Positions 1 through 64,000 of a stretch of 64,000 nt of DNA are shown piece by piece. Under the pieces are notes generated by a model. The model did not search any database, was not told where the DNA came from, and worked only from the letters and a program-made list of their open reading frames with translations. Source of the stretch: Candidatus Saccharibacteria bacterium RIFCSPHIGHO2_12_FULL_41_12 (lineage in GTDB: Bacteria > Patescibacteriota > Saccharimonadia > Saccharimonadales > 2-12-FULL-41-12); assembly GCA_001790445.1 (NCBI GenBank), contig MGCQ01000008.1:26676-90675 (forward strand), given 5' to 3'. The position numbers and the translations under genes were made by a program. How positions within the stretch are numbered: position 1 is the stretch's first letter; each line of letters starts with the position of its first letter.

Positions 1-280
1 TGAAGCTATCTGGCACCCCAGGTGGGATTGTTTTTAGGCCGAGACTGTAACCTACAATAAGAGGTCTGCCGTTCTGTCCATCTCCACCATAGTTCATTGT
101 AATGTCTTTGGGTTCAACTATTTGCTCCGTAAGGCCAGGGTTTAGATTAAACGCATCTTCCGCCTCGCCTATGAGCTTTGCTGCGGTATGTTCTAGCTGT
201 TGGCTTGATAAGTGTAAATCATTATGCCAATCACGGGGGATAGGGGCATTAGGGGGTAAAGAAAAAAAGCGAGTTTCCAT
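1..280 (-). CDS. hypothetical protein, N-terminal ~93 codons only (gene runs off left edge)
   Basis: Open minus-strand frame from ATG at 278-280 (METRFFSLPPNAPIPRDWHNDLHL...) with no stop before position 1. It is absent from the ORF track because it has no stop in the window. It lies 50 nt downstream of, and co-directional with, the 952-aa membrane protein gene. Confidence 0.4.
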   Translation of the reverse strand, partial: METRFFSLPPNAPIPRDWHNDLHLSSQQLEHTAAKLIGEAEDAFNLNPGLTEQIVEPKDITMNYGGDGQNGRPLIVGYSLGLKTIPPGVPDSF

Positions 281-330
281 CCAATTATGATAACACATTA
301 TGTTAAAAAATACAAGAGTATTGTACGTAT

Positions 331-3189
331 TTATGTTCCTGGTGGGCCAGCTTCACCGCGACCAGCAGCAGCCGCTTCTTCTCTTGCCCTACTGCCATAT
401 TCTCGGCGAATTTGACCAAAGTCTGGATCAGTTCTTAGTGCTTCAAAAACTTCAGAATAGTTCATCTGACCATCGGCAGGTGCTACACCGCCAAAACCTT
501 CGATCATTCGGTCTCTTATATGAGGCGGAAGAGTGCGTATGTCGACTTGGGTGTTGTTCATCATATCTGCTAGATCGCGAGCAATTTTAGGGTTTGCGTA
601 GCCTGCAGCATCTAGCTTACCTGCCAGAGTAGCAAACTCTTGGATAGCTCTTCTGCCGGCACCTTCACTGTTATCGCCCAGCACCCTAACCATATTCCTT
701 TGCATGGAAGGTAACATATTCCTTCTAAATGCTGTTTCTTTCATATTAAGCATACTCCCACCCATAGAGTCGGCAGTGTGATCATAATGATCGGCTGTGG
801 CCTGTTCGGCAGTTAAAGCTCCTGTGTGAGAAGCTTCAAGATTGGTTATATCATCTGTAAAGCTACCTACTTGATCCGCACGGTCGGTTTGACCTAGGTT
901 TTTACGGAATTCTCCAAGTAGGCGTGCCGCATGACCACGATTGTTGCCTGCAAGCTGATTAATAAGTGCATATTTGTTGTCGTGATCACCAGTTTCGGAA
1001 TAATCTAGCCCTGTGCCACTAGTTGATAGACCTAGGCCTGCAGCATTATCGAATACTTCCTTGCCAGCTTCTTGCTTAGCTCGCCATACTTCCATAGCCG
1101 CAGTATCTAGCCCTTGTTGACGTTCTGCAGAATAAGTGCCATCTGCATTATCTGCGCCAAATCTAGCGTGAGATCTATTGACTAGCTCTCTACGAATTTC
1201 CTCAAAATTATCTCCCCTAATACCAGCCCAAAGTTTGTCATCGTCGTTACTGAATGCAGCAAAAGTATGGCTATTTTTCATATAGTCCATAGCTGTGTCC
1301 ACAACGTGTGTTCCCTCTCTTGATCCACTTGCGGCGTTGTATCCTGTACGCATTGCTGCCAAGTTATTTCTAAACCCACGCACACCTCTCCTCCCTTCTC
1401 TGGCGCCACCCAATCCTGAGCCAATAGCTCCTGCAGAAAGCCCTGCGGTGTCAAGGTTCTCTTTTGCAGAGTGAGCAGCATTACCAATAATGTTACCTCT
1501 TGTATTTCGAAGTTCCCCAAATTTTTTGTTAGTCCTTTTGCTGAGACCACTAGTAAAGTTGCTTGCCATGTTCCCGACTGAACCTATCATGCCCCCAGCT
1601 AATTTGAAGGAAAAAGGGATTAAAAACATAGGGGTAAACACAGCCACAACACCTATCAGAAGAGAAATTATCCCTACAGAGTCATTGGTTTTTGTACTGT
1701 TGGTGATGAAAATAACTGACATTATGTTGGCCAGAGCAAATATAACCGCAATAATTGGGTAAACCATAAGCGTCTTTAAGAATTGGGTCCACCAAACTTT
1801 AAAATACTTCTCGGTACCAGGGAGTATAAAGCAAGCGATAGCTATCGGAGAGATAATAGTCAACAGCACCACTAACGCAAATCTGACAACCAAGGTGAAT
1901 AGGACTGCTAAGGCAGCAAAAGAGACAATTATGAGAATTGGTATTAACACATAAAGACCAAGCAAGGTAAGAGCTCCCCCTACTGCCCCAGCTGACACGA
2001 TAGCCGTTATTGCGCCAGCTGCTAGACCTCCTCCAAGAGTTCCCACAATGGCAGATTCTGTGTTGCCTTCGGTTTGCGCATCATATGCTCCAGCAACGAT
2101 AAAAGGTTTCGTTAATAGGTAATTCATGCCGTTGCCTATCACATTGGTTATATCAATGGCTGCCACACACAAATATATAGAGATATTTATTGCAATAATG
2201 CCGATCAATATCCTTGGCGCCATTTTTTTGGCCGTATACGCATCTACAGCATTTATACCCCAGCCTTCTGTTAGCTGTGAAAGCACAAGAATCAGTAGAA
2301 CTCCTATCAAGAGGATGTTTGCTATCAGTCTGAAACTTTGCCAAACTTTATAAAAGTCGTTATTACTGTCTATACCAACAGGTGTCCCTTGTAAGAGGGG
2401 GGTGACTAGGTACTGAAAAACCCCGTCAGTTATCTTTGCGCCCATTTCCATAACTGGGCAGAGTATCCATGACAAGGGATTAGCGAACGATGCATCGCAT
2501 GATGGTTCTTGTTTGCTTCCATCTTCCCCTGGGTCTGAGCTACTTGATGCCACAGAAGGGTCACCTATCGGTTTGTCAGATTCAGCGGGTTTTCCATCTG
2601 CCCCAATCTTAATAAGTTTTAAGCTCGCAACGGAGGCCAATCTGTTTTTGCAATCTTGCATTGACCCAGCTATGGGCTTCCAGTATTTGGTCCCGTTATC
2701 TTTAAAGTCTGTAAACATATTTTTATTACAGCCAAGAGCTTCATATAGATGATCTTGGTTGTCTTCGCATTTGTCGTTCCAGAGGTCAGTGTCGTTTTTT
2801 ACTTTCTTACATTTTTCCTCTATGAGCTGAATTTGTGCAGCCGCTCTGTTATAACACTCTTTGAATTCGCCTTGTTTGGTGTACCATTTTTTATCTCCAT
2901 CATCAGCTTCATGTTGGTAAAACATTTTTCCTGAACAGCCGAGTTCTCTATCAAGTCTTTCCTCCCATTCAGAACATCCTTCTGTACCATTCTGGTTAGT
3001 AGTGAATATGTAGCCAATATTGTTTAAATCATGGCAGTTTTTACCAACTAGGTATAAACGGTTATTGCCATATTTAGCGTCAGCTGCCAGCGCTGGTTTT
3101 GGGCTGACTATTAAGGTAGAAACAAGACTAAACATAGTGAGGAATATGTAAAACGCACCCAAAACAAAGTATTTACTGGAAGAAACCAT
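331..3189 (-). CDS. large polytopic membrane protein, VirB6/TrbL-like candidate (952 aa)
   Basis: ORF track. Signal-like N-terminus (FYIFLTMFSLVSTLIVSPKPALA). A ~250-aa Cys-rich ectodomain carries an internal repeat (LGCSGKMF..KKWY..C.NR versus LGCNKNMF..TKYW..CKNR). About 8 hydrophobic helices span aa ~290-545 (nt ~1557-2322), followed by a ~400-aa hydrophilic tail with no motif I recognise. The gene is divergent from the pilin-like array. Confidence 0.5.
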   Translation of the reverse strand: MVSSSKYFVLGAFYIFLTMFSLVSTLIVSPKPALAADAKYGNNRLYLVGKNCHDLNNIGYIFTTNQNGTEGCSEWEERLDRELGCSGKMFYQHEADDGDKKWYTKQGEFKECYNRAAAQIQLIEEKCKKVKNDTDLWNDKCEDNQDHLYEALGCNKNMFTDFKDNGTKYWKPIAGSMQDCKNRLASVASLKLIKIGADGKPAESDKPIGDPSVASSSSDPGEDGSKQEPSCDASFANPLSWILCPVMEMGAKITDGVFQYLVTPLLQGTPVGIDSNNDFYKVWQSFRLIANILLIGVLLILVLSQLTEGWGINAVDAYTAKKMAPRILIGIIAINISIYLCVAAIDITNVIGNGMNYLLTKPFIVAGAYDAQTEGNTESAIVGTLGGGLAAGAITAIVSAGAVGGALTLLGLYVLIPILIIVSFAALAVLFTLVVRFALVVLLTIISPIAIACFILPGTEKYFKVWWTQFLKTLMVYPIIAVIFALANIMSVIFITNSTKTNDSVGIISLLIGVVAVFTPMFLIPFSFKLAGGMIGSVGNMASNFTSGLSKRTNKKFGELRNTRGNIIGNAAHSAKENLDTAGLSAGAIGSGLGGAREGRRGVRGFRNNLAAMRTGYNAASGSREGTHVVDTAMDYMKNSHTFAAFSNDDDKLWAGIRGDNFEEIRRELVNRSHARFGADNADGTYSAERQQGLDTAAMEVWRAKQEAGKEVFDNAAGLGLSTSGTGLDYSETGDHDNKYALINQLAGNNRGHAARLLGEFRKNLGQTDRADQVGSFTDDITNLEASHTGALTAEQATADHYDHTADSMGGSMLNMKETAFRRNMLPSMQRNMVRVLGDNSEGAGRRAIQEFATLAGKLDAAGYANPKIARDLADMMNNTQVDIRTLPPHIRDRMIEGFGGVAPADGQMNYSEVFEALRTDPDFGQIRREYGSRAREEAAAAGRGEAGPPGT

Positions 3190-3230
3190 AACAATAATGT
3201 ATCATCTTTTCTTGGCATTGGTACAGCAGT

Positions 3231-3259
3231 TTGCAAAGTAAAGTATTATTTGGGATAAT
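3231..3259 (+). promoter_or_regulatory. sigma-70-type promoter candidate for the pilin-like array
   Basis: TTGCAA (3231-3236), a 17-nt spacer, then GATAAT (3254-3259), 18 nt upstream of the ATG at 3277. An AAGG ribosome-binding site lies in between. Confidence 0.4.
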
Positions 3260-3276
3260 AATAACTAAGGTAAAAA

Positions 3277-3981
3277 ATGAAAAACTTTCACCTAAAAATA
3301 AAAACCACCATAGCCTTTTGCTATTTTATTATTGCATTGTCTGTTCTTTTTGGAGGACAAGGATATGCTGAAACAGTGAGCTGTGGTCCGCTTAATTCAG
3401 TGGACAGGACTATCTGTGAAGCAAGTTTGACTCAGTGTGGGGACAGAGACACGGATAGTGATAAAGCTTGTAGAAAAGGATTTCGTGAAGGAGCGAAGAA
3501 AACAGGCGATAATAAAAGCGATGCTTGCAAGAGCTTCAAGAGCAACAATAAAGCTGAGTGCGAAAATGGCTACAACGCAGGGGCAAGTAAACAAGATGCT
3601 CTTAACAAAGAGGCATCTGCCCAAGCTCCATCACCAATTCCGGGTTCGGTAGGGACGCACCAGTGTGGCAATTTAAGTGATAAATCTGAGAACGTTAATA
3701 CAAAAATCAACTTTGGGTGTTTGGGCTCAAAGGCACCAGGTGGAACGGGCCCAATAGAAGACCTCTTGTATGCTTTAATCCGTTTTCTTTCAAATGGCAT
3801 AGGCATCATGATGGTGGTAGCTCTTATTGGTGCAGGCATAAAGTACACAACTAGTGAGGGCAATGCAGAACAAACTATGAAAGCCAAAAGACAAATCCAA
3901 AATATAATAATTGCTCTATTTATCTACCTATTTACGTATGTGATTTTGCAATTCTTAATCCCAGGAGGGATATTTAAATAA
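3277..3981 (+). CDS. VirB2/TrbC-topology pilin-like protein, paralogue 1 (234 aa, long 8-Cys ectodomain)
   Basis: Signal-like N-terminus (IAFCYFIIALSVLFGGQGYA), an ectodomain with 8 Cys, and a C-terminal two-helix hairpin (GIGIMMVVALIGAGIKYTTSEGNAEQTMKAKRQIQNIIIALFIYLFTYVILQFL). Confidence 0.55.
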   Translation: MKNFHLKIKTTIAFCYFIIALSVLFGGQGYAETVSCGPLNSVDRTICEASLTQCGDRDTDSDKACRKGFREGAKKTGDNKSDACKSFKSNNKAECENGYNAGASKQDALNKEASAQAPSPIPGSVGTHQCGNLSDKSENVNTKINFGCLGSKAPGGTGPIEDLLYALIRFLSNGIGIMMVVALIGAGIKYTTSEGNAEQTMKAKRQIQNIIIALFIYLFTYVILQFLIPGGIFK

Positions 3982-3997
3982 GGTATAATATGAACCA

Positions 3998-4381
3998 ATG
4001 ATAAACTTCTTAAATATCTTTAACTTTTTTGCAGCCAGCGGAGAAACACCTGCAGAAGTGGCTTGTCAAAAAGGTAGCTTTTTTGCCTTCCCTACTTGGT
4101 ATAAATATCTAGAGGTGGATACGAATTATTGCAACCCAAAGATAGACAATATCAATGACATTTGGTTGATAATGCTGGCAATAGTCGAAATTTTGATTCG
4201 GCTTGGAGTGATTTTGGCTATTATCTTTATAATTTATGGGGGCGTAAGTTTAATAATGGCTCGTGGCATTCCAGAAAAAGTTAACTCGGCTCGTGACATG
4301 ATTATAGATGCTATAACAGGACTTGTTATTGGTCTGGTGGCTATAACGTTGATCAGTTTCTTGGGGAAGAGTTTTGGTTAA
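3998..4381 (+). CDS. VirB2/TrbC-topology pilin-like protein, paralogue 2 (127 aa)
   Basis: Short hydrophobic N-terminus, a 2-Cys ectodomain, then TM1-loop-TM2 (ILAIIFIIYGGVSLIMARGIPEKVNSARDMIIDAITGLVIGLVAITLISF). Confidence 0.55.
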   Translation: MINFLNIFNFFAASGETPAEVACQKGSFFAFPTWYKYLEVDTNYCNPKIDNINDIWLIMLAIVEILIRLGVILAIIFIIYGGVSLIMARGIPEKVNSARDMIIDAITGLVIGLVAITLISFLGKSFG

Positions 4382-4382
4382 G

Positions 4383-4700
4383 ATGTTGGACAAGATAAAT
4401 TTTTTCATACTAGCAATTAGCAAACCTATAAACTGTGAAAGTGGCGCCAATTGTCAAACAACCCTTCCCGAAATAAAAGCCACAGACGCAACTGCAGAGA
4501 AGATATTTGGAATTATTTTTGGCACTATTGCTGCAGTAGCAATACTTATAATTGTGCTGTCAGCGCTGAACTGGGCGATTCGGGGTGGCGACCCAGAAGT
4601 TATTACTCGCTCCCGAAAAGCCATAATCTATGCAGTCGTTGGGCTTGCTATTGCTCTACTTTCTGAAACGTTGGTACTAACGCTCCTGAACAGGGTATAA
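4383..4700 (+). CDS. VirB2/TrbC-topology pilin-like protein, paralogue 3 (~105 aa)
   Basis: The track ORF starts at TTG 4374, overlapping the upstream stop, so I prefer ATG 4383 (MLDKINFFILAIS). It has a 2-Cys segment (NCESGANC) followed by TM1-GGDPEVITRSRK-TM2. Confidence 0.55.
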   Translation: MLDKINFFILAISKPINCESGANCQTTLPEIKATDATAEKIFGIIFGTIAAVAILIIVLSALNWAIRGGDPEVITRSRKAIIYAVVGLAIALLSETLVLTLLNRV

Positions 4701-4701
4701 A

Positions 4702-5109
4702 ATGAAAAAACCCTTACTCATATTAATTATTACGCCGATATTATTGATTTTTTTGCAAGCCTCCGCCCAAGCTGTAGATCTATTCAGGAATAACTGTAAT
4801 GGATCTGCCGCAGACTCAGCCGTTTGTAAGGACAAAAAAGCTGTAGAAAAAGCAGATGCGTCAAAGAATGAAGATAACCCGATATTTGGTCCAAACGGCA
4901 TAATAACTATAATTACAAATATTTTGTCAGCGGTGGTCGCTATAGGGGCAGTTATATCAATTGTTTATGCTGGCATGAAATTGATTTTTTCGGGGTCTAA
5001 TCCTCAAGAAGCAAACAGTGCCCGTGAGAGGATTATCTATGCATGTGTGGCTTTAGTGTTTGTTGCACTAGCCCAGATAATAGTCAGGTTTGTTATCAAT
5101 AGGTTATAA
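4702..5109 (+). CDS. VirB2/TrbC-topology pilin-like protein, paralogue 4 (135 aa)
   Basis: Signal peptide (LLILIITPILLIFLQASAQA), a 2-Cys ectodomain, then TM1-SGSNPQEANSARER-TM2. Confidence 0.6.
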   Translation: MKKPLLILIITPILLIFLQASAQAVDLFRNNCNGSAADSAVCKDKKAVEKADASKNEDNPIFGPNGIITIITNILSAVVAIGAVISIVYAGMKLIFSGSNPQEANSARERIIYACVALVFVALAQIIVRFVINRL

Positions 5110-5121
5110 TCGGTAGTAAAT

Positions 5122-5526
5122 ATGACAAAAACATTAATTACAAAGATATTACTTGCAACCCTGCTTTTAGTCGGAGTCTTCCAATATTCTGCAAATGTGC
5201 CGGTCTTTGCCCTAATAGGCTCTGGTTCTAAAGAACAAGCTTGTAAAGGTGCAGAGCTTGATAATGCAACAGGGGCAAATTGTGGTGAAAAGGCCAGTTC
5301 AGATACACAAAAAATATTGGAAAGTGTGATAAATATCATGTCGGCTGTTGGTGCTGTGATTGCTGTGCTGGTAATCATCGTCAATGGGATCAAATTGGTC
5401 CTGTCTTCTGGAGATTCTGCCAGAGTTAACACCGCTCGTTCAGGAATAATTATGGCGGTAGTTGGGCTGATTGTCATTGCCCTTGCGCAGACTTTAGTTA
5501 AATTTATTATCAACAGGGTGGGTTGA
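5122..5526 (+). CDS. VirB2/TrbC-topology pilin-like protein, paralogue 5 (134 aa)
   Basis: Signal-like N-terminus, a 2-Cys loop (ACKGAELDNATGANC), then TM1-SSGDSARVNTARS-TM2. Confidence 0.6.
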   Translation: MTKTLITKILLATLLLVGVFQYSANVPVFALIGSGSKEQACKGAELDNATGANCGEKASSDTQKILESVINIMSAVGAVIAVLVIIVNGIKLVLSSGDSARVNTARSGIIMAVVGLIVIALAQTLVKFIINRVG

Positions 5527-5585
5527 TGAGTGTGCAAAGTTGTGCTATAAAGTAATTAGAATATAACAAAAGGAAACCAAAGAAA

Positions 5586-5999
5586 ATGAGAAAATTTATT
5601 AGACAAATAGTTACCACATTAGCACTGGCTACTGTCATGTTAACACCAGCACTAGCGACAACTTCAGTATTTGCGGCTGACATAGACAAGAGCCTTTGCA
5701 AAGGGGCTGAACTGAAGCTTAGTGGAGAAGGAGATTGCTCAACGACTGAAGCAGCAGGAACAGGTTTAGACAAATTGATAACAGATGTTGTTAACATATT
5801 TTCCGTAATTGTCGGCGTAGTAGCCGTAATAATGATCATCTACGGTGGTTTCCGCTATATCACTTCAGGTGGGGACTCTGGTAACGTTACTACTGCAAAA
5901 AACACTATTCTCTACGCTCTTGTCGGGCTTGTCATAGTTGCCTTGGCGCAGTTTATCGTAAAGTTTGTACTGAGCAAGGCCACTGGGCTCGGCGACTAA
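5586..5999 (+). CDS. VirB2/TrbC-topology pilin-like protein, paralogue 6 (137 aa)
   Basis: AAGGA ribosome-binding site. Signal peptide ending VFAADI, a 2-Cys loop (LCKGAELKLSGEGDC), and the C-terminal hairpin NIFSVIVGVVAVIMIIYGGFRYITSGGDSGNVTTAKNTILYALVGLVIVALAQFIVKFV. Confidence 0.6.
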   Translation: MRKFIRQIVTTLALATVMLTPALATTSVFAADIDKSLCKGAELKLSGEGDCSTTEAAGTGLDKLITDVVNIFSVIVGVVAVIMIIYGGFRYITSGGDSGNVTTAKNTILYALVGLVIVALAQFIVKFVLSKATGLGD

Positions 6000-6010
6000 G
6001 GTTTGCAAAG

Positions 6011-6445
6011 ATGAAAACTAAAATATTTTCGTTCGTATTTGGGCTGAGCCTTCTCGTCTCGTTTGCAGGTGCCATGAATACCAGTACTGTTCTAGCAGAT
6101 TCTAAAAGTGAACTTTGCAGTGGCGCAAACTTTGATATAAGTGGTGGTAGCGATGCAGGTTGTGATGGTAAATCTGCCTGTGAAGACGACCCATCTAAAG
6201 CAAATTGTCCGGCAGGCAAGCTAAATACCCTGATCAACAATATAGTTAACATTTTATCTGTAATTGTCGGTGTTGCTGCCGTAATTATGATCATTTATGG
6301 CGGGTTTAGGTACGTTACTTCTGGGGGCGACTCTGGCAATTTGACTACAGCGAAAAACACCATACTCTACGCTCTCGTCGGGCTTGTTGTGGTTGCCTTG
6401 GCGCAGGTGATCGTTAAGTTTGTGATTAACAAAGCCAGTTTTTGA
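6011..6445 (+). CDS. VirB2/TrbC-topology pilin-like protein, paralogue 7 (144 aa, 4 Cys)
   Basis: AAGG ribosome-binding site, a signal peptide and a 4-Cys ectodomain. The C-terminal hairpin is nearly identical in protein sequence to paralogues 6 and 8. Confidence 0.6.
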   Translation: MKTKIFSFVFGLSLLVSFAGAMNTSTVLADSKSELCSGANFDISGGSDAGCDGKSACEDDPSKANCPAGKLNTLINNIVNILSVIVGVAAVIMIIYGGFRYVTSGGDSGNLTTAKNTILYALVGLVVVALAQVIVKFVINKASF

Positions 6446-6489
6446 AGCCGAGACTTTGAAGTCTCTCTCAGTCTATGGTATAAATTAGT

Positions 6490-6906
6490 ATGATGAGACT
6501 TTTGATGTACTCACTGGCTAGCGTGTCCCTGTTTTTGGCTTTTTTCTCACCAGTATTTCTATCCTCAAGCGTTTACGCAGCAGATATCTCGAATAATCTT
6601 TGTAAAGGAGCGGACTTGCGGTTTAGTGGCAATGCAAACTGTGCCGATACCACTAAAGATTCCAGCGCCAAGCTAGACAAGCTGGTAACCGACATAGTCA
6701 ATATATTTTCTGTCATTGTCGGTGTAGTCGCAGTGATCATGATTATTTATGGCGGATTTCGCTACATTATTTCTGGTGGAGACTCTAGCAATGTCACCAA
6801 TGCGAAAAACACCATACTCTACGCTCTCGTCGGGTTAGTCGTAGTCGCTTTGGCGCAGTTTATCGTAAAGTTCGTACTGAGCAAGGCCACTGGGCTTGGG
6901 GTTTAA
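6490..6906 (+). CDS. VirB2/TrbC-topology pilin-like protein, paralogue 8 (138 aa)
   Basis: Signal peptide ending VYAADI and a 2-Cys loop (LCKGADLRFSGNANC). The last ~50 nt of coding DNA differ from paralogue 6 at only one position. It is preceded by a small hairpin (gagactttgaagtctc) and a TGgTATAAA extended -10-like box. Confidence 0.6.
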   Translation: MMRLLMYSLASVSLFLAFFSPVFLSSSVYAADISNNLCKGADLRFSGNANCADTTKDSSAKLDKLVTDIVNIFSVIVGVVAVIMIIYGGFRYIISGGDSSNVTNAKNTILYALVGLVVVALAQFIVKFVLSKATGLGV

Positions 6907-7069
6907 CTCGACTTACGCAAATCTCCACACTCTCAAACTCTCCAGATGAGTCCAGAACCCCTTTTTCTGATGTCACCACACCTACCAGGTGTGCTTCCAC
7001 CAGAGAAAAGAACTTCTAAATCTCCTCTGGAAGATTCTGGAGAATGCGGAGATTTGCGTAAGTCGAGTT
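6905..7069. repeat. 165-bp long-hairpin repeat, copy 1 (MITE-like or structured RNA)
   Basis: The termini aactcgacttacgcaaatctcc and ggagatttgcgtaagtcgagtt are reverse complements, and the interior also pairs (tctccaga/tctggaga, ctttttctg/cagagaaaag, apex cacacct-acc-aggtgtg). The element is ~96% identical to 49158-49322 and begins inside the stop codon of pilin paralogue 8. Confidence 0.85.
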
Positions 7070-7087
7070 AACAGGTTCAATTAAAAA

Positions 7088-7108
7088 AGCCGCTACGTGC
7101 TAGCGGCT
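7088..7108. terminator. bidirectional intrinsic terminator candidate
   Basis: Hairpin agccgcta-cgtgc-tagcggct flanked by an A-run upstream and a T-run downstream. It sits between the pilin array / hairpin repeat and the convergent hsp20 gene. Confidence 0.6.
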
Positions 7109-7129
7109 TTTTAGTGACTAATTTTTGTT

Positions 7130-7591
7130 TTAGAGAATTTCTATTTTCTTCACAGTATCTTGTTTGAGTTTAGTGAAACTAACTGTTAGCACGCCATCTT
7201 TAAGAACTGCTTCGATCTCGTCTTCTTTTACAGGGACAGGCAATGAAATACTGCGGCTAAACTCACCCCAGTAACATTCCTGGACAAAATAGTTTTCAAC
7301 ATCGTCTTCGTTACCAGCACTGAGTGTACCTTTGATGCTTAGGGTATTATCAGCAATACTGACATCCAACTCATTTTTGTTAACCCCTGCAGTTCGTGCT
7401 TTAACCACTAATCGCTCTTTTGTCTCGTAGACGTCGACTGCTAGCTGTCCTGGGACAACTTCTTCTTCGTCCCATTCTTCCTCTACAGCGGCTGCCTCTG
7501 GTTCTCCTAAATCATCACCCAAGAAGGCGGCCGTCAGCTCATCTTCCATCAATAGATCCTCGTCATCACGCTGTTTTCGCGCCATCATCAT
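7130..7591 (-). CDS. small heat-shock protein, Hsp20/alpha-crystallin family
   Basis: Alpha-crystallin domain pattern (LAVDVYETKERLVVKARTAGVNKNELDVSIADNTLSIKG...GEFSRSISLPVPVKEDEIEAVLKDGVLTVSFTK). The start is set at ATG 7591 because GGAGG lies 7 nt upstream; the track start at TTG 7606 would overlap that ribosome-binding site. Confidence 0.85.
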   Translation of the reverse strand: MMMARKQRDDEDLLMEDELTAAFLGDDLGEPEAAAVEEEWDEEEVVPGQLAVDVYETKERLVVKARTAGVNKNELDVSIADNTLSIKGTLSAGNEDDVENYFVQECYWGEFSRSISLPVPVKEDEIEAVLKDGVLTVSFTKLKQDTVKKIEIL

Positions 7592-7716
7592 GTTATTACC
7601 CTCCAAGTTAATTTTTTCGCAGATTTTGAGATGTTTATGTTATAAACAGTATAACCCCACAAGGTTCACTCTAGCAATAGCGAACCAACAATATTTACAA
7701 CATAAAAATTACCACG

Positions 7717-8391
7717 ATGAAATTTATAGATAAAATAATAGGGCTTATAGCTCCCCACCACTGCATAATATGTAACGCTGAAGGAACTATTTTGTGCCAA
7801 GCTTGTTATTTATCTGAATTTATCAATCAGGTTTCTGCTTGTTTTATCTGCGAAAAAGCAACTGTTGACTCCAAAGTTTGTGATAAATGCACAAGCAAAA
7901 CCCCTATTCGTCGACTTAGGGTCTCTACTTATCTAGACCCGCACGTACAAAAGCTAATATACAATTTAAAATTTAGCAGAACATATGCTTGCGCACGGAG
8001 GATCGCTGAAATTTTAGATGACACTTCTCCTCTTTTATTTTCAAATACAGTTGTGACTTTTGTTCCTTCTTCCCCTAGTCGTATGAGAGCCAGGGGGTAC
8101 GATCACGCCAAATTAATAGCCAAAGAGTTTGCGCGGATTCGGGGCTTGAAATGTAAACCACTTTTGTCAAAGACAAATAATTCGCGGCAAGTTGGAGCAA
8201 ATAAAAAACAAAGATTGCAACAGGCCAGATCTTCGTATCGTCTCAAATCTCGGCAGGTAGAGCTGGACTCACCAATAATTTTAATAGACGATATTGTTAC
8301 CACTGGGGCAACGCTCGGTGCTTGCGCTGAACTTCTTAAAAAGGCAGGGTATAAAGACGTTTCGTGTATGGCTTTTGCCAAAAAGTTTTAG
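7717..8391 (+). CDS. comFC: ComF family protein (phosphoribosyltransferase domain with N-terminal Cys-rich zinc-finger region)
   Basis: N-terminal CxxC...CxxC pairs (HHCIICNAEGTILCQAC..CFICEKAT..CDKC) and the C-terminal PRTase motif ILIDDIVTTGATL. Confidence 0.75.
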   Translation: MKFIDKIIGLIAPHHCIICNAEGTILCQACYLSEFINQVSACFICEKATVDSKVCDKCTSKTPIRRLRVSTYLDPHVQKLIYNLKFSRTYACARRIAEILDDTSPLLFSNTVVTFVPSSPSRMRARGYDHAKLIAKEFARIRGLKCKPLLSKTNNSRQVGANKKQRLQQARSSYRLKSRQVELDSPIILIDDIVTTGATLGACAELLKKAGYKDVSCMAFAKKF

Positions 8392-8484
8392 GTGGATGGG
8401 TCTGGAACTTTTATGGGTCCTTCGACTCGCTAGGCTCGCTCAGGATCATTCTCCAATCACATGGTTTACCATGAGCTTGTCGAA

Positions 8485-8577
8485 TGGCGGAGAGAGAGGG
8501 ATTCGAACCCTCGCGGGAGATTTCTCCCCCCTAGCAATTTAGCAAACTGCCCCCTTCAGCCACTTGGGTACCTCTCC
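8485..8577 (-). tRNA. tRNA-Ser (anticodon GCT), class II with long variable arm, CCA encoded
   Basis: Minus-strand reading ggagaggtacccaagtggctgaaggggcagtTTGCTAAattgc...gagggttcgaatccctctctctccgcca. The acceptor stem pairs 7/7 (one G-U), the anticodon stem is gcagt/attgc with loop TTGCTAA, and the T-arm is canonical. Confidence 0.9.
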
Positions 8578-8659
8578 AATTTTTTTCTGGCTCAAACAAC
8601 ATTATAACAGATACAGAACAGTTTATGTGTATTTTTTTCAACAGAAAAAGGTTAAAATA

Positions 8660-9160
8660 ATGGTTATGGATACCGAAGATAATCCCCAGGGGCAAAAGTC
8701 AGCTCAACCTATTTCATGGACGGCTTCAGAATTTGCCAATGGGCATAAAGACGTAGTTTGGTATTCAAGTTTTATAGCAGCTTTGCTGGTAATTTGTGGG
8801 TTGATTTTTGCGATTACTAATGATCTTATGGCAACAGTTGCTATTTTTGTAGCGGGGTTGCTTTTTCTAGCCATGGCAGTCAAAAAACCACGTTCATTGC
8901 AATATTCAATTGACGAAAAGGGGCTGAATATTGGCGATAAATTTTATGGTTTTTTATCTTTTAAATCATTTAATTTAGTCCACAGCAACGGGATAACAAG
9001 TATCGATTTTATCCCCATGAAAAGATTCGCAACAGAAATATCTATTTTTTTGCCCCCAGACCAAGGTCAGGAAATTCTTGACGTGATAGCCAAACACCTG
9101 CCCCACGATGAACGAGACGAGAACAAGATTGATAAATGGACCAAAAAGCTTAAATTTTAA
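8660..9160 (+). CDS. membrane protein, two TM helices followed by a small soluble domain (YdbS/bPH-like topology, tentative)
   Basis: The track ORF from 8564 overlaps tRNA-Ser, so I take the in-frame ATG at 8660 (MVMDTEDNPQ). Two adjacent TM helices are followed by ~100 aa of soluble sequence. Confidence 0.45.
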   Translation: MVMDTEDNPQGQKSAQPISWTASEFANGHKDVVWYSSFIAALLVICGLIFAITNDLMATVAIFVAGLLFLAMAVKKPRSLQYSIDEKGLNIGDKFYGFLSFKSFNLVHSNGITSIDFIPMKRFATEISIFLPPDQGQEILDVIAKHLPHDERDENKIDKWTKKLKF

Positions 9161-9201
9161 TCGAGTAATCACCTCTGTTATAATAATGTAGTCATAATTG
9201 A

Positions 9202-9278
9202 GCACCCGTAGCTCAGCTGGATAGAGCGTCGGCTTGCGGAGCCGAAGGTCGTAGGTTCAAATCCTGTCGGGTGTACCA
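9202..9278 (+). tRNA. tRNA-Arg (anticodon GCG), CCA encoded
   Basis: gcacccg-ta-gctcagctggatagagc-g-tcggc-TTGCGGA-gccga-aggtc-gtagg-ttcaaat-cctgt-cgggtgt-acca. The cloverleaf fits, with a G1-U72 wobble and two G-U pairs in the T-stem. Confidence 0.8.
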
Positions 9279-9359
9279 TGAATAATTTATGCAAAACGTC
9301 GTAAATCTTCATCGGTTTTTGATGGTAAAATTGATTGGACAGTCAACAAAGGGGTAGAA

Positions 9360-9779
9360 ATGAGCAAAACAATAATTATCGGGCTTATCGCAATTGTAAT
9401 AATCGGCGCAGGGGGTTACCTCGTCCTTTACAAGAACAGTACTAGCCCACCAGTTAGCAGTTCAACTCAAGGCGCATCTTCATCAAATTCTTCCAATGAT
9501 AAACAAAATGTTGCTGCGACCATTACCTATTCAGGTAGCGGATTTAGCCCGAAAGCCACAACGGTTAAATCGGGTGACAAAGTTGCTATTAATAATACTT
9601 CGTCTCGGGCGGTCCAGTTTGATTCCGACCCACATCCCTCACATACAGACGATGGCGACCTAAATGTTGGCACAGTTGGTGCTGGGCAAATTAAGACTTT
9701 CACAGTGACAAAAACAGGCACATTTGGCATTCATAACCATCTCAATCCTAATGAAACCGCTCAAATCACCATAAAATAG
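9360..9779 (+). CDS. membrane-anchored cupredoxin-fold-like protein (no Cys copper ligand)
   Basis: An N-terminal TM helix and a Ser-rich linker are followed by a beta-rich ~90-aa domain resembling plastocyanin-like domains (ITYSGSGFSPKATTVKSGDKVAINNTS...GTFGIHNHLNP). His residues are present but the type-1 Cys is not. Confidence 0.4.
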   Translation: MSKTIIIGLIAIVIIGAGGYLVLYKNSTSPPVSSSTQGASSSNSSNDKQNVAATITYSGSGFSPKATTVKSGDKVAINNTSSRAVQFDSDPHPSHTDDGDLNVGTVGAGQIKTFTVTKTGTFGIHNHLNPNETAQITIK

Positions 9780-9851
9780 TGGCATGTTTTATCGCATGAT
9801 GTTATAATCAGTTTTTATTGTAGTGATAGGTGTGGAGAAAGACCAAAATAA

Positions 9852-10859
9852 TTGACTGAATTACTTGAACGTGAACGACGAGTGCATAGTGAATTTGGCT
9901 TGCAGCCTGCCCCAGATCAATCAGGTCGTCCTTGGTATGGCCAAGAAGATGTAATAGCTGTAGCCACAACAGCTGGAGTTGTCTTTTTAAAGCATTATTT
10001 TGAGTCAAAACAAGACACCACTCAAGAACTAGCACCTGATACTGGTCGCAACGGAGGAGCAAGAGAGTCCGTGGCGCGTTATGCTACTTTCGTTGCAGGG
10101 TTTATAGATGAACAATTGCCTTGGGTGAGTTCCAACATGATAACTCTTGCTTCAACAACAGGAGTATTGGCATGCAACCGTGCTGCGTCAAAAGAAGATA
10201 TTGCTGATTGGGAAAGATTTGGTTGGACGTTGGCAGAAGTAGGTTTTAGTTTGCTTGACGGTGTTGACGGTGAACACTCAAGAATTAGAGAGGCAAAGGG
10301 ACAGACCAGATCAGATCGTAGCAAGATTCTTGGTGCTCTTTTGGACGTTGGATGTGACAAGACGCAAGAGATTAATACTTTCTTGAGTCAAGCAAAAATA
10401 GCCTTTCAAAAACGTCAATACGCAGGTACGGCAGTTTGTCTGATCGCTGGTGTGACGACTCCTTTTCCTGCTTGGGCGCGCTCTTACGCTGAAATCCAAG
10501 GTGTCTATGTGCCGGAAGAAGGCAAGAGTCTTCTTCAAAAAGCGGGTACTCGTGTCTGGCGGGGAGTTTGTGGTAGCGTAGGCAAGGGATTGCCCGCTCC
10601 GGCTCAGGCTGTCACAGGCACGGTCGTAGCCATTGCCAACACAGCTACGACCAGAAGCAGACTCAAAATTGCCAACAATGCTAAAAGGCTTAACGTTGCT
10701 GAATCCCCCAACACAAATGTTGAACAAGATGCGCCAGAAACCAGCATGGAACAAAGAATAGCTCGCCCAAAATACGAACTTCTTAAAGTTATTGTTGCTG
10801 GCGGAGCAATAGCCACAGCTATGACAGCTAAAAAGATGATTCAAAAAGCTAAAAACTAG
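9852..10859 (+). CDS. hypothetical membrane protein (weak CDP-alcohol phosphatidyltransferase-like motif)
   Basis: TTG start in the track. Several moderately hydrophobic segments. The sequence DGVDGEHSR...GALLDVGCD loosely resembles DGxxAR..GxxxDxxxD, but the spacing is ~11 residues too long, so the function is not established. Confidence 0.3.
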   Translation: MTELLERERRVHSEFGLQPAPDQSGRPWYGQEDVIAVATTAGVVFLKHYFESKQDTTQELAPDTGRNGGARESVARYATFVAGFIDEQLPWVSSNMITLASTTGVLACNRAASKEDIADWERFGWTLAEVGFSLLDGVDGEHSRIREAKGQTRSDRSKILGALLDVGCDKTQEINTFLSQAKIAFQKRQYAGTAVCLIAGVTTPFPAWARSYAEIQGVYVPEEGKSLLQKAGTRVWRGVCGSVGKGLPAPAQAVTGTVVAIANTATTRSRLKIANNAKRLNVAESPNTNVEQDAPETSMEQRIARPKYELLKVIVAGGAIATAMTAKKMIQKAKN

Positions 10860-11370
10860 TTATTAGCCGTTCTTCGAGTAGCTCAGCGGCTAAAGCAATA
10901 TCTTGAGGAGGCGTGAAAGAAAAGGGGTGCATCTCACAGTAAGCAGCCATCCCTTCTCTAGGATCAGAAAATTTTGTACCAGACGTAAATGTTCTTTGCG
11001 TTTCGGCAAATTTTAGAGTAGTGATTGCTGGATCATCGGTACTGAAGTTAAAAAACAACCTTCTTTTTTCAGAGAGCACAATAGTATGTCCCATAGCAAA
11101 GCCTTTTAATAGATTAGCTGGATCCATTTGATCAATTAACGCTTGTTCGTAATCTCTTAACCCGTCACTTTTTCCATGAACGGGGCTTATATAAAAAATG
11201 GGCTGTTCGCCAATGTGGGCTAGTGCACTAGCAACCACAAAAGCCCGAGTAGCACAATTGCCAAAGCCATCTCTAATGGCCGGCAGAGGGTTATCTTCAG
11301 TATATTCATAGTCGGGCACTGTGCCCATCGTAAATGATATTATTTCTTGTGCAGAGACTGACATTTTCAA
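10849..11370 (-). CDS. hypothetical protein (possible papain/transglutaminase-like Cys-His fold, speculative)
   Basis: 173-aa ORF. The ordered candidate residues GNCATRAF ... MGHTIV ... STDD are the only hint of function. Confidence 0.3.
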   Translation of the reverse strand: MKMSVSAQEIISFTMGTVPDYEYTEDNPLPAIRDGFGNCATRAFVVASALAHIGEQPIFYISPVHGKSDGLRDYEQALIDQMDPANLLKGFAMGHTIVLSEKRRLFFNFSTDDPAITTLKFAETQRTFTSGTKFSDPREGMAAYCEMHPFSFTPPQDIALAAELLEERLITSF

Positions 11371-11429
11371 TATTATAAATTAAAATAAACTGCTTGTCAA
11401 TGTGATAGAATAGCAACAGAGTTAAACAA

Positions 11430-13481
11430 GTGGGCATGAAAAAAGAAAATAAAGACAATCAGCGAGACAAGTATCGGCACAAAAAATATGCCAAGAAATA
11501 TCGTCGGAGGCACTACGTTGGTCTAGTAATTTTCGGTGTGCTCACATGCGCTTCCCTCTTTTTCCTGGGGGCAAGTTTTTCCAAAAGTACTTTTGTTGTC
11601 AATGACAATACACCACAAATCACCCCAGAAGAACGCACACAGGCCGTAACATCTACAGCTGGTTTCAGTTTTGATATCCCAAAAAATAAATACCAAGTTT
11701 TTGCTACGACCAGCTTGAGTGACCCACTTTTGGCCATCACACCGCCGTACAGTGGGGATTTTAACAAGACTCAGTTGAAGATAAAGCCAAGCCCTATCAA
11801 CAGCGACGCAACATTTGCCAAATTTACAGTAGAGAAAAGACCAAAAAAAGATTATGACATTGCCCTAATAAAGAAAAAAACCAACGACGAAGCCATCAAA
11901 GAGCTAGCCGATTTTTCTGCTAGCGGGTTCACAGTCAAATTGGTCAAATCAGAGCCGACCACGTTGAACAACCAAGCTTTTCAGCTTTTGCAATATGAGT
12001 TAACACCTTCTCAGCCAGGTGCAAACAAAATATACACACAGAAATGGGTTAAAGTCACAGACGAAGGTGTCTATATCGTTTCTGCAGAAGACTTGACGGC
12101 AATTTCTGAGGCGAAGTCAGTGTTTTCCCTCCCACTCAGAACAATTCAGATCGGCGCGCAAAACAAATTAGAAAAATTGTCCAGCCCGATTTTTTCAAAC
12201 CTACTTGGCAAGAACAAAACAAAAGAGGTAACAAGTGACGAAGTTTCGCCGAGCGTAGTCAAAATTTATCACTTTGTCTGTGGCAACCTTGTGCTAAATG
12301 GGCAAGAGTTGACGAACGACACGTGCGACGGCAATGTTGGTAGCGGGTTCTTTATTAGTGGCGACGGGATTATCGCCACAAACGGACATGTCGTGACTCT
12401 TACCCCGGCAGATTTTTTGATTAACATAGTAAGTTCTAGCCCGGAAAGCACTCGCCAGCTTCTGCAATTTATGGGGGTCCCCTCAGAAAGTATCTCTGGG
12501 ACAAACCAGAATCAATTGGCGGCGTCTTTGATGAGCAAATTATATAATCTGCCGCCAGAGCGCCTCAGGATAGATAACTACAGAGAATTAACGGTTGTGG
12601 CTATGGGCTCAGAGCCTCTCAAGTTCACATCTGTAGAAGACGTAAAAAAACTGATGAAATTCAATGACAGTGAACGACTGGCAAAGGCAGAACTGCTTGC
12701 CAGAAACTATTCAGCCAAAGATATCGCCAGCCTAAATCAACAAAATAGCTCCGGGTTTTCTGCTAGCGACGTGGCTTTGCTCAAAGTCAACGTAGCTCAT
12801 ACGCCTTATATTGAACTTGCAAACACCGATCAAACAGATGTAAATAGCAAAATCATAGTGGTCGGATTTCCTTCCGATGCAGAAAATCAGTTAACGGAGA
12901 ATGACTATATCTCCCCGACAGTCACCGCCGGAACGATCAGCGCCAAGCGTAGTGCGAATGGTAGTACAGGCAGGCTGTTTCAGTCAGATGTTGATGCCTC
13001 CCAGGGTAATTCGGGAGGGCCTGCCATTAATCAGTCTGGACAAGCGCTGGGGCTTTTGACATATAGATATAAAGACGAGACTAGCTCAAATGCTGCCAAG
13101 AGTTACATTCGGGACATTAATGATTTAATTGATCTGGCAAAGAGTAATAATATTACGCTTGGAGGAGATAATACGGTTTACGAATCTTGGTTGAACGGTT
13201 TGACCAAATACCGAGCCAGTCATTATACAGCTTCACTTCGAGATTTTGCGACTGTTCAACAGCTCTTTCCTGCTCATCGTCTGGTTAGTGATTACGCGCT
13301 GAAGGCTAATCAAGCTATCAGAGAGGGCAAAGACAAACCGGTTATTAATTATACTGTTGTTCTCCTGGCGCTGAGTGCAATAATGGGCACTACAGGAGTT
13401 GTAGTAGTTGCAATTGCCATACATAGGCATCGACTTGGTCATCACATACACAAAACATTGAAAACCGAGGGCGCAAACTAG
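11430..13481 (+). CDS. membrane-anchored trypsin-like (S1/HtrA-type) serine protease with long N-terminal domain and C-terminal TM anchor
   Basis: Catalytic triad context GSGFFISGDGIIATNGHVV (His), SDVALLKV (Asp) and GNSGGPAIN (Ser). An N-terminal TM helix follows a basic tail, and a C-terminal TM (VVLLALSAIMGTTGVVVVAIAI) is present. The start may be ATG 11436 rather than GTG 11430. Confidence 0.8.
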   Translation: MGMKKENKDNQRDKYRHKKYAKKYRRRHYVGLVIFGVLTCASLFFLGASFSKSTFVVNDNTPQITPEERTQAVTSTAGFSFDIPKNKYQVFATTSLSDPLLAITPPYSGDFNKTQLKIKPSPINSDATFAKFTVEKRPKKDYDIALIKKKTNDEAIKELADFSASGFTVKLVKSEPTTLNNQAFQLLQYELTPSQPGANKIYTQKWVKVTDEGVYIVSAEDLTAISEAKSVFSLPLRTIQIGAQNKLEKLSSPIFSNLLGKNKTKEVTSDEVSPSVVKIYHFVCGNLVLNGQELTNDTCDGNVGSGFFISGDGIIATNGHVVTLTPADFLINIVSSSPESTRQLLQFMGVPSESISGTNQNQLAASLMSKLYNLPPERLRIDNYRELTVVAMGSEPLKFTSVEDVKKLMKFNDSERLAKAELLARNYSAKDIASLNQQNSSGFSASDVALLKVNVAHTPYIELANTDQTDVNSKIIVVGFPSDAENQLTENDYISPTVTAGTISAKRSANGSTGRLFQSDVDASQGNSGGPAINQSGQALGLLTYRYKDETSSNAAKSYIRDINDLIDLAKSNNITLGGDNTVYESWLNGLTKYRASHYTASLRDFATVQQLFPAHRLVSDYALKANQAIREGKDKPVINYTVVLLALSAIMGTTGVVVVAIAIHRHRLGHHIHKTLKTEGAN

Positions 13482-13516
13482 AAAATCCTCCCAAAAACAG
13501 ATATAATTAGCGAATT

Positions 13517-13606
13517 GGAAGGGTGTCCGAGTGGTTTAAGGAAACGGTCTTGAAAACCGTCGTGTCGGAAACGATACCGTGGGTTCGAATCCCACCCCTT
13601 CCGCCA
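13517..13606 (+). tRNA. tRNA-Ser (anticodon TGA), class II, CCA encoded
   Basis: ggaagggtgtccgagtggtttaaggaaacggtCTTGAAAaccgt...gtgggttcgaatcccaccccttccgcca. The anticodon loop is CTTGAAA and a long variable arm is present. Confidence 0.9.
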
Positions 13607-13713
13607 AGCACAAGCCCTGATTTTTCGGGGTTTTTGCTTTTATTGTAAGTCTCAAGAGGTTTAACCAATATCCCACCCTCTAACTTTTAATTGAAGTATA
13701 ATGAATCTAGTGT

Positions 13714-13805
13714 GGAGAGGTGGCCGAGTGGTTGAAGGCGCTGCTCTCGAAAAGCAGTATGTGGGGCAACTCATATCGAGGGTTCGAATCCCTCCCTCTC
13801 CGCCA
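13714..13805 (+). tRNA. tRNA-Ser (anticodon CGA), class II, CCA encoded
   Basis: ggagaggtggccgagtggttgaaggcgctgctCTCGAAAagcag...cgagggttcgaatccctccctctccgcca. The anticodon loop is CTCGAAA. Confidence 0.9.
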
Positions 13806-13814
13806 AACAAAGGG

Positions 13815-13835
13815 CCGACATTTGTCGGTTTTTTG
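13815..13835 (+). terminator. intrinsic terminator after tRNA-Ser(CGA)
   Basis: Hairpin ccgac-attt-gtcgg followed by tttttt. Confidence 0.65.
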
Positions 13836-13961
13836 TTTGGTTGGAGGTGGTAGATTTGAACCCGAGATTCGAGGGTGAGAAATGCCGGTGGCATTTCGCA
13901 AGGGAGTCAACTCTTGCAAACTAGTTTGCAAAGATGTTGCGACGGGGTCGCAGGATGTGAC

Positions 13962-13982
13962 CGAATCCCTCCCTCTCCGCCA
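13962..13982 (+). repeat. 21-nt exact duplicate of the 3' end of tRNA-Ser(CGA), not part of an intact tRNA
   Basis: cgaatccctccctctccgcca occurs at 13785-13805 (inside the tRNA) and again at 13962-13982. The second copy lacks a matching 5' T-stem and a D/anticodon arm. Confidence 0.85.
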
Positions 13983-14004
13983 CATGATAATGTAAAATAT
14001 CTGT

Positions 14005-14526
14005 ATGACTACTGATCAGATTCAGCAACAGAAACAATATCTACGGAAGCATTTCCTGGATCAACGTAAACAGCTAGATAGTTCTGATGTGGCGGAGCGT
14101 TCTGAGAAGTTGGTGTGCTTGCTTATCAACGAAATCGACTGGACAAAAACCAAAACCATGCATTGTTTTTTGCCAATAATTGGCAGTAATGAACCAGACA
14201 TGAGGGATCTGATCCAGCATGCTACCTTGAAGAGCGTCAAAGTTTTTATGAGTGTCCCTGCAAAACCAGTGGATAAAATTAAAGGCACAGAACTAAAGAC
14301 GTTTGCACTTGGCGACAATACAGTGTTTGACCAAATAATTGTGCCGATGTTGGCGTACGATCCAGCAACAAAACATAGACTTGGTTTTGGTGGGGGATTT
14401 TATGACCAGCTGCTTGCTTCGCAAAAATCTGCCCAGTCAATTGGCGTGTGCTTCAAAGAATTTACGGCAAAAGGCTTGCCAACAGAATCTACTGACTATC
14501 CTCTTAACAAAATATTTATAAGCTAA
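14005..14526 (+). CDS. 5-formyltetrahydrofolate cyclo-ligase family protein
   Basis: Family pattern: N-terminal LRKHFLDQRKQL and C-terminal VPMLAYDPATKHRLGFGGGFYD. Confidence 0.75.
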   Translation: MTTDQIQQQKQYLRKHFLDQRKQLDSSDVAERSEKLVCLLINEIDWTKTKTMHCFLPIIGSNEPDMRDLIQHATLKSVKVFMSVPAKPVDKIKGTELKTFALGDNTVFDQIIVPMLAYDPATKHRLGFGGGFYDQLLASQKSAQSIGVCFKEFTAKGLPTESTDYPLNKIFIS

Positions 14527-14544
14527 ATTTGATACACTAAAAAC

Positions 14545-14937
14545 ATGCAAGATAGTATCTTTACCAAAATTATTAATGGCGAAATTCCGGCGCACAAAAT
14601 ATACGAAGACGACAAAACAATGGCTTTTTTAGACATTCACCCGTCTGTCACTGGCCACACGCTGGTTATCCCCAAGAAACAAGTTGACCACCTTTGGGAT
14701 CTGCAGGATGAGGATTATCAGGCTGTTATGGCTACGGCAAAACTGGTTGCTAACAGACTTAGAAAAGTTCTGCTAACCCAGAGGGTCGGCGTCAAAGTTG
14801 TCGGCGAGGACGTGCCCCACGTTCATATTCATCTGATACCGTTTAACACCACAAGAGAGTTCCATGCCAAGCAAGACTTGGGCGCAGAACCTGACCATGA
14901 AGCCTTGGCTATTTTGGCCCAGAAACTGGCTTTTTAA
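14545..14937 (+). CDS. HIT (histidine triad) family nucleotide hydrolase
   Basis: IFTKIINGEIPAHKIYEDDKTMAFLDIHP and the histidine triad HVHIHLIP. Confidence 0.85.
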   Translation: MQDSIFTKIINGEIPAHKIYEDDKTMAFLDIHPSVTGHTLVIPKKQVDHLWDLQDEDYQAVMATAKLVANRLRKVLLTQRVGVKVVGEDVPHVHIHLIPFNTTREFHAKQDLGAEPDHEALAILAQKLAF

Positions 14938-15919
14938 TTTTTTTGAATAATATCCACGCTACTATCGCCAAAACCAGATAAATTGCCCCAATAGTGTACT
15001 CAATATGGGCAAATTTAGACACAAACCCATAGCCAATAGGCAGAACTACATCTTTGCCAAAGGCATTTTGGCCCAGCATAGAGTTACTGGGGTTTTTACT
15101 AAACAAGAATAGACTAATAGATGCTAAAAATGCCAGAGTAATGGCGTTTTTTAGCATAATGCCATAGATAGCTTGTTGTTTTCGTCGTCTGTGTCTATAG
15201 ATATATCCAGCCAAAACAAGCACCGCCAATGCAAGATTAACCCAAAAAGCTTTTTTGGCAAGAGAGTAATAAGTTTGATACTTTTGACTCCTCTCGGTTA
15301 TAAATTTACCCAGCGCTGTGTCTTTGATCACAAGAGAGTCTTTTGCCAGAGGAGTTTGGCTAGTTCTAAGTTCTGCCTTGAGTTGATCTGTGAGCTGGCC
15401 AACACTCGAGCCAATGGGTATACATGGTGTGTTAAAAGTATTGTACTGTTCAGAAATTTGTCTCATTTGGGCGTAAGTACATTTTGGCAAAGTGTTCAAA
15501 CGCTCCCCAGAGTAATTCCCTAACTGTTCAATAATTGCATTCTTGTTACTTGAGTAGTCGATTACGCCAGCGACTCCGCTACTTTTCCCATCTAGGAGAG
15601 CGTAAATGCTGTCTATGGTTATTTCTGTATATTTTTGGGTGTCGCTAGGACTGATGCTGGTTTTGAAAATTTCTGCAATACGTGGGTCATTAAGCGGTAG
15701 TTCATTAGATTCAGGACTAGATTTGATCTGAGATGTCATCTGGTCTATAAAAGAACTGGCTATTTTGTCATACACATGTGAGTTTTTGATGATTAGTTTA
15801 ACTTCGGCGGGTTGAGTGATAACAAATTGAAAGTAAAAACTTGTTGGTAAAAGAATTAGCAATATTGACAGAATCCAGCCCAACACCCAGTCCCCTATCC
15901 TGCCCAGTACATTTTGCAT
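14909..15919 (-). CDS. hypothetical membrane protein
   Basis: 336-aa ORF with an N-terminal TM, a ~190-aa extracytoplasmic segment and 3-4 C-terminal TM helices. No motif recognised. Confidence 0.5.
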   Translation of the reverse strand: MQNVLGRIGDWVLGWILSILLILLPTSFYFQFVITQPAEVKLIIKNSHVYDKIASSFIDQMTSQIKSSPESNELPLNDPRIAEIFKTSISPSDTQKYTEITIDSIYALLDGKSSGVAGVIDYSSNKNAIIEQLGNYSGERLNTLPKCTYAQMRQISEQYNTFNTPCIPIGSSVGQLTDQLKAELRTSQTPLAKDSLVIKDTALGKFITERSQKYQTYYSLAKKAFWVNLALAVLVLAGYIYRHRRRKQQAIYGIMLKNAITLAFLASISLFLFSKNPSNSMLGQNAFGKDVVLPIGYGFVSKFAHIEYTIGAIYLVLAIVAWILFKKIKKPVSGPK

Positions 15920-15967
15920 ATGTTTAGTATATCAATAGTTAAAAAATATGCATGCTATAATCGAGTT

Positions 15968-16156
15968 ATGTTTTCAGGCCCAATAATCGGATTAATCGCG
16001 GCGATTTCTGCCGCCACATGGATCTATACGTGGTCAATGCGCCGAACTGGCAATAATACTCAAAATGCCGGTGTTGTAGCAGTAATCGCTGGGGTTATCG
16101 TATTTTTTGTTGTCTGGTCAATCATCGCGCTTATTGACGCGTCTTTAGGTAACTAG
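15968..16156 (+). CDS. small two-TM membrane protein
   Basis: In-frame ATG at 15968 (MFSGPIIGLIAAISAATWIY...). The longer track start at 15914 overlaps the divergent gene's start. Confidence 0.4.
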   Translation: MFSGPIIGLIAAISAATWIYTWSMRRTGNNTQNAGVVAVIAGVIVFFVVWSIIALIDASLGN

Positions 16157-16211
16157 CCTTTTATTGCTATAAATCCTTTCAAAACGGCAAAATAATTGTT
16201 ATTATAAGGCT

Positions 16212-17051
16212 ATGAATGAAGTGGGACTAGGCGAGGCGTTGCAACAAGCCCGCAAAAATAAAGGGCTAACCCAGCAACAGCTCTGCCAAAAGACCGGGCT
16301 AAGTTATTCTACTTTGGCAAAGATCGAACGTGGCGCTATCAAATCTCCCTCTATTTTTACTGTGGCACAGATTACCAAAGCTTTGGGTGTAAGCATTGAC
16401 GAAGTTGTTGGAGTTGTCCACCAACCTGCTCAACAAGCCCAAAAGAAAGTTGCCAAAAACGGCGTTAGATTTATATATTTTGATATTAATGGCTGTTTGC
16501 TCCAATTTTACTACAGGGCATTCGCGCAGATTGCACTGGATTCCGGAGCGCCCTCAGAACAAGTTGAAGAAATATTTTGGCGATATAATTCAGAAGTGTG
16601 CGCGGGCGCTCTATCAGTTGAAGAATTTAACCAACAGATGGCAAAAAAAATTAATTTGTCTGATTTTCAGTGGCAAGACTACTATCTAAAAGCCGTCTCA
16701 CCTATCAAAGAAACCGCCGATGTTATTACCTGGGCTAGCCAGCATTACTGCGTTGGGCTTTTGACTAACATAATGCCGGGGATAGTTGATGAACTTGTCA
16801 AAAAAGGTTTGATACCAGATATTCATTATGATCAGATTATTGATTCGTCAAAAGTTGGTATGATCAAGCCTGATCCCGCAATTTTTGAACTTGCCACCCA
16901 GCGTGCTGGCGCTAAGCCGGAAGAAATACTTTTTGTTGATGACGAGAGAGCTAACTTAACAGAAGCAAGTAAACAAGGCTGGCGCACCTTGTGGTTTGAC
17001 GCATACGACACAGAGAAATCCGCTCAAAAAATCCGTGATACTTTAGTCTAA
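16212..17051 (+). CDS. fusion protein: XRE-type HTH domain plus HAD-superfamily hydrolase domain
   Basis: N-terminal LGEALQQARKNKGLTQQQLCQKTGLSYSTLAKIERG (HTH_3 pattern). The C-terminal HAD motifs are IYFDINGCL (motif I with Asn replacing the second Asp), LLTN, KPDPAIF and VDDERANL. Confidence 0.7.
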   Translation: MNEVGLGEALQQARKNKGLTQQQLCQKTGLSYSTLAKIERGAIKSPSIFTVAQITKALGVSIDEVVGVVHQPAQQAQKKVAKNGVRFIYFDINGCLLQFYYRAFAQIALDSGAPSEQVEEIFWRYNSEVCAGALSVEEFNQQMAKKINLSDFQWQDYYLKAVSPIKETADVITWASQHYCVGLLTNIMPGIVDELVKKGLIPDIHYDQIIDSSKVGMIKPDPAIFELATQRAGAKPEEILFVDDERANLTEASKQGWRTLWFDAYDTEKSAQKIRDTLV

Positions 17052-18430
17052 GAATTAGTCTGGATAAATTTAGATAGATCTTTAATTATTTCCTGAATTT
17101 TGGCTGTACCTGGCTTGGCTTCGCCCCAGATGCGCACGACTGGCTCTGTACCAGAAGTTCTGACGACAATACGACCTTTGTCGCCCAGGCTATCTTTGAC
17201 TGATTTTATTTGTTGTTGGATCGTAGCATTTTCCTCAATTTTTGGAGCGTTCGGGTTAATTATCACTGTGGTTTTAGCTTCTGGCCAAAGAGGAAGCTCT
17301 TTGTGAATATCTGCAAAAGTTTTACCTTGGCGCGATACATATGACGCAAACCAAGCAGCCATGCGCACGCCGTCCCCACTTGATAACCAGGCAGTATCTA
17401 CATGGTGACCGGTGAATTCCCCGCCGCGGGTCCAGTTGTCTCCCCTGGCTTGGCGAGCGACCAGCGCAGCAGTTACGGCAGTGTCGCCGTTGGCGCATTG
17501 CTCAAACTCAACCCCCATTTGATTAAGGGCCTCAACAAGCCCACTGTTGGTGTAAAGTGTGCCAACAATTCCTGGCTGTCCTTTGGCCAGTGCCAAAAAA
17601 ACGTGATTGCCATTAATCTCAACAAAATTATTATTTCCTAGGATCCCGATACCCATCATGCGATCACCATCGCCATCGCACGCAATCGCACCGATAAAAT
17701 TTGGATCACTTGTGATTTCTGAATGACTTTTTAAATAATCTTTAACACCATTTAAATTTGCTGCGCCACAATCCTGATTGATCTTCCCTACCCCGTCGCA
17801 AGCAAATCTATAAACTTTGGCACCAAGTTGCTCTAAAATTACCGGAGTATAATTCATGGTTGCCCCATTGGCCCCATCAACGACAAATACTTTACCAGCA
17901 AGCGGTTGAGCAGAAAATTCCCTCTCGATATCTTTGACAACTTCATTTATGTACCAACCTGAGAGTTCATGCTTATCAATGACCTGCCCAGCAGACTTTG
18001 GTTTATGGGTTTTTTGAAGATTATCCCAATATATATCACTAACTTTGTTTGCTTGCCCGGTTGTTAGTTTGTCTCCAGCAATTGCCGCTTTCCAGCCGTT
18101 ATCAGTGTATGGATTATGGCTGGCTGTGATCATTACTGCCAGAGTTTTGAAATGACGAGCGACTTTAAATGTTCCTGGGGTTGGCATAACTCCTAAATCC
18201 CAAACTTCTACACCAGCCGTGGCGCCTGCTTGGATTACAGCTTGAGCCAAGGCGTTACTAGATGGGCGAGTATCGCGTCCCACTACTAGAATTTTATATT
18301 CTTTGGTAAATTCAATTAGCGCTGTAGTCAATTTAGAAATAGTCTCTGTGTTGAGTAAGCCTGGTCCAGTTTGCTCAGTATATTCTCCTCTAAACCCATC
18401 CGTCCCAAATAACGACTTTGAGAGCATCAT
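17048..18430 (-). CDS. glmM: phosphoglucosamine mutase (alpha-D-phosphohexomutase family)
   Basis: Active-site loop MITASHNPYTDNGWK, metal site ACDGDGDR, and a 460-aa length typical of GlmM. Confidence 0.7.
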   Translation of the reverse strand: MMLSKSLFGTDGFRGEYTEQTGPGLLNTETISKLTTALIEFTKEYKILVVGRDTRPSSNALAQAVIQAGATAGVEVWDLGVMPTPGTFKVARHFKTLAVMITASHNPYTDNGWKAAIAGDKLTTGQANKVSDIYWDNLQKTHKPKSAGQVIDKHELSGWYINEVVKDIEREFSAQPLAGKVFVVDGANGATMNYTPVILEQLGAKVYRFACDGVGKINQDCGAANLNGVKDYLKSHSEITSDPNFIGAIACDGDGDRMMGIGILGNNNFVEINGNHVFLALAKGQPGIVGTLYTNSGLVEALNQMGVEFEQCANGDTAVTAALVARQARGDNWTRGGEFTGHHVDTAWLSSGDGVRMAAWFASYVSRQGKTFADIHKELPLWPEAKTTVIINPNAPKIEENATIQQQIKSVKDSLGDKGRIVVRTSGTEPVVRIWGEAKPGTAKIQEIIKDLSKFIQTNS

Positions 18431-20988
18431 AGGTCTCCTTTGTATTGAGCGATTTGCGTTGACAGTAGATCATGTTCTTTCTTGAGGTTTTCAAGCTTGT
18501 CCTTGCTCTCTCGAACCAGATCTTTCGGGGCTTTGTCTACGTAAGTGGAGTTTTTTAGACGGGACTGTAAAATTTCAATTTGCTTTTCAATATCCCCCAG
18601 TTGCCCAGCCAGCTGTTTGCTAAAACGTTCTGCGCTTTCAAAATCGATATCAAGCCAACATTTTTCATCCACGCTGATTAAAGTTAATCCCCTGCCGTCA
18701 CGGACTTGTTCGACACTCTCGAGTCTGGCTAATGATTTAATCAGATTTGATTGTAGATTAATAAATGGCGCATGGATGTAATACAGACCGCCCTTTTTGA
18801 TCTGTAGAGTGGTTTTGATATGTCTTATTTCGGATATGACTTTTTGGACTTTTTCGAAATCGTCGGATTTAGATTTTGAGTATGTTCCAATTTTGGGCCA
18901 AGTTTGGTTGATGAGCAGACTTTTGTCATCAGGATGCAAGGTTTGCCAAATAGTCTCTGTCAAAAATGGGGCAAATGGATGAGCGATCTTCAAAATAGAA
19001 CATAGGCTGTGAGCCAAAATAGGGGCGTTTGGGGCGGTTTTTGCGCTTTCTATGTACCAATCCGCAAAATCATCCCAAACAAAGTGATATAGCACGTCAT
19101 ATGCTTCACTGAGTTTGTAGTTTTCTAGATTTTTGTTAATTTGATCTGACGCTTCTGTTAATTTATGCAAAATCCAATGATCTGACTCAGTTTTTGGTTT
19201 AGGTGAAAAACTTTTCAGTGGCTTTTGGTCTAGTTTGTCCTCCACAAATCTAGCAATATTCCAGATTTTGTTACAAAAATTTCGGGCTTCTTCTACTCTA
19301 CGGTTATCATAGCCTCTGTTAACTCCGGCACTTCGCCCAGAAATTAGCCCCATACGCATAGCATCAGAGCCGTATTTTTCAACAACGGGCATTGGGTCAA
19401 TCACATTGCCAACAGATTTGCTCATTTTTGCTCCATCTTCAGCCATGACATAACCATGAATGTAGACTTCTTCAAAAGGTATTTTGCCTTTTTCATATAG
19501 CCCAAGCATGATCATTCGGCTAACCCACGGCTGTAGGATTTCTCCGCCAGTTTCCATTAGGCTATTGGGATAAAACTGTTGTTGGTCGGACTCTGATAAT
19601 GTTGCGTATGGCCAGCTAGAGCTGGTGAACCAAGTATCAAGTACATCAGGATCGCGCCTATATGTTTTACCATTTTTCTCAATCTCCTCTTTTGTGACTT
19701 CATCGCAAAATATCCAGTCTTCATTGTCGTCAATGTTGACAAATGCTGGTATTGGCACGCCCCAGGCAATTTGTCTTGATAGATTCCAATCCCAAAGATT
19801 CTCAAGATATGTAATTAATTGTTGTCTTTTAGAGTCAGGATAGAAAGTAATTTTTTTGGCTTTTAGAACTTTAATAGCTTCTGTTGCCAACGGTTTCATA
19901 TCTAAAAACCACTGTTGTTTGAGCATTGGTTCTATGACGGTGCCACATTTATAGCAGTGTCCGACGCTGTGCAGATGATCCTTTGTCTCAACCAAAAAAT
20001 CCTGTTTTTGAAGATTTTCAACTACTCGGATCCGCGCAGCCGACACATCCATATTTTGGTATTCTTCAGGGGCATTATGGTTGATTAGACCACCATGACT
20101 AATGACTTGAACCACTGGCAAATCGTGCCGCTTCCCTACTTCGGAGTCATTAAAATCATGAGCAGGAGTAATTTTCACTGCTCCAGTGCCAAAACCTTTA
20201 TCAACGTACTCATCAGCGATTATCGGGATTTCACGGTGAGTCAGAGGCAAACGAACAGTTTTGCCAACCATATCTTTGTACCGCGGATCTTTTGGATGAA
20301 CAGCCACAGCTGTGTCGCCAAGCATGGTTTCAGGCCGGGTAGTAGCAACGATTATCTCACCGCTTCCATCTGTTAGAGGATACCGAATTGACCAAATCTT
20401 GCCATTGACTTCTTTGTGCTCTACCTCGATATCTGCAAATCCTGTGCCGTGCAGAGTGCAGTAATTAACCAGTCTTTCACTTCTGTAGATCAGCCCCTCA
20501 TCCCACATTTTTTTGAATGTTTTGTAGGCTTGGTCAATGATTTTTTGGTCTAATGTAAAAGTGTAACGCGACCAATCACAACTAGCACCCATTTGACGAA
20601 CTTGTTTTTCGAATATGCCTCTGTTTTCGTCGACAAAATCCCAAATTTGAGCGTAGAGTTCATCCCGACTGAAATCAAATCTGCTTTTGCCATCTTTTGC
20701 CAGATGTTTTTCATAGACGGATTGGGTCTCAAAACCCGCGTGATCAGCCCCCGGTAAATAAAGAGCATGCTTGCCTTTGAGTCGTCTGTGGCGAATAACG
20801 GCATCTTGAATCGCTACAGTTAGCCCCATGCCAATATGCAGATTTGCATTAGCGTTTGGTGGAGGCATTACAATAGTGAATGAATCTTTGTGGCTCCCCT
20901 TCTTCGGGGTAAAGGCTTCCGATCCTTCCCATAGGTCATAAATATCTGCTTCGTACTGATTAGGCTCATAGTTCTTCGCTAGTTTCAT
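18427..20988 (-). CDS. valS: valine--tRNA ligase
   Basis: N-terminal YEPNQYEADIYDLWE, HIGH-type PPPNANANLHIGMG, KMSKS present, and a C-terminal coiled coil. 853 aa. Confidence 0.92.
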   Translation of the reverse strand: MKLAKNYEPNQYEADIYDLWEGSEAFTPKKGSHKDSFTIVMPPPNANANLHIGMGLTVAIQDAVIRHRRLKGKHALYLPGADHAGFETQSVYEKHLAKDGKSRFDFSRDELYAQIWDFVDENRGIFEKQVRQMGASCDWSRYTFTLDQKIIDQAYKTFKKMWDEGLIYRSERLVNYCTLHGTGFADIEVEHKEVNGKIWSIRYPLTDGSGEIIVATTRPETMLGDTAVAVHPKDPRYKDMVGKTVRLPLTHREIPIIADEYVDKGFGTGAVKITPAHDFNDSEVGKRHDLPVVQVISHGGLINHNAPEEYQNMDVSAARIRVVENLQKQDFLVETKDHLHSVGHCYKCGTVIEPMLKQQWFLDMKPLATEAIKVLKAKKITFYPDSKRQQLITYLENLWDWNLSRQIAWGVPIPAFVNIDDNEDWIFCDEVTKEEIEKNGKTYRRDPDVLDTWFTSSSWPYATLSESDQQQFYPNSLMETGGEILQPWVSRMIMLGLYEKGKIPFEEVYIHGYVMAEDGAKMSKSVGNVIDPMPVVEKYGSDAMRMGLISGRSAGVNRGYDNRRVEEARNFCNKIWNIARFVEDKLDQKPLKSFSPKPKTESDHWILHKLTEASDQINKNLENYKLSEAYDVLYHFVWDDFADWYIESAKTAPNAPILAHSLCSILKIAHPFAPFLTETIWQTLHPDDKSLLINQTWPKIGTYSKSKSDDFEKVQKVISEIRHIKTTLQIKKGGLYYIHAPFINLQSNLIKSLARLESVEQVRDGRGLTLISVDEKCWLDIDFESAERFSKQLAGQLGDIEKQIEILQSRLKNSTYVDKAPKDLVRESKDKLENLKKEHDLLSTQIAQYKGDL

Positions 20989-21032
20989 TTGGATGTATTA
21001 TAACAGATTAGAAACATCCACAAATAGTCTAT

Positions 21033-21062
21033 TTGACAGGAGTATATTCAAAAGTGTATACT
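21033..21062 (+). promoter_or_regulatory. promoter of the first DinJ/YafQ-type TA operon, with internal dyad
   Basis: TTGACA (21033-21038), 18 nt, then TATACT (21057-21062). The spacer holds the inverted repeat agtata...tatact. The ATG at 21069 is only 6 nt after the -10 box. Confidence 0.55.
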
Positions 21063-21068
21063 TTTGGT

Positions 21069-21353
21069 ATGAGTGATTATGCCATAATAAATTTAAAGAC
21101 TGACCCCAAGCTTAAAGCCCAGGCAGCCAAAACTGCCAACAAACTAGGGATTAGCATCAGTGCGGTTCTGAACAATGAGCTAAGGCGTTTTGCCACAGAA
21201 CAAAGTGTGGTTTTTGACTTACCTGAGTCTCCCAACCCACTTACCGAGGAGTTGCTTAAATCTTCAAAGAAACAGATTGATCAAGGCGATTATCACAAGT
21301 TTAACACCAACAAACAAGCTATCGACTTCCTGACCAAAGAGTTAAATGGATAG
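21069..21353 (+). CDS. RelB/DinJ-family antitoxin
   Basis: MSDYAIINLKTDPKLKAQAAKTANKLGISISAVLNNELRRFA (ribbon-helix-helix DinJ pattern), directly upstream of a YafQ-like toxin. The track start at 21033 coincides with the -35 box. Confidence 0.75.
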   Translation: MSDYAIINLKTDPKLKAQAAKTANKLGISISAVLNNELRRFATEQSVVFDLPESPNPLTEELLKSSKKQIDQGDYHKFNTNKQAIDFLTKELNG

Positions 21354-21367
21354 ATTTTTGCCTGCAA

Positions 21368-21625
21368 ATGACAATATCTTACACAAAAAACTTCATCAAA
21401 CAATCAAAAAAGCTCGACTCTAAACAACGAGCTAAGCTGATATCTCGGATCGAGCTTTATTCTGATAAGCCTGTTAGTCCCCTGCTTCGTGACCATGCTC
21501 TTAAGGGCAAATACAAGAATTACCGTAGTATAGATATTTCGGGTGACATGCGCGCGTTGTATCTGTTGAGTAAGAACGAAGCGATATTTGATATCGTCGG
21601 AACGCACAGCCAACTCTACGGCTAA
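21368..21625 (+). CDS. YafQ/RelE-family mRNA interferase toxin
   Basis: LRDHALKGKYKNYRSIDISGDMRALY...IVGTHSQLYG is the typical YafQ signature. Confidence 0.8.
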   Translation: MTISYTKNFIKQSKKLDSKQRAKLISRIELYSDKPVSPLLRDHALKGKYKNYRSIDISGDMRALYLLSKNEAIFDIVGTHSQLYG

Positions 21626-21648
21626 ACAGTGTTCAATCCAAAAGAGTA

Positions 21649-21677
21649 TTGACAAAGTAGCAAATACTTGCTATTAT
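21649..21677 (+). promoter_or_regulatory. promoter with AGCAAATACTTGCT dyad in the spacer
   Basis: TTGACA (21649-21654), 17 nt, then TATTAT (21672-21677). The dyad agcaa-atac-ttgct lies at 21659-21672. The architecture nearly matches the promoter at 25444-25472. Confidence 0.55.
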
Positions 21678-21721
21678 AATGATCAGTAAATCAAAAACAA
21701 AAGATCAAAAAGGAAAACAAA

Positions 21722-22291
21722 ATGCCAATTAGCCCCCACGAACAACAAGGACAACAGGAACAGTTATCCATTGGTGAAAGATATGCTCACGCAGCGAACG
21801 AGCATGCTATCCAGATATTGCAAGGTGCTGAGCCAGATGAGATGGCATTTCGATCATTGGCTGTACTTCAAACCAGAGGTAAGCTCGGAGAGCATACCAA
21901 TGAATGGAATGCTTTAGACGAAGAAGCTTTTTATCTGTTAGCAGACCATTTAGTGATTGATAGAAAAGATCTAGATAACATTGAAGAAGTTCAACAAGCG
22001 ATAGTAGCAGGTGATAAATTCCCAAAAAGTGCTTTTCCCCGTCTCGCGGCTTTGCTTATCAGTGGTGCTGATTTATTTAATCGAACAGTAGAACAATCTC
22101 CTGAAGTAATAGCTGGAGAAGAAAGGTACCACGAAGGAAACATAGAATCGCTAGAGGCACGCAACAAAAGACGACAACAGGAAACAATCGGCGAAACAGC
22201 TATAGCAGGTAGTGCAGGTGAACTATCTTCAGAAACACGACGGTCAATGAGACATCCTCACCCTAGAGGCGGTGGAAGCCGTGGTCGTTAA
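21722..22291 (+). CDS. hypothetical protein (acidic, C-terminal RGG-rich tail)
   Basis: 189-aa ORF behind a strong promoter. No TM helix and no recognisable motif. Ends in HPHPRGGGSRGR. Confidence 0.5.
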   Translation: MPISPHEQQGQQEQLSIGERYAHAANEHAIQILQGAEPDEMAFRSLAVLQTRGKLGEHTNEWNALDEEAFYLLADHLVIDRKDLDNIEEVQQAIVAGDKFPKSAFPRLAALLISGADLFNRTVEQSPEVIAGEERYHEGNIESLEARNKRRQQETIGETAIAGSAGELSSETRRSMRHPHPRGGGSRGR

Positions 22292-22542
22292 TATACTAAG
22301 TTAAGTAATTACCTTGTTACTACGTGGAAATAGGTAATTGAGCGTACAACAATACAGACCTTTGAGCGCTCGCTTGCAAAAGCTTATATCGGCATACCCT
22401 TATGATAGTTTTTGGTTTTGTTTTGTTTGCGCACAAGGTAGCTACCTAGTTTGCATTTTTCCGGACGTTTTTGTTTCAATTTTAGTATAATCCCAAAACC
22501 ATAAGCAATGCAACACTATTATTTTACATAACAAATAAACAC

Positions 22543-23046
22543 TTGCGCTAAAGCCTCCAAGGAGGCTTTTATCACCTTACTTTTTCTCACTAGCAAGAAA
22601 AAGTAAGCAAAAAGTGCCACCCCGGTGATCAAAAACTGCCCTAAGATTAAATAACTACAAACATACTATTCTTCCGGGACTCCTTCCAGTCGGGGACAAG
22701 CCCTGGTCCTCAGAATAATCTGTCTGTAGCCATTTAATCTAAAGGTGTTTTGACCAAGGGGACATTAAGCGGTCTAAAGTCATAATTAATAATATTTCCT
22801 ACGGAAATATACAAGGGAAGCTTGGGTCAGGCCTTGAGCAGACCTGAGAGATTTCGTCGAGATTACAACTATCAGACGAGGACTGTTTGAATGACCAAAG
22901 GGAGAGAGTTCCGCAGTCTGTTGTAATCTTCGACAAGAAATCACTTCAAGTCTGTTCAACCGCCTGCTACTTCTTTGCATACTTTCTTGTTAGCACAAGA
23001 AAGTATGGTGTATCAGGCCCTATTGGGCCGACGCAATGCATTTTTT
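22543..23046 (+). repeat. ~510-bp structured intergenic repeat, copy A (full length)
   Basis: Shares end modules and long internal blocks with 29667-30176 and 57033-57550, and its 3' half matches the reverse complement of 41217-41465. Modules: outer ttgcg...cgcaa, terminator-like GC hairpins, 12-bp sub-terminal hairpins, and apical hairpin atatttcc-tac-ggaaatat at 22791-22809. Confidence 0.9.
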
Positions 23047-23070
23047 GTATCTGTGAGAAGACAGACAGTT

Positions 23071-24129
23071 TCACATCTGTAAGGATGGCTCGATTTGTAG
23101 CGATTTATAGTCAACTAACTTCTTATTTTTCATATAAATTTGTGATCCCTGGGAGGCGATCATTGCTCCATTGTCAGTCGATAATTTTGGATCTGTTGAA
23201 TGCACTTTAGCCCCAAACAGTTCCTTTGCTCGTGTGCGCAAATATTGATTAGCAGATACTCCACCAGTGATAACGATGTTTTTGGACGCAAATTCTTGTT
23301 CTGCCTTGATTAGTTTTTCTAACAAGGTTTCTATTGCGGTGTATTCAAAACTAGCGGCAATATCGGCTTTTTGTTGATCTGATAGATGTTGGGCAATCTT
23401 TAAACTAGGGAAGGTGTAGTCTTTACCAATAACCTGTTGAGACAGACGAAGAACAGCTGTTTTCAGTCCAGAAAAGCTAAAATCGTAGGGGTTTTCTAGG
23501 CGGGATTTTGGTAGTTGATAGGTTTTTTGATCACCCTGCTTTGCTAACTTTGAAATACTTGGCCCACCAGGATATGGCAACCCCAAAATCTTCGCAACTT
23601 TATCAAATGCCTCACCCACTGCGTCGTCACGAGTCTTGCCCAAAACTTCGTATTTGGTAGGGGACAGATAATACACTATTTGACTGTGCCCACCACTGAC
23701 AATTAGGCAAAGGGCAGGGAACTCAAGTGGGGCTTTGGGTAGGTGATAGTTAAGTGATGTTTTAGTCAAAAAATTAACGGCCATGTGGGCCTGAACATGG
23801 TCAACTGGTATAAGCGGTTTGTCGTAAATTTGACCAAGTGTTTTGGCAGTCATAACCCCGACTAGCAGGCTCCCACCAAGCCCTGGACCATAAGTTACTG
23901 CGACAGCATCAATATTTGTCCACGTGCACCCTGCCTGCTTCATGGACTCAGCCAGAACTGGGATTATATATTCTATCTGTGCACGCGCTGCTACCTCTGG
24001 GACAATGCCTCCATACTGAGCTTGCAGATCCATAGAAGAAGCCACAACGTTGGACAGTAGTTCGCAGCCATCTTTTACTATTGCTACAGCTGTTTCATCG
24101 CAACTTGTCTCTATCCCTAAAATTAACAT
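23071..24129 (-). CDS. tsaD: tRNA N6-adenosine threonylcarbamoyltransferase
   Basis: MLILGIETSCDETAVAIV N-terminus plus Kae1/TsaD family length and motifs (GGVSAN, HMxxH-type region VDHVQAHM). Confidence 0.9.
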   Translation of the reverse strand: MLILGIETSCDETAVAIVKDGCELLSNVVASSMDLQAQYGGIVPEVAARAQIEYIIPVLAESMKQAGCTWTNIDAVAVTYGPGLGGSLLVGVMTAKTLGQIYDKPLIPVDHVQAHMAVNFLTKTSLNYHLPKAPLEFPALCLIVSGGHSQIVYYLSPTKYEVLGKTRDDAVGEAFDKVAKILGLPYPGGPSISKLAKQGDQKTYQLPKSRLENPYDFSFSGLKTAVLRLSQQVIGKDYTFPSLKIAQHLSDQQKADIAASFEYTAIETLLEKLIKAEQEFASKNIVITGGVSANQYLRTRAKELFGAKVHSTDPKLSTDNGAMIASQGSQIYMKNKKLVDYKSLQIEPSLQM

Positions 24130-24164
24130 ATTTCTATTATAACCGATCTGTTATGATATAAATT

Positions 24165-25442
24165 ATGGCACCGATCAAAAAATTCATTAGAAAAATTTTC
24201 CCGAGAAAATTAGCTGAGGGCTTGGCCGATACGTTTCGACTTGGGCGAGGCTGGTTTTGGCGAGCCTACTATGGCTTCCCAGCCCGCAGTCTGCAGGTAA
24301 TTGCAGTGACAGGTACTAATGGCAAAACCACCACGGTTAGTTTTATCAATGAAGTGCTTAAAAGTGCAGGTTTTAAAACCGCGGTTTGGACGACTGCGTA
24401 CACCGAAACAGCCGGCGACCACATACCAAGTCCGACGACAGTAACTTTGCAGCACCAGTCTGCCCTACAGAAATTTTTGGCACTAGCCAAGAAAAAGAAT
24501 GTTGACTGGGTAGTGCTAGAAGTACCAAGTCACGCGCTTGACCAGCGAAGAATAGAGGGAGTCAGGGTAGAGGTTGCTGTGGTGACAAATCTGACGCCAG
24601 AACATCTTGATTACCACGGGACGATGGAGGAATATGCCCGGGTTAAATCGCTTTTGCTCAGAGACTACGACGCTAAATGGGCAGTTTTGAATGCAGACGA
24701 TAAATACTTCGATTATTTTTCAAAAAGGTCTAAGGCAGAGGTTTTTTCTTTTGGCAAAAAAACTGGTGCCTCGGGCGTGATGAAATCAATCAACCTAAGT
24801 GGGGCAGGCTCAAATGAGCACTTTGCGGCCGAGTCGGGAACACTAGATGTAAAAACCAGTTTGCTTGGGGAATTCAACCTATACAATGCATCTGCTGCTG
24901 TCAGTGTTGGGCTTGTCCTGGGGCTAGATAGCAAAAAAATAACAGAGGGAATAGCCAATCTAAAAGCAGTTGCTGGTCGCATGGAAGCAGTAGATGCGGG
25001 GCAAAACTTCACAGTGCTTATTGACTATGCAGTTACGCCGGATGCTCTGGAAAATGTTCTAAAAACTCTCCAGCAAATTGCTAAGGGAAGCGTGCGGATT
25101 GTCTTTGGTGCCACTGGTGATCGTGATAAGGCTAAGCGACCTTTGATGGGTGAAGTAGTGGTAAAATCAGCAGATTTTATTTATCTAACAGATGATGAAA
25201 CCTACACAGAAGATCCTTCAGCTATCCGGGACGCAGTATATACAGGTATAGAAAAAGCTGGCGGAGCAAGCAAAACAAAAGTTATAGCTGACAGAAAACA
25301 GGCAATTAAGACAGCTTTTGCTGAGAGTCGGCAAGGGGATATTGTCTTGCTCGCGGGGATGGGGCATGAAGACCACCGCAATCTAGGGGGTAAACAAGTA
25401 CCGTGGAAAGAATCAGAAATAGCCAGAGAGCTATTAAGTTAA
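24165..25442 (+). CDS. murE: Mur ligase family protein, MurE-like but with very short N-terminal domain
   Basis: P-loop VTGTNGKTTT at aa ~48. MurE-like blocks DYAVTPDALENVL, GATGDRDKAKRPLMG, LTDDETYTEDPSAI and LAGMGHEDH. Only 425 aa. Confidence 0.6.
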   Translation: MAPIKKFIRKIFPRKLAEGLADTFRLGRGWFWRAYYGFPARSLQVIAVTGTNGKTTTVSFINEVLKSAGFKTAVWTTAYTETAGDHIPSPTTVTLQHQSALQKFLALAKKKNVDWVVLEVPSHALDQRRIEGVRVEVAVVTNLTPEHLDYHGTMEEYARVKSLLLRDYDAKWAVLNADDKYFDYFSKRSKAEVFSFGKKTGASGVMKSINLSGAGSNEHFAAESGTLDVKTSLLGEFNLYNASAAVSVGLVLGLDSKKITEGIANLKAVAGRMEAVDAGQNFTVLIDYAVTPDALENVLKTLQQIAKGSVRIVFGATGDRDKAKRPLMGEVVVKSADFIYLTDDETYTEDPSAIRDAVYTGIEKAGGASKTKVIADRKQAIKTAFAESRQGDIVLLAGMGHEDHRNLGGKQVPWKESEIARELLS

Positions 25443-25443
25443 C

Positions 25444-25472
25444 TTGACAAATAAGCAAATATTTGCTACGAT
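25444..25472 (+). promoter_or_regulatory. promoter with AGCAAATATTTGCT palindrome in the spacer
   Basis: TTGACA (25444-25449), 17 nt, then TACGAT (25467-25472). A perfect 14-bp palindrome agcaaatatttgct lies at 25454-25467. Confidence 0.5.
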
Positions 25473-25528
25473 TATATTTGTAAACAAAAAACAAAAAAGT
25501 AATCAATGCATTTTAAAGGAAAATAATT

Positions 25529-25999
25529 ATGTCAAGTACCTCAAATAATATTAAAGATAGAGTTGCAGATACTTCTGCTTTGGCCGTTGGTGCCACAGAA
25601 AGAGTAAGAAAATCTCCTGGCAAGACAGTTGCTTTGCTAGCAGCCACAGCGGTTTTGGCAGCAGGTGCTGCAGATAGAATAAGAGGAAATACGCAGCCAG
25701 TAAATGTTCTTCCTGAAGCGCCAGCTCTTACCATACCAAGAGATGGGCCAGTTATTCCGGAAGGTCAGGCTTCACTACAAGCTGGTGTCCATACATATGA
25801 TGCTCCACAAGCTAAATCAGATAGTTTGCCCCAGGCTGGTCCTGATCCTGAATTTGCAAAAGGAATGGCGGAAGCAAACGAAGAGTTTGATTCCCCTCCA
25901 ACGGTTGAAACTGGCGGGGCAGCCCCGGATAACCAAGATGACGGTGGTGTCCCACCAGTAGATCCAGGGGTTAATGGATCTTTGAACCCGCATCCGTAA
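25529..25999 (+). CDS. hypothetical protein (Ala-rich hydrophobic segment, Pro-rich tail)
   Basis: 156-aa ORF preceded by AAGGAAA. Contains the segment VALLAATAVLAAGAA. No recognisable domain. Confidence 0.45.
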   Translation: MSSTSNNIKDRVADTSALAVGATERVRKSPGKTVALLAATAVLAAGAADRIRGNTQPVNVLPEAPALTIPRDGPVIPEGQASLQAGVHTYDAPQAKSDSLPQAGPDPEFAKGMAEANEEFDSPPTVETGGAAPDNQDDGGVPPVDPGVNGSLNPHP

Positions 26000-26018
26000 T
26001 TTAGATTGCACAATAATC

Positions 26019-26047
26019 TTGACTAGGATCTAGCACTCAGCTATAGT
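26019..26047 (+). promoter_or_regulatory. groES-groEL promoter
   Basis: TTGACT (26019-26024), 17 nt, then TATAGT (26042-26047). Confidence 0.7.
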
Positions 26048-26056
26048 GAGTGCTAG
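26030..26056. promoter_or_regulatory. CIRCE operator (HrcA binding site)
   Basis: cTAGCACTC-agctatagt-GAGTGCTAg matches the CIRCE consensus TTAGCACTC-N9-GAGTGCTAA at 16 of 18 arm positions. It overlaps the promoter spacer and -10 box. Confidence 0.85.
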
Positions 26057-26138
26057 ATATTTATGTTTTCATAAATGTTTGGTGATATCTGCGAGAGTTA
26101 CCAAATTAACTAATAATTAACGAGGAGGGAGTTCATTT

Positions 26139-26405
26139 ATGTCAGTTCCTATAAAACCATTATCAGACTACGTTGTGGCTGAGCCAGAAATGGCTACCGC
26201 AAAGACCGCTGGCGGTCTATATTTGCCAGATAGTGCTACCGAAAAGCCAAAGATTGCCAAGGTAGTAGCTGTGGGCAAAGCTGCCAAACAAGTAGTCGTG
26301 GGCGACAAAATTGTCTACAAAAGTTACAGCACTACAGATGTAAAAGTTGCAGGCAAAGATTATATTTTAGTCCGAGAAGAAGACATATTAGCAACAGTTA
26401 AGTAG
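26139..26405 (+). CDS. groES: co-chaperonin GroES
   Basis: GGAGGG ribosome-binding site. IKPLSDYVVAEPE...GGLYLPDSATEKP...GDKIVYKSY pattern. 88 aa. Confidence 0.92.
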   Translation: MSVPIKPLSDYVVAEPEMATAKTAGGLYLPDSATEKPKIAKVVAVGKAAKQVVVGDKIVYKSYSTTDVKVAGKDYILVREEDILATVK

Positions 26406-26542
26406 AAAGCACGAAATATGAAGCTAGAAATAAGAAACAAACTTGAAGCAAGAAATTTGAAACTTTCGAATTTGAATATTTCTGATTTGTTTCGGGTTTC
26501 GATACTAGAATTTAGAATTTAAACGACAAAGGAGTTATGTTT

Positions 26543-28192
26543 ATGGCAAAGAAGGTATTTTATGATGACGATGCGCGCAGAAGAGTCCTAGGAGGCGCTA
26601 CAATCCTCTACAACGCGGTTAAGACCACAATGGGGCCAAAAGGACGAAATGTGGTGATAGCTAAATCCTACGGCAATCCTACGGTCACCCATGACGGTGT
26701 GACGGTCGCTAAAGGTCTGGATATTGCAGATGTAGACGACGAAACACTTGGCTATAAGGTCGGCGCGGAGCTGATCAAACAAGCTGCCAACAAGATGAAC
26801 GACGTGGCTGGTGACGGCACAACAACAGTTACTGTACTCACCTATCACATTCTATATGAAGCTAATAAATTGATCGCGGCAGGGCACAACCCGATGTTGC
26901 TCCGAAAAGGCTTGGAGAGTGCTGGACATGACGTTATCAAAAAACTTGGCACAATGAGTGAAGATATCAAAGCCAACAAAAAACGAGTTGAAGAGGTAGC
27001 AACTATCTCAGCCGGTGACGAAGAGATTGGTAAATTAATTGCTGACGTAATCGACAAAGTCGGCAAAGACGGTGTGGTGACTGTTGAGGAAGGACAGGGT
27101 CTGGAACTTGAAAGCGAAGTTGTCGAAGGATTTACCCTGGACAAGGGATTTGTCAGCCCATACATGGTGACAGATACGACTCGGATGGAAGCGATTATTG
27201 ACAAGCCATCAATTTTAATCACAGACAAAAAGATCAGTTCTGTCCAGGAATTTTTGCCGATACTTGAGAAATTGGCACAAATAGGCAAAAAGGACATTGT
27301 GATAATTGCTGATGATTTAGAGGGCGAAGCGCTCGGTACGTTGGTGCTGAACAAGTTAAAAGGCGTTTTGAATGTGGTGGCTATCAAAGCTCCAGCATTT
27401 GGTGATCGCCGAAAAGATATTTTAGAAGACATTGCAATTTTGACTGGTGGAGCGGTCATTTCTGAGGAACAAGGCTATACTTTTGAAACTGCTGACGTGT
27501 CAATGCTGGGAACTGCCCGCAAGGTGATTGTCAACAAAGACGAGTCGACAATTATTGAAGGCGCAGGATCAGCCAAAGAAGTAGCAAAACGAATCAAGCA
27601 GATTACTGAGCAGACAAAACTTGCCACCAGCAAATACGACAAAGAAAATCTTGATCAACGGCGCGCAGCGCTTTCCGGTAAAGTAGCTGTGATAAAAGTT
27701 GGTGGAGCTTCAGAGACAGAAATTGAGGAAAAGAAATTCCGTGTTGACGACGCAGTAGCGGCTGTGAAAGCTGCTTTAGAGGAAGGAATCGTCCCAGGTG
27801 GTGGTGTGACCCTAGCTAATTTGGTTTTTGCAATTAGGCCAAGTGAGGAAGGTGGATCAGTATTAATAGGTCAAAGCATATTGTTTAGAGCTTTAGAGCA
27901 ACCATTTAGGATTTTGCTAGAGAATGCAGGGCTAAGTTCAGAATTATGGTTAGCAGAGCTTAAAAAAGCTAAACCTGGGCAGGGTGTTGATGTTAACAAC
28001 CCAGATAAATTCGTAGATCTTAAAGCTACAGGAATTATCGATCCAACTCGCGTAACCAAAGAAGCTATCCAAAATGCCGTTTCTATCGCAGGTACTGCCA
28101 TAACAATGGGCGCACTTGTCGTGGAAGTCCCAGAGCCAAAACCACCAATGCCTGACATGTCTGGCATGGGCGGCGGCATGGGTATGATGTAA
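26543..28192 (+). CDS. groEL: chaperonin GroEL
   Basis: MAKKVFYDDDARRRVLGG...AGDGTTTVTVL...GGGVTL, with a C-terminal GGM repeat. ATG 26543 is chosen because its spacing to AAGGAG is better than that of 26537. Confidence 0.95.
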   Translation: MAKKVFYDDDARRRVLGGATILYNAVKTTMGPKGRNVVIAKSYGNPTVTHDGVTVAKGLDIADVDDETLGYKVGAELIKQAANKMNDVAGDGTTTVTVLTYHILYEANKLIAAGHNPMLLRKGLESAGHDVIKKLGTMSEDIKANKKRVEEVATISAGDEEIGKLIADVIDKVGKDGVVTVEEGQGLELESEVVEGFTLDKGFVSPYMVTDTTRMEAIIDKPSILITDKKISSVQEFLPILEKLAQIGKKDIVIIADDLEGEALGTLVLNKLKGVLNVVAIKAPAFGDRRKDILEDIAILTGGAVISEEQGYTFETADVSMLGTARKVIVNKDESTIIEGAGSAKEVAKRIKQITEQTKLATSKYDKENLDQRRAALSGKVAVIKVGGASETEIEEKKFRVDDAVAAVKAALEEGIVPGGGVTLANLVFAIRPSEEGGSVLIGQSILFRALEQPFRILLENAGLSSELWLAELKKAKPGQGVDVNNPDKFVDLKATGIIDPTRVTKEAIQNAVSIAGTAITMGALVVEVPEPKPPMPDMSGMGGGMGMM

Positions 28193-28201
28193 AATTATTG
28201 G

Positions 28202-29089
28202 GTGGATACACGTCGAAAATACACAACTTATTATTCATCCCGTGGGGGCAAACAGGCTCAGCCATCAAATAATTCCAAAAAAAGGAGACGATGGCCGTAT
28301 GTTATTGCCATATTAGTTTTGGTAGTAGTCGGCTATTTTGGTTTATTTGGGAATTCACGAACGTCGTCTAAGGCGCAAAAATCGCCGAGCTTTGCTGTAG
28401 ACTCGGCGGGACTTGATCAGTCTGTGAATGCGATATTAAAAAATGTACCACAAAACGTCCAGATATCAGTAGCGATTGTTGATTTGTCCAGTCAAAAGAC
28501 GTTTTATTATGGGACTGACGCACCTTTCAATTCAGCAAGTGTGGCAAAATTGGTGACGGCGACGTTGTTTTTACACGAGGTAGAACAAGGCACATATAGT
28601 TTGACCCAAAACTTGAGTGGCAAAACAGCTAGAGAACAACTGAGGTTAATGATCATGCAGAGTGATAATGATGCCTGGAAGGTGTTAAATGACGAACTAA
28701 CGCATCCAAAATTAGACCAGTGGGCCCAGACAAACGGCATGACCAATTATTCCAGTGACCAAAATGTTATGGAAACGAAAGACGTGGCTGTCCTGTTGCA
28801 AAAGCTATATAACAAACAACTACTTGATGAGCAACAGACTAATCTGTTGATGAGTTTTATGGAATCTTCTGAAAATTCACTTATATCAGATTTTGTCCCT
28901 GCAGGTACGACAGTTTATAGAAAGGCAGGGTGGCTAGACGATAGATATCATGAGGCAGCGATTGTCGACGATGGCAAGCATCCATACGTTTTGGTGGTAT
29001 TTTCAAAATCCTCTGGGGAATATTCGTCAGAAATCGGAAGAGGCATTTTCAAATCAATCGTCAACGCCACAACTACGGCGTTCCGTTAA
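28202..29089 (+). CDS. membrane-anchored serine hydrolase with class A beta-lactamase / penicillin-binding fold
   Basis: SxxK (SVAKL), SDN (QSDND) and KxG (RKAGW) motifs occur in the correct order. N-terminal TM anchor. GTG start. Confidence 0.65.
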   Translation: MDTRRKYTTYYSSRGGKQAQPSNNSKKRRRWPYVIAILVLVVVGYFGLFGNSRTSSKAQKSPSFAVDSAGLDQSVNAILKNVPQNVQISVAIVDLSSQKTFYYGTDAPFNSASVAKLVTATLFLHEVEQGTYSLTQNLSGKTAREQLRLMIMQSDNDAWKVLNDELTHPKLDQWAQTNGMTNYSSDQNVMETKDVAVLLQKLYNKQLLDEQQTNLLMSFMESSENSLISDFVPAGTTVYRKAGWLDDRYHEAAIVDDGKHPYVLVVFSKSSGEYSSEIGRGIFKSIVNATTTAFR

Positions 29090-29171
29090 CCTAAAGTTCT
29101 ATAGAAAGTTGTTGCATAAAACGCAATAATGTACTACAATTGCAATAGCAACAGCTTAGGAGGACAAGCAA

Positions 29172-29624
29172 ATGGCATTTTTTGATCGATTTAAAAGAAA
29201 AAAAACAGCAAGCGTACTGCCCCAGGAAGTTGATGATTATTATCGTACAGAAAAACGAGGACGTCGTGGCGCAGCATTTTTGCTTGGACTAATGACCTTT
29301 ATATTGACAGTTATATTTGTTCTGGGCGTATTTTTTGTGGGACGGTTTTTTTACCACAAGATTCAGAATAATTCCGACAAAAATACTTCTGTTTCTGTCA
29401 GCACAGAAAATGGTAAGAAAAAGAATACTGATAAAACGTCATCTGATGACAAAAACGCAAATTCTACTAACTCTGCAAATACTTCAACAGGATCAACATC
29501 TAGTGGTAGCGGTTCAAGCCAAGCTCCTTCAACGCCAACCCCACCAACTCCAGCAGTAGCACCAAATACTGGCGATAATGTCCCAAGTAGTTCTTTGCCT
29601 CGTACGGGCGATGAGGGCATGTAG
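29172..29624 (+). CDS. hypothetical membrane-anchored Ser/Thr/Pro-rich protein ending in LPRTGDEGM
   Basis: N-terminal TM (AAFLLGLMTFILTVIFVLGVFFVG), a low-complexity S/T/N/P region, and an LPxTG-like pentapeptide 5 residues from the C-terminus with no following hydrophobic anchor. Confidence 0.5.
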   Translation: MAFFDRFKRKKTASVLPQEVDDYYRTEKRGRRGAAFLLGLMTFILTVIFVLGVFFVGRFFYHKIQNNSDKNTSVSVSTENGKKKNTDKTSSDDKNANSTNSANTSTGSTSSGSGSSQAPSTPTPPTPAVAPNTGDNVPSSSLPRTGDEGM

Positions 29625-29666
29625 GTTCTTTTCCAAAGAATTTAACATCTTAAAACCCAAACAACA

Positions 29667-30176
29667 TTGCGATTGCGCTAAAGCCTCCAAGGAGGCTTTT
29701 ATCACCTTACTTTTTCTCTCTAGCAAGAAAAAGTAAGCAAAAAGTGCTACCCCAGTGATCAAAACAAACCCTGAACCTACAAGACAACAGACAAGACTAT
29801 TCTTCCGGGACTCCTTTTAGTCGCCCCGCCTGAAGGCGGGGTAGTCCTCAGAATAATCTGTCTGTAGCTTTGTAGTTCCAAGGTGTTTTGACCAGGGGGA
29901 TATTAAACAGTCTAAAGTCATAATTAATAATATTTTCTATGAAAATATACAGATTGATAGTCAGGCCTTGAACAGACCTGAGAGACTACGTCAAGATCAC
30001 AACTATTAGACGAGGACTGTTTGACCCCGCCTAAAGGCGGGGGAGTTCCGCAGTCTGTTGTGACCCTTGACCGGTAGTCCCATCAAGTTTGTTCAATCGC
30101 CTGCTACTTCTTTGCATACTTTCTTGTTAGCACAAGAAAGTATGGTGATTAAAAGCCTGCAGGGCTTTAATCGCAA
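29667..30176 (+). repeat. ~510-bp structured intergenic repeat, copy B (full length)
   Basis: The outer closing pair cattgcga (29665-29672) / tcgcaatg (30171-30178). It has the same end modules as copy A and carries two ccccgcc-NNNN-ggcgggg hairpins (29824-29841, 30025-30043) at positions where copy A has other sequence. Confidence 0.9.
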
Positions 30177-30222
30177 TGAGTTATTTGCTGTTCGCAAGCT
30201 TTATCACAAGTGTTTATATTTT

Positions 30223-30594
30223 TTAGGCAGTTAGATGTTGTTTGACGATTTCGGCGACTTGGCGAGGGGTCATTTCTGCTTTAACGATAAAATCAAGGAC
30301 GTTGAGATCTTTAAGACTATCTGGGGCTTCTTGTTCTCCCATGTTGGTTAGGATTATGACTTTGATGTTTTTGCCCCAAGGTTCTTGACGCATTTTGGTC
30401 AGCATCTCATCGCCGTTCATGTCCGGCATCATTAGGTCCAGCAGTACAATATCTGGGTTGATGTCTTTGACTAATTTCAATCCATTGACGCCACCATAAG
30501 CTACATCAACAGTGTAACCTTCTGATTCGAACTTGACCCGATACATCTGAGATATTGTTTGGTCGTCCTCGACAATTGCTATTTTCTGTACCAT
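30223..30594 (-). CDS. stand-alone response regulator receiver domain (CheY-like)
   Basis: IAIVEDD...DIVLLDLMMPDMNGDEML...IILTN... receiver motifs. 123 aa with no output domain. Confidence 0.85.
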   Translation of the reverse strand: MVQKIAIVEDDQTISQMYRVKFESEGYTVDVAYGGVNGLKLVKDINPDIVLLDLMMPDMNGDEMLTKMRQEPWGKNIKVIILTNMGEQEAPDSLKDLNVLDFIVKAEMTPRQVAEIVKQHLTA

Positions 30595-30636
30595 ATTCTA
30601 AATTCTACCAAATTACAACCAAAAGCACTACCAAAG

Positions 30637-31020
30637 TTATTTTCTCAAAGTGTAATTGAGTTTAACTTTTTTAGCTCCAAAAAACCTTTTTGAGAAGGAT
30701 GCCACAAGTTCCGGATCAAAGTATTGACACGAAAATACATCTAAATACGCAGCATTTGTTTTGTTTGCAAAATGACCGGACACTAGCGATGTTTCAATTA
30801 GTTGGGTCATCGAATACCCCGCAATTTCTTCCTTTTCCCCAAAATGGACAACCGTACACTTACCAAACCGCGTAACTTTTATAAAGTCACATAATTCCTT
30901 AACATACTCTTTTATCAGGTCTGCGTCTCTAATTTTGTTGGGGTCGCAGTTATATAGATCAACGTTGGCTGATATCCCCCATGCGTTATTTTCTGCAAAT
31001 TCTTTTTCTATATTATTCAT
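30637..31020 (-). CDS. S-adenosylmethionine decarboxylase-like pyruvoyl proenzyme (small bacterial/archaeal SpeH class)
   Basis: The 127-aa size and pattern ...GYSMTQLIETSLVSGHFANKTNAAYLDVFSC... resemble the E-S self-cleavage site and the xxDVFTC block of this family. The same fold also includes arginine decarboxylase paralogues. Confidence 0.55.
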   Translation of the reverse strand: MNNIEKEFAENNAWGISANVDLYNCDPNKIRDADLIKEYVKELCDFIKVTRFGKCTVVHFGEKEEIAGYSMTQLIETSLVSGHFANKTNAAYLDVFSCQYFDPELVASFSKRFFGAKKVKLNYTLRK

Positions 31021-31094
31021 TATTGTATATTTTATTCTTGATCAAGCTTCATTATACACAAATCAGAGCAATACGGACAGAAAGATTTAAATCA

Positions 31095-31123
31095 TTTGAC
31101 ATTTATCTAAATACAGTTTACAG
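31095..31123 (+). promoter_or_regulatory. promoter candidate for the 31162-32842 gene pair
   Basis: TTGACA (31095-31100), 17 nt, then TACAGT (31118-31123). Confidence 0.45.
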
Positions 31124-31161
31124 TATACTAACCTTTAAAATTTAACAGATATAGGTTAATA

Positions 31162-31899
31162 ATGAGCAAACGGTTTGAAAATCTTAGAGCCCTCTGGCAA
31201 GCAGGGCGAGAAGACATGAAAGGTAGTAGCCTTGGCGAAAAGTCTACCTTAATTGGGAGCATGGCTTTGCTTGGCGCACATGAATTTGGCATGGAAGCTA
31301 GTCTCATATATGTTGGGACACAAACATATGAACAAACTGGGAACCCCTTAGCAGTGTCACTCGCTCTTGGGTCAATGAGCTTAGCAACCGAATCTGTTCT
31401 AACCATAGGTATGTCGAAGAGCATAACTACTTTTAATAAGGTCACTAACGAACTGGAAGATCGTTATTACACTACTCAAATAGCAACACCAGAGAAACCA
31501 AAGCGTAAAAACAAGATAATTGGAGCCGTAGATAATACTCTACTCGCCCTAACTCTGGGCTCTCCTGGTGTTATATTGCGTGGCTACGCAAAGGATCCTA
31601 GTAAGTCATATGAAGAGAATAGAAGAACTGGCCTTCGTACAGCTGGAGCACTGGCTACTTTCAATGCAACCGTCACTGCAGGTATAATAGGCGGAAGTGC
31701 TTGGCTTGGTGAGAAACTAGGCACAGAAGTTATATCAGATGCTGTGGTTGAAATAGGTGATTCACCGATTACTTATGGAGTGATAGCAGCATATGTTCTG
31801 GGTAGAACCGTTTCAGCATCAAGAAGCAATAATAGGTTGAGAGAAGAGCATAAAGCAGACTTATCAAATCAAAAATTAAGGACAAAACAAAATGCATAG
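31162..31899 (+). CDS. hypothetical membrane protein
   Basis: 245-aa ORF with 4-5 weakly hydrophobic Gly/Ala-rich helices. It overlaps the next gene by 8 nt, suggesting an operon. Confidence 0.45.
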   Translation: MSKRFENLRALWQAGREDMKGSSLGEKSTLIGSMALLGAHEFGMEASLIYVGTQTYEQTGNPLAVSLALGSMSLATESVLTIGMSKSITTFNKVTNELEDRYYTTQIATPEKPKRKNKIIGAVDNTLLALTLGSPGVILRGYAKDPSKSYEENRRTGLRTAGALATFNATVTAGIIGGSAWLGEKLGTEVISDAVVEIGDSPITYGVIAAYVLGRTVSASRSNNRLREEHKADLSNQKLRTKQNA

Positions 31900-32842
31900 A
31901 CCAGAAAAACAAGCAGAAAGCATGACAGGGCTATCAAGTACTGACGCGGAGGAAGACCTACGAAGACGATTTGATGATGAAGCTATAGGCCAGTTAACTG
32001 AGGAATTTTTAGAAGTTGGCACACCTTATAATTTAAGAGAGCTTGCAGGAGATCGACAGTTTGTTGTTGCTTATATTGACGCAGACGGCCGTTATTCAGA
32101 TATTCCTCGTTCGGCAGAAGCAACTGTTTTCTCAGAGACATTTGACCAGACATTAGAAGAAGTAGTTGAAGACTACGGGAAATATGACCCAACAAGTGTA
32201 TTCGCTACAGTTATTGATATATCAACCCCATTGCCAAAAGTTGCAGGTGTTCTTAGGATCACTGAATACAGTGAAGTTTTTGGGTTTAAAGACGTAAATG
32301 ATTTACTAGTGGATGATCCTGATAATCCATGGATTGATGAAATAAAAGACAATTATTTTGAGGATGGTGAAGACTATGATGTTTCTGAAGCATGGAAAAG
32401 GTTGGGGAAAAAGGCATGCGGGGAAGAACTTGTTTTAGCAGAATCTCTTGATATTGCTTCACACGCATCTGCAAAGGAATATCGTGGTGTTAGAGGTGAT
32501 CTTAACGGAGTTAGTATGTTGTTTTATCATGCGTGTTTGCGGTATGCCTTAGCAAAAGATAAGAAGAACTTGTTTGCTATTTTTGATATTCCACCACTAG
32601 AAAACCTACAGCAGTTTGGTAAGCCCTTTGATGTTTATTATGGATTAAAAAAACACAAATATGGAGGACCTTTTGACGCACTACCTGCATTTTGCGTATT
32701 AAAAAATGGCATGCAGCGTATTCGTGATAATAATGAGCTTGTAGGCAAAGTTTTTATCGACGGTGTAGGCTTGGATCAAAATGGTTTGTTACCAAATGAG
32801 TATTTACCAAAAATTTATTCTGATCAAGCAGTGAATTTATAG
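31892..32842 (+). CDS. hypothetical cytoplasmic protein (possible GNAT / N-acyl-synthase-like fold, speculative)
   Basis: 316-aa acidic protein, translationally coupled to the upstream membrane protein. The C-terminal half (LRITEY...SMLFYHACLRYALAKDKKNLFAIFDIPPLENLQQFG) vaguely recalls autoinducer-synthase-like acyltransferases. No firm motif. Confidence 0.3.
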   Translation: MHRPEKQAESMTGLSSTDAEEDLRRRFDDEAIGQLTEEFLEVGTPYNLRELAGDRQFVVAYIDADGRYSDIPRSAEATVFSETFDQTLEEVVEDYGKYDPTSVFATVIDISTPLPKVAGVLRITEYSEVFGFKDVNDLLVDDPDNPWIDEIKDNYFEDGEDYDVSEAWKRLGKKACGEELVLAESLDIASHASAKEYRGVRGDLNGVSMLFYHACLRYALAKDKKNLFAIFDIPPLENLQQFGKPFDVYYGLKKHKYGGPFDALPAFCVLKNGMQRIRDNNELVGKVFIDGVGLDQNGLLPNEYLPKIYSDQAVNL

Positions 32843-32890
32843 TGCCCCAAATTTACTGATATAAGCATAAACGAGTTATAATCATACCCA

Positions 32891-35083
32891 ATGATTGATT
32901 TAATTGTTTTGGTGGTGACAACGTTTGTCCTAGGGCTTTTAGGCCTAACTGTAGTTTCAAGAAATGGACAATATCTAATAAACAAATTATTTGCGGTGTT
33001 AACAGCTATGGCAATTTTATGGGGTATTGCAAACTATTCGACCAATCATGTTACAGGTTATGAGCAGCAACTCTTTGCCAATAAGCTGTCTCTTTTTATT
33101 GGATTCTTGCTTATACAGACTATGTGGTTTTTATCAATATACTTCCCAAAAAAGATTGATGAACGCAAAATACAGCGTAGGGTTTCGTTCTTTGTAACGA
33201 TAACTTTACTAATTCTAACCCTATTTACCGATAAAATTGTGAACAGTGTTGTTTATGTGCCAACAAAAAAAATTACAGACATAATTACAGGTGAACTATT
33301 CTATGTATATGTATTAGCAGCTGCTATATTTTTTGGACTTTTGGTTTATAATTTTTATACAACTTATAGGGCTAAAGAGCTGGACTCACTACAGCGGCAA
33401 CAAATAAAATATGCTTCCATGGGGCTTCTTTTTTCGTTCGTATGGGTTATGTTGGTTGCTGCCGTCATACCTTCGATAACAAACAATTGGGAGATATCAA
33501 AGTTTGGTTCAGTGGGGACTTTGTTTATGGTTGCGTTTATTTCATTCTCGATAGTTCGTTATAAACTTTTTGATATTAAGACTGTTGTTGTCCGCGGTTT
33601 TGTTTATACTATTACTACCACTGTTTTGGTGACTATATATTCTGGGATATCATTGCCGATTAAAAATTATCTTGTTCAGGCAAATGTTGGGGCTTACACG
33701 TCAACGATAACCGAGATTGTGCTTCTTGGAATGTTTGGTGTGTCGTTTTATCCTTTGAAACTATATTTTGACAGAGTTACTACCAAGTATTTTTTTCGTG
33801 ATCATTATAATGTTCAAGAAGTGCTCAAGACTATTAATACAATCTTGTCAGTCAGTGTTGATCTAGATAAAATGTTACACCGAGTCGGAGGTATCCTTAA
33901 GAAGACACTCTTAATAGAGCATTGTGCGTTTATCATTGACGAAGATCAGATAACTGGTCAGATACGATATATAAACGTCGGAAAATCTGTATCAAAAGTT
34001 AGTCTGCCTCAGGGGATAGACAAATTGTTCCGTGGAAGAAATGTTGTCATAGTTGATCAATTAAAAGACGAAGGCGTAGAGCAGGAGCTTAAAAAATACC
34101 TCGTATTTCAAAGCATAGCCGTTCTCGTCAAACTCAGAGGGGTAGAAGAACACGGACACGTGGAGAATCAAGGCTATATTATCCTCAGTGATAAAAAAAG
34201 TGGCAAAGGGTTCTCTGGGCAGGACGAGAAGATGCTGGACATATTGTCTGGGCAACTGGCAGTGGCGGCAGAAAACTTGATACATCTTGACGAGATTGTG
34301 CACTTTAACATCAAATTGCAAGACGAAGTTACTGATGCGACCAAACAGTTAAAGGTCAAAAACAAAAAACTGCAAGAGCTGGACGAAACCAAAGACGAAT
34401 TCGTCAGCATGGCGTCGCACCAACTTCGCACACCACTAACATCTATCAAGGGCTATTTGAGCATGGTGCTAGATGGCGACACAGGGGAGCTCAAACCTGC
34501 CCAAAAGCAATTTCTCGACCAAGCATATATGAGCACCCAGCGGATGGTTTATTTGATTGCGGATCTGCTCAATCTGTCGCGTCTTAAAACCGGCAAATTC
34601 GTGATCACCCCACAGCCGACCAATCTGGCGGGGATGATAGAGGGCGAAATTCATCAGATAGAAGAGACCGCCAAATCAAGAGGTCACAAAGTTAGCTTTA
34701 TGTGTGATCCGTCTATTCCTGATCTGATGCTGGATGATATGAAGACCAGGCAGGTGATCATGAACTTTATAGACAATGCTATCTACTATACCCCAGAAGG
34801 GGGCAAAATACAGGTGTTTTTGGAGCAGAAAGATGGCAAAGCAATTTTCAAAGTATCAGACAACGGTATAGGTGTAGCCAAAGAAGACCAAAAAGAGCTA
34901 TTTGCTAAATTCTACCGCGCGGGCAACGCGCGAAAAGCCCGCCCAGACGGCACAGGGCTGGGGCTGTACATGGCCAAGATGGTTATTGATGCCGAAGGTG
35001 GCGATTTGCTATTTTCTAGCGAAGAGGGCAAAGGCAGCACCTTTGGCTTCAGCTTTGATATAAACCAGCTAAAACCCCAATAA
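32891..35083 (+). CDS. sensor histidine kinase with ~8-TM N-terminal sensor, GAF-like middle region, HisKA and HATPase_c domains
   Basis: H-box FVSMASHQLRTPLTSIKGY, N-box NFIDNAIYYTPEGG, and G-boxes DNGIGV and GTGLGLYMAK. Confidence 0.88.
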   Translation: MIDLIVLVVTTFVLGLLGLTVVSRNGQYLINKLFAVLTAMAILWGIANYSTNHVTGYEQQLFANKLSLFIGFLLIQTMWFLSIYFPKKIDERKIQRRVSFFVTITLLILTLFTDKIVNSVVYVPTKKITDIITGELFYVYVLAAAIFFGLLVYNFYTTYRAKELDSLQRQQIKYASMGLLFSFVWVMLVAAVIPSITNNWEISKFGSVGTLFMVAFISFSIVRYKLFDIKTVVVRGFVYTITTTVLVTIYSGISLPIKNYLVQANVGAYTSTITEIVLLGMFGVSFYPLKLYFDRVTTKYFFRDHYNVQEVLKTINTILSVSVDLDKMLHRVGGILKKTLLIEHCAFIIDEDQITGQIRYINVGKSVSKVSLPQGIDKLFRGRNVVIVDQLKDEGVEQELKKYLVFQSIAVLVKLRGVEEHGHVENQGYIILSDKKSGKGFSGQDEKMLDILSGQLAVAAENLIHLDEIVHFNIKLQDEVTDATKQLKVKNKKLQELDETKDEFVSMASHQLRTPLTSIKGYLSMVLDGDTGELKPAQKQFLDQAYMSTQRMVYLIADLLNLSRLKTGKFVITPQPTNLAGMIEGEIHQIEETAKSRGHKVSFMCDPSIPDLMLDDMKTRQVIMNFIDNAIYYTPEGGKIQVFLEQKDGKAIFKVSDNGIGVAKEDQKELFAKFYRAGNARKARPDGTGLGLYMAKMVIDAEGGDLLFSSEEGKGSTFGFSFDINQLKPQ

Positions 35084-35097
35084 TTCCTAATTAGGTA

Positions 35098-35126
35098 TTG
35101 ACATATCGTACCTAAGTATATACAAT
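35098..35126 (+). promoter_or_regulatory. promoter of the second DinJ/YafQ-type TA operon, with dyad
   Basis: TTGACA (35098-35103), 17 nt, then TACAAT (35121-35126). The inverted repeat cgtacc...ggtacg spans the spacer and -10 box. Confidence 0.55.
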
Positions 35127-35136
35127 GGTACGTATC

Positions 35137-35418
35137 ATGAGTAGTTCAACAACAATGAATTTCAAAATAGACAAAGATCTCAAGGTACAGGCAAAGAAGA
35201 CAGCCTCTGCTATTGGTATTCCATTGTCTACTTTGCTTAATGCTTATTTGATTGATTTTGTCGCAACAGGTCGTGTTGAATTCACTGCTTCCGAACAGAT
35301 GACTCCACAGATGGAGCGGATCATTGAAGAATGCGAACAGGACATAGCAGAAGGTAACCTAAGCGGGCCTTTCCACACAAAAGAAGAATTATTTGAGCAC
35401 TTGGATAGCTTGAAGTGA
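35137..35418 (+). CDS. RelB/DinJ-family antitoxin (second copy)
   Basis: MNFKIDKDLKVQAKKTASAIGIPLSTLLNAYL pattern. The track start at 35125 lies inside the -10 box, so ATG 35137 (or 35155) is preferred. Confidence 0.7.
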   Translation: MSSSTTMNFKIDKDLKVQAKKTASAIGIPLSTLLNAYLIDFVATGRVEFTASEQMTPQMERIIEECEQDIAEGNLSGPFHTKEELFEHLDSLK

Positions 35419-35672
35419 TAATTGAGACAACCAGGAAATTTGATAAGCAATACGCAAAATTACCACAGAAAACTAAAACTCAGTTCAAAAATAGAGCCAC
35501 TATTTTTAGATTAGAGCCCCATCACCCAAGCCTAAGGAACCATGCATTAAAGGGTAAATACCAAAATTACAGGAGTATAGACATAACAGGAGATGTAAGG
35601 GCTATTTATACAAAACGCGGTGAAACTATAGTAATCTTTGGTTTTATCGGCTCCCACAGCCAACTCTACTGA
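35415..35672 (+). CDS. YafQ/RelE-family mRNA interferase toxin (second copy)
   Basis: LRNHALKGKYQNYRSIDITGDVRAIY...IGSHSQLY. Its start overlaps the antitoxin stop by 4 nt. Confidence 0.8.
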   Translation: MIIETTRKFDKQYAKLPQKTKTQFKNRATIFRLEPHHPSLRNHALKGKYQNYRSIDITGDVRAIYTKRGETIVIFGFIGSHSQLY

Positions 35673-35718
35673 CAACAAACAAAGATTCAACATGATGAAA
35701 TATAATGCGTGAATTAAA

Positions 35719-35754
35719 ATATCATTTTCGCAACACGTGTATAATAAATGATAT
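35719..35754. promoter_or_regulatory. 36-bp palindromic motif, copy 1 (ATATCATTTT-N-AACACGTGT-N-AAATGATAT)
   Basis: atatcattttcgcaacacgtgtataataaatgatat. It has 9-10-bp outer arms plus an ACACGTGT core. The same 36-bp layout recurs at 36388-36423 and 41523-41558. Confidence 0.7.
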
Positions 35755-35785
35755 TAACAGATAAGCAGGTGGGGTAAATTAGCAA

Positions 35786-36322
35786 GTGAGTAAGAAAGCA
35801 GCGAATTTAATTGTGCAGATTATAGGTGGTGGGCTGGTGATATCAGCAGGGATGGTCGCTCCCAATGCCGTTGTTCCTCTGGCAAAGATCTTAATCAAAA
35901 GGCAGAAAAGTGCCAAAGAAACAGAGATTATCCAGGGGCTTAACTATGCCAAGAGACTAAAACTAGTCAAAATCCAGCAAAATGGTAGCCAGTTCACAGT
36001 GAAGCTCACCGAAAAAGGTCAAAAACGCCTGACAAAGATTAATCTCACTACCCCTTTAAAACAAGCCAAATGGGATGGGAAGTGGCGGATACTCTTATTT
36101 GATATCCCCAACAAAAAGACAGATGCGAGAAATGCTCTACGACTCACTATGCGGGAGCTGGGCATGCAGAAGCTTCAAGATAGTGCTTGGGTGACGCCTT
36201 GGGACTGTTCTGCTCAGTTCCTAGCAATGAAATACGTCTATGGTATCGAGCCGTACATAACTCTGATAGTTGCTGGTAGTATCGATGAAGAAGAGAAGTG
36301 GAAAAAACAATTCAAACTATAA
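35786..36322 (+). CDS. PaaX-like / Cas2-fold-like putative DNA-binding protein with N-terminal membrane segment
   Basis: GTG start. The block WDGKWRILLFDIPNKKTDARNALRLTMRELGMQKLQDSAWVTPWD matches the PaaX-family middle-domain pattern (W.G.W..v.fdIPe..R..R..lr..L...Gf..lq.svWv.P). Confidence 0.5.
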   Translation: MSKKAANLIVQIIGGGLVISAGMVAPNAVVPLAKILIKRQKSAKETEIIQGLNYAKRLKLVKIQQNGSQFTVKLTEKGQKRLTKINLTTPLKQAKWDGKWRILLFDIPNKKTDARNALRLTMRELGMQKLQDSAWVTPWDCSAQFLAMKYVYGIEPYITLIVAGSIDEEEKWKKQFKL

Positions 36323-36387
36323 GTGACTTGTGCTATAGCTAGCTTGTGAACCCAGCTTCTCCATCGGTAGTTGATCAATATATTTGA

Positions 36388-36423
36388 ATATCATTTTTGC
36401 AACACGTGTTTAGAAAATGATAT
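36388..36423. promoter_or_regulatory. 36-bp palindromic motif, copy 2
   Basis: atatcatttttgcaacacgtgtttagaaaatgatat. Confidence 0.7.
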
Positions 36424-36548
36424 TTTTATAACTGTAATTGGTGGCTGTATTTGCTAACTGTTATGGTTTAAAATAATCTAAATAAACTGTTGAGTAGGGG
36501 TTAACAGGGGGGAGGTTGGATTGTGTGAGGAATTTTACAGTAAAATAC

Positions 36549-36577
36549 TTGACGAAACTATGTAAATGTGGTAAGCT
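36549..36577 (+). promoter_or_regulatory. promoter candidate of the secreted-protein operon
   Basis: TTGACG (36549-36554), 17 nt, then TAAGCT (36572-36577) with a TGg extended -10. Confidence 0.4.
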
Positions 36578-36626
36578 TGTAACGAAACTAAATGGAGTTT
36601 CTGTCAATTAAGGAGAATATATAAAA

Positions 36627-37487
36627 ATGACCCACTTTGAACAAGATCCCAACAGAATAACGATGCGAGACCGAGTTGGAGAATTAGTCGGTACAGCTAG
36701 AATGTTAGCAAGCGACATATACCACAACCCAGATAACAGACGTGCCACTGCAATGGTAATATTAGGTATTGGTGGTCTTGCAGGTGCAGGTGTTGCCCAC
36801 GCTTCAGGTAGTCAAGAACCTATAAGTAAAGTTGCAGGTGTTAATTTAGAGATGTCTCATTACCCGAAAAGTGGGATTTGGAATGTTTGTAACTCAGATA
36901 CCCAAGACGTAGTACATAGGTTTGACCCTGCCAACCCTTCTGCTAGAGAGATGCCACAACCTGTAGGCGCTACAGGCTTAACCGGTCCGACTGGAGAAGT
37001 AGATAAAGATGAAATTACAACTGATCCTAATTGTTCACCTCGTTGGGGATTTGATTGGACAGGTGAACCTTCGAAGAAAAAGTCTTGTAGAACTACTGCT
37101 ACGGGTAACTGGTCTGGTAAGACTTCAAAATTAAGAGGTAATAAGCTTACAAGTACTCTCGATATAACAGGCGTACAGACTTGTTCTAGTATAGGCAAAA
37201 GAGAATTTAAAGTATGGCCAGCTGTTATCAATCCAGGAAGTAATGTAGCTACCAAAATAGGTAAACAACTGGTATTTAGAACAAATAAAGCCGAGGGTGA
37301 ATACGGCAAATACTCAGGAGGTTCAACAAAAAGAAGACAAGTCAACTTAAAAATAGACAAAAATAAAGTAAACTGTGGTGACGGAACCCCAGAAGTCTTT
37401 ACTATAGTCAGAACTACTTTACTTACAAAGAAAGGCGAAAACAATAACAGAGTGTACGTTATCCCAGTCAAGGGTGAATGTAAATAA
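36627..37487 (+). CDS. hypothetical secreted/membrane-anchored Cys-containing protein (286 aa)
   Basis: AGGAGAA ribosome-binding site, an internal signal-anchor (ATAMVILGIGGLAGAGVAHA), and several Cys in the extracytoplasmic part. No recognisable domain. Confidence 0.5.
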   Translation: MTHFEQDPNRITMRDRVGELVGTARMLASDIYHNPDNRRATAMVILGIGGLAGAGVAHASGSQEPISKVAGVNLEMSHYPKSGIWNVCNSDTQDVVHRFDPANPSAREMPQPVGATGLTGPTGEVDKDEITTDPNCSPRWGFDWTGEPSKKKSCRTTATGNWSGKTSKLRGNKLTSTLDITGVQTCSSIGKREFKVWPAVINPGSNVATKIGKQLVFRTNKAEGEYGKYSGGSTKRRQVNLKIDKNKVNCGDGTPEVFTIVRTTLLTKKGENNNRVYVIPVKGECK

Positions 37488-37566
37488 AAGACTCTGGACT
37501 AAAGTTGTAGTATAGATTTACCTCTATTGCACGCTTTTATGCTTGTGTATATAATAGTGATAAGTT

Positions 37567-38481
37567 ATGAGGGCAAAATTATCTAAGTTTATTCTGGAGG
37601 CTAGGAAGAAGTCTCTTTTTATAATAATTTTTTCGGGTATTCTTCTTCTAAGTATTTTATTAATTTTTAGTCTTTTTAGGATCCTAACTGCTACTGGGGG
37701 AATAGCTTTGATAGTAGACAATAAGAAATATTCAAAGACAAATGTAGAAAAGTATATTAAGTATGGTGAAGACACAGGGCTTGATAGAGAACAAGCAATC
37801 AATGCAGTGGTCGAAAATTTAAAATTTCTTGCTGCAGCAGATAAACTTGCAACTAAGTATGACCAAAATAAAGTCGATAACAGATATAATGAGCTAAAGA
37901 AAACATATAAGAAGTCTGACTATGGAGATTACTTAAACAAATTAGCTCAAAAACAGATAATTGCAGAAGATTTACAACAAGGAGATATTCAGAAGGGGTA
38001 TTACTTTGAATTTTATTATGGACAGCATATCCAAACAGGTCCGGGCAATAAAATCGCAGGGGTAGGTGACAAAAACCTGATTGAGAAAGACCGACAGTAT
38101 GCAAAAGCACGTGCAGACTATTATTATAATATCTTGAAAAACCAGAAAGTTTCTGCAAGTGACACTTATGCTATGGTTCAGCAAGAGGTGCAAAAAGACC
38201 CGACAAATGCGGGTGTGCATATTTCTACCAAGCCATTTGGCAATAACTCGTCTGAAGAATGGCAGGATGAAATTCAAAATAGTGAAACGATATCAACCGT
38301 TTATTCAACTAGTGGAGTCAGTGATATCAAAACAAGAAAAGGGGCAGTTAATATTGGACCTTCTTCTCTGATGACAGATGTGGCTTACTATATTATTGCA
38401 AAGACAAGTGGCAATAATAATGCGGAAATTACTAGATTTAAAAAAACAATAGATAATTTAAAAGTTGAAAGAAGGATATGA
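37567..38481 (+). CDS. hypothetical membrane-anchored protein (SurA-N-like chaperone resemblance, weak)
   Basis: N-terminal TM (LFIIIFSGILLLSILLIFSLF) and a helical Lys/Asp-rich ectodomain. The stop overlaps the next gene's start (ATGA). Confidence 0.45.
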   Translation: MRAKLSKFILEARKKSLFIIIFSGILLLSILLIFSLFRILTATGGIALIVDNKKYSKTNVEKYIKYGEDTGLDREQAINAVVENLKFLAAADKLATKYDQNKVDNRYNELKKTYKKSDYGDYLNKLAQKQIIAEDLQQGDIQKGYYFEFYYGQHIQTGPGNKIAGVGDKNLIEKDRQYAKARADYYYNILKNQKVSASDTYAMVQQEVQKDPTNAGVHISTKPFGNNSSEEWQDEIQNSETISTVYSTSGVSDIKTRKGAVNIGPSSLMTDVAYYIIAKTSGNNNAEITRFKKTIDNLKVERRI

Positions 38482-41180
38482 TTAATAAAAGATTAACCCT
38501 AGTATTTAAAGCTTTAGGTTTGTTTGTGGTATTTAATCTGTTATTTATTATCTTCGGTAGTCAGACAATTCAAGCAAGGTCTTGTGGTGTCGATACGAAA
38601 AATGTGCATGACTATGCTGGACTCATGGTTAATATGCGTTGGCAGCATAATGGAGGAGGGGCGTACTTTGAATCAAACAATACAAAAGTGAGACTTAATA
38701 CTATAGGAGATGTTAGTACCCCACCTGGGGGTATAGTTTATGTAAGCGGTGGTGCAGAACAAGATCGCAAGGACTCCTCAACCTTTCAACAAAAAGATTT
38801 TCCAGGGTGTGAGTACAACTCATCGGGAGACAACCATATGGTAATGCTCGGATATGATGGAAGTTCTAGAAGAGATGTGGCTGGTGACGGAAGAGCAGAC
38901 AGCTGGATGATTGACTGCGATTCAAGTATAAGAGACCCGGATGATAATGATACTCACCCTGGTTGGGATTCTAAGTACCAAAAATTTAGAGTTAGTGCCG
39001 TCGGGGTTCCAACAGGAGCAATTCCTGGCGGAAAGTGGCACGCGGTGGGGAGCGCTAACCCGTTTGAAGATGTAGCACCAGCAAATGGATTTACCAAAAA
39101 AGTTACTTTAGTGTACGAGGAGCCGTATGTACCCCCAAATAATCCAGCTTGCACATACTACAGTCACCCTGTTTATGCTAATTCAGCACATAGGTTCACA
39201 GTGTTTGGGCGTGGTGCTACGGTTAGTCCAACTTCACCAACTGATGGCGGTATTCATACGACCAGAGACCTTAGTGCAGACGGGGTAGCTAATATATCTT
39301 GGGCAAGCCCGCTTCCTGGGTATGTTTGGCAATCATCAGTTATAAATCCCTGGAGTGATTACACTTGGGACAAAACTTTAGGTTCTGGTGATACCCCTCC
39401 TGTTGATAGTGGGTGGCAGATATTGTACGAACGTTGGTATGAATATAGAAACGCTGCCAACAAAGTAAGGTATCAATATTTTAGAGAAGTTACCACAGTA
39501 GATGATTGTTACAAAGCTGATATAGATGAGCCGGGAGCAGGCTGTTCAAGCTTACATATCGAGGGAGATAGGCCACCAGGAGGTAATGCAAATTCAGTTA
39601 AGGCTGGAACTAACTTTACCGTTTCGGGTGGTGTCAAGAATACAGGGAACATGAATATACCGATAACCGTAAAAGTTATAGATGGCGGAGGAATGGCTGG
39701 TAGCCAGGATGACGTTGGTAGCCTAGGTCCAGGTCTTCCAGCCCCATTCGATATACCAATGACGTCTATAAATGATGTTTCCCATAGAATTGTTACTGTC
39801 CAACCTCAATATAATGGATTTGCTATAGGCGGGGACTGTTCAATAGAAGTTGATACTTTTCAGCAGTTTAATATTACACCGATTGCTACCCTAGATACAG
39901 CACAAAATGATAACGAAAATCCTACAACTATACACTTTAACTACGGTGGTACTAGACAATTTGGACCAGATACAACGTCAGCAGGATCCTACACTGTTGC
40001 TGAGGCAAATCCAACTCTGGGAGACCCAACAATCCTAGTGGCTGGTGACACTACATCACCTATAGATGGGCCAAACGGGACCAATCTTACATACCAAAAT
40101 CAAAACATTGCAGGAAGCTACACTAATGCAAACATCAGGGCTACATTATCACCCGGAGAAAGATATTGTATCATTACCAAAATAACTGAGGCATTCGGAT
40201 GGCTAGGTCCTCATGGGAAGGTTGGCACTGGACCGTCGAGCAAAGATAGTTGCGCACGCGTGGTCAACAAGCCTTATGTGCGGTTTTATGGACAGGATGT
40301 CTTTGCTGGGGGCAATTTCCCAGATAGGGCTAGCGTAACCGGAGCAATTAGTACAAATAACCGAGCGCGTGCCGGATCAGGCGTAGAATATGCGGCTTTT
40401 GCCCTGGGAGCAATAGGTGGATTTAGCTCTAGTGATTTGCGATCGGATGGGTTTTTTGACCAGCTTAATTTTGCATCTTCTCCAAAAGGCAACTTTGGCG
40501 GATCGCACACAGCCACTGACTACTTTGCCAACAAACCAGACAACGCCACAGGAATTGCTTCCACTGCCACGCCATCTGGCACCCCTGTCCCAGTGACAAC
40601 GCCCCCTACAGAGGGAATTAACTCATACATAGCCGGCAATCTTACTCTAAATGCTAATACAAGCTTTTCTGGCAAACAAACCATCTTTGTCAGTGGAGAT
40701 GTCTATATAAGTGGCAACATTGTGTATGCTCCTTGGGGACCGAATATTAATGCTATCCCTAGCTTTAGGCTAATTGTAAAAGGTAACATCTATATCGACA
40801 AAGACGTCACGCAAATTGATGGATTTTTGGTAGCACAGCCAAATGGCGCCACCGGTGGAACAATTAGCACTTGTTCCAATAGTAGTGGAGCAAATGGTAG
40901 TTTGACCACTACAGGAGATAGAACTCCGACTAACGGTGAATGCTCTAGACAATTAGTTTTCAACGGAGCGCTAGTTGCCCAAAAGATTAAATGGCTCAGA
41001 ACATTTAAGACGCTTAGTGATGCAAAGCTCAGCGGACTGGAACCATATGACAACAACAGCTCTGCCGAGATTGTTAATACCTCGCCTGACTTTTACCTGG
41101 GCATACCTGCAGATCCGCCATCTGGTGGTGGCACCAGTGGTAAATATGACTCTTACCAAGCATTGCCACCAATACTTTAA
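38478..41180 (+). CDS. large secreted surface protein (900 aa) with CARDB-like Ig segment and beta-helix-like C-terminal region
   Basis: Signal peptide (ALGLFVVFNLLFIIFGSQTIQA). The segment SVKAGTNFTVSGGVKNTGNMNIPITVKVIDGG resembles CARDB domains. The C-terminal region shows repetitive GDVYISGNIVY / KGNIYIDKDV strands. Confidence 0.5.
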   Translation: MINKRLTLVFKALGLFVVFNLLFIIFGSQTIQARSCGVDTKNVHDYAGLMVNMRWQHNGGGAYFESNNTKVRLNTIGDVSTPPGGIVYVSGGAEQDRKDSSTFQQKDFPGCEYNSSGDNHMVMLGYDGSSRRDVAGDGRADSWMIDCDSSIRDPDDNDTHPGWDSKYQKFRVSAVGVPTGAIPGGKWHAVGSANPFEDVAPANGFTKKVTLVYEEPYVPPNNPACTYYSHPVYANSAHRFTVFGRGATVSPTSPTDGGIHTTRDLSADGVANISWASPLPGYVWQSSVINPWSDYTWDKTLGSGDTPPVDSGWQILYERWYEYRNAANKVRYQYFREVTTVDDCYKADIDEPGAGCSSLHIEGDRPPGGNANSVKAGTNFTVSGGVKNTGNMNIPITVKVIDGGGMAGSQDDVGSLGPGLPAPFDIPMTSINDVSHRIVTVQPQYNGFAIGGDCSIEVDTFQQFNITPIATLDTAQNDNENPTTIHFNYGGTRQFGPDTTSAGSYTVAEANPTLGDPTILVAGDTTSPIDGPNGTNLTYQNQNIAGSYTNANIRATLSPGERYCIITKITEAFGWLGPHGKVGTGPSSKDSCARVVNKPYVRFYGQDVFAGGNFPDRASVTGAISTNNRARAGSGVEYAAFALGAIGGFSSSDLRSDGFFDQLNFASSPKGNFGGSHTATDYFANKPDNATGIASTATPSGTPVPVTTPPTEGINSYIAGNLTLNANTSFSGKQTIFVSGDVYISGNIVYAPWGPNINAIPSFRLIVKGNIYIDKDVTQIDGFLVAQPNGATGGTISTCSNSSGANGSLTTTGDRTPTNGECSRQLVFNGALVAQKIKWLRTFKTLSDAKLSGLEPYDNNSSAEIVNTSPDFYLGIPADPPSGGGTSGKYDSYQALPPIL

Positions 41181-41216
41181 GGTTTCTAACAGCTTACTTT
41201 TCTCAATAACACCTTT

Positions 41217-41465
41217 TTGCCATCCCGCAGTGGCGGGACTGATGCAACATACTTTCTTGTGTTGACAAGAAAGTATGCAAAGAAACAACAGGCGGTTGAA
41301 CAGACTTGATGGGATTTCTTGTCGAGTATTACAACAGACTGCGGAACTCTCTCCCTTTGGTCGTTCAAACAGTCCTCGTCTGATAGTTGTAATCTCGACG
41401 AAATCTCTCAGGTCTGCTCAAGGCCTGACCAACAATCTGTATATTCCCGTAAGCAATATAGATTT
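41217..41465 (-). repeat. ~510-bp repeat family, copy C: inverted, 3'-half only
   Basis: This is the reverse complement of the 3' half of copy A, from the sub-terminal hairpin catactttcttg...caagaaagtatg through ...ctcaggtctgctcaaggcctgacc to the apical region. The terminal GC hairpin is replaced by tcccgc-agtg-gcggga. The 5' half is absent. Confidence 0.85.
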
Positions 41466-41522
41466 GGGATCAGATGTTGAGCAGACCTAAAAGGATAATG
41501 TTTGAATTTTCAATATCATTTT

Positions 41523-41558
41523 CTGAACACGTGTATCGAAAATGATATTTGCAAAACT
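41523..41558. promoter_or_regulatory. 36-bp palindromic motif, copy 3
   Basis: atatcattttctgaacacgtgtatcgaaaatgatat. Confidence 0.7.
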
Positions 41559-41593
41559 ATTTATACAAATGAGAGAAGTGGCTGTGGTAATAC

Positions 41594-41623
41594 TTGACAG
41601 TAAAAGTAAGAATTTGGTAAGAT
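41594..41623 (+). promoter_or_regulatory. promoter of the VapBC-type TA operon
   Basis: TTGACA (41594-41599), 18 nt, then TAAGAT (41618-41623) with a TGg extended -10. The ATG at 41630 follows after 6 nt. Confidence 0.5.
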
Positions 41624-41629
41624 AGTATT

Positions 41630-41866
41630 ATGAGTTATGATTATACAATTACTTCAAAGGGACAGATTACTTTACCCAAAAAACTGAGAGATACGGTAGG
41701 GCTTAAGACAGGTAGTCATGCGAATATTTCCTTGCTAGATAATAGAACAATTATTATTAGGGCTCCTCTGGGCATTGAAGAAATTCGTAAAAAGATTGGT
41801 GCTCCGGCTAACGATCAACCTCTGACAAAAAAAGAAAGCTCCAGATTAAAAGCAAGAGGTCTTTAG
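41630..41866 (+). CDS. AbrB/SpoVT-domain antitoxin (VapB/MazE-like)
   Basis: ITSKGQITLPKKLRDTVGLKTG swapped-hairpin motif, immediately upstream of a PIN-domain gene. Confidence 0.75.
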   Translation: MSYDYTITSKGQITLPKKLRDTVGLKTGSHANISLLDNRTIIIRAPLGIEEIRKKIGAPANDQPLTKKESSRLKARGL

Positions 41867-41872
41867 CCAAAA

Positions 41873-42247
41873 ATGACGATAATCGATGCGAATTACATAT
41901 TGAGATGGTTTTTGAATGACGATGTGGATCAAGCAACTTTTGTGAGAGATTTGATTATCAATTCTGGCTCCAAGACGCTACTTGTAGATAGAATCACGAT
42001 TGCCGAGGTGACATATGTGCTTAGGTCAATGAAGTATAATCATCAACAGATATATGAACTTTTTGAAGAACTTTGTTATTACCCAAGCTTATTGCCCCTA
42101 GGGGAGATAGAGGGTATGGCACTAGATATTTACAGAGATACAAATCTGGACTTTGAAGATGCAACACTGGTTGCAAATGCGAAGATAAACAATTATAAAT
42201 TGGGCACTTTTGACAAAAAAATGATTAATTTGCTGAAGAGTTTATAG
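41873..42247 (+). CDS. PIN-domain ribonuclease toxin (VapC-like)
   Basis: IIDANYILRWF (first acidic residue) ... EVTYVL ... FEDATLVANA pattern. 124 aa. Confidence 0.7.
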   Translation: MTIIDANYILRWFLNDDVDQATFVRDLIINSGSKTLLVDRITIAEVTYVLRSMKYNHQQIYELFEELCYYPSLLPLGEIEGMALDIYRDTNLDFEDATLVANAKINNYKLGTFDKKMINLLKSL

Positions 42248-42251
42248 ATCT

Positions 42252-43433
42252 ATGATATTGCATGCACACACACTTTATAAAATGTCGATGGGCAAGGATG
42301 ATCTCGATGAGATGTATGTGTCGGCTTCTCTGAGGTCATTTGCTATCGGTCTGGTAGGCATATTTATCCCAATTTTTTTGTATAAACAAGGCTGGTCGTT
42401 AACAAATATCTTGTTCTTTTTTATGTTATTTTTTATGTATAGTTTGCTGGCGGGCAAGTACTTCGGTGAATATGCTACCAAAAATGGTGCGAAACACTTG
42501 ATGGCGCTGTCATTTGCCTTCAGCTTTGCTGCTTTGGCGTTTCTGAGTATCGACCAGTCAATTTTGACTGTCTTTTGTATTGTGGCGCCACTTTATGCAG
42601 CGGCAGAGTCAGCATATTGGTTGAGCAATCATATTATTTTGACAGAGACAAAAGAGTCTGGGCACGTCGGGAGAGCCGTTGCAAAATATAATATTCTTGT
42701 TGGCCTATTTTCTGCACTTGGACCATTTATTGGCGGAATTATAGGTGAAAAATTTGGATTGAGAGTGGCATTTATGCTTAGTCTAGTAGTTTTATTGGTG
42801 GCTCTGCGACCACTTTTTATGTTGAGAGAAGAGATAAATCCGGGTACTTTTGATCTGAAGAAACTAGAACAGGACAAAGGTCTGATCCATGATATGGGTG
42901 TTTTGGGCATAGGTGGGATCGCCAATGCAGCAGCGATAGTGTTTTGGCCACTGTTTATTTATAGCAGAACAGGCGGTTTGCTAAAGACCGGTTTGATCGT
43001 TGCTGCGTCTTTGAGTGTCACAACATTGGCCTGTTGGCTGGCGGGACAATTGAGCGATAACAAAAAAGGCAGAAAAGTACGTAAAATAGGTTCACTGCTC
43101 TGGGCTATTTCATCTATATCTATGGTTTTGAGTCCGAGTATTATTATTTTAGGGGCAGCTAACATGTTGGCCTATGTCAGCCAAATGTTATCCATTGTAC
43201 CAAGAAGTGCGACTATGATATCTCATTCTTTTAAAGAGTACAGGGCTGAATACATGACAGTTTTGTTCATATCTCTCCAATTTTTTAAGGTTTTGTTTAT
43301 GGTTATTATGGTATTTGTCAGTCAGCAATTTGGTGACAAACAGGTTCTTAACATCGGTGTTGTCTTTGGTGGGGTAATGTCGCTTGCTTATTTGTATAGC
43401 TTTTCTCGCAAGCGAGATGTTAAAATAAGTTAA
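42252..43433 (+). CDS. MFS-type transporter (putative)
   Basis: 393 aa with ~11-12 predicted TM helices in two halves. No substrate assignment is possible. Confidence 0.5.
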   Translation: MILHAHTLYKMSMGKDDLDEMYVSASLRSFAIGLVGIFIPIFLYKQGWSLTNILFFFMLFFMYSLLAGKYFGEYATKNGAKHLMALSFAFSFAALAFLSIDQSILTVFCIVAPLYAAAESAYWLSNHIILTETKESGHVGRAVAKYNILVGLFSALGPFIGGIIGEKFGLRVAFMLSLVVLLVALRPLFMLREEINPGTFDLKKLEQDKGLIHDMGVLGIGGIANAAAIVFWPLFIYSRTGGLLKTGLIVAASLSVTTLACWLAGQLSDNKKGRKVRKIGSLLWAISSISMVLSPSIIILGAANMLAYVSQMLSIVPRSATMISHSFKEYRAEYMTVLFISLQFFKVLFMVIMVFVSQQFGDKQVLNIGVVFGGVMSLAYLYSFSRKRDVKIS

Positions 43434-43451
43434 CTGTAAAGAGGAGCCCAA

Positions 43452-44480
43452 ATGCTTGATGATCAGAATTTTATCAGTAAGTCCGACAAGAGTGATGCAC
43501 TGGGGCTCGCTAGCCAAAATGCCAAACAACTAGCGTATGAGTACAATTTGGCAAAAATTTGTGAAAGTTCCGACATAGACAATATTGTGGTCAGCGGTAT
43601 GGGCGGATCAGCTTTGGGTCCATCATTCGTCAAACCTTGGTTATCTCTTGAACTTCCGTATGAAATTGTTAAAGACTATGACTTACCTGAATATGTGGGT
43701 GAAAGAACTTTGGTAATTGTTTCAAGTTTTTCTGGTAATACAGAGGAGACGCTGTCTTGTCTTGATCAGGCAGAGGCTAGGCAGGCAAAGATAGTTTGTA
43801 TAGCTGGTGGGGGCCAGTTAAAACAAAGAGCAGAGCAAGCTGGGCACACATTTATACAATTGCCAGATTGCCCACAGCCAAGGTTTGCGGCTTTTTACAG
43901 CTTTAAAGCGGTCGTGACTGTTTTAGTTGCGTCTGGAGTGGTTGCTAGTGAGAGACTTGATGAGATGTCCAGTGCGAGTTCATTTTTGGTGGAACAGACT
44001 AAAAAAATTACCAAAGATGTCCCCACTGCAGAAAATCCGGCCAAAAAGTTAGCACTAGAAATTATGGGTAAAAGCCCAGTTATTTATTCTGGATCACTCC
44101 TCGTAGCAGCAGCTTATAAGTGGAAAATTAGTTTTAATGAAAATGCTAAAAATGTAGCATGGCGTGGTGTGTACCCAGAGTTTAATCACAATGAATTTGT
44201 TGGCTGGACAAGCCACCCAAATGATAAACCGTACGCAGTAATTGATTTGAGATCTAGTTTTGACCACCCACAGGTGGCAAAACGCTTTGAAATATCGGAC
44301 CGCTTGCTATCTGGGCAAAGACCAAAGGCGCAGACTGTTAACGCCGTTGGGAGCACAGAGCTTGAGCAACTTGTTTGGACGATCACTTTTGGAGATTTTG
44401 TGACTTTGTACGTGGCTATTTTGAACGAAGTCGACCCCACCCCTGTTGACTTGGTTGAGCGACTAAAGAAAGAGCTCTAA
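43452..44480 (+). CDS. bifunctional phosphoglucose/phosphomannose isomerase (SIS domain family)
   Basis: SGMGGSALG and VSSFSGNTEETL SIS motifs, and a C-terminal region typical of the archaeal/bacterial PGI-PMI family. Confidence 0.7.
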   Translation: MLDDQNFISKSDKSDALGLASQNAKQLAYEYNLAKICESSDIDNIVVSGMGGSALGPSFVKPWLSLELPYEIVKDYDLPEYVGERTLVIVSSFSGNTEETLSCLDQAEARQAKIVCIAGGGQLKQRAEQAGHTFIQLPDCPQPRFAAFYSFKAVVTVLVASGVVASERLDEMSSASSFLVEQTKKITKDVPTAENPAKKLALEIMGKSPVIYSGSLLVAAAYKWKISFNENAKNVAWRGVYPEFNHNEFVGWTSHPNDKPYAVIDLRSSFDHPQVAKRFEISDRLLSGQRPKAQTVNAVGSTELEQLVWTITFGDFVTLYVAILNEVDPTPVDLVERLKKEL

Positions 44481-44492
44481 GGGAGTTTGCGC

Positions 44493-45149
44493 ATGTTTCT
44501 TGGAAAAAAATACCAAGAAACCTTCACGGTGCTGTTAATACCTGCATTTGTGGCTATTTCTTTGTTAGTTGTCAGAATAGCTGCGACCGACAGTACTCGT
44601 TATTTATTTTTGGTCTGGAATTTGCTACTTGGATTTATACCGTTGCTGATTTTAGTTTTGCTCCGGATATATTTAAAAACCAAACTTTGGCGGAGTGTGG
44701 GTGGCCTGTTGTTGACTTTTGCATTTGTAGCTTTTTTGCCGAATTCATTTTATATCATGACAGACTATACCCATTTGCGAGGAGCCAGTGAAGTCAACGT
44801 CAACTATGATATTTTGATGATTAATGCTTTTGTCTTTGCTGGGTTGCTGTGGGGATATTGTGCGACATTAGAATTTCACAAAGAGTTGAGAAAGAGATTG
44901 CCTGAAATTCAGGCGTTGATAATAATGGGGGCAATATTTTTGGCGTCGAGCTTTGCAATTTATTTAGGACGATTTGTCAGATGGAATAGTTGGGACATTT
45001 TAGTTCAACCTGCTGCAATAATTTTTGACGTGAGTGAGCAGGTGATTAATCCAAATATGCACTCCAACGCCTATTTGTATACTTCAGCATTTTTTATTGT
45101 ATTATTTTCTTTGCACTATACTTTGTGGCGTTTACTGCGTAAGCGGTAA
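44493..45149 (+). CDS. DUF1361-like integral membrane protein
   Basis: About 6 TM helices and an FLVWNLLLGFIPL-type motif. ATG 44493 is preferred to TTG 44487. Confidence 0.4.
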   Translation: MFLGKKYQETFTVLLIPAFVAISLLVVRIAATDSTRYLFLVWNLLLGFIPLLILVLLRIYLKTKLWRSVGGLLLTFAFVAFLPNSFYIMTDYTHLRGASEVNVNYDILMINAFVFAGLLWGYCATLEFHKELRKRLPEIQALIIMGAIFLASSFAIYLGRFVRWNSWDILVQPAAIIFDVSEQVINPNMHSNAYLYTSAFFIVLFSLHYTLWRLLRKR

Positions 45150-45179
45150 TATCCTGGGGAATGATATAATTACTTGAGT

Positions 45180-46868
45180 ATGAAAGAAGAGGTTTTTGCT
45201 CAGATTAGTTTAATTATCAAGGATATTTATTCTGATTTGGGTGATTGCGAGGTAGAACTCAGTCAACCAGAAGAGAAATTTGGTGACTTCTCGTGTAATA
45301 TCGCAATGAAAATAGCTAAGAAAAGCGGGGGTAATCCTCGAGAAATTGCTGATAAAGTAGCTCACGCTGTGAATAGTTCGGGGCATGGATTGGTTGCTAG
45401 TGTTGCTGGACCAGGATTTATTAATTTGAGTATAGCGGACGGCAAATTGATTGGTTGGATCAACAAACCGCTGGTTGCACCAAAAATTTATTCAAACCAG
45501 AAAGTCATTGTTGAATATTCTGATCCAAACCCGTTCAAGCCACTTCATGCTGGGCATCTGTACACAACACTAGTCGGTGATAGTATTTCTAGAATTGTAG
45601 AGTATGCTGGAGCAGAAGTTATCAGAATTAATTACAGTGGCGACGTTGGGTTGCATGTAGCCAAGAGCATGTGGGCAATTATTAAGAATCTAGGTGGCGA
45701 AAGCTTTAGTAAATTGGCAGTTACGGCAGGAGAAAACCAAACGTCGTGGCTTGGCGACAGATATATAGAGGGCAGTAGCGCATATGAAGATGATGAACAG
45801 GCAAAAACTGAGATAATTGCAATCAACAAAAAAGTTTATGCTTTGCATGAAAATAACGATACCACCTCTGAATTTGCTCAGATTTATTGGCAGTGTAGAG
45901 AGTGGAGTTATGAATATTTTAAGTCTTTATATGAACGGCTTGGGACTGCACCTTTCGATAGGTTTATTACTGAAAGTGAAGTTACTAAACTCGGGCTTGA
46001 TACTGTGAAAGAGCAAGAAAAAAAAGGTGTATATCAAGAAAGCGATCAAGCCATAATCTATAAGGCAGAAGAAGTTGGGCTGCACACTCGTGTTTTTATT
46101 AATTCTGCAGGATTACCAACGTACGAAGCCAAAGAAGTTGGGCTTGTGCTAACTAAATGGCGAGATTATCACTACGACAGATCAATAATAATAACTGCAA
46201 ACGAGCAAGAACAATATATGCAGGTAGTGCTTGCTAGTGTCAAACAATTTGCAGCCGAGCCGGTGCAGCGGACAAATCATCTGACACACGGGATGGTAAA
46301 ATTAGCTGGCGGTCAGAAAATGAGCAGCAGAAAAGGGAACATTCTGAGCGCCGTAGATGTTATTGATACGGCTGAAGCTGTCAGCAGAGACAAATTTAAT
46401 AATGAAGACGTCGATATTGCAGTTGGTTCAATTAAGTATTCATTTGCAAAACAAAGGATCGGGGGCGACATAATTTATGACCCAATATCATCAGTTAACA
46501 TACATGGGGATAGCGGACCGTACTTACAATACGCTCTAGTTAGGGCAAAAAGCATTCTCAAAAATAATGACGAAAGTGCTAAATTAGACCCTGACGATGT
46601 CCAAAATCTTGACGCTTCTGAACGAAGTATTTGCCGAAAAATGCAGTATTTTGACGACATAGTGTCAATTTCTGCCAAAGAGTTTGCCCCAAATATTATA
46701 ACTACATATGCATATGAACTAGCAAAAAGCTTTAATAAGTTTTATGAGAGCAGTCAGGTTGTAAATAACGACAGAACAAACATAAGAATTATTATTGTAA
46801 AAAAGTACACAAGCATTTTGCAGCAATGTCTGGATTTGATTGGCTTAAAAATCTTTGAGGAGATGTAG
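45180..46868 (+). CDS. argS: arginine--tRNA ligase
   Basis: EYSDPNPFKPLHAGHL (HIGH region), MSSRKGN (KMSK-equivalent), and a C-terminal anticodon-binding DALR-type region. ATG 45180 is preferred to TTG 45174. Confidence 0.9.
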   Translation: MKEEVFAQISLIIKDIYSDLGDCEVELSQPEEKFGDFSCNIAMKIAKKSGGNPREIADKVAHAVNSSGHGLVASVAGPGFINLSIADGKLIGWINKPLVAPKIYSNQKVIVEYSDPNPFKPLHAGHLYTTLVGDSISRIVEYAGAEVIRINYSGDVGLHVAKSMWAIIKNLGGESFSKLAVTAGENQTSWLGDRYIEGSSAYEDDEQAKTEIIAINKKVYALHENNDTTSEFAQIYWQCREWSYEYFKSLYERLGTAPFDRFITESEVTKLGLDTVKEQEKKGVYQESDQAIIYKAEEVGLHTRVFINSAGLPTYEAKEVGLVLTKWRDYHYDRSIIITANEQEQYMQVVLASVKQFAAEPVQRTNHLTHGMVKLAGGQKMSSRKGNILSAVDVIDTAEAVSRDKFNNEDVDIAVGSIKYSFAKQRIGGDIIYDPISSVNIHGDSGPYLQYALVRAKSILKNNDESAKLDPDDVQNLDASERSICRKMQYFDDIVSISAKEFAPNIITTYAYELAKSFNKFYESSQVVNNDRTNIRIIIVKKYTSILQQCLDLIGLKIFEEM

Positions 46869-47516
46869 ATGAGGCAAGCAATTGTCTTTGATTTTGACGG
46901 AACTATAGCCGATACAGTCCCTTTAATGCTCGATATCTACCATATTAAGGCAGAGTCAAAAGGTTGGCCCGTTATAACTCCTACAACACTCAATAAACTT
47001 AAAAATCACACCTTAAAATACGCGATGAAGTGGTCTGGCATCAAATTTTGGCAAATTCCTGGTTTGCTAAGGCAAGGTAGAAAATATATTGGACTACGAG
47101 CAGATGAGATAAAGTTATTTAAAGGAATGGACAAACTCATAGTAAATTTGTCGAAAAACAATAGATTAGACATATATGTTCTTAGCAATAATTCCAGTGA
47201 CACAATAGAAATAGTTTTGAATAAATATGGTGTATACAACTTGGTCAACGTGCTCCCAAGATCATCATTTTTTGGAAAAGCAAAACTACTCAATAAACTT
47301 ATAAAAACGAACAAATATTTTAATTCTGACGTTATTATGGTTGGTGATGAGACCCGCGATATTGAAGCTGCAAGGAAAGTTGGAGTAAATATCGTTGCAG
47401 TTAGTTGGGGGTTGCAGAGTTTTGATGTGCTGGAAAAATCGGGTGCAGAAAATATTTGTACAAACGTAAATGAACTCACTAAGTTGCTAAAAACCAAGTG
47501 GAATTTGCTTGATTAG
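46869..47516 (+). CDS. HAD-superfamily hydrolase (phosphoglycolate phosphatase-like)
   Basis: Motif I AIVFDFDGTIADT, motif II VLSNN, and motif IV VGDETRDIEAA. Confidence 0.75.
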   Translation: MRQAIVFDFDGTIADTVPLMLDIYHIKAESKGWPVITPTTLNKLKNHTLKYAMKWSGIKFWQIPGLLRQGRKYIGLRADEIKLFKGMDKLIVNLSKNNRLDIYVLSNNSSDTIEIVLNKYGVYNLVNVLPRSSFFGKAKLLNKLIKTNKYFNSDVIMVGDETRDIEAARKVGVNIVAVSWGLQSFDVLEKSGAENICTNVNELTKLLKTKWNLLD

Positions 47517-48220
47517 TAGTTTGGTGCTGGCGGCAGTCCTGAGTATTCTTCGAAAGTTTTACCTGATGCATATATTGCTTTGGCAGTTTCTATTCCGACG
47601 TAACGTAGATGCCATGGTTCATATTGATAACCTGTGATATCTGTTTTGCCATTTGGGTACCGAACAATGAACCCATAATTTTGTACATTTGCCTTGATCC
47701 ACAGCCCACCAGTGGTATTTTCAAAGCATACTTCAAGATCACAAGAGCCATTTGTGTTGCCTAGGTCTATGGCCAGCCCTGTTTGGTGTTCGCTATACCC
47801 TGGACGAGCGCTATACATGTCAGCTGCTGCCTGACCGTCTCGTTTGACATAACTATTGTAAAGAGTTGCTTGTGACGATTGAGAGCGATAGCCACTAATA
47901 ATCTTTAGATTAACGTTGCTGGAATTTGCTCCGGATATCAGGCTATCAAGATTCTTTTTTGCTTCCGAGCGTAACGGTCCCATAAGATCAGTGGGAGCAT
48001 ACCCATCTGGCAGTGGTCTTTTTTTGTTAACAACAACAAGGATATTATTTGGATCGCCAATAGCAACTTTGGAGGTGGGTTGGGGGACGACTTTGGCAGT
48101 AGGTTTTTGGGCTGGTGGCTTACTGTATTTTGGGGTACGGTCGATGTTGATACCGACTAGGCTGACAAGTAGGGCTAAAAAAATTAATATATACATAGCT
48201 TTCTTCTTTGCATCCGACAC
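47513..48220 (-). CDS. D-alanyl-D-alanine carboxypeptidase, VanY/M15B family, membrane-anchored
   Basis: SGYRSQSSQ...SEHQTGLAIDL...EPWHLRYVG zinc-peptidase motifs and an N-terminal TM. Confidence 0.8.
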   Translation of the reverse strand: MSDAKKKAMYILIFLALLVSLVGINIDRTPKYSKPPAQKPTAKVVPQPTSKVAIGDPNNILVVVNKKRPLPDGYAPTDLMGPLRSEAKKNLDSLISGANSSNVNLKIISGYRSQSSQATLYNSYVKRDGQAAADMYSARPGYSEHQTGLAIDLGNTNGSCDLEVCFENTTGGLWIKANVQNYGFIVRYPNGKTDITGYQYEPWHLRYVGIETAKAIYASGKTFEEYSGLPPAPNY

Positions 48221-48234
48221 TCTATAATTATACT

Positions 48235-48804
48235 ATGACAGAAATAGATTATAAGAGTTTACCAAATCCGACCAAACTCCTCTGGGTTGATTTGGAGATG
48301 ACGGGGATAGATGTGAGTAGGGACAGAATTTTAGAGGTAGCTTGCGAGGTGACAGACTTTGATTTCAAAACTTTAGCAAGTTATGAAGCTGTGATACGGC
48401 AGCCAAGCGCTGTGCTCGGCTCAATGAATGATTGGTCGAAAAAACACCACAAAATTAGTGGACTTATAGACAGAATAGAGAAAAGTGGCAGACCAGAAAA
48501 AGAAGTAATCCATGAATTAGTTGGTTTTATTACAGCTCAATTTGGCACAGAACCTGCAATTTTGGCAGGAAATTCTATTCATAATGATAGGAATTTTATT
48601 AAGCAGTGGTGGCCAGAGGTAGAAGCATTGTTGCATTATAGAATGTGTGACGTTAGTAGTTTGAAAATTATTATGAACTGTAAATACGATACTGTTTTCA
48701 AGAAAAAAGAAGTTCATCGGGCTTTCGATGATATTCAGGCGAGCATTGCTGAGCTGCAATATTATCTGGATTTTTTACGAAATGATGAATCACAAAAAAA
48801 TTGA
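48235..48804 (+). CDS. orn: oligoribonuclease
   Basis: LLWVDLEMTGID (Exo I), SIHNDRNFI (Exo II/III region), and HRAFDDIQASIAELQYY. ATG 48235 is chosen because the track start at 48208 overlaps the divergent gene's start. Confidence 0.85.
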   Translation: MTEIDYKSLPNPTKLLWVDLEMTGIDVSRDRILEVACEVTDFDFKTLASYEAVIRQPSAVLGSMNDWSKKHHKISGLIDRIEKSGRPEKEVIHELVGFITAQFGTEPAILAGNSIHNDRNFIKQWWPEVEALLHYRMCDVSSLKIIMNCKYDTVFKKKEVHRAFDDIQASIAELQYYLDFLRNDESQKN

Positions 48805-49105
48805 AGAATATTTACTGTCTATGCCAAATGCACGGCTCGACTATCCGTTTGGCAAAGAAGTAGCAGTCTATAAAATTGACGAGAAAATGTTTGCTTTGAT
48901 AGCAGAAGGTTCTGATCCAGTCAGACTCAGCCTCAAATGTGACCCAAAGTTAGCCTTGGCGTTGAGAGAAAAATACGAATCAGTCATGCCTGGATACCAC
49001 CTTAATAAAAAACATTGGAACACCCTAGTAGTTAGTGGGCAATTATCAGATCAGGAAATTAAAGATCTAATATTCCACAGCTATCAACTGGTTACCAAAA
49101 GCTAG
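48782..49105 (+). CDS. MmcQ/YjbR family DNA-binding protein
   Basis: MMNHKKIEEYLLSMPNARLDYPFGKEVAVYKIDEKMFALI...LKCDP...HLNKKHWNTLV family pattern. The start is set at the in-frame MM at 48782. Confidence 0.7.
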   Translation: MMNHKKIEEYLLSMPNARLDYPFGKEVAVYKIDEKMFALIAEGSDPVRLSLKCDPKLALALREKYESVMPGYHLNKKHWNTLVVSGQLSDQEIKDLIFHSYQLVTKS

Positions 49106-49157
49106 CAAGAGGGTGAGTTGACTCATTATATGGATACGTTTATAGTGATTTTAGATG

Positions 49158-49322
49158 TACTCGACTTACGCAAAATCTCCACACTCTCAAACTCTCCAGA
49201 TGAGCCTAGAACTCCTTTTTCTGATGTCACCACACCTACGGGTGTGCTTCCACCAGAGAAAAGAACTTCTAAATCTCCTCTGGAAGATTCTGGAGAATGC
49301 GGAGATTTGCGTAAGTCGAGTA
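49158..49322. repeat. 165-bp long-hairpin repeat, copy 2
   Basis: About 96% identical to 6905-7069. All differences fall in the 5' arm or apex (an extra a at gcaaaatc, gagcctagaactcc versus gagtccagaacccc, and ctacgggtg versus ctaccaggtg). The 3' arm is identical. Confidence 0.85.
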
Positions 49323-49580
49323 TAATTAATATGAAAAGGAAACAAAAATGAATGATGACCAAGAAGATATAACTGAAGAACAACGACTTCAGCAAGCCCA
49401 GAATGCAGGGACATCTTCGAGCGCTCCAGCTGGCGGTCAAGCGAGTTTTAGTACGAGGCAAACAAAACTAACAAAAAGTATGCCAAAAAGGCTTCAAAAT
49501 TAGAGTCAAAAATTAATAACTTAAGCTCTCCAAAATCCGAGTCTGATAAACTGCAAGGTCTTCAGAATAGGATCAACGCA

Positions 49581-49886
49581 GTGACAGTGGCTAGTTTGAA
49601 CAGTAGTCCACAAGCAGCTACTGCTGGAAAAGCAGATCTTGCTGCAGTTGTTAAAGAAGCAGCTTCAATTGGCAAGACAGCCAAGTCACAGGCCAAGCCG
49701 ATAGATAGTTTATATAAAACTATTAAAAAAGTATTTAAAAATAGTAAAAGTAAGTTATCAAAGGCGACTATTCCTACAGAAGAAGAAGTTATTACTGAAC
49801 CAGAAGATGATATCCTTGAGCCAGAGACTGGAGAAGAGGATCTCGCTGACGACCCTGAATGTGTTCCACCCTATTGTTATCAGTAA
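49581..49886 (+). CDS. hypothetical Lys/Glu-rich protein, possibly the downstream part of a frameshifted gene starting at 49348
   Basis: GTG-initiated track ORF. Its frame stays open upstream to 49452 without a start codon, and an ATG ORF (49348-49503) in another frame overlaps that stretch. Confidence 0.3.
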   Translation: MTVASLNSSPQAATAGKADLAAVVKEAASIGKTAKSQAKPIDSLYKTIKKVFKNSKSKLSKATIPTEEEVITEPEDDILEPETGEEDLADDPECVPPYCYQ

Positions 49887-49899
49887 TTAAGGCAACTCC

Positions 49900-50511
49900 C
49901 TATTTTGTAGAAGTTAAGGCCTCAATACCTTCATAGATAGGTTTTAAAGAGGCTTTTTCTTTCTTGTTGCCAGCGTCGTAAGCTTTTTTAACAAGAGTTT
50001 GATAATTAGTTAGCTTTTTATCTAGAATTTCACGATACATCTCATGGTACTTGTTGTTTTTAGAGGCTTTTTCAAGAGATATGTCGACAGATGCATCCTT
50101 AGAAGTAGCAAGTTCTTTAGGGTTGATCTTTTTAACCCCGCGAGCTTTTAGCATAGTTGTTACTTCACTTTGCGAAGATAGAGTTGCTACCTTTGTGTTC
50201 AGAGCCAGATATTTAGTTGGTTCACCTGCGGATTTATTGTTTTCAGGTAGTGAGGCGATACGTATAATTTCTGTCTGGGCTTTAGCTATTTCAGTTAGAT
50301 TAGACTTTTGTGAGTTACCCCCACTACTTATAACAAGATTTAAAAGAACAGCGACAACGATAATTATTACTGCACTAAATAGGGCAAACAAAATTAGCTT
50401 TTTTGGATTACCTTTAAGATCAATAGGCGCTTTTTTAGGCTTTTCAGGGTTCAAAATAAAGTTGTAGGGGCTGTTGTCTGGTTGCATAAGCATTATGATA
50501 ACATGCGTCAC
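49900..50511 (-). CDS. hypothetical membrane-anchored protein
   Basis: 203-aa ORF with a single N-terminal TM (LILFALFSAVIIIVVAVLLNLVI) and a helical Lys-rich ectodomain. Confidence 0.5.
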   Translation of the reverse strand: MTHVIIMLMQPDNSPYNFILNPEKPKKAPIDLKGNPKKLILFALFSAVIIIVVAVLLNLVISSGGNSQKSNLTEIAKAQTEIIRIASLPENNKSAGEPTKYLALNTKVATLSSQSEVTTMLKARGVKKINPKELATSKDASVDISLEKASKNNKYHEMYREILDKKLTNYQTLVKKAYDAGNKKEKASLKPIYEGIEALTSTK

Positions 50512-50528
50512 TGGACTAAAATATATGC

Positions 50529-52295
50529 ATGGATGCAGTGAGCGATATTAAGGCCAGGTTAAATATTGAAGACGTTATTGGTGAATATGTGCGGCTTAAG
50601 CGAACAGGTAGAAGCTATAAGGGCCTGAGCCCATTCACTAGCGAGAAGACGCCAAGTTTTGTAGTTAGTCCTGAGAAGAATATCTGGCACGATTTTAGCT
50701 CTGGCAAGGGTGGGGATATGTTTAGCTTCATTATGGAGGTAGAAAGCGTTGATTTTAAGGGTGCTTTGGAGCTATTGGCGCGAAAAGCTGGGGTTGACCT
50801 GGATAAATATCAGGCAAATTCTGGGCAAAAACAAAGCAAGGACCCACTGTACAAGATATTGGAAGACGCCACGCATTTTTACCAAAAATCACTTCTCAAA
50901 AACAAAAAGGCTCTGGACTATCTGTCTAAACAGAGGAAATTTTCTAAGCAAACCATCATTGATTTTCTGATTGGCTATAGCCCTGCAGGAGGCAGAGAGC
51001 TAATCGATTATTTGATGAGCAAAAACCATAAGATGATCGATATAGTCAAAGTAGGCTTGGTTAGCAAATATAATAATGAAAATCAGGATATGTTCAGGGG
51101 GCGGATTATGTTGCCACTGGCTGATTCGTTTGGCAGGGTTATTGGGTTCACAGCAAGACTATTAGATGATAAGCCAAATGCTCCAAAATATATCAACACA
51201 CCGAGCACAATTTTGTACGACAAAAGTCGACATGTTTATGGGCTCCACCTTGCAAAACAAGAAATAAAAAAACAAGGATTTTCGGTCGTGGTAGAGGGTA
51301 ATTTGGACGTAGTTAGCTCTCATCAAGTAGGAATTAAAAATGTAGTTGCTATTGCCGGTACAGCGTTGACAAAATATCAGACAAAAATTCTCGCTGGCCT
51401 TTCAGAGAACATACGCCTGGGGTTTGATCAAGACCGCGCAGGGCTAAAAGCCGCGGAGCGTTCGTTAGAAGTTGTGGCCGATCAATCTGTTAATTTGTGT
51501 ATGATTACCGTTCCAAAAGGTCAAGACCCAGACGAACTAATCCAAAAAGATCCTAAATTATGGCGCGAGGCTATTGATAATTACGACTACGCAATTGATT
51601 GGATTATTAAGAAATATATGCAAGATTTTGACCTGTCGAGTCCTATTGGCAAAAAGAATTTTGGTGCGAGCATTACAGATGTGCTTAAAAAAATTAAAGA
51701 CCCAATAGAACAAGAACATTATATTAACGTTGTGTCTGAGCATTCTGGGATATCAAGTTCTGCTTTGGGGGCAAGGATTGCGCAGATAAGTCAATCAGAA
51801 AACGTACGTCCTCTAAAGTCAGTCAAAAATAAGGCCGAAGATAACAACAAACTAAACATAGAAATTAAAAAATCAATCGATCAAATATTAGCAATTATGT
51901 TTTTTGTGCCAACGACGAGACAACTCGCCTGCGATCTTACCCCAGATGCACTGAAAACTGCTGAGCAGAAGGCTGTATTTGATTTCTTGAGGACGAACCT
52001 CACTGCCAAACCTGCTCAAGTTATTAGCAACCTAACAGATTACAAAGAGTTGAGTGAGTTTGAAAATTATGTTAAGATACTAGCAGTAAACTTTGAAGAA
52101 TTGTTTCAAGATATTGAAACACTTGAGTTGCAATATGAAGCCCAGAGGCTAAAAAATAAAATTGTTGAACAATATGTCAGAGCAAAAAAACTGACAATCT
52201 CTATAGAACTTAAAGGTGCGGATCCAAAAAAAGAGAGAACTCTCTTGGAGCAATCCGGCAAACTCGATAAAATGTTAAAAAGCAAGAAGGTGTAG
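50529..52295 (+). CDS. dnaG: DNA primase
   Basis: [23 protein letters not shown] (zinc-ribbon homologous block), RNA polymerase domain and TOPRIM ([19 protein letters not shown]). It lies directly upstream of rpoD. Confidence 0.88.
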
Positions 52296-52297
52296 TT

Positions 52298-53398
52298 ATG
52301 GTTGATGAACAAAAAAGCATGGATGATATAAAAAGTGAGTTAGTAGAAAAGGCCAAAAAAGACGGCAAGATTAAACAAGAAGATATTTTTAGCCAAATAC
52401 CTGATCTTCCGGCAAATGCGGAAATATTAGACGGTCTTTATACCGAGCTAGCTGACTTAAATATTGAGGTGGACAATGGCGACGGGACCAGTGTTAAATT
52501 AGCCGATGATTGGTCGACCGAGGACGACGAAGAAGTTGTTGTCGATGACAAAGTGTATCTGGACGATATCGCTGATGATTCTGTGCGCCTGTACCTCCGC
52601 GAAATAGGTAAAATTCCGCTGTTGAAGGGACCAGAAGAGTTAGAACTAGCTTATAGAGTAGTTGCTGGCGAAAAAGAGGCTAAGGACAAGATGGCAGAAG
52701 CCAACATGCGTTTGGTCGTTAGTATCGCCAAGCGTTATGTAGGCAGGGGGCTTGATCTGCTTGATCTGATCCAAGAAGGTAATACAGGACTTTTGCGAGC
52801 AGTTGAGAAATTTGACCCAGATAAAGGGTTCAAATTTAGCACCTACGCTACTTGGTGGATTCGTCAAGCTATAACAAGGGCCATCGCTGATCAAGCTAGA
52901 GTTATTCGCATCCCTGTGCACATGTTCGAGACGATCAACAAGCTACTGCGGACCCAGAGGCGTCTAACTCAAGAGCTCAACCGTGAACCAACAAATGAGG
53001 AAATTGCTGAGGCGATGGAGATGGATGTAGAAAAAGTTGAACACATCATGAAGATCAAGCAGGATATTCACTCACTTGATGCCAGTGTTCGTGATGATGA
53101 GGAAGATAGTGTGTTAGGCGATTTTATCGAGGACGAAGATACTGTCACCCCCGAAGAATCAGCCACCGGGCAGTTACTAAAAGAGCATGTAAAAGATATG
53201 CTAGGATCACTTTCTGATCGTGAGCAGAAGATAATTAAGCTACGATTTGGACTTGAAGATGGTAAGAACCATACTCTTGAGGAAGTAGGGCAGGAATTCA
53301 GCGTAACTCGAGAGAGAATTAGGCAGATCGAGGCCAAAGCCCTAGCAAAACTAAAGAAACACAAAGATGCCAAAAAACTTCACGACTACATAGGCTAG
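52298..53398 (+). CDS. rpoD: RNA polymerase primary sigma factor (sigma-70 family)
   Basis: [16 protein letters not shown] (region 1.2), [57 protein letters not shown] (region 2), and region 4 [19 protein letters not shown]. Confidence 0.93.
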
Positions 53399-53402
53399 AG
53401 CA

Positions 53403-53963
53403 ATGAAAATAGTGGGAATTGGTGGCACAAATGGTTCTGGCAAAGACACAGTCGGACAAATCCTAGAGGAAAAACATGGCTGGAAATTCATATCTTTGAG
53501 TGATGTGCTCAGGGATGAGGCTACTGCTAGAGGTTTGACAACGGATAGGCAAAACCTGAGACAAGTCAGCACTGAGTTGCGACGACAACATGGCACGGGA
53601 GTAATGATTGATAGGGTTATAGAAAAATATAATCAACAGGGTGGAAAATATAAAGGTTTGGTAACATCCGCACTCCGTAACGGTGGAGAAGCAGACAGAG
53701 TGCATGAACTTGGCGGACAAGTGATTTGGGTTGATGCAGATCCAAAACTCCGCTACAAAAGAATATGTGCACGTTCTCGGTCAGATGACAGGGTAAGTTT
53801 TGAAGAATTTATGGAGCAAGAACAAATAGAAATGCATCAAGCAATCAACCAATTTGAGTTGAAAGCAGCAGATGTGAAAGAAAAGGCCGATCAGGTGGTT
53901 GAAAATGATTCAAATTACGAAGACCTAGCTGGCAAAATAGACACTCTTGTAAAAGAATTTTAA
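53403..53963 (+). CDS. P-loop nucleoside/nucleotide kinase-like protein (CoaE / adenylate-kinase-like fold)
   Basis: Walker A IGGTNGSGKDTV at the N-terminus. 186 aa. The substrate cannot be determined from the sequence. Confidence 0.4.
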   Translation: MKIVGIGGTNGSGKDTVGQILEEKHGWKFISLSDVLRDEATARGLTTDRQNLRQVSTELRRQHGTGVMIDRVIEKYNQQGGKYKGLVTSALRNGGEADRVHELGGQVIWVDADPKLRYKRICARSRSDDRVSFEEFMEQEQIEMHQAINQFELKAADVKEKADQVVENDSNYEDLAGKIDTLVKEF

Positions 53964-55043
53964 CTATAGACCCTTTTTGATTTCGCTGGCAAGAGCAGGA
54001 TTCCACATTGCTCCAGTCGCCGATTGCACTAAATCGGCGCCGGCAGTTCGGTATTCTTTGAAGTCATCAGTTGTCATAACACCACCAACTCCAATAATCT
54101 CGAGTTCAAGAGAATTAGTATCAATTATCTGTCTAATTCGTTTTGTCATATCGAGTCCTCCCCACTTAATTGAAGCCCCACAAACACCACTTTTAAGACG
54201 ATTTGGTCCCGGCAAAGCTTGTTCACCGCTCTCGTTTACTACCGGGGCTGAAATAGTGTTAATAACAGATACAGCAGCAAGGTATGGGCTTGTATCTTTG
54301 ATAATTTTTTCTAATAATGCCTGCTGCTGTTTTGAAAAATAACCAAATTTTGCTATTAAAGGGATGCCCCCAACTTTATTTTTGACGCGTTTGCATATTC
54401 CGATAACTGCATCATAGTTGTAGCACAGCACACCTTCAGTCGCTACATTTGGACATGATAAGTTAATCTCAATTGCTTGAACGCCTGTATTGGCGGCAAG
54501 TTCTGCAGCATAGGCAAAATCATCCCAATAATCTTCTTCAGAAAAATCGTCTTGAATACTGCCAACTACGCTCATGATCAAAAGTTGCCCCTTGCCCTGA
54601 TATGATAGAGCCTTTTTTAAATCGTTGACCCAAAATTCTGGCCCACGAGATGGATTGCCAAAAGAATTGGTGATAGATAATTCTTTTTCAGATTTATTGG
54701 TAGAGAGTAGACCAAGTTGTGGTTTCTCTGCTTTTTCTAATGTTAGATCACCATCTACATCTAGATACATAACATTAGGGAATTTATTGCAATTAAAAGG
54801 TATACTGCGCTGAGTTTTGTAGCACAGTACATCAAACCCGTTTTCAAAGGCGTACTTAATATAGTCACTATTGAGCAGTGGTCCTGCAGGAATGCCAAAA
54901 GGTGAGTAAAGTTTTTTGCCAAGAAAACTAAAGCTTGGTTCACCCGAATTATTATCTTTTACTTCTCTGCCAGTAGTAGTTGGGCCGTCGTCAAAGTTAT
55001 CGTCGTATGTTTTGCCTGGATCGTAGAATGCACTTGTGCTCAT
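53964..55043 (-). CDS. pyrD: dihydroorotate dehydrogenase family protein (class 1-like, Cys active-site base)
   Basis: SPFGIPAGPL, IEINLSCPNV, IPLIAKF and IIGVGGV motifs. Adjacent to a dihydroorotase gene. A PreA-type dihydropyrimidine dehydrogenase is an alternative assignment. Confidence 0.6.
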   Translation of the reverse strand: MSTSAFYDPGKTYDDNFDDGPTTTGREVKDNNSGEPSFSFLGKKLYSPFGIPAGPLLNSDYIKYAFENGFDVLCYKTQRSIPFNCNKFPNVMYLDVDGDLTLEKAEKPQLGLLSTNKSEKELSITNSFGNPSRGPEFWVNDLKKALSYQGKGQLLIMSVVGSIQDDFSEEDYWDDFAYAAELAANTGVQAIEINLSCPNVATEGVLCYNYDAVIGICKRVKNKVGGIPLIAKFGYFSKQQQALLEKIIKDTSPYLAAVSVINTISAPVVNESGEQALPGPNRLKSGVCGASIKWGGLDMTKRIRQIIDTNSLELEIIGVGGVMTTDDFKEYRTAGADLVQSATGAMWNPALASEIKKGL

Positions 55044-55064
55044 AATGTACTCAGTTTAACAGTT

Positions 55065-56168
55065 TTATTTAGTCTCATGAACTATTTTTCCTGAAGAAAC
55101 TAATTTAATTAACTTACCACCTGCAATGTAGCCGACATATGGGGACCAGTCTGAACCTGAAATAACGTCTTTTTCTGAAATTCTTTTAACGCTCTGATCC
55201 GATATATCCCACTTTGCATAATTTTTTGCTGGGCCAAATGTATTTTTATCGAGTCCCAGAACCTTTATGGGTTGTGTGTGGGTGGCATCAATTAACCTAT
55301 CAAGACTTATAATGTTCTTGCGAACAAGACTGAGCATGATTGGCATAATATGTTCAATACCAGGAACGCCAAAACAGGTAGTATGAGTTGGTTTGTGAAC
55401 TCCGTGGGGGTTGTTTGTTTCAGCAGCCAATTTATAGTCTTTAGTATGTGGGGCATAGTCAGATTCGAGTAGATCAATAGCCCCGCCAGCAAATAATTTT
55501 AACAGGGACTCAGCTTCATCTTGGTTGGCTAGTGGTGGTTGCATTCTGGAAAACCAGCCTTTGCCTAATGTTTCATGTGACGTTTTCAGTAGGTGGTGGG
55601 GGCATACCCCACAGCTGATTTTGTAGCCTTTGGTCTTGTATGAATTGATTAGTTTGACTGCTTTTGATGAATGCACGTGACAGATATGCAGATGGTGTGA
55701 GTATTTTTTTGTCACTAGGTTGATGAGGTCCTCGAGGTTATCAGCTCCAGCGTGGAGCATGATTGGTTTGTCAGGCGCGACGCGGTGCCACTCTTTGATA
55801 ATTTGCTCAAAATCTTTGGCGGTATAGTCTTTGTCATTTCCTGTTGTTGGTGCGCCGTAGAGTTTGAGCCCCACAGCTCCTGCGCTGGCCATACTTTCTA
55901 GCTGGGCAATATTATTTGATTCTGGTTGGCTACCTGCGTAGAACAGAGTGGTTACGGTTGCGTTCTTTTTGGCAATTGCTATCTTTTCTTTGAGTTTAGC
56001 AACTGTCCACGTTGGATTGCCGGGGTTGTTTGGCATATCGCAAATTAACGAAAAACCACCATGAGCAGCAGCTAGCGACCCGTTTTTGATGGTCTCTGCT
56101 TTGTTGTCACTTGGTTCTCGCAAGTGTACGTGCAAATCAATTGCTCCCGGCAATTTTATAATCGACAT
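55065..56168 (-). CDS. pyrC: dihydroorotase / cyclic amidohydrolase
   Basis: Start set at ATG 56168 (MSIIKLPGAIDLHVHLREP, DxHVHxREP metal motif). The 72-codon upstream extension in the track overlaps the divergent suhB-like gene and is hydrophobic nonsense. Confidence 0.65.
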   Translation of the reverse strand: MSIIKLPGAIDLHVHLREPSDNKAETIKNGSLAAAHGGFSLICDMPNNPGNPTWTVAKLKEKIAIAKKNATVTTLFYAGSQPESNNIAQLESMASAGAVGLKLYGAPTTGNDKDYTAKDFEQIIKEWHRVAPDKPIMLHAGADNLEDLINLVTKKYSHHLHICHVHSSKAVKLINSYKTKGYKISCGVCPHHLLKTSHETLGKGWFSRMQPPLANQDEAESLLKLFAGGAIDLLESDYAPHTKDYKLAAETNNPHGVHKPTHTTCFGVPGIEHIMPIMLSLVRKNIISLDRLIDATHTQPIKVLGLDKNTFGPAKNYAKWDISDQSVKRISEKDVISGSDWSPYVGYIAGGKLIKLVSSGKIVHETK

Positions 56169-56229
56169 TATAATTATCCTATAGAAATTCGATATAAAAC
56201 ACAAGAGTTGGGTGGTATAATTGGATATA

Positions 56230-57018
56230 ATGAAATATGAAAAAGAGTTAGCTCTCGCAAAAGATCTAGCCGACAAAGCAGGCAAAATCATGCATAAGTA
56301 TTTTAATGCAGAGCATAGGAAAACTGTTAAACGCGACGGATCATTTGTCACAGCTGCCGACACCGAAGCTAATGACATGGTCATTGAAGAGATACAAAAG
56401 CATTTTCCAGACCACGGGATAATAGGAGAAGAAGCATCGCGTCATAATGGGGAGGACTACACCTGGATCTGTGATCCGATAGACGGAACTCTGCAGTTTA
56501 CACTGGGGTTGCCTGTTACAGTTTTTGCAATTGGATTTATGCATCAGGGAAAGATGCTCATGAGTGTGATTTATAATCCTTTTACAGATGATCTTGCCTG
56601 GGCAGTTAAGGGAGAAGGCGCGTATTTAAACGATCAAAAGATATCAGTTTCAGACCGTGAAGATATAAATGCTTCTGTTATGGACGTGTTTGGAGCGAGT
56701 AAATACTTTAGCAAATATAAATTCTTCGATAATGAAAGAAGCAAATATGAATTTGTACCATCTGGAGTGTATTCAGGACTTTACGGAGGTATGTTGGTAG
56801 CCTGTGGACGTATTGATGGAGCAATTTTTAATATGTCACCACCACACGACAGTGCTATGGCTCAACTTTTAGTGGTAGAAGCTGGCGGTGTAGCGACTAA
56901 TTTAGTTGGCAGAGATCAGCGATATGACAAGCCAGTCTTTGGTCTAATAGTTGGCAATAAAAAAATCCACAGCGAGCTCCTAAAAATTGTAGAGCCATAC
57001 TTAGAAATAGAGCAATAA
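56230..57018 (+). CDS. inositol monophosphatase family protein (SuhB-like)
   Basis: GEE...WICDPIDGT motif and C-terminal family blocks. ATG 56230 is preferred to TTG 56221. Confidence 0.75.
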   Translation: MKYEKELALAKDLADKAGKIMHKYFNAEHRKTVKRDGSFVTAADTEANDMVIEEIQKHFPDHGIIGEEASRHNGEDYTWICDPIDGTLQFTLGLPVTVFAIGFMHQGKMLMSVIYNPFTDDLAWAVKGEGAYLNDQKISVSDREDINASVMDVFGASKYFSKYKFFDNERSKYEFVPSGVYSGLYGGMLVACGRIDGAIFNMSPPHDSAMAQLLVVEAGGVATNLVGRDQRYDKPVFGLIVGNKKIHSELLKIVEPYLEIEQ

Positions 57019-57032
57019 ACAACTTTAGCTTC

Positions 57033-57550
57033 TTGCGCTAAGCCCTTGGCAGGGCTTTTATCACCTTACTTTTTCTCTATAGCAAGAAAAAGTAAGCAAA
57101 AAGTGCCACCCCAGTGATCAAAACAAACCCTGAACCTACAAGACAACAGACAAGACTATTCTTGCGGGACTCCTTCCAGTCGGGTCTAAAGACCTAGTCC
57201 TCAGAATAATCTGTCTGTAGCTTTGTATCTCCAAGGTGTTTTAATCAAGGGGATAATAAGCAGTCTAAAGTATTTAACCACTGTGTTTTCCTCCAGAAAA
57301 CACAGATTATTATGATCTAACTGCTTTTGAACCAGGCCTTTGAATAACTGATGAAATATCTATTCAAGCAACGCCATGTTTTGAGGACTACCCCGCCTTC
57401 AGGCGGGGCGACCAAAGGGAGTCCCGGAAAAACTGGGTTGGTTGGATAGATATTTCAATCATGTTACTTCAATAGCCTGCTATTTCTTTGCATACTTTCT
57501 TGTTAGCACAAGAAAGTATGGTGATTGAAAGCCAAAGGCTTTAATCGCAA
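57033..57550 (+). repeat. ~510-bp structured intergenic repeat, copy D (full length, divergent 3' half)
   Basis: The left 220 nt are nearly identical to copy B. The central apical hairpin is replaced by ctgtgttttc-ctcca-gaaaacacag. The 3' arm is largely different but retains a ccccgcc-ttca-ggcgggg hairpin (57391-57408), the sub-terminal hairpin and the terminal aaagcc-aaa-ggcttt hairpin. Confidence 0.88.
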
Positions 57551-57608
57551 CGGGGTTACGAGCTTATTCATAATAAAGAGTTTATAAATAAAAGTGTATA
57601 ATTAGCCT

Positions 57609-60257
57609 ATGGCGACGGAGAGGAAGAAGCTAGTCATAATTGACGGCAAAAGTGTGTTTTACAGAGGGTATTATGCTATGGGTAGCCTTACCACTAAGGA
57701 TGGTAAGCCAACCGGCGGAGTGTACGGTTTTGCTACGATGGCGCTGGAAGTTATCAATAGACTGAGTCCTGATTATGTTGCAATTGCTTGGGACAAGCCA
57801 AAGACCAATATTCGCAAAAGAAGAGAACTTTATCCTGACTACAAAATCCACCGCAAGCCTGCGCCCCCAGATTTTTACGAACAAATACCGATGTTACATG
57901 AGCTGCTTGATTCTTTTGGCTGGCCACTTTACGAGCTAGACGATTACGAGGCAGACGATATTATGGGGGCTTTGGCGGTGCAGGCGAAAAAGGCTAATAT
58001 CGAGACTTTATTGATCACGTCCGATCTTGATATGCTACAGCTAATAAATACTCATGTCCATGTCTATGCTCTTAAAAAGGGACTCAGCAATATTGAGCTA
58101 TTTCATCCAGAATCTTTTGAAGCAAAATACGGTATTAGAGTTGATCAATACCTAGACCTTAAGAGTTTGAAAGGCGACAGCTCTGATAACATTCCTGGTG
58201 TTCCCGGAGTTGGCGAAAAGACCGCCCTGAAACTAATTGAGGAATATGAAACTCTCGATAATGTATATAAAAATCTCCCAAATATTAATGAAACTACGCG
58301 CAAGAAACTGGCTGCGGGCAAGGAATTGGCCTATTTGAGTAAACAATTAGCTCACATATGGATTGATGCTCCAATAAAGCTTAATCTTGACGAGGTAGAC
58401 GGGAGGCATATTAAACCCGATAAGGTCATTGAACTACTGACAAAACTCGAGTTTAGAACTTTAGCGAATAAAGCCAAAGATGTGTTAGATATCAGTGAGT
58501 CAGACATGCCTGGAATGACATTTGCGGAGCATTCAGGAGAAGTTGTCAGAATCAATACAAGCAATAAAGCAAAAGCAGTCTTAGTATCACAAATTGCCAA
58601 TGTAGATAATATTTTTGTTCAAACCAGAGTTCAAGACAATCTTGGCAAGAGCCTGAAGGCGTTAATTGTTAACATAGACGCAAAACAGACGTATATAATT
58701 GATCCTAAATTGCTGGAGGATACTTCGTTTATTGCTAGTCTTTTTAGCAAAAAGTCGCAGGTAATCGGTTACGATTTAAAGCCACTGATTAAAGTTATGA
58801 TCAATCGCGGTATAGATCTTCCGCCAAGTTTATTTGATCTTAAAATAGCTGCTTTTTTATATAATTCCCTTGAGAGAGATCTCTCCGTGAGCGGTATGGC
58901 GAAAAGTTATTTAAACTGGCAGGGGCCAGAACTTGATAACCTTGATATTTCAGAACTGGAGGCTTTGGCTGGAGAAATCATGCAAGTAATACGTGGTTTG
59001 TACTCATATTTTCAAATAGATTTTGGCAAAAGCCCAGAAATCAAAAAAATCGCCAAAGAAATTGAGATGCCGATGATTCCAATTTTAGCTGCAATGGAAA
59101 TTCATGGTATAGCCCTGGACACAGATTATCTTAGAAAACTCGGGGATCAACTAACGGACAAACTAAGTGACATTGAGCAGGAAATCTATGGTTACGCAGA
59201 CGAAGAATTCAATATAAATAGCCCGAAGCAACTGGCTGATATTCTCTTTGAAAAACTTGCTCTCCCAACTGCGGGGGTAAAAAAGGGCAAAACAGGCTAT
59301 AGCACAGCGGCAGGAGAGCTGACCAAGCTTAAATTCGCACATCCAATTATTGAGTTAATCCAAAACCACAGGGAAATGTCGAAACTGATGAATACTTATG
59401 TTAATACTTTGCCTGATCAAGTTGACGAAGATGGTCGAGTACATACCAATTTTAGTCTCACTACTGCACAGACAGGGCGCCTTAGCTCAAATGACCCTAA
59501 TTTACAGAATATACCTACCAAAACAGAGCTAGGTAACCAAGTTCGTAGGGCGTTTAGGGCCCCCGGCGGCAGATCGTTTGTTAGCGCAGATTATAGTCAA
59601 TTCGAGCTGAGAATAGCAGCATTTTTGGCTGGCGACAAAGACATGATAGAGGTTTTTAATGATGATATAGATATTCACATGGCAACAGCTATGCAGATAT
59701 ATGGTAGGAATGAAGATGATATCACCAAAACAATGAGGCGTGATGCAAAAGTTATTAATTTTGGCGTTTTATATGGCATGAGTCCGCACGGTCTTTCAGA
59801 AGCAACAGGCATGACTATCGTTATGGCAAAAGACTATATTGACAAGTATTTCGTGGTTAGAAAACCATTGCAGGGATACCTAGAATCCTTAAAAGAACAA
59901 GCTCGTACCAAAGGCTATGTGGCTACATATTTTGGTAGAAGACGTTATACTCCAGATGTGCTTTCTAGCAATTTTATTGTTCGCTCTGCTGCTGAGCGAG
60001 CAGCTATCAACATGCCGATACAAGGCACAGCTTCTGACATAATGAAAATCGCTATGCTCAAAGTACAAAAAAAGTTAGAGAAATTTACCGATACTCACAT
60101 GCTTCTGCAAATTCATGACTCGCTTATTGTAGAAGTACCAACCAAGGATGCAGAGCAGATAGCGAAATTGATCAAAGAGACCATGGAAAATGCAGTGAAA
60201 TTAGATGTTAAAATCACCGTAGATACCGCAATAGCCGACAACTGGGCCGACCTTTAA
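57609..60257 (+). CDS. polA: DNA polymerase I
   Basis: N-terminal 5'-3' exonuclease (LVIIDGKSVFYRGYYA...), HhH GDSSDNIPGVPGVGEKTA, and polymerase motifs A (SADYSQFELRI), B (RRDAKVINFGVLYG) and C (LQIHDSLIVE). Confidence 0.93.
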   Translation: MATERKKLVIIDGKSVFYRGYYAMGSLTTKDGKPTGGVYGFATMALEVINRLSPDYVAIAWDKPKTNIRKRRELYPDYKIHRKPAPPDFYEQIPMLHELLDSFGWPLYELDDYEADDIMGALAVQAKKANIETLLITSDLDMLQLINTHVHVYALKKGLSNIELFHPESFEAKYGIRVDQYLDLKSLKGDSSDNIPGVPGVGEKTALKLIEEYETLDNVYKNLPNINETTRKKLAAGKELAYLSKQLAHIWIDAPIKLNLDEVDGRHIKPDKVIELLTKLEFRTLANKAKDVLDISESDMPGMTFAEHSGEVVRINTSNKAKAVLVSQIANVDNIFVQTRVQDNLGKSLKALIVNIDAKQTYIIDPKLLEDTSFIASLFSKKSQVIGYDLKPLIKVMINRGIDLPPSLFDLKIAAFLYNSLERDLSVSGMAKSYLNWQGPELDNLDISELEALAGEIMQVIRGLYSYFQIDFGKSPEIKKIAKEIEMPMIPILAAMEIHGIALDTDYLRKLGDQLTDKLSDIEQEIYGYADEEFNINSPKQLADILFEKLALPTAGVKKGKTGYSTAAGELTKLKFAHPIIELIQNHREMSKLMNTYVNTLPDQVDEDGRVHTNFSLTTAQTGRLSSNDPNLQNIPTKTELGNQVRRAFRAPGGRSFVSADYSQFELRIAAFLAGDKDMIEVFNDDIDIHMATAMQIYGRNEDDITKTMRRDAKVINFGVLYGMSPHGLSEATGMTIVMAKDYIDKYFVVRKPLQGYLESLKEQARTKGYVATYFGRRRYTPDVLSSNFIVRSAAERAAINMPIQGTASDIMKIAMLKVQKKLEKFTDTHMLLQIHDSLIVEVPTKDAEQIAKLIKETMENAVKLDVKITVDTAIADNWADL

Positions 60258-60399
60258 GTCTGCGGCAGAAAACCCCAAATATGGTCACTCCAGCTGTTCT
60301 CTTCAAACAGAGCGTTTCTCGCCTAGAAAATATATTTTCTAGGGTTGCACTACGCTTATACTCTGTTTTAAGAGAACAGCCTGGAGCTACTTCCGGTGT

Positions 60400-60645
60400 T
60401 TATTTGATTCTTATGATGAGTTTTTTGTCGGTTTTTACGATAGATTGTAGCTCTAAAATTTTATAGCGAAGACTTGTGGCCAAAGCTCCTGAGTCGACGG
60501 TTATAATAATAGAATTTTTGTTAATTTCTACATGGGGTGTTTCAGCAAACTTTTCAAAGACAAACTTTTTAATTTGAGAAATTTCTTCAGGTTCCTGATA
60601 TTTTTTGTTGCCAAGTAAATAATTTAGGCTGTCTGTCATGATCAT
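60400..60645 (-). CDS. DUF721-like (DciA-type) small protein
   Basis: 81 aa. The pattern ...HVEINKNSIIITVDSGALATSLRYKILELQSIV... resembles the DUF721 core (v..g.L.v.v.s.a.a.eL). Confidence 0.4.
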   Translation of the reverse strand: MIMTDSLNYLLGNKKYQEPEEISQIKKFVFEKFAETPHVEINKNSIIITVDSGALATSLRYKILELQSIVKTDKKLIIRIK

Positions 60646-60666
60646 AGTTTACTATATAATAAGAAT

Positions 60667-61551
60667 ATGCCGGAGTTACCAGAAGTAGAAGTATTAAAAA
60701 GAGGTCTAAACGAGCTTATAGTTAACCAAACAGTTAAAGCTATAAGTTCTATAAATAGTCCCAGAAGTTTGATAGGATCTTTATCCGATATAAATCGATT
60801 TGTAGTTGGAGCAAAAATAACAGAGATAAATCGCAGGGGCAAAATGATTATTATCAACTTAAGCTCCGGGTATTGTCTGGTGGTTCATCTTAAAATGACG
60901 GGCCAACTTGTTTATCGTTCCGATGATGAGCAGAAAAATTTTGGGGCAGGTCATCCAACAAACAGTTTAGTTGGCCAGCTTCCAGATAGATCCAGCCGAG
61001 TCGTCATAGTCTTAGAAAAAGGTACATTATTTTTTAATGATCAGAGGAAGTTTGGTTGGATTAGGTTAATTCACAAGAATTTGCTTGAAGATATAAAACT
61101 ATACAGGACCATGGGCCCAGAACCGCTCGAAGGAATCCCAAAGAACCAATTTAGTGCAAATCTGAGCCGACGAGCAAACTTGAAGATTAAGCCAGCGCTG
61201 CTTGACCAAACTGTTATTGCTGGTGTGGGTAATATTTATGCTGATGAGAGTTTGTGGATGGCCCAGATCCACCCTTCGACAAGAGTAAAAAATGTTCCAG
61301 CTGCGTCCAGGGGGTTGCTGCTTGACTCAATTGTTGATAGCATGAATACTTCTATAAATTTTGGTGGCTCAACTGACAGAAACTATGTTAATGCTAAAGG
61401 ACAAGGCGGTAGTTACTTGAAGTTTGCCAAAGTTTTTCGCCGCGAAGGACTTTTGTGCCCAAGATGTGGCAGTGAGATTATAAAGATTAAACTAGCTGGA
61501 CGCGGAACTCATTTCTGCCCAGTTTGTCAAAAAGAAGAACAAAGCTCATGA
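60667..61551 (+). CDS. mutM: formamidopyrimidine-DNA glycosylase
   Basis: MPELPEVE N-terminus, H2TH region, and C-terminal zinc finger CPRCGSEIIKIKLAGRGTHFCPVCQ. Confidence 0.9.
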   Translation: MPELPEVEVLKRGLNELIVNQTVKAISSINSPRSLIGSLSDINRFVVGAKITEINRRGKMIIINLSSGYCLVVHLKMTGQLVYRSDDEQKNFGAGHPTNSLVGQLPDRSSRVVIVLEKGTLFFNDQRKFGWIRLIHKNLLEDIKLYRTMGPEPLEGIPKNQFSANLSRRANLKIKPALLDQTVIAGVGNIYADESLWMAQIHPSTRVKNVPAASRGLLLDSIVDSMNTSINFGGSTDRNYVNAKGQGGSYLKFAKVFRREGLLCPRCGSEIIKIKLAGRGTHFCPVCQKEEQSS

Positions 61552-62456
61552 ATTATCTTTTAACAGGCAATTCATTTTTGATAGACGAGAAATTATCGGA
61601 AATAAAATCAGAATGTCTCAAAACTAAACCTGATATTTTGCTTGAAAATATTGATGCAGAAGATGCCACCTTGGCCCAAATAATTGAGCTAATTTCTAGC
61701 ACGTCTTTATTTTCGTCTAGCAAGCTAGTGGTTCTTAAGCGGCTGGGTAATAATAAGCAAGTAAGCCAACATATCGAACAAATTATTGAAGCAATAATTG
61801 ATACTGTTGAGCTTATTTTGGTCGAACCCGCAATAGATAAACGCAGTAGCTATTACAAATATTTGCTGTCAGACAAACGCATAAAGCACTATGACAACAA
61901 AATAGAATCCATTGATTTATGGGTCCGCGCCCGAGTTAAGGAACTTGGGGGAAATATCAGTGGTGCAACCGTCCAATATCTAATAAACAAAGCAGGCCCA
62001 GACCCAAGTCTTTTATCTTTTGAAATTAAAAAACTCATTGCCTACGACCCAACAATTACACCCGAAAATATTGATAAATTGATGGATGTTTCGTTAATGA
62101 GTTCGGTCTTTGACTTGGTGAACGCAATTTTTGTTCAAGACAAAAAAAGAGCCATGAGATTGTATGAAGAGCAGCAGTTTTTAGGCATTACAGGCCCAGC
62201 AATTATCGGCATGATTGCTTGGCAACTCCATATTTTTGCGCTTATCAAATCTACTGACAAATCTCCAAAAAAAATTTCGGCAGAGACCAAAATCAGTAGC
62301 TATGCACTTGAGCGTTCTGCTGCAGTCGTTAAAAACCTTGCTCTGCAAGATATTAATCAAATGATTAAATCTCTGGAAAAATTAGATCACCAATCGAAAA
62401 CTATATCAATCGATGTTAACGAGGCGTTAAAAAATTGGATTATTACCCAATCGTAG
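61548..62456 (+). CDS. holA: DNA polymerase III subunit delta
   Basis: MNYLLTGNSFLIDEKLSEIK... and SLFSSSKLVVLK pattern. ATG 61548 overlaps the mutM stop (ATGA). Confidence 0.6.
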   Translation: MNYLLTGNSFLIDEKLSEIKSECLKTKPDILLENIDAEDATLAQIIELISSTSLFSSSKLVVLKRLGNNKQVSQHIEQIIEAIIDTVELILVEPAIDKRSSYYKYLLSDKRIKHYDNKIESIDLWVRARVKELGGNISGATVQYLINKAGPDPSLLSFEIKKLIAYDPTITPENIDKLMDVSLMSSVFDLVNAIFVQDKKRAMRLYEEQQFLGITGPAIIGMIAWQLHIFALIKSTDKSPKKISAETKISSYALERSAAVVKNLALQDINQMIKSLEKLDHQSKTISIDVNEALKNWIITQS

Positions 62457-62780
62457 TTATTTTTTCTTCTTAGGGGTCGCTTTTTTGGCTGGCTTTTTTG
62501 CAATAGTTTTCTTTGGGGCAGAACCGGATTTCTTGCTAGCCTTTGCTAGCTGACTTTTCTTGCGTGCGGCTTTGTTTTTGTGGATCACGCCTTTTTTAAC
62601 GGCTTTATCTATTTCGCTCTGAGCTTTTGAAAGCTCTTTTTTCGTTGAACCTGCACCTGATTTTATAGATGCATGGAGAGATTTTACGGCTTTCTTGAGA
62701 CTTCTTTTGGTGCTAAGATTGCGCAGAGTTGCTTTTTTGGCGGTTCTTACGCGCTTTTTAGCAGATTTTATAATTGGCAT
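62457..62780 (-). CDS. rpsT: 30S ribosomal protein S20 (with Lys-rich C-terminal extension)
   Basis: MPIIKSAKKRVRTAKKATLRN...IHKNKAARKKSQLA, followed by KK-rich tail. Confidence 0.88.
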   Translation of the reverse strand: MPIIKSAKKRVRTAKKATLRNLSTKRSLKKAVKSLHASIKSGAGSTKKELSKAQSEIDKAVKKGVIHKNKAARKKSQLAKASKKSGSAPKKTIAKKPAKKATPKKKK

Positions 62781-62907
62781 GTGTTTTCCTTCAATTTTCC
62801 TTAAGTCTTATTACTACTTAACTACACTATAAAGAATATTGGGTAAAATGTCTAGACAAAGACATAAAAATGTTGTACCCTGAAATAGGTATTTAACTAA
62901 AATAAAA

Positions 62908-64000
62908 ATGGACAATCAAACAAACGAAAACCACGACCAATTTGACCAAGTCGTTGAAAAGCTAGGTTCAGCGAACAATATTCTTGTAACGGTTAAGTCA
63001 AACCCAAGTATAGACCAGCTAGCTTCACTGATTGGGTTAACGCTGTCTCTAAACAAAATCGGCAAACACGCTACAGCTGTATTTAGTGGTTCTGTTCCAT
63101 CTGTTTTAGAATTTTTACGACCAGATGACACTATAGAAAACGACACCAATAGCTTGCGTGATTTTATAATTGCCATAGACAAATCAAAAGCAGACAAACT
63201 CCGTTACAAAGTAGAAGGTGATGTGGTCAGAATATTCATAACTCCTTACAAAACTAGTTTGAGCGAAGAAGATCTCGAATTTAGTCAGGGAGATTTCAAT
63301 ATTGACGTAATTGTTACTCTGGGTATTCATGATAAATCAGATCTGGATAAGGCTGTCGTGGCTCACGGAAAAATTCTTCACGATGCTACAGTTTTATCTA
63401 TTACCAATGACAAGATAAGTGAACTAGGCAGTGTGCTCTGGGTAGATCCTAAATCCAGCAGTCTTTGTGAGATGATTGCTGATGTCGCTAGAGAACTTGA
63501 CAAAAATATATTTGACGAGCAGATTTCGACAGCATTTCTAACCGGGATTGTTGCCGAAACGGCACGATTTAGTAATGAAAAAACAACTCCACATGCAATG
63601 AGTGTAGCCGGGGTACTAATGGCGGGTGGAGCAAATGCGCAGTTGATCAGTACGAAACTCGAAACTCCCAAAAAGCCTTCTCCAGATAGGAACCAAGACA
63701 AAAATGACCCAGAAGATGACCAGTCAGCTAACTCTGACGGTGCACTAACAATCAAGCACACAGAAAAACCATCCGATAGCTCTAAAACAAAAGACGATGA
63801 CGATAAAAAAATCGACTCTTTGGATGAAGAAGAGGAAAAGGATGATATTCTTATTGACCAAGAAGGCAAACTGAAGAAGTTAAAAGAACTTTCGCAAGAA
63901 GAAGACAAAAATGGAGATAGTAGCTTCGTCAAAGAACCACCGACTTTTTCTGGTCAGTTGACAGCCAATACCAATTCTCCTGATATCCAGCTTGAGCAAA
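62908..64000 (+). CDS. DHH-family-like protein with degenerate catalytic motifs and acidic C-terminal region (3' end beyond window)
   Basis: I translated this by hand from ATG 62908, and it has no stop through 64000, which is why it is absent from the ORF track. It begins MDNQTNENHDQFDQVVEKLGSANNILVTVKSNPSIDQLASLIGLTLSLNKIGKHATAVF. The layout parallels NrnA-type DHH proteins, but DHH motif positions read NPSIDQ and GIHDK. Confidence 0.55.
   Translation, partial: MDNQTNENHDQFDQVVEKLGSANNILVTVKSNPSIDQLASLIGLTLSLNKIGKHATAVFSGSVPSVLEFLRPDDTIENDTNSLRDFIIAIDKSKADKLRYKVEGDVVRIFITPYKTSLSEEDLEFSQGDFNIDVIVTLGIHDKSDLDKAVVAHGKILHDATVLSITNDKISELGSVLWVDPKSSSLCEMIADVARELDKNIFDEQISTAFLTGIVAETARFSNEKTTPHAMSVAGVLMAGGANAQLISTKLETPKKPSPDRNQDKNDPEDDQSANSDGALTIKHTEKPSDSSKTKDDDDKKIDSLDEEEEKDDILIDQEGKLKKLKELSQEEDKNGDSSFVKEPPTFSGQLTANTNSPDIQLEQ

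What the first reader, a model, noticed from the sequence alone, without database searches (positions are those of the whole stretch)
35719..41558. Three copies of a 36-bp palindrome (ATATCATTTT...ACACGTGT...AAAATGATAT) bracketing the PaaX-like gene and the secreted-protein island
Copies lie at 35719-35754, 36388-36423 and 41523-41558. They have identical length, 9-10-bp outer arms and an ACACGTGT core; only the inner linkers vary. Copies 1 and 2 flank the PaaX-like gene (35786-36322). Copies 2 and 3 flank the three-gene surface-protein operon plus the half repeat. Each lies upstream of a recognisable promoter or start: 32 nt from GTG 35786, ~125 nt upstream of the -35 box at 36549, and 36 nt upstream of the -35 box at 41594. 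A fixed-length composite dyad of this kind is typical of a dimeric or tetrameric transcription-factor operator, with the adjacent PaaX-like protein an obvious candidate. It could also be a recombination or boundary site. AT-rich hairpin terminators are a weaker alternative.
Basis: partly seen in the sequence, partly recalled or inferred. Interest (0 to 1): 0.58.

Follow-up and report, generated by a model that had tools for sequence, protein, structure and literature searches.

The report
Operator palindromes of a mini-PaaX regulator
The three 36-bp palindromes are real and are most likely the DNA-binding sites of the small PaaX-like (winged-helix plus Cas2-like) protein encoded between two of them, because every relative of this gene that I examined in ultra-small (CPR) bacteria is bracketed by its own matching pair of palindromes.

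Summary
The palindrome ATATCATTTT-N4-ACACGTGT-N4-AAAATGATAT occurs at 35719-35754, 36388-36423 and 41513-41548. No shuffle gives three copies.

The genome is a groundwater Saccharibacteria MAG. Two more copies lie just left of the window.

The 178-aa gene between copies 1 and 2 encodes a PaaX-type winged helix plus a Cas2-like domain, without PaaX's C-terminal domain. It belongs to a large, undescribed Patescibacteria family.

All 10 family genes examined, at 23-87% identity, are tightly bracketed by two similar 30-40-bp palindromes. The arms differ between lineages and track the protein. Only 1 of 120 control genes scores as high.

The upstream copy carries the gene's -10 box (here TATAAT, 35740-35745). 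This points to autorepression, as for E. coli PaaX, whose operator is also a widely spaced inverted repeat.

In a 67-79% identical relative the arms are conserved while the flanks are unalignable. The linkers are not complementary, so selection acts on sequence, not on a hairpin.

The role of the downstream and toxin-antitoxin-adjacent copies is inferred only. Binding has not been tested.

The parts
35719..35754 (.). Palindrome copy 1 (ATATCATTTTCGCAACACGTGTATAATAAATGATAT). It is the upstream bracket of the regulator gene and the putative auto-operator.
   Evidence: The orthologous site in L012 (7899-7934) keeps both arms 20/20 and the TATAAT, while the flanks are unalignable.
35740..35745 (+). 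TATAAT -10 box lying inside copy 1 (last core base, right linker, first base of the right arm). It accounts for the single arm deviation (A to T).
   Evidence: Read directly from the sequence. It is conserved in L012. Equivalent TAGAAT/TATAAT boxes sit at the same place in the upstream copies of L014, L020, L021 and L022 and are absent from their downstream copies. Promoter activity is inferred, not shown.
35786..36322 (+). 178-aa gene for a PaaX-type winged-helix plus Cas2-like protein (a mini-PaaX without the C-terminal domain). It is the proposed binder of the palindromes.
   Evidence: Pfam PaaX_M, E=1.3e-21. TIGR02277 PaaX scores 25.8 bits against a cut-off of 264. AF2 model pLDDT 73.4. 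The top Foldseek hit is E. coli PaaX 8a39, E=8.7e-6, followed by Rv0674 and Cas2 chains. The family has 898 clusters at E<=1e-30.
36388..36423 (.). Palindrome copy 2. It is the downstream bracket, 66 nt after the stop codon of the regulator gene.
   Evidence: The orthologous site L012 8567-8602 lies at the same distance from the stop codon. A downstream copy 0-66 nt after the stop is present in all 10 family genes.
41513..41548 (.). Palindrome copy 3. It lies 45 nt upstream of the -35 box of the mazE-PIN cassette and 20 nt after the half repeat.
   Evidence: It is absent from L012, together with the half repeat and the mazE-PIN cassette (a 1068-nt indel).
35125..35672 (+). TA cassette (DUF6364-like antitoxin plus YafQ/ParE-type toxin). 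It ends 47 nt before copy 1.
   Evidence: Pfam. In L012 the orthologous cassette lies on the other side of the palindrome-gene-palindrome unit, 26 nt after copy 2'.
41594..42247 (+). Promoter (TTGACA 41594, TGgTAAGAT ending at 41623) and the mazE (41630-41866) / PIN (41873-42247) TA cassette downstream of copy 3. The mazE ATG lies 6 nt after the -10 box, so the mRNA is probably leaderless.
36549..41180 (+). Promoter (TTGACG 36549, TGgTAAGCT ending at 36577) and a three-gene operon (286, 304 and 900 aa, no family match) lying between copies 2 and 3.
   Evidence: The promoter region is conserved in L012, where it is separated from copy 2' by the inserted TA cassette.
41235..41493 (-). Inverted 3' half of a ~480-nt repeat family (full copies at ~22540-23040, 29670-30170 and 57030-57545). 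It is part of the indel that carries copy 3.
   Evidence: No Rfam match.

Best explanation
The 36-bp palindromes are the cognate binding sites (operators) of the small PaaX-type protein encoded at 35786-36322.

Proposed mechanism: the protein dimerises through its Cas2-like domain. This places its two winged helices about 2.5 helical turns apart, on the outer arms (ATATCATTTT / AAAATGATAT). The conserved dyad core (ACACGTGT here; CTATAG or CATATG in relatives) is a third contact or a bending point.

Copy 1 spans the gene's own promoter: TATAAT at 35740-35745 and a predicted transcription start in the right arm. Binding there would therefore shut off the gene's own transcription.

Copy 2, just behind the stop codon, is the second half of a bracket that is conserved across the whole protein family. 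It most likely helps repression (by looping or extra occupancy) or blocks read-through.

Copy 3 and two further copies left of the window lie 29-51 bp upstream of the -35 boxes of TA cassettes. They are extra sites in this Saccharibacteria lineage, acting either as a small regulon or as insulators between cassettes.

Shown: the motif; the bracket in 10 of 10 family genes; the similarity between palindromes rising with the identity between proteins; the -10 box inside the upstream copies; purifying selection on the arms.

Inferred: actual binding, repression, dimer geometry, and the role of every copy other than copy 1.
For: 1. The motif is non-random and exclusively intergenic.
2. In L012 (protein 87% identical, DNA 67-79% identical) both bracketing sites are kept with arms 39/40 identical. 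The surrounding intergenic DNA is unalignable, and a TA cassette has moved to the other side.
3. Family genes at 23-37% identity from other Patescibacteria (L013, L014, L017, L018, L020 with two paralogues, L021, L022) are each flanked by two similar 30-40-bp palindromes with lineage-specific arms. The best shared 30-mer between the flanks is 22-29 matches, against a mean of 18.7 (sd 1.0) in 120 control genes; only one control reaches 22 or more, and it scores 23.
4. Upstream and downstream copies of one gene are 70-88% identical, against a mean of 51% between genes. Palindrome identity rises with protein identity (Spearman 0.44, p=0.002; the pairs are not independent).
5. gyrB-gene-pheS synteny is kept in L018, L021 and L022 although the arms differ. 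This indicates vertical descent with co-evolution.
6. The upstream copies carry TATAAT/TAGAAT in the right linker and the downstream copies do not. In five relatives the ATG follows 7-8 nt later.
7. The protein is PaaX-like in sequence and fold. E. coli PaaX binds TGATTC-N27-GAATCA and represses its own promoter by steric hindrance (PMC9493321).
8. Linker positions pair no better than chance (14 Watson-Crick and 5 G-U pairs of 44). The arms show no compensatory changes, only identity.
Against: - No binding or expression data exist.
- The -35 region of the inferred promoter in copy 1 is poor, and other -10-like boxes lie upstream.
- Copies at TA cassettes are centred about 84 to 105 bp from the start sites, at non-phased distances. 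That fits neither simple occlusion nor a classical activator.
- A downstream operator between convergent genes (L020, L021) has no promoter to control.
- In L012 the core has drifted (ACATGTGT, ACGTATGT), so its role is uncertain. The perfect cores in L006-L011 were required by my search pattern.
- Relative to E. coli PaaX, the half-sites are in the opposite orientation and the spacing is different.
- The Cas2-like domain keeps an invariant Asp (FDIP) that a pure dimerisation module would not need.
- One YafQ-type cassette in the window (~21.0-21.6 kb) has no palindrome.
Confidence: 0.72

Rival explanations
1. The palindromes are recombination or integration sites that delimit exchangeable gene cassettes (like integron attC or pdif modules). 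The winged-helix/Cas2-like protein would be the site-specific DNA-processing or accessory factor.
For: - Four of the five TA cassettes in about 74 kb of this genome adjoin a palindrome.
- Both rearrangements between the window and L012 have ends within about 50 nt of a palindrome: the YafQ cassette changes sides, and a 1068-nt indel carries copy 3 plus mazE-PIN.
- The Hainich contigs L006 and L011 show an extra Phd-PIN cassette next to a palindrome, relative to L007.
- The 10+4 / 8 / 4+10 layout resembles a 13-8-13 tyrosine-recombinase site.
- The Cas2-like Asp is invariant, and Cas2 models match weakly.
- The copy-2 site and the L009 site, in a different genome and context, are identical including their linkers.
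Against: - No recombinase, integrase or Cas1 is called within about 10 kb on either side.
- In six other lineages only the two bracketing copies occur in 12-20 kb, with no arrays.
- The bracketed gene sits in conserved housekeeping synteny.
- The homology of the moved TA cassettes ends at their own promoter and stop codon, 24-50 nt away from the palindromes, not within them.
- The core is symmetric, so it would give no directionality.
- The exact PIN protein is found only in one genomic context.
Confidence: 0.08
2. The palindromes act as nucleic-acid hairpins, that is, factor-independent transcription terminators or mRNA 3'-end stabilisers between tightly packed genes. No dedicated binding protein is involved.
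For: - All copies but one (L007a, between divergent genes) lie downstream of a co-directional gene.
- The family-wide downstream copy sits 0-66 nt after the stop codon, also between convergent genes.
- The RNA folds are better than shuffles for copies 2 and 3 (-12.3 and -11.4 kcal/mol, z about -4). Copy 2 is followed by UUUUUAU.
- Some relatives have perfect, strong hairpins (L018, -24.8 kcal/mol).
Against: - The terminator scan does not call them.
- The stems are A+T-rich and weak (copy 1, -7.1 kcal/mol, z -2.1). Copies 1 and 3 have no U-run.
- The linkers are not complementary.
- Conservation is of sequence, not of pairing. The arms are identical in 11 sites from several genomes, with no compensatory change, yet differ wholly between protein lineages.
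- The upstream copy lies in the promoter, where a terminator makes no sense for the gene it precedes.
Confidence: 0.08
3. The palindromes are a REP-like dispersed repeat. The bracketed gene would be their mobilising or maintaining protein, analogous to a RAYT flanked by REPs (a REPtron).
For: - A gene flanked by two copies of a palindrome that also occurs elsewhere in intergenic DNA is the REPtron layout.
- Copies are either perfect or absent, with no decayed copies.
- An identical site occurs in an unrelated context in another genome (L009 versus copy 2).
Against: - The protein is not a Y1 (HUH) transposase.
- There are only 5 copies in about 74 kb, and none beyond the bracket in six other lineages.
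- The upstream copy is built into the promoter.
Confidence: 0.05

Closest known systems
E. coli PaaX repressor and its operators (TGATTC-N27-GAATCA; autorepression of Px)
   Same: - N-terminal PaaX-type winged helix followed by the Cas2-like central domain (PF20803, E=1.3e-21).
- Best structural match is 8a39.
- The operator is a long dyad (36 vs 39 bp) with recognition elements at the outer ends.
- The site overlaps the regulator's own promoter (PMC9493321).
   Different: - No PaaX_C effector domain (178 aa vs about 316), so no phenylacetyl-CoA sensing.
- No paa genes nearby.
- Scores 25.8 bits against the 264-bit cut-off of the PaaX equivalog model.
- The half-site sequence, orientation and spacing all differ.
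- There is an additional conserved dyad core.
- There is a second site behind the gene.
- The Cas2-type Asp is retained.
Mycobacterium tuberculosis Rv0674 (PDB 3kfw), an uncharacterised PaaX-like protein
   Same: Second-best fold and sequence match over the winged-helix and Cas2-like regions.
   Different: Rv0674 is longer (234-247 aa). It has TS where the CPR family has the invariant FD of the Cas2 beta-1 strand (alignment). No operator is known for it.
Cas2 (CRISPR adaptation protein) and CRISPR repeats
   Same: - The C-terminal half has the ferredoxin-like Cas2 fold (Foldseek probability ~1.0, target TM 0.55-0.6).
- P0004 reaches the TIGR01573 cut-off (25.6 vs 24.5 bits).
- The associated DNA repeat is a ~36-bp palindrome.
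   Different: - No Cas1, no other cas genes, no leader.
- Repeats are 0.6-5 kb apart and separated by genes, not by 30-40-bp spacers.
- In most lineages only two repeats exist.
REP sequences with RAYT transposases (REPtrons)
   Same: The gene is bracketed by two copies of an extragenic palindrome that also occurs elsewhere in the genome.
   Different: The protein is not an HUH/Y1 transposase. Copy number is very low. The upstream copy doubles as the promoter.
pdif modules (Acinetobacter plasmids) and integron attC cassettes
   Same: Short gene cassettes, often TA pairs, are separated by palindromic sites.
   Different: No Xer or IntI recombinase is linked. The sites lack the defining XerC/XerD or R''/L'' architecture. 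Cassette homology ends outside the palindromes.
Auxiliary-operator looping systems (lac O1-O2, gal OE-OI, deo)
   Same: Two identical operators lie a few hundred bp apart, one at the promoter and one downstream.
   Different: Here the second operator lies beyond the whole gene (607-757 bp away). Looping is only a conjecture.

Membership tests
PaaX family (phenylacetate-catabolon repressor) | Central Cas2-like dimerisation domain (Pfam PaaX_M, PF20803) | tested here: met
   E=1.3e-21, 76.9 bits against a cut-off of 24, residues 94-170. The model is confident for this domain (pLDDT 85-94).
PaaX family (phenylacetate-catabolon repressor) | N-terminal PaaX-type winged helix-turn-helix | tested here: inconclusive
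   Pfam listed no family other than PaaX_M at E<=0.01. However, the profile aligns the recognition helix and wing to 8a39 residues 57-114 (E=0.005). The AF2 secondary structure is helix-helix-hairpin, at pLDDT 61-76.
PaaX family (phenylacetate-catabolon repressor) | C-terminal effector (aryl-CoA) domain, and a full-length match to the equivalog model TIGR02277 | tested here: not met
   The protein ends at residue 178, right after the Cas2-like domain. TIGR02277 scores 25.8 bits against a cut-off of 264.55.
PaaX family (phenylacetate-catabolon repressor) | Linkage to paa catabolic genes | tested here: not met
   The neighbours are a histidine kinase, TA cassettes, unknown surface-type proteins, an MFS transporter, PGI and ArgRS.
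PaaX family (phenylacetate-catabolon repressor) | Binds a widely spaced inverted repeat that overlaps its own promoter | not testable with these tools
   Sequence layout only: a 36-bp dyad with a -10 box inside. Binding itself is untested.
Intrinsic (Rho-independent) terminator | G+C-rich stem followed by a U-run | tested here: not met
   None of the three copies is called by the terminator scan. The stems are A+T-rich, -7 to -12 kcal/mol, and only copy 2 has a U-run.
CRISPR array | Regularly spaced repeats with 25-50-bp spacers and linked cas1 | tested here: not met
   Spacings are 669 and 5125 bp and the intervals are filled with genes. No Cas1 appears among the called genes.
REP/RAYT (REPtron) | The bracketed gene encodes a Y1/HUH transposase, and the genome holds tens to hundreds of REP copies | tested here: not met
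   The gene product is winged-helix plus Cas2-like. There are 5 copies in about 74 kb.
Integron attC / pdif module sites | Linked IntI or Xer recombinase, and the characteristic asymmetric binding-site architecture | tested here: inconclusive
   No recombinase is called in the fetched ~74 kb, and the site is symmetric. The rest of the genome could not be searched.

The most novel reading that the evidence does not exclude
The winged-helix/Cas2-like protein is not only a repressor but also a site-specific DNA-processing factor. It would nick or bridge DNA at the dyad core, using the invariant Cas2-type Asp. Its palindromes would then be the cis sites at which gene cassettes, mainly TA modules, are captured, duplicated or shuffled in Saccharibacteria. 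This would be a Cas1-independent, Cas2-based repeat-cassette system, and a possible living relative of the ancestor of CRISPR repeats.
Probability: 0.06. Interest if true: 0.9.

Novelty: new variant of a known kind. Interest (0 to 1): 0.58.

Why it matters
Patescibacteria (CPR) have very small genomes, few recognisable transcription factors and almost no characterised regulation.

This finding links a large, unnamed CPR protein family to a predictable cis element. The family has 898 clusters at 50% identity with E<=1e-30, and more than 2600 proteins were found by word search. Its members are variously annotated as hypothetical, PadR, PaaX or Cas2.

Each family gene carries its own pair of tripartite palindromes, one of them built into its promoter. 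That gives dozens of ready-made protein/operator pairs for testing how a PaaX-type winged-helix/Cas2-like dimer reads DNA. No PaaX-DNA complex structure had been reported as of the 2022 review (PMC9493321). It also gives a handle on promoters and leaderless starts in CPR.

In Saccharibacteria it offers a hypothesis for how TA cassettes are controlled or insulated.

In the searchable literature I found no paper combining PaaX with Cas2-like or with CPR/Patescibacteria/Saccharibacteria terms, and none on this family.

Tried and rejected
- **Species-representative genomes.** The scan returned only a Gallionellaceae contig. It carries a perfect palindrome with the same skeleton at the start of a higB-higA-like pair. 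I judged this an unrelated TA operator. The source genome is evidently not among the representatives.
- **Viral contigs.** The arms+core pattern gave no hit. The arms-only pattern hit five A+T-rich viral contigs (22-35% GC) with unrelated centres, which I take as chance hairpins.
- **Rfam.** Nothing at the palindromes.
- **Resemblances to known boxes, recalled from memory.** I considered parS (CACGTG centre), the Fur box (AATGATA), CIRCE and dif/loxP. I rejected them because the conserved blocks, spacing or context do not fit. These were not tested further.
- **N-terminal membrane anchor.** The hydrophobic N-terminus first looked like a membrane anchor. From my recollection of PaaX sequences it is more likely helix 1 of the PaaX-type winged helix. 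This is untested, and the model has low confidence there.
- **Linker 'flip-flop'.** L006a versus L006b, and copy 2 versus L009, suggested inversion of the linkers as a sign of hairpin processing or inversion. I dropped this. L006a has extra flanking symmetry, and linker 4-mers recur more often than random (position 11 is always a pyrimidine, position 13 never T, position 14 never G). The exact identity of copy 2 and the L009 site remains unexplained.
- **Alternating purine-pyrimidine core.** This holds for this lineage but not for the CTATAG cores of relatives.
- **Other contexts of the mazE-PIN cassette.** A look-up of the exact PIN protein found only the same context.
- **Defence and phage libraries.** PADLOC and PHROGs gave only weak Cas2 and regulator hits.

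Full report
**1. The observation**

The sequence ATATCATTTT-N4-ACACGTGT-N4-AAAATGATAT occurs at 35719-35754, 36388-36423 and 41513-41548.

The arms-only pattern with up to 2 mismatches finds exactly these three sites, against 0.11 expected; 0 of 100 shuffles reach three. The arms+core pattern with up to 3 mismatches finds three, against 0.00 expected. A scan allowing 8 mismatches in the 28 fixed positions finds no decayed copy anywhere in the 64 kb.

All three copies are intergenic. Copy 1 has one deviation, T for A at the first base of the right arm.

**2. The organism and the neighbouring genes**

The protein of ORF 35786-36322 is 100% identical to a hypothetical protein of Candidatus Saccharibacteria bacterium RIFCSPHIGHO2_12_FULL_41. 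The window is part of a 212-kb scaffold.

The gene order is as follows:
- histidine kinase;
- DUF6364-like antitoxin plus YafQ/ParE toxin (35125-35672);
- copy 1;
- PaaX_M-domain gene;
- copy 2;
- three ORFs with no family match (36627-41180);
- half of a ~480-nt repeat;
- copy 3;
- mazE plus PIN (41630-42247);
- MFS transporter.

**3. Other occurrences of the motif**

A scan of one genome per species found only an unrelated Gallionellaceae palindrome in front of a higBA-like pair.

The metagenome scan found six contigs, from the Hainich aquifer and from a JGI metagenome record (C687J35021). In every one, the six positions that my pattern had left free (the outer AT of each arm plus T10 and A27) match the window's copies, while the linkers vary. 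The perfect cores in these hits were demanded by the pattern, so they are not independent evidence for the core.

L007 overlaps window 1-725 at 100% identity. This genome therefore has at least five copies in about 74 kb. The two extra ones lie 29 and 51 nt upstream of the TTGACA boxes of two YafQ-type TA cassettes, inside a type IV secretion gene cluster.

In the Hainich contigs L006 and L011 the copies again separate TA cassettes. In L009 and L010 one copy lies between recG and rsmD. In L008 one lies between an unknown gene and dprA.

**4. The protein**

- Pfam finds only the PaaX central Cas2-like domain (E=1.3e-21).
- NCBIfam gives weak partial hits to PaaX (25.8 bits against a cut-off of 264) and to Cas2.
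- With a 73-sequence alignment, the AF2 model reaches pLDDT 73.4. The Cas2-like half scores 85-94. The first half has a helix/helix/beta-hairpin winged-helix pattern.
- Foldseek ranks E. coli PaaX (8a39, E=8.7e-6) first, then M. tuberculosis Rv0674, then Cas2 chains. A profile search of PDB sequences agrees.

The protein stops right after the Cas2-like domain, so the effector-binding C-terminal domain of PaaX is missing.

The family is large. It has 898 clusters (50% identity) at E<=1e-30 and 3471 at E<=1e-10. More than 2600 proteins were found by word search. Where named, they come from Patescibacteria, Paceibacterota and Kaiserbacteria, and are annotated inconsistently as hypothetical, PadR, PaaX or Cas2.

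The invariant residues include the FD of the Cas2 beta-1 strand.

**5. The decisive comparison**

L012 encodes a protein 87% identical to the window's, and its DNA is 67-79% identical and syntenic. There the gene is again flanked by two palindromes, at the same distances: 30 nt before the start codon and 66 nt after the stop codon.
- The arms are 39/40 identical to the window's.
- The TATAAT is conserved.
- The core has drifted by four transitions.
- The rest of both intergenic regions is unalignable.

In L012 the YafQ cassette lies on the other side of the palindrome-gene-palindrome unit. The mazE-PIN cassette, the half repeat and copy 3 are absent together. The pair of palindromes therefore belongs to the regulator gene, not to its neighbours.

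Eight more family genes, at 23-37% identity, were fetched from other Patescibacteria: L013, L014, L017, L018, L020 (two paralogues), L021 and L022. Each is bracketed by two similar 30-40-bp palindromes whose arms differ from lineage to lineage. Examples are ATTACAAAT, TGTACC, TCACTTTT, GTTCAT, ATTCAT and ATCCAYAA. All have a palindromic hexamer at the dyad: CTATAG, CATATG, or CACGTG here.

As a control, I compared the two 250-nt flanks of each gene and took the best shared 30-mer.
- The family genes score 22-29 matches.
- 120 other genes from the same loci have a mean of 18.7 (sd 1.0).
- Only one control reaches 22 or more; it scores 23. The single low target value in that run (19, for L013) came from my ORF caller choosing an earlier start; with the annotated start it scores 26.

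The two copies around one gene are 70-88% identical, against 51% between genes. Palindrome similarity rises with protein similarity (Spearman 0.44).

L018, L021 and L022 keep gyrB-gene-pheS synteny while their arms differ. This argues for vertical inheritance with co-evolution of protein and sites, not for a mobile element.

In these other lineages no further copies occur within 12-20 kb.

**6. Position relative to promoters**

In copy 1 the last core base, the right linker and the first arm base read TATAAT (35740-35745). This explains the one arm deviation, and it is conserved in L012.

The upstream copies of L014, L020 and L021 (TAGAAT) and of L022 (TATAAT) have the same box at +6 to +11 from the dyad. 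Their downstream copies do not. In L014, L018, L020, L021 and L022 the annotated ATG follows 7-8 nt after the box with no room for a ribosome-binding site, so these mRNAs are probably leaderless.

The upstream palindrome therefore spans roughly -34 to +2 of the gene's own promoter. A protein bound there would exclude RNA polymerase. E. coli PaaX does exactly this at its own Px promoter, and its site, TGATTC-N27-GAATCA, is likewise a long dyad with recognition elements at the ends (PMC9493321).

The -35 match in copy 1 is poor. The promoter assignment is an inference.

**7. Hairpin or protein site?**

Across 11 distinct sites (22 half-sites), positions 1-9, 15 and 16 are invariant. Position 11 is always a pyrimidine. 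Linker positions pair no better than chance: 14 Watson-Crick and 5 G-U pairs of 44.

Predicted RNA hairpins are weak, at -7.1, -12.3 and -11.4 kcal/mol. Only copy 2 is followed by a U-run, and the terminator scan does not call any of the copies.

Identity of sequence without compensatory change, together with a complete change of sequence between protein lineages, is the signature of protein recognition. A secondary role of the downstream copies as RNA 3'-end hairpins cannot be excluded.

**8. What the other copies do**

This part is unresolved.
- Copy 2 is tied to the 3' end of the regulator gene, not to the surface-protein operon promoter. It lies 125 nt from that promoter here, and is separated from it by a ~590-nt TA cassette (~680 nt in all) in L012.
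- In L020 and L021 the downstream copy lies between convergent genes.
- Copy 3 and the L007, L006 and L012 copies lie 29-51 nt upstream of TA-cassette -35 boxes. Their centres are about 84-105 bp from the start sites, at distances that are not in helical phase.

Looping with the promoter copy, roadblock or insulation between cassettes, and a small TA regulon are all possible.

One YafQ cassette in the window, at ~21.0-21.6 kb, has no palindrome.

**9. The cassette-boundary reading**

The association with TA cassettes, the two rearrangements near palindromes, the loxP-like proportions and the invariant Cas2-type Asp keep a recombination or processing role alive.

Against it:
- no recombinase or Cas1 is called in the fetched ~74 kb;
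- the homology of the moved cassettes ends 24-50 nt away from the palindromes;
- most lineages have only the bracketing pair;
- the exact PIN protein occurs in a single context.

I rate this reading at about 0.08, and its most ambitious form at 0.06.

**10. Comparison with known systems and verdict**

The element works like a PaaX operator and the protein is a PaaX relative. It is not a PaaX orthologue: it has no C-terminal domain, no paa genes nearby, and it falls far below the equivalog cut-off.

New relative to what I could find in the literature:
- a CPR-wide minimal winged-helix/Cas2-like family;
- the tripartite palindrome (arms plus dyad hexamer);
- the strict bracket of two sites around each gene;
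- the spread of extra copies between TA cassettes in one Saccharibacteria lineage.

Binding itself remains to be shown.

Noticed in passing
window 22540-23040, 29670-30170, 57030-57545 (+) and 41215-41500 (-): A ~480-nt repeat family with three full copies and one inverted 3' half that abuts palindrome copy 3. It has several conserved hairpins, at least one with compensatory changes (GCCTCCAAGGAGGC vs GCCCTTGGCAGGGC). It has no long ORF and no Rfam match. It could be an undescribed structured RNA or a MITE.
   Followed up: partly
L007 859-894 and 1585-1620 (= 2.1 and 1.4 kb left of window position 1); L024 13919-15304: L007 overlaps window 1-725 at 100% identity, so this genome holds two more perfect palindrome copies. 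Each precedes a YafQ-type TA cassette, and both are embedded in a type IV secretion gene cluster (PrgI, TraC-like and VirB4-like genes to the left of the window start; seven tandem T4SS-pilin genes at window ~3.3-7 kb).
   Followed up: yes
window 35090-35672 vs L012 8629-9219; window 41184-42251 vs L012 13881-13959: Two structural differences separate the window from a 67-79% identical relative. The YafQ TA cassette sits on opposite sides of the palindrome-regulator-palindrome unit. A 1068-nt block (half repeat plus copy 3 plus mazE-PIN) is present only in the window.
   Followed up: yes
window ~21012-21622: A further YafQ-type TA cassette (toxin 47% identical to the one at 35415) has no palindrome next to it.
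   Followed up: partly
window 36388-36423 vs L009 1068-1105: The copy-2 site and a site between recG and rsmD in a different (Hainich) contig are exact reverse complements over 38 nt, including the otherwise variable linkers. I have no explanation for this. Possible causes are a limited linker repertoire, recent transfer or gene conversion.
   Followed up: partly
window 13785-13805 and 13962-13982: The 3' end of tRNA-Ser(cga), CGAATCCCTCCCTCTCCGCCA, is repeated exactly 177 nt downstream of the gene. It may be the remnant of an attachment site of an integrated element.
   Followed up: no
window 6903-7071 and 49173-49321: A ~150-nt segment is duplicated 42 kb apart at 96-100% identity. At the first locus it is enclosed by 32-nt inverted arms (TTAACTCGACTTACGCAAATCTCC...).
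   Followed up: no
L014 ~9948-9957, L020 ~9938-9947, L020 2719-2808: Perfect DnaA-box-like TTATCCACA motifs lie 15-16 nt upstream of the upstream palindromes of two family genes. The arms of a paralogue's palindrome (TATCCAYAA) themselves resemble a DnaA box.
   Followed up: no
window 41618-41632; L014/L018/L020/L021/L022 around position 10001: Start codons lie 6-8 nt after -10 boxes with no Shine-Dalgarno sequence (mazE here; the regulator gene in five other Patescibacteria). This suggests frequent leaderless mRNAs in these organisms.
   Followed up: partly
L005 4007-4038 (Gallionellaceae MAG): A perfect 32-bp palindrome, ATCATTTGCTTTACACGTGTAAAGCAAATGAT, has the same skeleton as the window motif. 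It sits at the 5' end of a higB-higA-like pair and is probably an unrelated antitoxin operator.
   Followed up: partly

Follow-up and report, generated by a model that had tools for sequence, protein, structure and literature searches.

REP and REPIN sequences are multi-copy intergenic palindromes, often situated between convergent genes, whose copy number varies between related genomes and which frequently occur as inverted doublets forming long hairpins. REP sequences measure 20-40 nt and REPINs about 100 nt, are species-specific and occur with a RAYT gene. The IS200/IS605 elements, the PATEs and the omega RNAs of TnpB and IscB are associated with strand-specific hairpin signals and non-autonomous derivatives; a structured RNA is derived from one end of such systems, and the two ends of an IS200/IS605 element are not inverted copies of each other. 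The Correia, ERIC/IRU, BOX, RUP and RPE repeats are dispersed structured sequences of 100-500 nt near gene ends, some of the Correia/ERIC/BOX type being transcribed and processed. Their range does not extend beyond a genus or family, and their defining features are terminal inverted repeats and target duplications.

Elaborate structure is also found in RNAs. In telomerase RNA, SAM-II, preQ1-II and the ENE/MALAT1 elements, a U-rich strand runs parallel to the purine strand of an A-U-rich helix beside a pseudoknot stem, and in ENE-type elements the triplex protects the 3' end of the RNA. The ROOL, GOLLD, OLE, raiA and HEARO RNAs combine an elaborate conserved structure with a patchy distribution across phyla and are sometimes present in several copies.

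The repeat described here was analysed in a window of 64,000 nt, the whole stretch of Saccharibacteria DNA under study. Its unit of about 220 nt resembles REP and REPIN sequences in setting and in its inverted doublets, but differs from them in a covarying rod, a pseudoknot, a possible triplex and a 3' motif that is identical across phyla, and no RAYT or Y1 gene was found among the scanned ORFs of these 64 kb or at 39 loci carrying the motif. Unlike the ends of IS200/IS605 elements, the halves of its long copies are inverted copies of each other, and neither a linked transposase or TnpB, nor an Rfam match, nor evidence of a guide segment was obtained. Whereas the Correia/ERIC/BOX-type repeats are taxonomically confined, the present repeat spans several phyla with deep covariation. 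The terminal inverted repeats of a classical MITE are missing from its intact monomers, here and in other genomes, the inverted ends of the long copies reflecting their dimeric nature. It has no sequence or Rfam relationship to the triplex RNAs, and its putative triplex would belong to a 3'-terminal module carried on a long rod in multiple copies. From ROOL, GOLLD, OLE, raiA and HEARO it is set apart by the lack of a model match in scans at both gathering and E-value thresholds, by its rod and pseudoknot hairpin, by its divergent dimers and by a clear insertion polymorphism.

Copy C as a complete unit of a dimer-forming repeat

The window holds three repeats of about 500 nt (A, B and D) and a shorter inverted match, copy C (Table 1). 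The best inverted pair in the window joins 22825-23020 with 41235-41430 (196 nt, 93% complementary), in agreement with the original prediction that C is an inverted partial copy about 90% identical to the right half of copy A; the identity to A is 94.5% in the rod, 88% in the pseudoknot and hairpin, 57% in the terminal domain and 87% over the whole unit. In a four-copy alignment, copy C read on the minus strand corresponds to the right half only of the long copies, and both nhmmer and the covariance model returned a single unit, the left half being missing as had been noted. The unit ends at about 41213-41217, which is 33-37 nt past the stop codon (41178-41180) of an ORF for 900 aa (38478-41180) and matches the distance of 37 nt given earlier, and its terminal GC hairpin does have the same shape as that of copy A with a different sequence.

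A profile search with nhmmer identified seven units in the window, three R-type on the plus strand, three L-type on the minus strand, and C. Alignment revealed that the left halves of the long copies, when reverse-complemented, are homologous to the right halves, and the covariance model R1, built from the four R-type units only, recovered the three L-type units at E values of 1e-12 to 1e-16. Because the halves are homologous and inverted, the long copies are 5'-to-5' (divergent) dimers of two diverged units of about 220 nt, and what had been regarded as their "apex" is the short spacer separating the 5' ends of the two units. Since the 5' half is the same unit type inverted, the "full-length" copy is a dimer and C a monomer. 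The score of copy C over the whole R1 model (E about 1e-64) matches those of the R units of A and B, its nhmmer E value is 2e-68, and its predicted RNA fold has an energy of -89.8 kcal/mol (z=-7.5); these features are not due to chance.

Copy C is an intact single unit of about 220 nt and not a half repeat, and the monomer is the form present in most loci of other genomes. The suggestion that the 3' half is the functional module was borne out in that this unit is self-contained and conserved, with its helices, pseudoknot and terminal domain intact, partly by way of compensatory substitutions; the privileged standing given to that half did not survive, as the full copies have a unit of the same type, inverted, for their 5' half. 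For the purposes of annotation, a "500-nt repeat" of this kind is better treated as two 220-nt units joined in a dimer, and a solo unit should be kept rather than discarded as a fragment.

Table 1. Coordinates of the repeat units, of the parts of copy C and of the adjoining features in the window.
Feature	Positions	Strand	Evidence or remark
Repeat A (dimer)	22541-23038		
L-type unit of dimer A	22541-22768	-	R1 52.5 bits, E about 1e-12
R-type unit of dimer A (R_A)	22820-23038	+	R1 243 bits
Repeat B (dimer)	29665-30178		
L-type unit of dimer B	29665-29908	-	R1 64.9 bits
R-type unit of dimer B	29954-30178	+	R1 240.9 bits
Lineage-specific 1.07-kb insertion between the 900-aa gene and the MFS gene	41181-42251	.	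Gaps of relatives; comprises unit C, stub, D5 palindrome, mazE and vapC/PIN
Copy C, complete R-type unit (monomer)	41213-41434	-	R1 242 bits, model positions 1-222; nhmmer; fold
Terminal domain of C	41213-41247	-	Closing helix UUGC/GCAA and inner tcccgc-agtg-gcggga (41223-41238)
hp2 of C, near-invariant 13-bp hairpin	41248-41277	-	CAUACUUUCUUGU-CAAC-ACAAGAAAGUAUG; x' in loop, 41260-41264
Linker of C, UUCUUUG	41278-41284	-	Candidate third strand of a major-groove triplex
x of C, 5' pseudoknot strand UGUUG	41286-41290	-	Pairs with hp2 loop CAACA (41260-41264)
Rod domain of C, long imperfect hairpin	41291-41434	-	Tip GAGGACUGUUUGA...GAGUUCCGCAG
Central AT-rich hairpin tatatt-cccgtaagc-aatata	41440-41460	.	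Matches dimer-centre hairpin, e.g. 22793-22811 (alignment, folds)
Stub, first ~34 nt of a second, inverted R-type unit	41455-41488	+	Includes the 12-nt "new partner", 41477-41488
D5 palindrome	41513-41548		
mazE	41630-41866		
vapC/PIN	41873-42247		
Repeat D (dimer)	57031-57552		
L-type unit of dimer D	57031-57260	-	R1 50.7 bits
R-type unit of dimer D	57325-57552	+	R1 182.6 bits; compensatory pairs

At the inner end of copy C, the 12-nt inverted partner that had been pointed out is a perfect inverted repeat (aggtctgctcaa at 41410-41421 and ttgagcagacct at 41477-41488) and forms the core of a longer imperfect palindrome. The stub in which it lies shares 27 of 34 positions with C's own first 34 nt, inverted, a match that none of 2000 shuffles equalled, and 22 of 25 positions with the leader of R_A. 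Homology to the other two D5 regions, which are operator-like palindromes, begins at about 41493; since the stub ends at 41488, the junction between the repeat and the toxin-antitoxin cassette is placed at about 41489-41492. The stub may derive from a palindromic dimer truncated by the cassette or from a local fold-back duplication.

The stub bears on whether the solo state of C is basic to the family or accidental. A substantial minority chance is allowed for C being the remnant of a dimer that lost its second unit, by deletion or replacement, on the arrival of the D5-mazE-vapC segment. Such a history would account for an inverted R-type stub of 34 nt that directly adjoins the promoter/operator region of the toxin-antitoxin genes, and dimers are common in Saccharibacteria; yet the stub is R-type, unlike the L-type partners in A, B and D, so that an unusual R/R ancestor or a fold-back duplication would be needed, and monomers are frequent elsewhere. 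This explanation concerns history only, and the retained unit could still be intact and functional.

Insertion polymorphism and gene context

The locus was compared with those of relatives that were reached by protein look-ups, the loci anchored on the PGI gene in metagenomes being too distant; in 80 such loci (794 kb; 51-66% identity) there was neither a unit nor synteny upstream of PGI. The sole detectable homologue of the 900-aa protein (51% identity) is encoded on contig L127, in the order HisK - PaaX_M - (DUF6364 and ParE-like) - 284 aa - 300 aa - 903 aa - MFS - PGI - DUF1361 - ArgRS, with the MFS gene following the 903-aa gene after 82 nt. In L132-L134 (PGI 75% identical, Hainich MAG contigs included) and L135 (PGI 73%), which are more closely related as judged by housekeeping genes, a homologue of the large gene is followed directly by the MFS gene, with a gap of 16 nt in L133 and L135 and of 46 nt in L132 by its own gene call. 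Because the large gene of the relatives adjoins the MFS gene, the segment at 41181-42251 is a lineage-specific insertion.

The site of copy C is empty in L127, L132-L134 and L135, which represent three other lineages, and that of dimer D is empty in L128-L131; in two relatives (PolA 75% identical) the spacer between the IMPase gene and polA is 43 nt, as compared with 590 nt in the present genome, where it contains dimer D. The covariance model found no unit in the relatives' loci, which amount to about 143 kb with some overlap, against seven in the 64-kb window. Because there are seven units here and none in those loci, this lineage has gained the repeat family recently; among Saccharibacteria the family is patchily distributed. 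A flanking direct repeat indicative of target duplication is not visible at A, B, C or D, the empty sites of the relatives being too diverged to align.

These comparisons also bear on the idea that the repeat marks the boundary of an island of secreted-protein genes and that the presence of the island is associated with it. Contig L127 carries the PaaX_M, 284-aa, 300-aa and 903-aa genes in place, and no unit was found in its 17.5 kb even with the filters of the covariance search switched off. The lineage-specific piece is unit C together with mazE-vapC, not the island, so that the boundary idea is refuted and the island hypothesis corrected accordingly, the variable piece of the locus being a toxin-antitoxin cassette plus a unit.

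In 15 cases the 3' ends of a unit and of a convergent gene are 0-60 nt apart; a gene of the same direction is that close in only one case. This position raises the question of a role in cis, as a terminator, insulator or 3'-UTR stabiliser within the mRNAs of the convergent genes rather than as a separate gene. The short distance of the unit 3' ends from the convergent stop codons would suit such a role, as would the outer hairpins of the dimers (AAAGCC..GGCUUUUAU), which look like terminators when read along with the incoming gene. A scan for intrinsic terminators, however, returned no site in 41100-41700 or 22450-23120, which hold C and A, and the terminal hairpin of C is devoid of a U-tract on either strand. 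The abutting gene runs antisense to the conserved strand that tolerates G-U pairs, a rod and pseudoknot of 220 nt far exceed the needs of termination, and the same junctions in relatives have spacers of 16-82 nt. A cis-acting function is considered improbable. Promoter searches gave no convincing sigma-70 promoter for C or the dimers, consensus scans performing no better than chance.

Conserved structure, pseudoknot and strand

The unit is modular, with the layout, from 5' to 3', of a rod of about 145 nt, the strand x, a U-rich linker of 7 nt, a hairpin (hp2) of 12-13 bp and a variable terminal hairpin. Across units the tip of the rod reads GAGGAC-[variable hairpin]-GAC..GGAGU(U/C)CCG, and the terminal hairpin ends in ..CGCAA. 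The arms of hp2 (CAUACUUUCUUG / CAAGAAAGUAUG) are nearly invariant, 6 of the 13 pairs never varying, while the loop is variable. In the terminal domain the architecture is the same in C and A, and both of its helices covary across the family: the inner hairpin is ggccc-tatt-gggcc in A and aaagcc..ggcttt in B and D, and the closing helix of 4 bp changes in a compensatory manner from GUGU/ACGC in A to UUGC/GCAA in C. Likewise, the rod of dimer D's R-type unit shares only 56% identity with that of C and yet preserves its pairing.

Covariation was assessed on 24 units from the window and other genomes, aligned to the covariance model; joint MAFFT/RNAalifold analysis of L and R units had aligned the rod poorly and was replaced by this alignment. 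Standard pairs occupy 89.6% of the cells (98.7% in hp2), compared with 39-45% when the partners are slid by 1-3 columns, and both-sided changes occur at 63 of the 71 pairs; the model-fitted alignment favours structure and inflates these figures, and the gap to the controls is large. None of 500 shuffles attained any of the observed covariation measures, so that compensatory changes stand above the controls in this model-fitted alignment. Folded independently, all 19 homologues gave a rod and two 3' hairpins.

Five or six bases (x) situated 5' of the linker have their complement in the loop of hp2 (x'). Over the whole family the mean longest complement between x and x' is 4.73, against 3.70+-0.13 (0 of 2000) in permutations in which each upstream segment was paired with the loops of other units. 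More than 12 distinct complementary pairs were found, for instance UGCUA/UAGCA, UGUUG/CAACA, UGUCA/UGACA, CUUGAA/UUCAAG, AGCCCC/GGGGCU and CUUGCC/GGUAAG. Between A (UGCUA/UAGCA) and C (UGUUG/CAACA) two pairs have changed on both sides, and all five differences of the two copies in the segment from x to hp2 fall in or beside x and x'; the allele of C recurs in two other Saccharibacteria MAGs (L014 and L005). The complementarity is that of an H-type pseudoknot, in which the hp2 loop is predicted to pair with the upstream x. Hardly any residues are available to connect the strands around x', which makes the geometry tight and may force the top pairs of hp2 to open.

The linker UUCUUU, read in parallel, matches the purine strand AAGAAA of hp2 in a single register as U.A-U and C+.G-C Hoogsteen triples. 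The L-type units and the L-type partner in L032 have the linker CUUUUU with the purine strand GAAAAA, L031(-) has UUUUU with AAAAA, and L035(+) keeps UUCUUU with AAGAAA while other stem positions change. The linker probably sits in the major groove of hp2 as a series of triples, the match comprising about three linker/stem variants and few independent events. The arrangement of linker and hp2 resembles pseudoknots of the telomerase, SAM-II and preQ1-II type. Pseudoknot and probable triple helix together make up a well-defined tertiary motif that lends itself to direct testing.

Three other identities were considered for these parts and rejected: a sigma-54 promoter formed by x and the linker would have the wrong spacing; hp2 as the core site of a tyrosine recombinase leaves the covariation of x with x' and of the linker unexplained; and the AGC triad and bulge of a group II intron domain V are absent.

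The two strands of the unit are not equivalent. The paired columns of the 24 units contain 122 G-U and 30 A-C cells, and 96 and 25, respectively, after exclusion of the seed sequences (p=5e-11), the model-fitted alignment itself favouring G-U over A-C. Of 44 units, 31 have a more stable fold on the unit strand than on the complement; for copy C taken singly both strands fold equally well, and single-sequence thermodynamics assigns no strand. The G-U bias together with the folding of the strands indicates, therefore, that the structure is selected on one strand as a single-stranded nucleic acid. The simplest reading of the sequence data is that the selected strand acts as RNA. G-T wobble pairs and T.A-T triplexes also form in single-stranded DNA, and strand bias alone cannot separate the two.

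Distribution and nature of the element

The exact hp2 motif was found at 39 loci in the GTDB genome collection, distributed over several phyla. The hosts include many Saccharibacteria and other Patescibacteria MAGs, Oscillospiraceae (one MAG with at least seven copies), other Eubacteriales, two Sphingobacterium species, Neisseriaceae, Burkholderiales, a gammaproteobacterium, Brevinematales and Limnocylindria. The two Sphingobacterium species have homologous flanking ORFs at the unit and appear to carry it at the same locus. Outside the CPR the rod is shorter, usually a hairpin with a tip like ..GAGC-loop-GCGAGUU, and is followed by x, linker, hp2 and 3' hairpin in the usual arrangement. The covariance model identified monomers in other Saccharibacteria (L005, L019, L021, L022 and L038) and in a member of the Limnocylindria (L030), and divergent dimers in the Saccharibacteria loci L024, L031, L032 and L039 and, with a gap of 770 nt, L035; in most other lineages, such as Oscillospiraceae, Sphingobacterium, Neisseriaceae and Burkholderiales, only monomers were found.

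Searches of viral contigs gave no exact match to the motif, and blastn of unit C against plasmids gave no match. With Rfam 15, at the gathering threshold and at E<=10, no family was assigned to the units of the window or to 18 homologous loci; the matches obtained (tRNAs, four of them in the window, a T-box, a group II intron and GP20-b) all lie away from the units. A literature search with the motif sequence and with descriptions of CPR repeats and non-coding RNAs returned nothing relevant. On these searches the family, which spans several phyla, is uncatalogued, and it would add a widely distributed structured element from outside Rfam to the short list of non-coding elements that cross bacterial phyla.

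With moderate confidence, copy C is interpreted as an intact unit of a copy-number-variable, strand-specific structured element, which would most probably be a non-coding RNA made from the minus strand. According to this model the unit would be transcribed, and the RNA gene would spread non-autonomously, by mobility or duplication, landing beside the 3' ends of genes. The family has expanded in this lineage and is missing from those orthologous regions that were sampled in the nearest relatives identified. The 3' pseudoknot-triplex and the terminal hairpin may serve as a protective or recognition cap, and the rod as a scaffold for the binding of a protein or an RNase.

The main rival is a mobile element acting at the level of DNA, for which no RNA function is required: its hairpins would be single-stranded DNA signals for a HUH/Y1 transposase acting in trans, as in the REPIN-RAYT and IS200/IS605-PATE systems, and the dimers would be REP doublets. 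Much of the natural history of the repeat suits such an element, which is multi-copy, intergenic and adjoining gene ends, forms inverted doublets and is present or absent as insertions relative to relatives; the 12-bp arms of hp2 are near-invariant around a variable spacer, as at a protein-binding site, and the G-T bias fits single-stranded DNA. Against it, a Pfam scan of 50 ORFs of the window found no transposase, reverse transcriptase, integrase, TnpA (Y1_Tnp), TnpB or RAYT domain, and clustering of the ORFs within 2.5 kb of the 39 loci yielded no neighbouring protein common to them. Moreover, a rod of about 145 nt that covaries over deep divergence goes far beyond what the end recognised by a transposase needs, and the covariation of the linker and of the loop with an upstream segment is what RNA tertiary structures typically show. 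The motif does not differ between phyla, unlike the species-specific REP sequences, and the apparent retention of a unit at one locus in two Sphingobacterium species also speaks against a DNA-level element. Such an element is regarded as unlikely, though it deserves more weight than the other functional alternatives.

The original prediction had drawn an analogy to the RNAs derived from the right end of IS605-type elements, and a guide RNA of that kind (omega RNA or similar) might in principle have outlived its transposon. The analogy is a loose one, to a structured multi-copy 3' module, and it was not upheld: neither tnpA nor tnpB, nor remnants of them, lie beside any unit, no match to the IS605-orfB or HEARO families of Rfam was obtained, and the "other half" of the long copies, instead of a left end, is an inverted version of this module. 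An origin of this kind is thought highly improbable.

A broader form of the favoured RNA interpretation is put forward tentatively. The units may constitute an uncatalogued class of RNA, present in several phyla, with a pseudoknot-triplex core at the 3' end, whose non-autonomous mobile gene would have recently colonised a reduced Saccharibacteria genome, with one unit about every 9 kb. Under such a reading the core could be, for example, an exonuclease-blocking cap, a site for the recognition of a ligand or a protein, or a catalytic centre.

The products of the ORFs scanned in the window are ordinary ones, housekeeping proteins included, for example ValRS, TsaD, GroEL, DnaG, RpoD and PolA, and the repeat has inserted between core genes (ValRS/TsaD, GroEL/response regulator, polA). 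An episymbiont genome of the 1-Mb class thus tolerates or uses a recently expanded repeat of 220-500 nt.

A palindrome shared by the regulator, operon and cassettes

The sequence ATATCATTT-N18-AAATGATAT is a conserved palindrome whose window copies have CACGTG at their core. It is located 5' of the PaaX_M-domain gene, of the operon encoding the 286-, 304- and 900-aa proteins and of the mazE-vapC pair in the window, and 5' of the PaaX_M gene and the DUF6364/ParE-like pair in L127, the locus of a relative carrying a homologous secreted-protein island. All the palindrome-bearing loci also carry a PaaX_M gene, and the palindrome was seen in no others; it was not found in L128, L130, L133 and L135, four other loci of relatives. 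The palindrome is probably the operator of the PaaX_M-domain regulator, which, if correct, would bring the toxin-antitoxin modules into a single regulon with the secreted-protein operon.

The mazE-vapC pair is missing at the orthologous junction in every relative examined and was gained together with, or beside, unit C, the monomeric copy of the structured repeat. Relative to the PaaX_M gene, the DUF6364 and ParE/YafQ-like pair is on the upstream side in the window and on the downstream side in L127; this toxin-antitoxin-like cassette has been rearranged locally.

Coordinates of the features identified in the window and in other loci
Feature	Locus	Positions	Remark
Palindrome	window	35719-35754, 36388-36423, 41513-41548	
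Palindrome	L127	6734-6769, 7402-7437	
mazE + vapC	window	41630-42247	AbrB/MazE-type; PIN
DUF6364 + ParE/YafQ-like pair	window	35125-35672	
DUF6364 + ParE/YafQ-like pair	L127	7459-8054	
CCCCGCC-NNNN-GGCGGGG mini-hairpin, GC-rich	window	29823-29840, 30025-30042, 57391-57408	rod tips of L_B, R_B, R_D
hp2-like cttacttttctca	window	41199-41212	immediately beyond 3' end of C
Direct repeats, ~150 nt	window	6919-7068, 49173-49321	42 kb between
Small paralogous genes	window	3277-6906	
Three tandem repeats, ~450 nt	window	5767-6906	within paralogue series
Group II intron	L007	2427-4357	
Rfam Intron_gpII match	L007	4261-4357	after 605-aa ORF

Mosaic structure of the repeat copies

An identical mini-hairpin occupies the rod tips of three separate units belonging to the divergent dimers B and D, and A, C and L_D have a different tip or none. 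The L-type units L_B and L_D are 96% identical across 130 nt, whereas the R-type units R_A and R_D differ strongly. The rod-tip hairpin is a swappable insert and the repeat copies are mosaics, which suggests recombination or gene conversion between the copies.

The hp2-like sequence flanking C is similar to CTTACTTTTTCTCA, which forms the 5' arm of hp2 in L-type units, and may be the relic of an older copy or a chance resemblance.

Observations in other genomes and elsewhere in the window

In the copies from the Oscillospiraceae MAG RGIG4265 (L004, L006, L016, L018, L026 and L028), an upstream GUGUCA is complementary to the hp2 loop GACAAG and also to a second copy, (C)AUGACAAGG, ~12 nt 3' of hp2; the two candidate partners could represent alternative pairing or a switch. 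The group II intron of Sphingobacterium nematocida (L007) lies ~1 kb away from the unit, and no intron of this type was found in the examined part of the syntenic locus of a second Sphingobacterium species, L015.

The direct repeats in the window are 96-100% identical and have no relation to the unit family, and at least five of the small paralogous genes carry a type IV secretion pilin domain (PF18895).

Follow-up and report, generated by a model that had tools for sequence, protein, structure and literature searches.

A family of two-fold symmetric foldback repeats in a Saccharibacteria lineage, probably mobile DNA, with copy D as an apparent recombinant

The 518-bp intergenic repeat studied here, copy D, is best explained as a recombinant within a previously undescribed family of mobile DNA: non-autonomous foldback repeats with two-fold symmetry. 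We assign this reading a probability of roughly 0.55. It builds on what was observed of the repeat's anatomy, the shuffling of its modules, the constraint on its structure, its lack of strand bias and a site that is empty in relatives. As neither a strand bias, a promoter nor an Rfam match was found, and orthologous sites were empty, mobile DNA fits the repeat better than RNA does.

Three full copies of the ~500-bp repeat (A, B and D) and one half copy (C) are present in the window, by which we mean the whole 64-kb stretch of DNA that was analysed (Table 1). Elements are 495-518 bp long, identity between copies ranges from 70 to 96%, and all four copies in the window are intergenic and adjoin housekeeping genes. 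The motif searches that located the copies gave 0 matches in 100 shuffles, which together with a folding z-score of about -13 for D excludes chance as the source of its features. No further copies were found in ~10 kb beyond the left end of the window. A second, unrelated hairpin repeat also occurs in the window, at 6919-7068 and 49173-49321.

Table 1. Copies of the repeat, their half types, and the parts of copy D (window coordinates)
Feature	Position	Strand	Description
Copy A	22543-23037	+	end1+alpha / end2+beta
Copy B	29673-30176	+	end1+alpha / end2+beta; nearest relative of the left half of D
Copy C	~41217-41477	-	solo truncated right half: centre remnant + beta arm + end2
Copy D, whole element (518 bp)	57033-57550	+	left end1+alpha, D-type centre, right end2+gamma
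D, left terminal inverted repeat TTGCGC..TATCACC	57033-57065	+	contains hairpin AAGCCCT-TGGC-AGGGCTT (57040-57057)
D, left sub-terminal hairpin	57065-57096	+	CTTACTTTTTCT/AGAAAAAGTAAG
D, left (alpha) arm	57109-57252	+	self-folding hairpin, ~50 pairs, ~90% identical to B
D, alpha-arm apex core	57165-57202	+	CGGGACTCC-TTCCAGTCG-[GGTC TAAA GACC]-TAGTCCTC
D, central domain	57258-57326	.	closing helix AAGCAGT/ACTGCTT around 10-bp hairpin 57281-57305
D, right (gamma) arm	57332-57480	-	near-perfect hairpin, 59 pairs
D, gamma-arm apex core	57383-57426	-	inverted alpha-type apex
D, right sub-terminal hairpin	57491-57520	+	CATACTTTCTTGT/ACAAGAAAGTATG
D, right terminal inverted repeat GGTGATT..AATCGCAA	57520-57550	+	contains hairpin AAAGCC-AAA-GGCTTT (57528-57542)
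L009			end1+alpha / end2+delta
L008			end3+gamma / end2+beta
L010			end2+gamma / end3+beta'

An earlier note on this DNA described D as having the same ends and 5' arm as the other copies with a replaced centre and 3' arm, and each feature that it named was found where it had been placed. The first ~240 nt of D match B, with 96% identity over 57053-57182 (130 nt). When B and D were aligned and scored in blocks of 40 columns, 31-40 positions per block were identical up to D position 57263, only 18-24 at 57264-57449, and 31-39 again from 57450; D returns to the family sequence at the sub-terminal hairpin. The last string common to both copies is caaggggataataagcagtctaaagt, at 57246-57271 of D. 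The hairpin ccccgcc-ttca-ggcgggg occupies 57391-57408 (0 matches in 100 shuffles), and the segments gcgggactcc and ggagtcccgg lie at 57164-57173 and 57418-57427, respectively. The left terminal hairpin stem of D also differs from that of A and B (GCCTCC/GGAGGC), with pairing retained.

The apical hairpin ctgtgttttc/gaaaacacag, which had been taken as new, is indeed present at 57281-57305, but it is the homologue of the central hairpin of A and B. The central hairpin is ATATTTTC/GAAAATAT in B and GTGTTTTC/GAAAACAC in D; the D form carries two double changes from A:T to G:C and an extension. The right arm of D has a stem sequence unrelated to that of the right arm of A, B and C, and its apex repeats the left-arm apex in inverted orientation (92.6% identity over 54 nt between B 128-181 and reversed D). 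Within this apex, CCCCGCC-TTCA-GGCGGGG is the exact reverse complement of CCCCGCC-TGAA-GGCGGGG in B, down to the loop (TTCA for TGAA). It is because of this inversion that ggagtcccgg is complementary to gcgggactcc.

D folded with a z-score of -13.3 as RNA and -13.6 as DNA. In the minimum-energy folds of A, B and D the arms fold back on themselves rather than on each other. Pairing of the 5' arm with the 3' arm, as previously proposed, was therefore rejected, since self-folding of each arm gives far better complementarity; the two arms are self-folding hairpins related by inversion. All three copies fold in the same order: a terminal region, in which the two ends are paired or each forms a small hairpin, a sub-terminal hairpin, a left arm of ~145 nt, the central hairpin, a right arm of ~145 nt and a second sub-terminal hairpin. 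The hairpin loops of D lie near element positions 48, 156, 261, 367 and 473, and those of A and B at nearly the same places. The similarity of D to A and B thus extends beyond the ends, and the suggestion that modules had been replaced while the fold topology was kept held up.

Each element is a two-fold symmetric imperfect palindrome, the halves of which are diverged inverted copies of each other. B and D each align with their own reverse complement over the full length at ~71% identity, with scores of 192 (B) and 152 (D) compared to 17-19 +/- 8-9 in shuffles, and a search with the family profile picks up the reverse strand of D over positions 7-280 (E = 3.5e-15). Going inwards from its end, each half comprises a terminal inverted repeat that includes a small G+C-rich hairpin, then an A+T-rich sub-terminal hairpin and then a ~145-nt arm. 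The inverted repeats at the two ends (TTGCGC..TATCACC and GGTGATT..ATCGCAA) are ~33 nt long. The two halves join at the short central hairpin, and in D the 10-bp hairpin is the dyad centre. The replaced part of D is another arm of the same kind, which does not support the earlier suggestion of variable cargo; D has no open reading frame of more than 32 aa, and the copies share no conserved frame.

Further D-type variants, for which a search had been proposed, do exist. A search with the arm-apex pattern identified three places in JGI metagenomes (L008 and L010, both on one 35.8-kb contig, and L009) as well as a distant copy, L011, on a Saccharimonadales MAG contig; three other matches (L012-L014), in genomes of 69% G+C, were rejected as chance. 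The family was observed on five contigs. L009 carries an A-like left half (93%) and a D-like centre, followed by a right arm that has another stem and an inverted alpha-type apex. In L008 the gamma arm (85% to D) is on the opposite side, together with a new three-hairpin end and a beta arm of the A/B type. The gamma arm of L010 (88% to D) is accompanied by a normal sub-terminal hairpin, a beta arm with an insertion and an end of the L008 type.

The half types seen were end1+alpha, end2+beta, end2+gamma, end2+delta, end3+gamma and end3+beta', and all six two-half elements (A, B, D, L008, L009 and L010) combine two different halves. The apical mini-hairpins (CCCCGCC..GGCGGGG, GGTCT..GACC, GGC..GCC and others) are common to different arm types. 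As the D-type arm or a D-like centre recurs in other combinations on three other Saccharibacteria contigs, the ends, arms, apical hairpins and centres are exchangeable modules. Other searches did not extend the family. An exact search with the right sub-terminal hairpin, the most conserved one, gave 0 matches in viral, genome and metagenome collections, the apex, beta-apex and left sub-terminal patterns gave 0 matches in viral contigs, and the whole element had no match in phage and plasmid collections. Spurious open reading frames of the element used as protein queries yielded no candidate copies, and 7 exact ones were absent from the collection.

The most constant part of the element lies at the tip of the arms. 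All 14 arms share the apex core CGGRACTC...GTCCTC, with CGG.ACTC and GTCCTC as invariant columns. This core is asymmetric, and consists of CGGRACTC, an unpaired stretch of ~10 nt, a variable mini-hairpin and GTCCTC. The span from CGGRACTC to GTCCTC ranges from 36 to 48 nt with the mini-hairpin, and this variable spacing argues that the folded strand, rather than B-form duplex DNA, would be the form that matters and is read. Two other accounts of the apex were rejected: a K-turn, as judged from the sequence by the lack of tandem G.A pairs, and an origin of the mini-hairpin as a tiny insertion with AGTC duplication, which the beta arms do not fit.

The arm stems differ in sequence between classes and covary. 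The helix GGGACT/AGTCCT is sequence-invariant and never covaries among the 14 arms. In the apex-proximal helix just below it, 22 cells were changed on both sides compared to 7.3 +/- 2.3 in shuffles, a value reached by 0 of 500 shuffles and far above shifted-partner controls, with the reservation that the 14 arms are mutually related, so that shared ancestry inflates the counts and the shuffle controls overstate the effect. RNAalifold, run on a MAFFT alignment of all arms, recovered only this apex-proximal helix, as bulges put the arm classes out of register with one another; per-class alignments were therefore used. In these, variable columns made up 12 of 84 paired and 47 of 85 unpaired positions in the alpha class, 14 of 108 and 30 of 60 in the gamma class, and 27 of 100 and 38 of 64 in the beta class. 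Fourteen pairs were changed on both sides with pairing retained, and at gamma-alignment columns 42/127 an intermediate is visible (A:T in D, C:T in L010 and C:G in L008). In a palindrome, intrastrand templated repair can likewise preserve the match between the two sides, independently of selection. Of the 14 arms, 13 were folded singly; the 12 that belong to the window's family are long hairpins (z = -3.4 to -7.7), while L011 bears the identical apex core on a completely different and shorter stem (z = -1.4 over 150 nt).

A conserved apex on freely varying stems with compensatory changes is also expected of a functional RNA. We weighed whether the copies could be large structured non-coding RNA genes, transcribed as a whole (~500 nt) or as one ~250-nt RNA per half from opposite strands, which we consider possible but unlikely. 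The apex loop would, on this account, be the binding site of a protein or a second RNA, with CUCCUU (forward) or AAGGAG (reverse) as one conceivable contact; these motifs resemble anti-SD and SD sequences as read off the letters. The very stable fold (z = -13), the covarying stems, the apex core that is invariant even in the distant MAG and the concentration of variable columns in unpaired positions would all suit an RNA. With G:U pairs disallowed, both strands had equal folding energy; with G:U pairs allowed, the minus strand of A, B and D gained more, but the gain came from the alpha arms only, which alone fold 12-19 kcal/mol better on that strand (6-10 G:U pairs compared to 3-4). Over all 14 arms, oriented by their apex, G:U counts were 54 forward and 60 reverse, and hence neither orientation is favoured, whether for a single transcript, two convergent ones or two divergent ones. 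Such a bias can be detected by this test, as the unrelated hairpin repeat of the window was clearly asymmetric (-75.6 compared to -49.4 kcal/mol).

The copies have no conserved promoter, and a terminator scan called none of the terminal hairpins. The only gathering-level matches to Rfam 15 in the window were 4 tRNAs, and D and B matched no Rfam family when searched at E<10 (best scores of 12-22 bits compared to thresholds of 38-90). A hammerhead or other ribozyme, considered for the CTGATGA of the gamma arm, was unsupported by any Rfam model. It also counts against RNA genes that a small genome has 3.5 copies within 64 kb, one of them truncated, that orthologous sites in relatives lack them, and that halves are found on either side with several different ends, an arrangement difficult to square with one fixed transcript. 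The earlier suggestion of a structured-RNA family agrees with the stem covariation, but gains no support from strand, promoter, Rfam membership or the orthologous sites of sister genomes.

All copies adjoin housekeeping genes. Within the window their neighbours encode TsaD, a response regulator, AdoMet decarboxylase, inositol monophosphatase and PolA (57609-60257; best named relatives in Candidatus Saccharimonadales/Saccharibacteria), and copies elsewhere lie next to purine-synthesis genes and the TopA gene. Two sister genomes, L004 (Logan SRR13076525) and L006 (GCA_964349495.1), have a 75% identical PolA and the same gene order. In both, the distance from the inositol-monophosphatase stop to the polA start is 43 bp, compared to 590 bp, including D, in the window; a profile search of 62 kb from the sister relatives found no copy. 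Similarly, the L011 copy upstream of topA is missing there in two relatives (TopA 73-74% identical to that of L011; three contigs), indicating that it is not a conserved leader. Independent assemblies of this genome break inside copies (L001, L003, L019 and L020).

Pfam calls over about half of ~80 kb of the genome (window 1-34129, from ~49.2 kb on, and ~10 kb to the left and 6 kb to the right of the window, with the middle spot-checked) included no transposase, RAYT, HUH enzyme or recombinase gene. The flanks of the other copies contained neither a transposase nor a recombinase gene, and no integrase, TnpA or TnpB gene lies near any copy. A gene-bearing element with the same ends, as a parent IS would have, was likewise absent from the ~80 kb and from the flanks of the other copies. 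For A, B, D and L008, the adjoining sequences show no direct repeat that could be a target-site duplication, with the exact junctions unfixed and no same-species empty site found. The TTGCG termini resemble GUGYG and a group-II-like RT is nearby, in a block at L002 15825-19505, but a group II intron was rejected as there was no Rfam intron match, the element is palindromic and no sequence links the RT locus to it.

The repeats could instead serve the host as intergenic structural elements, with end hairpins that stop transcription and arms that stabilise mRNAs or bind a nucleoid protein, and be kept by host selection rather than by their own mobility, as proposed for REP/BIME, ERIC and Correia elements after their spread. 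We regard this as rather improbable. An inward TTTT follows each terminal hairpin (AAAGCCTCC..GGAGGCTTTTAT on the plus strand at the left, with a counterpart on the minus strand at the right), and the terminal stems differ between copies yet still pair. In favour of this reading, A and B are flanked by convergent genes, and the gene upstream of D has its stop codon 14 nt before the start of the copy; against it, L008, L009 and L011 are found at the 5' ends of genes or between divergent ones. The terminator scan, as stated, did not call these hairpins, and 500 bp with two 145-nt arms and a conserved apex core goes far beyond what termination needs. A host function would also leave the origin of the copies unexplained, and is compatible with a mobile one.

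Highly improbable, finally, is a folded-DNA site for site-specific recombination (attC/attP-like), with the centre as crossover, halves exchanged and foreign DNA captured: halves were swapped at the central hairpin or close to it, C is a lone half next to a MazE/PIN toxin-antitoxin pair, and structure is kept while sequence varies, as in attC, but there is no second half across the toxin-antitoxin pair or elsewhere in the window, no integrase or recombinase gene nearby and no element with genes between two halves, and arms and apices are shuffled too, so that exchange is not limited to the centre.

Under the preferred reading as mobile DNA, the repeats would have spread through intergenic regions of one Saccharibacteria lineage. 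By analogy with the action of RAYTs and IS200/IS605 TnpA on REPIN or IS hairpins, the element may be moved or copied by an enzyme that is encoded elsewhere and reads the folded strand, the probable recognition target being the sequence-invariant apex helix and its loop, the terminal repeats, or both. Copies differ in the pattern expected if they diversify by recombination or gene conversion at centre, arms and apices. D itself may have arisen by fusion of a B-like left half with a right half bearing the gamma arm, the junction lying at the central hairpin or just to its left. The gamma-arm apex would then have been converted by a B-type left apex or share recent ancestry with it.

A more specific proposal, which we put forward tentatively and think doubtful, is that the repeats are substrates of a structure-specific DNA (or RNA) enzyme of Saccharibacteria that reads the apex motif on the folded strand. 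They would then be either a new class of hairpin-guided mobile or recombining element, or a large, bidirectionally transcribed RNA with the same protein-binding loop on both arms. If true, either would be a previously unseen system in CPR bacteria and not a decayed ordinary MITE. The genomes of Saccharibacteria and other CPR bacteria are small, and their few repeats have been little studied. A 500-bp repeat that occurs several times per 64 kb breaks assemblies, as seen in Logan and ENA contigs, and may be mis-read as an RNA gene. The combination of module shuffling with an apex that is invariant on free stems across species points to a specific protein partner; finding it would show how DNA moves in these organisms and might reveal a new hairpin-reading enzyme. 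If the repeats are transcribed instead, few of the structured RNAs known in this phylum would be larger.

None of the titles found in literature searches on MITEs or palindromic repeats of Saccharibacteria and Patescibacteria describes such an element. Compared to known systems, it shares a length of ~500 nt, a very stable multi-hairpin fold and covarying stems with the large RNAs OLE, GOLLD, ROOL and HEARO/omega RNA. Unlike these, it has no Rfam match, is palindromic with two-fold symmetry, shows no strand bias and recurs several times within 64 kb; one copy is truncated and relatives have empty sites, which is also atypical of such RNAs. Integron attC sites resemble it as imperfect palindromes in which structure is conserved over sequence and asymmetric bases are unpaired. 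They are recombined as folded single strands, are 57-141 bp long with R and L boxes, adjoin gene cassettes and need IntI, whereas the present element is ~500 bp long and has housekeeping neighbours and no integrase.

Sub-terminal hairpins and the lack of target-site duplication are shared with IS200/IS605 elements and PATEs. In the IS200/IS605 family, folded single-stranded DNA is recognised and non-autonomous derivatives exist, but the ends are asymmetric and strand-specific and lack terminal inverted repeats. The present element, in contrast, is two-fold symmetric with ~33-nt inverted termini and no strand bias, has no TnpA or TnpB gene nearby and did not match the Rfam models of the associated RNAs. 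REPINs and REP/BIMEs are alike in being non-coding, intergenic, multi-copy and lineage-confined, in consisting of two inverted units that fold as a hairpin, in having equivalent strands and in lacking a target-site duplication. REPINs, found in gamma-proteobacteria and others, are thought to be read as folded single strands by a RAYT encoded elsewhere; they are ~60-120 nt long and built from REP units of 20-40 nt with a conserved GTAG foot. The present element differs in its length of ~500 bp, its five to seven hairpins, three end types and long variable arms, and its units of ~250 bp with the core CGGRACTC..GTCCTC but no GTAG foot, and no RAYT was found in ~80 kb.

Bacterial MITEs (Correia/NEMIS, ERIC, RUP, Nezha and others) are similarly small and non-coding, with terminal inverted repeats, intergenic dispersal, folding into a long hairpin and presence or absence between related genomes. 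In contrast to MITEs, the present element showed no target-site duplication, a parent IS sharing its ends did not turn up in ~80 kb of the genome or in the flanks of the other copies, and its copies, at 70-96% identity, are not the near-identical burst typical of recently active MITEs. Its inverted symmetry runs through the whole element and not only the tips, the arm apex in the middle of each half rather than the termini is most conserved, and its copies are mosaics of modules.

A second repeat, unrelated to the ~500-bp palindromic family, occurs at two sites in the window (96-100% identical) and folded into an almost perfectly paired hairpin, roughly 137 nt long. Its folding energy differed strongly between strands, at -75.6 kcal/mol (z = -8.9) for the minus strand versus -49.4 kcal/mol (z = -5.1) for the plus strand, which means that one strand is rich in G:U pairs. 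As modelled, this strand asymmetry is the signature of a putative strand-specific RNA hairpin. The only Rfam or ARAGORN matches in the window were four tRNA genes (Ser-GCT, Arg-GCG, Ser-TGA and Ser-CGA).

In the ~500-bp family, at the left terminus of full copy B, TTGCG(A) was tandemly duplicated, and the reverse complement of the right terminus of B was CATTGCGA, the 8 nt that flank its left end outside the element (both read from the sequence). Directly outside the left TTGCGC, full copy D and two metagenome loci (L008 and L009) shared TTAGCTTC, which was absent at that position in full copies A and B. This flank may be a further module on the outside of the element, or else a sequence preferred as target. 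In the metagenome copy L010, the apex of the beta-class arm carried an additional insertion of roughly 50-60 nt, estimated by eye, which was itself hairpin-forming (GGCTTCTGGCT..AGCCAGAAG); nested palindromic insertions can therefore enlarge the arms.

Features in and around the window
Feature	Window	Other sequence	Remark
Second hairpin repeat	6919-7068; 49173-49321
tRNA genes (four)	8485-9278; 13517-13805		Rfam/ARAGORN
TTGCG(A) duplication	29667-29678		copy B
TTAGCTTC flank	57025-57032 (D)	L008 2926-2934; L009 899-906	outside left TTGCGC
Beta-arm insertion		L010 300-400
MazE/PIN pair	41630-42247		adjoins truncated copy C
RelB/YafQ pair	21069-21625		about 0.9 kb upstream of copy A
T4SS-pilin array and type IV secretion genes	3998-6906	L015 15519-22220 (left of window)	
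455-nt tandem repeat	5767-6906
RT block		L002 15825-19505	about 1-4.7 kb beyond right end of window

Toxin-antitoxin pairs were located near two of the ~500-bp copies, C and A, and two further pairs of YafQ type lay to the left of the window. Seven T4SS-pilin paralogues (PF18895) formed an array, and the 455-nt tandem repeat is explained by the last three of these genes. Type IV secretion genes (PrgI, TraC-like, VirB4/TraG-like ATPase and amidase) were found just outside the left end of the window.

On the right, a three-gene reverse transcriptase (RT) block was missing from both sister genomes in which copy D is likewise absent. A sequence link between this block and the ~500-bp repeat was sought and none was found. 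Two genes of unknown function (655 and 83 aa) lie upstream of the RT, a 321-aa, group-II-intron-like protein whose best PADLOC models were RT and UG17.
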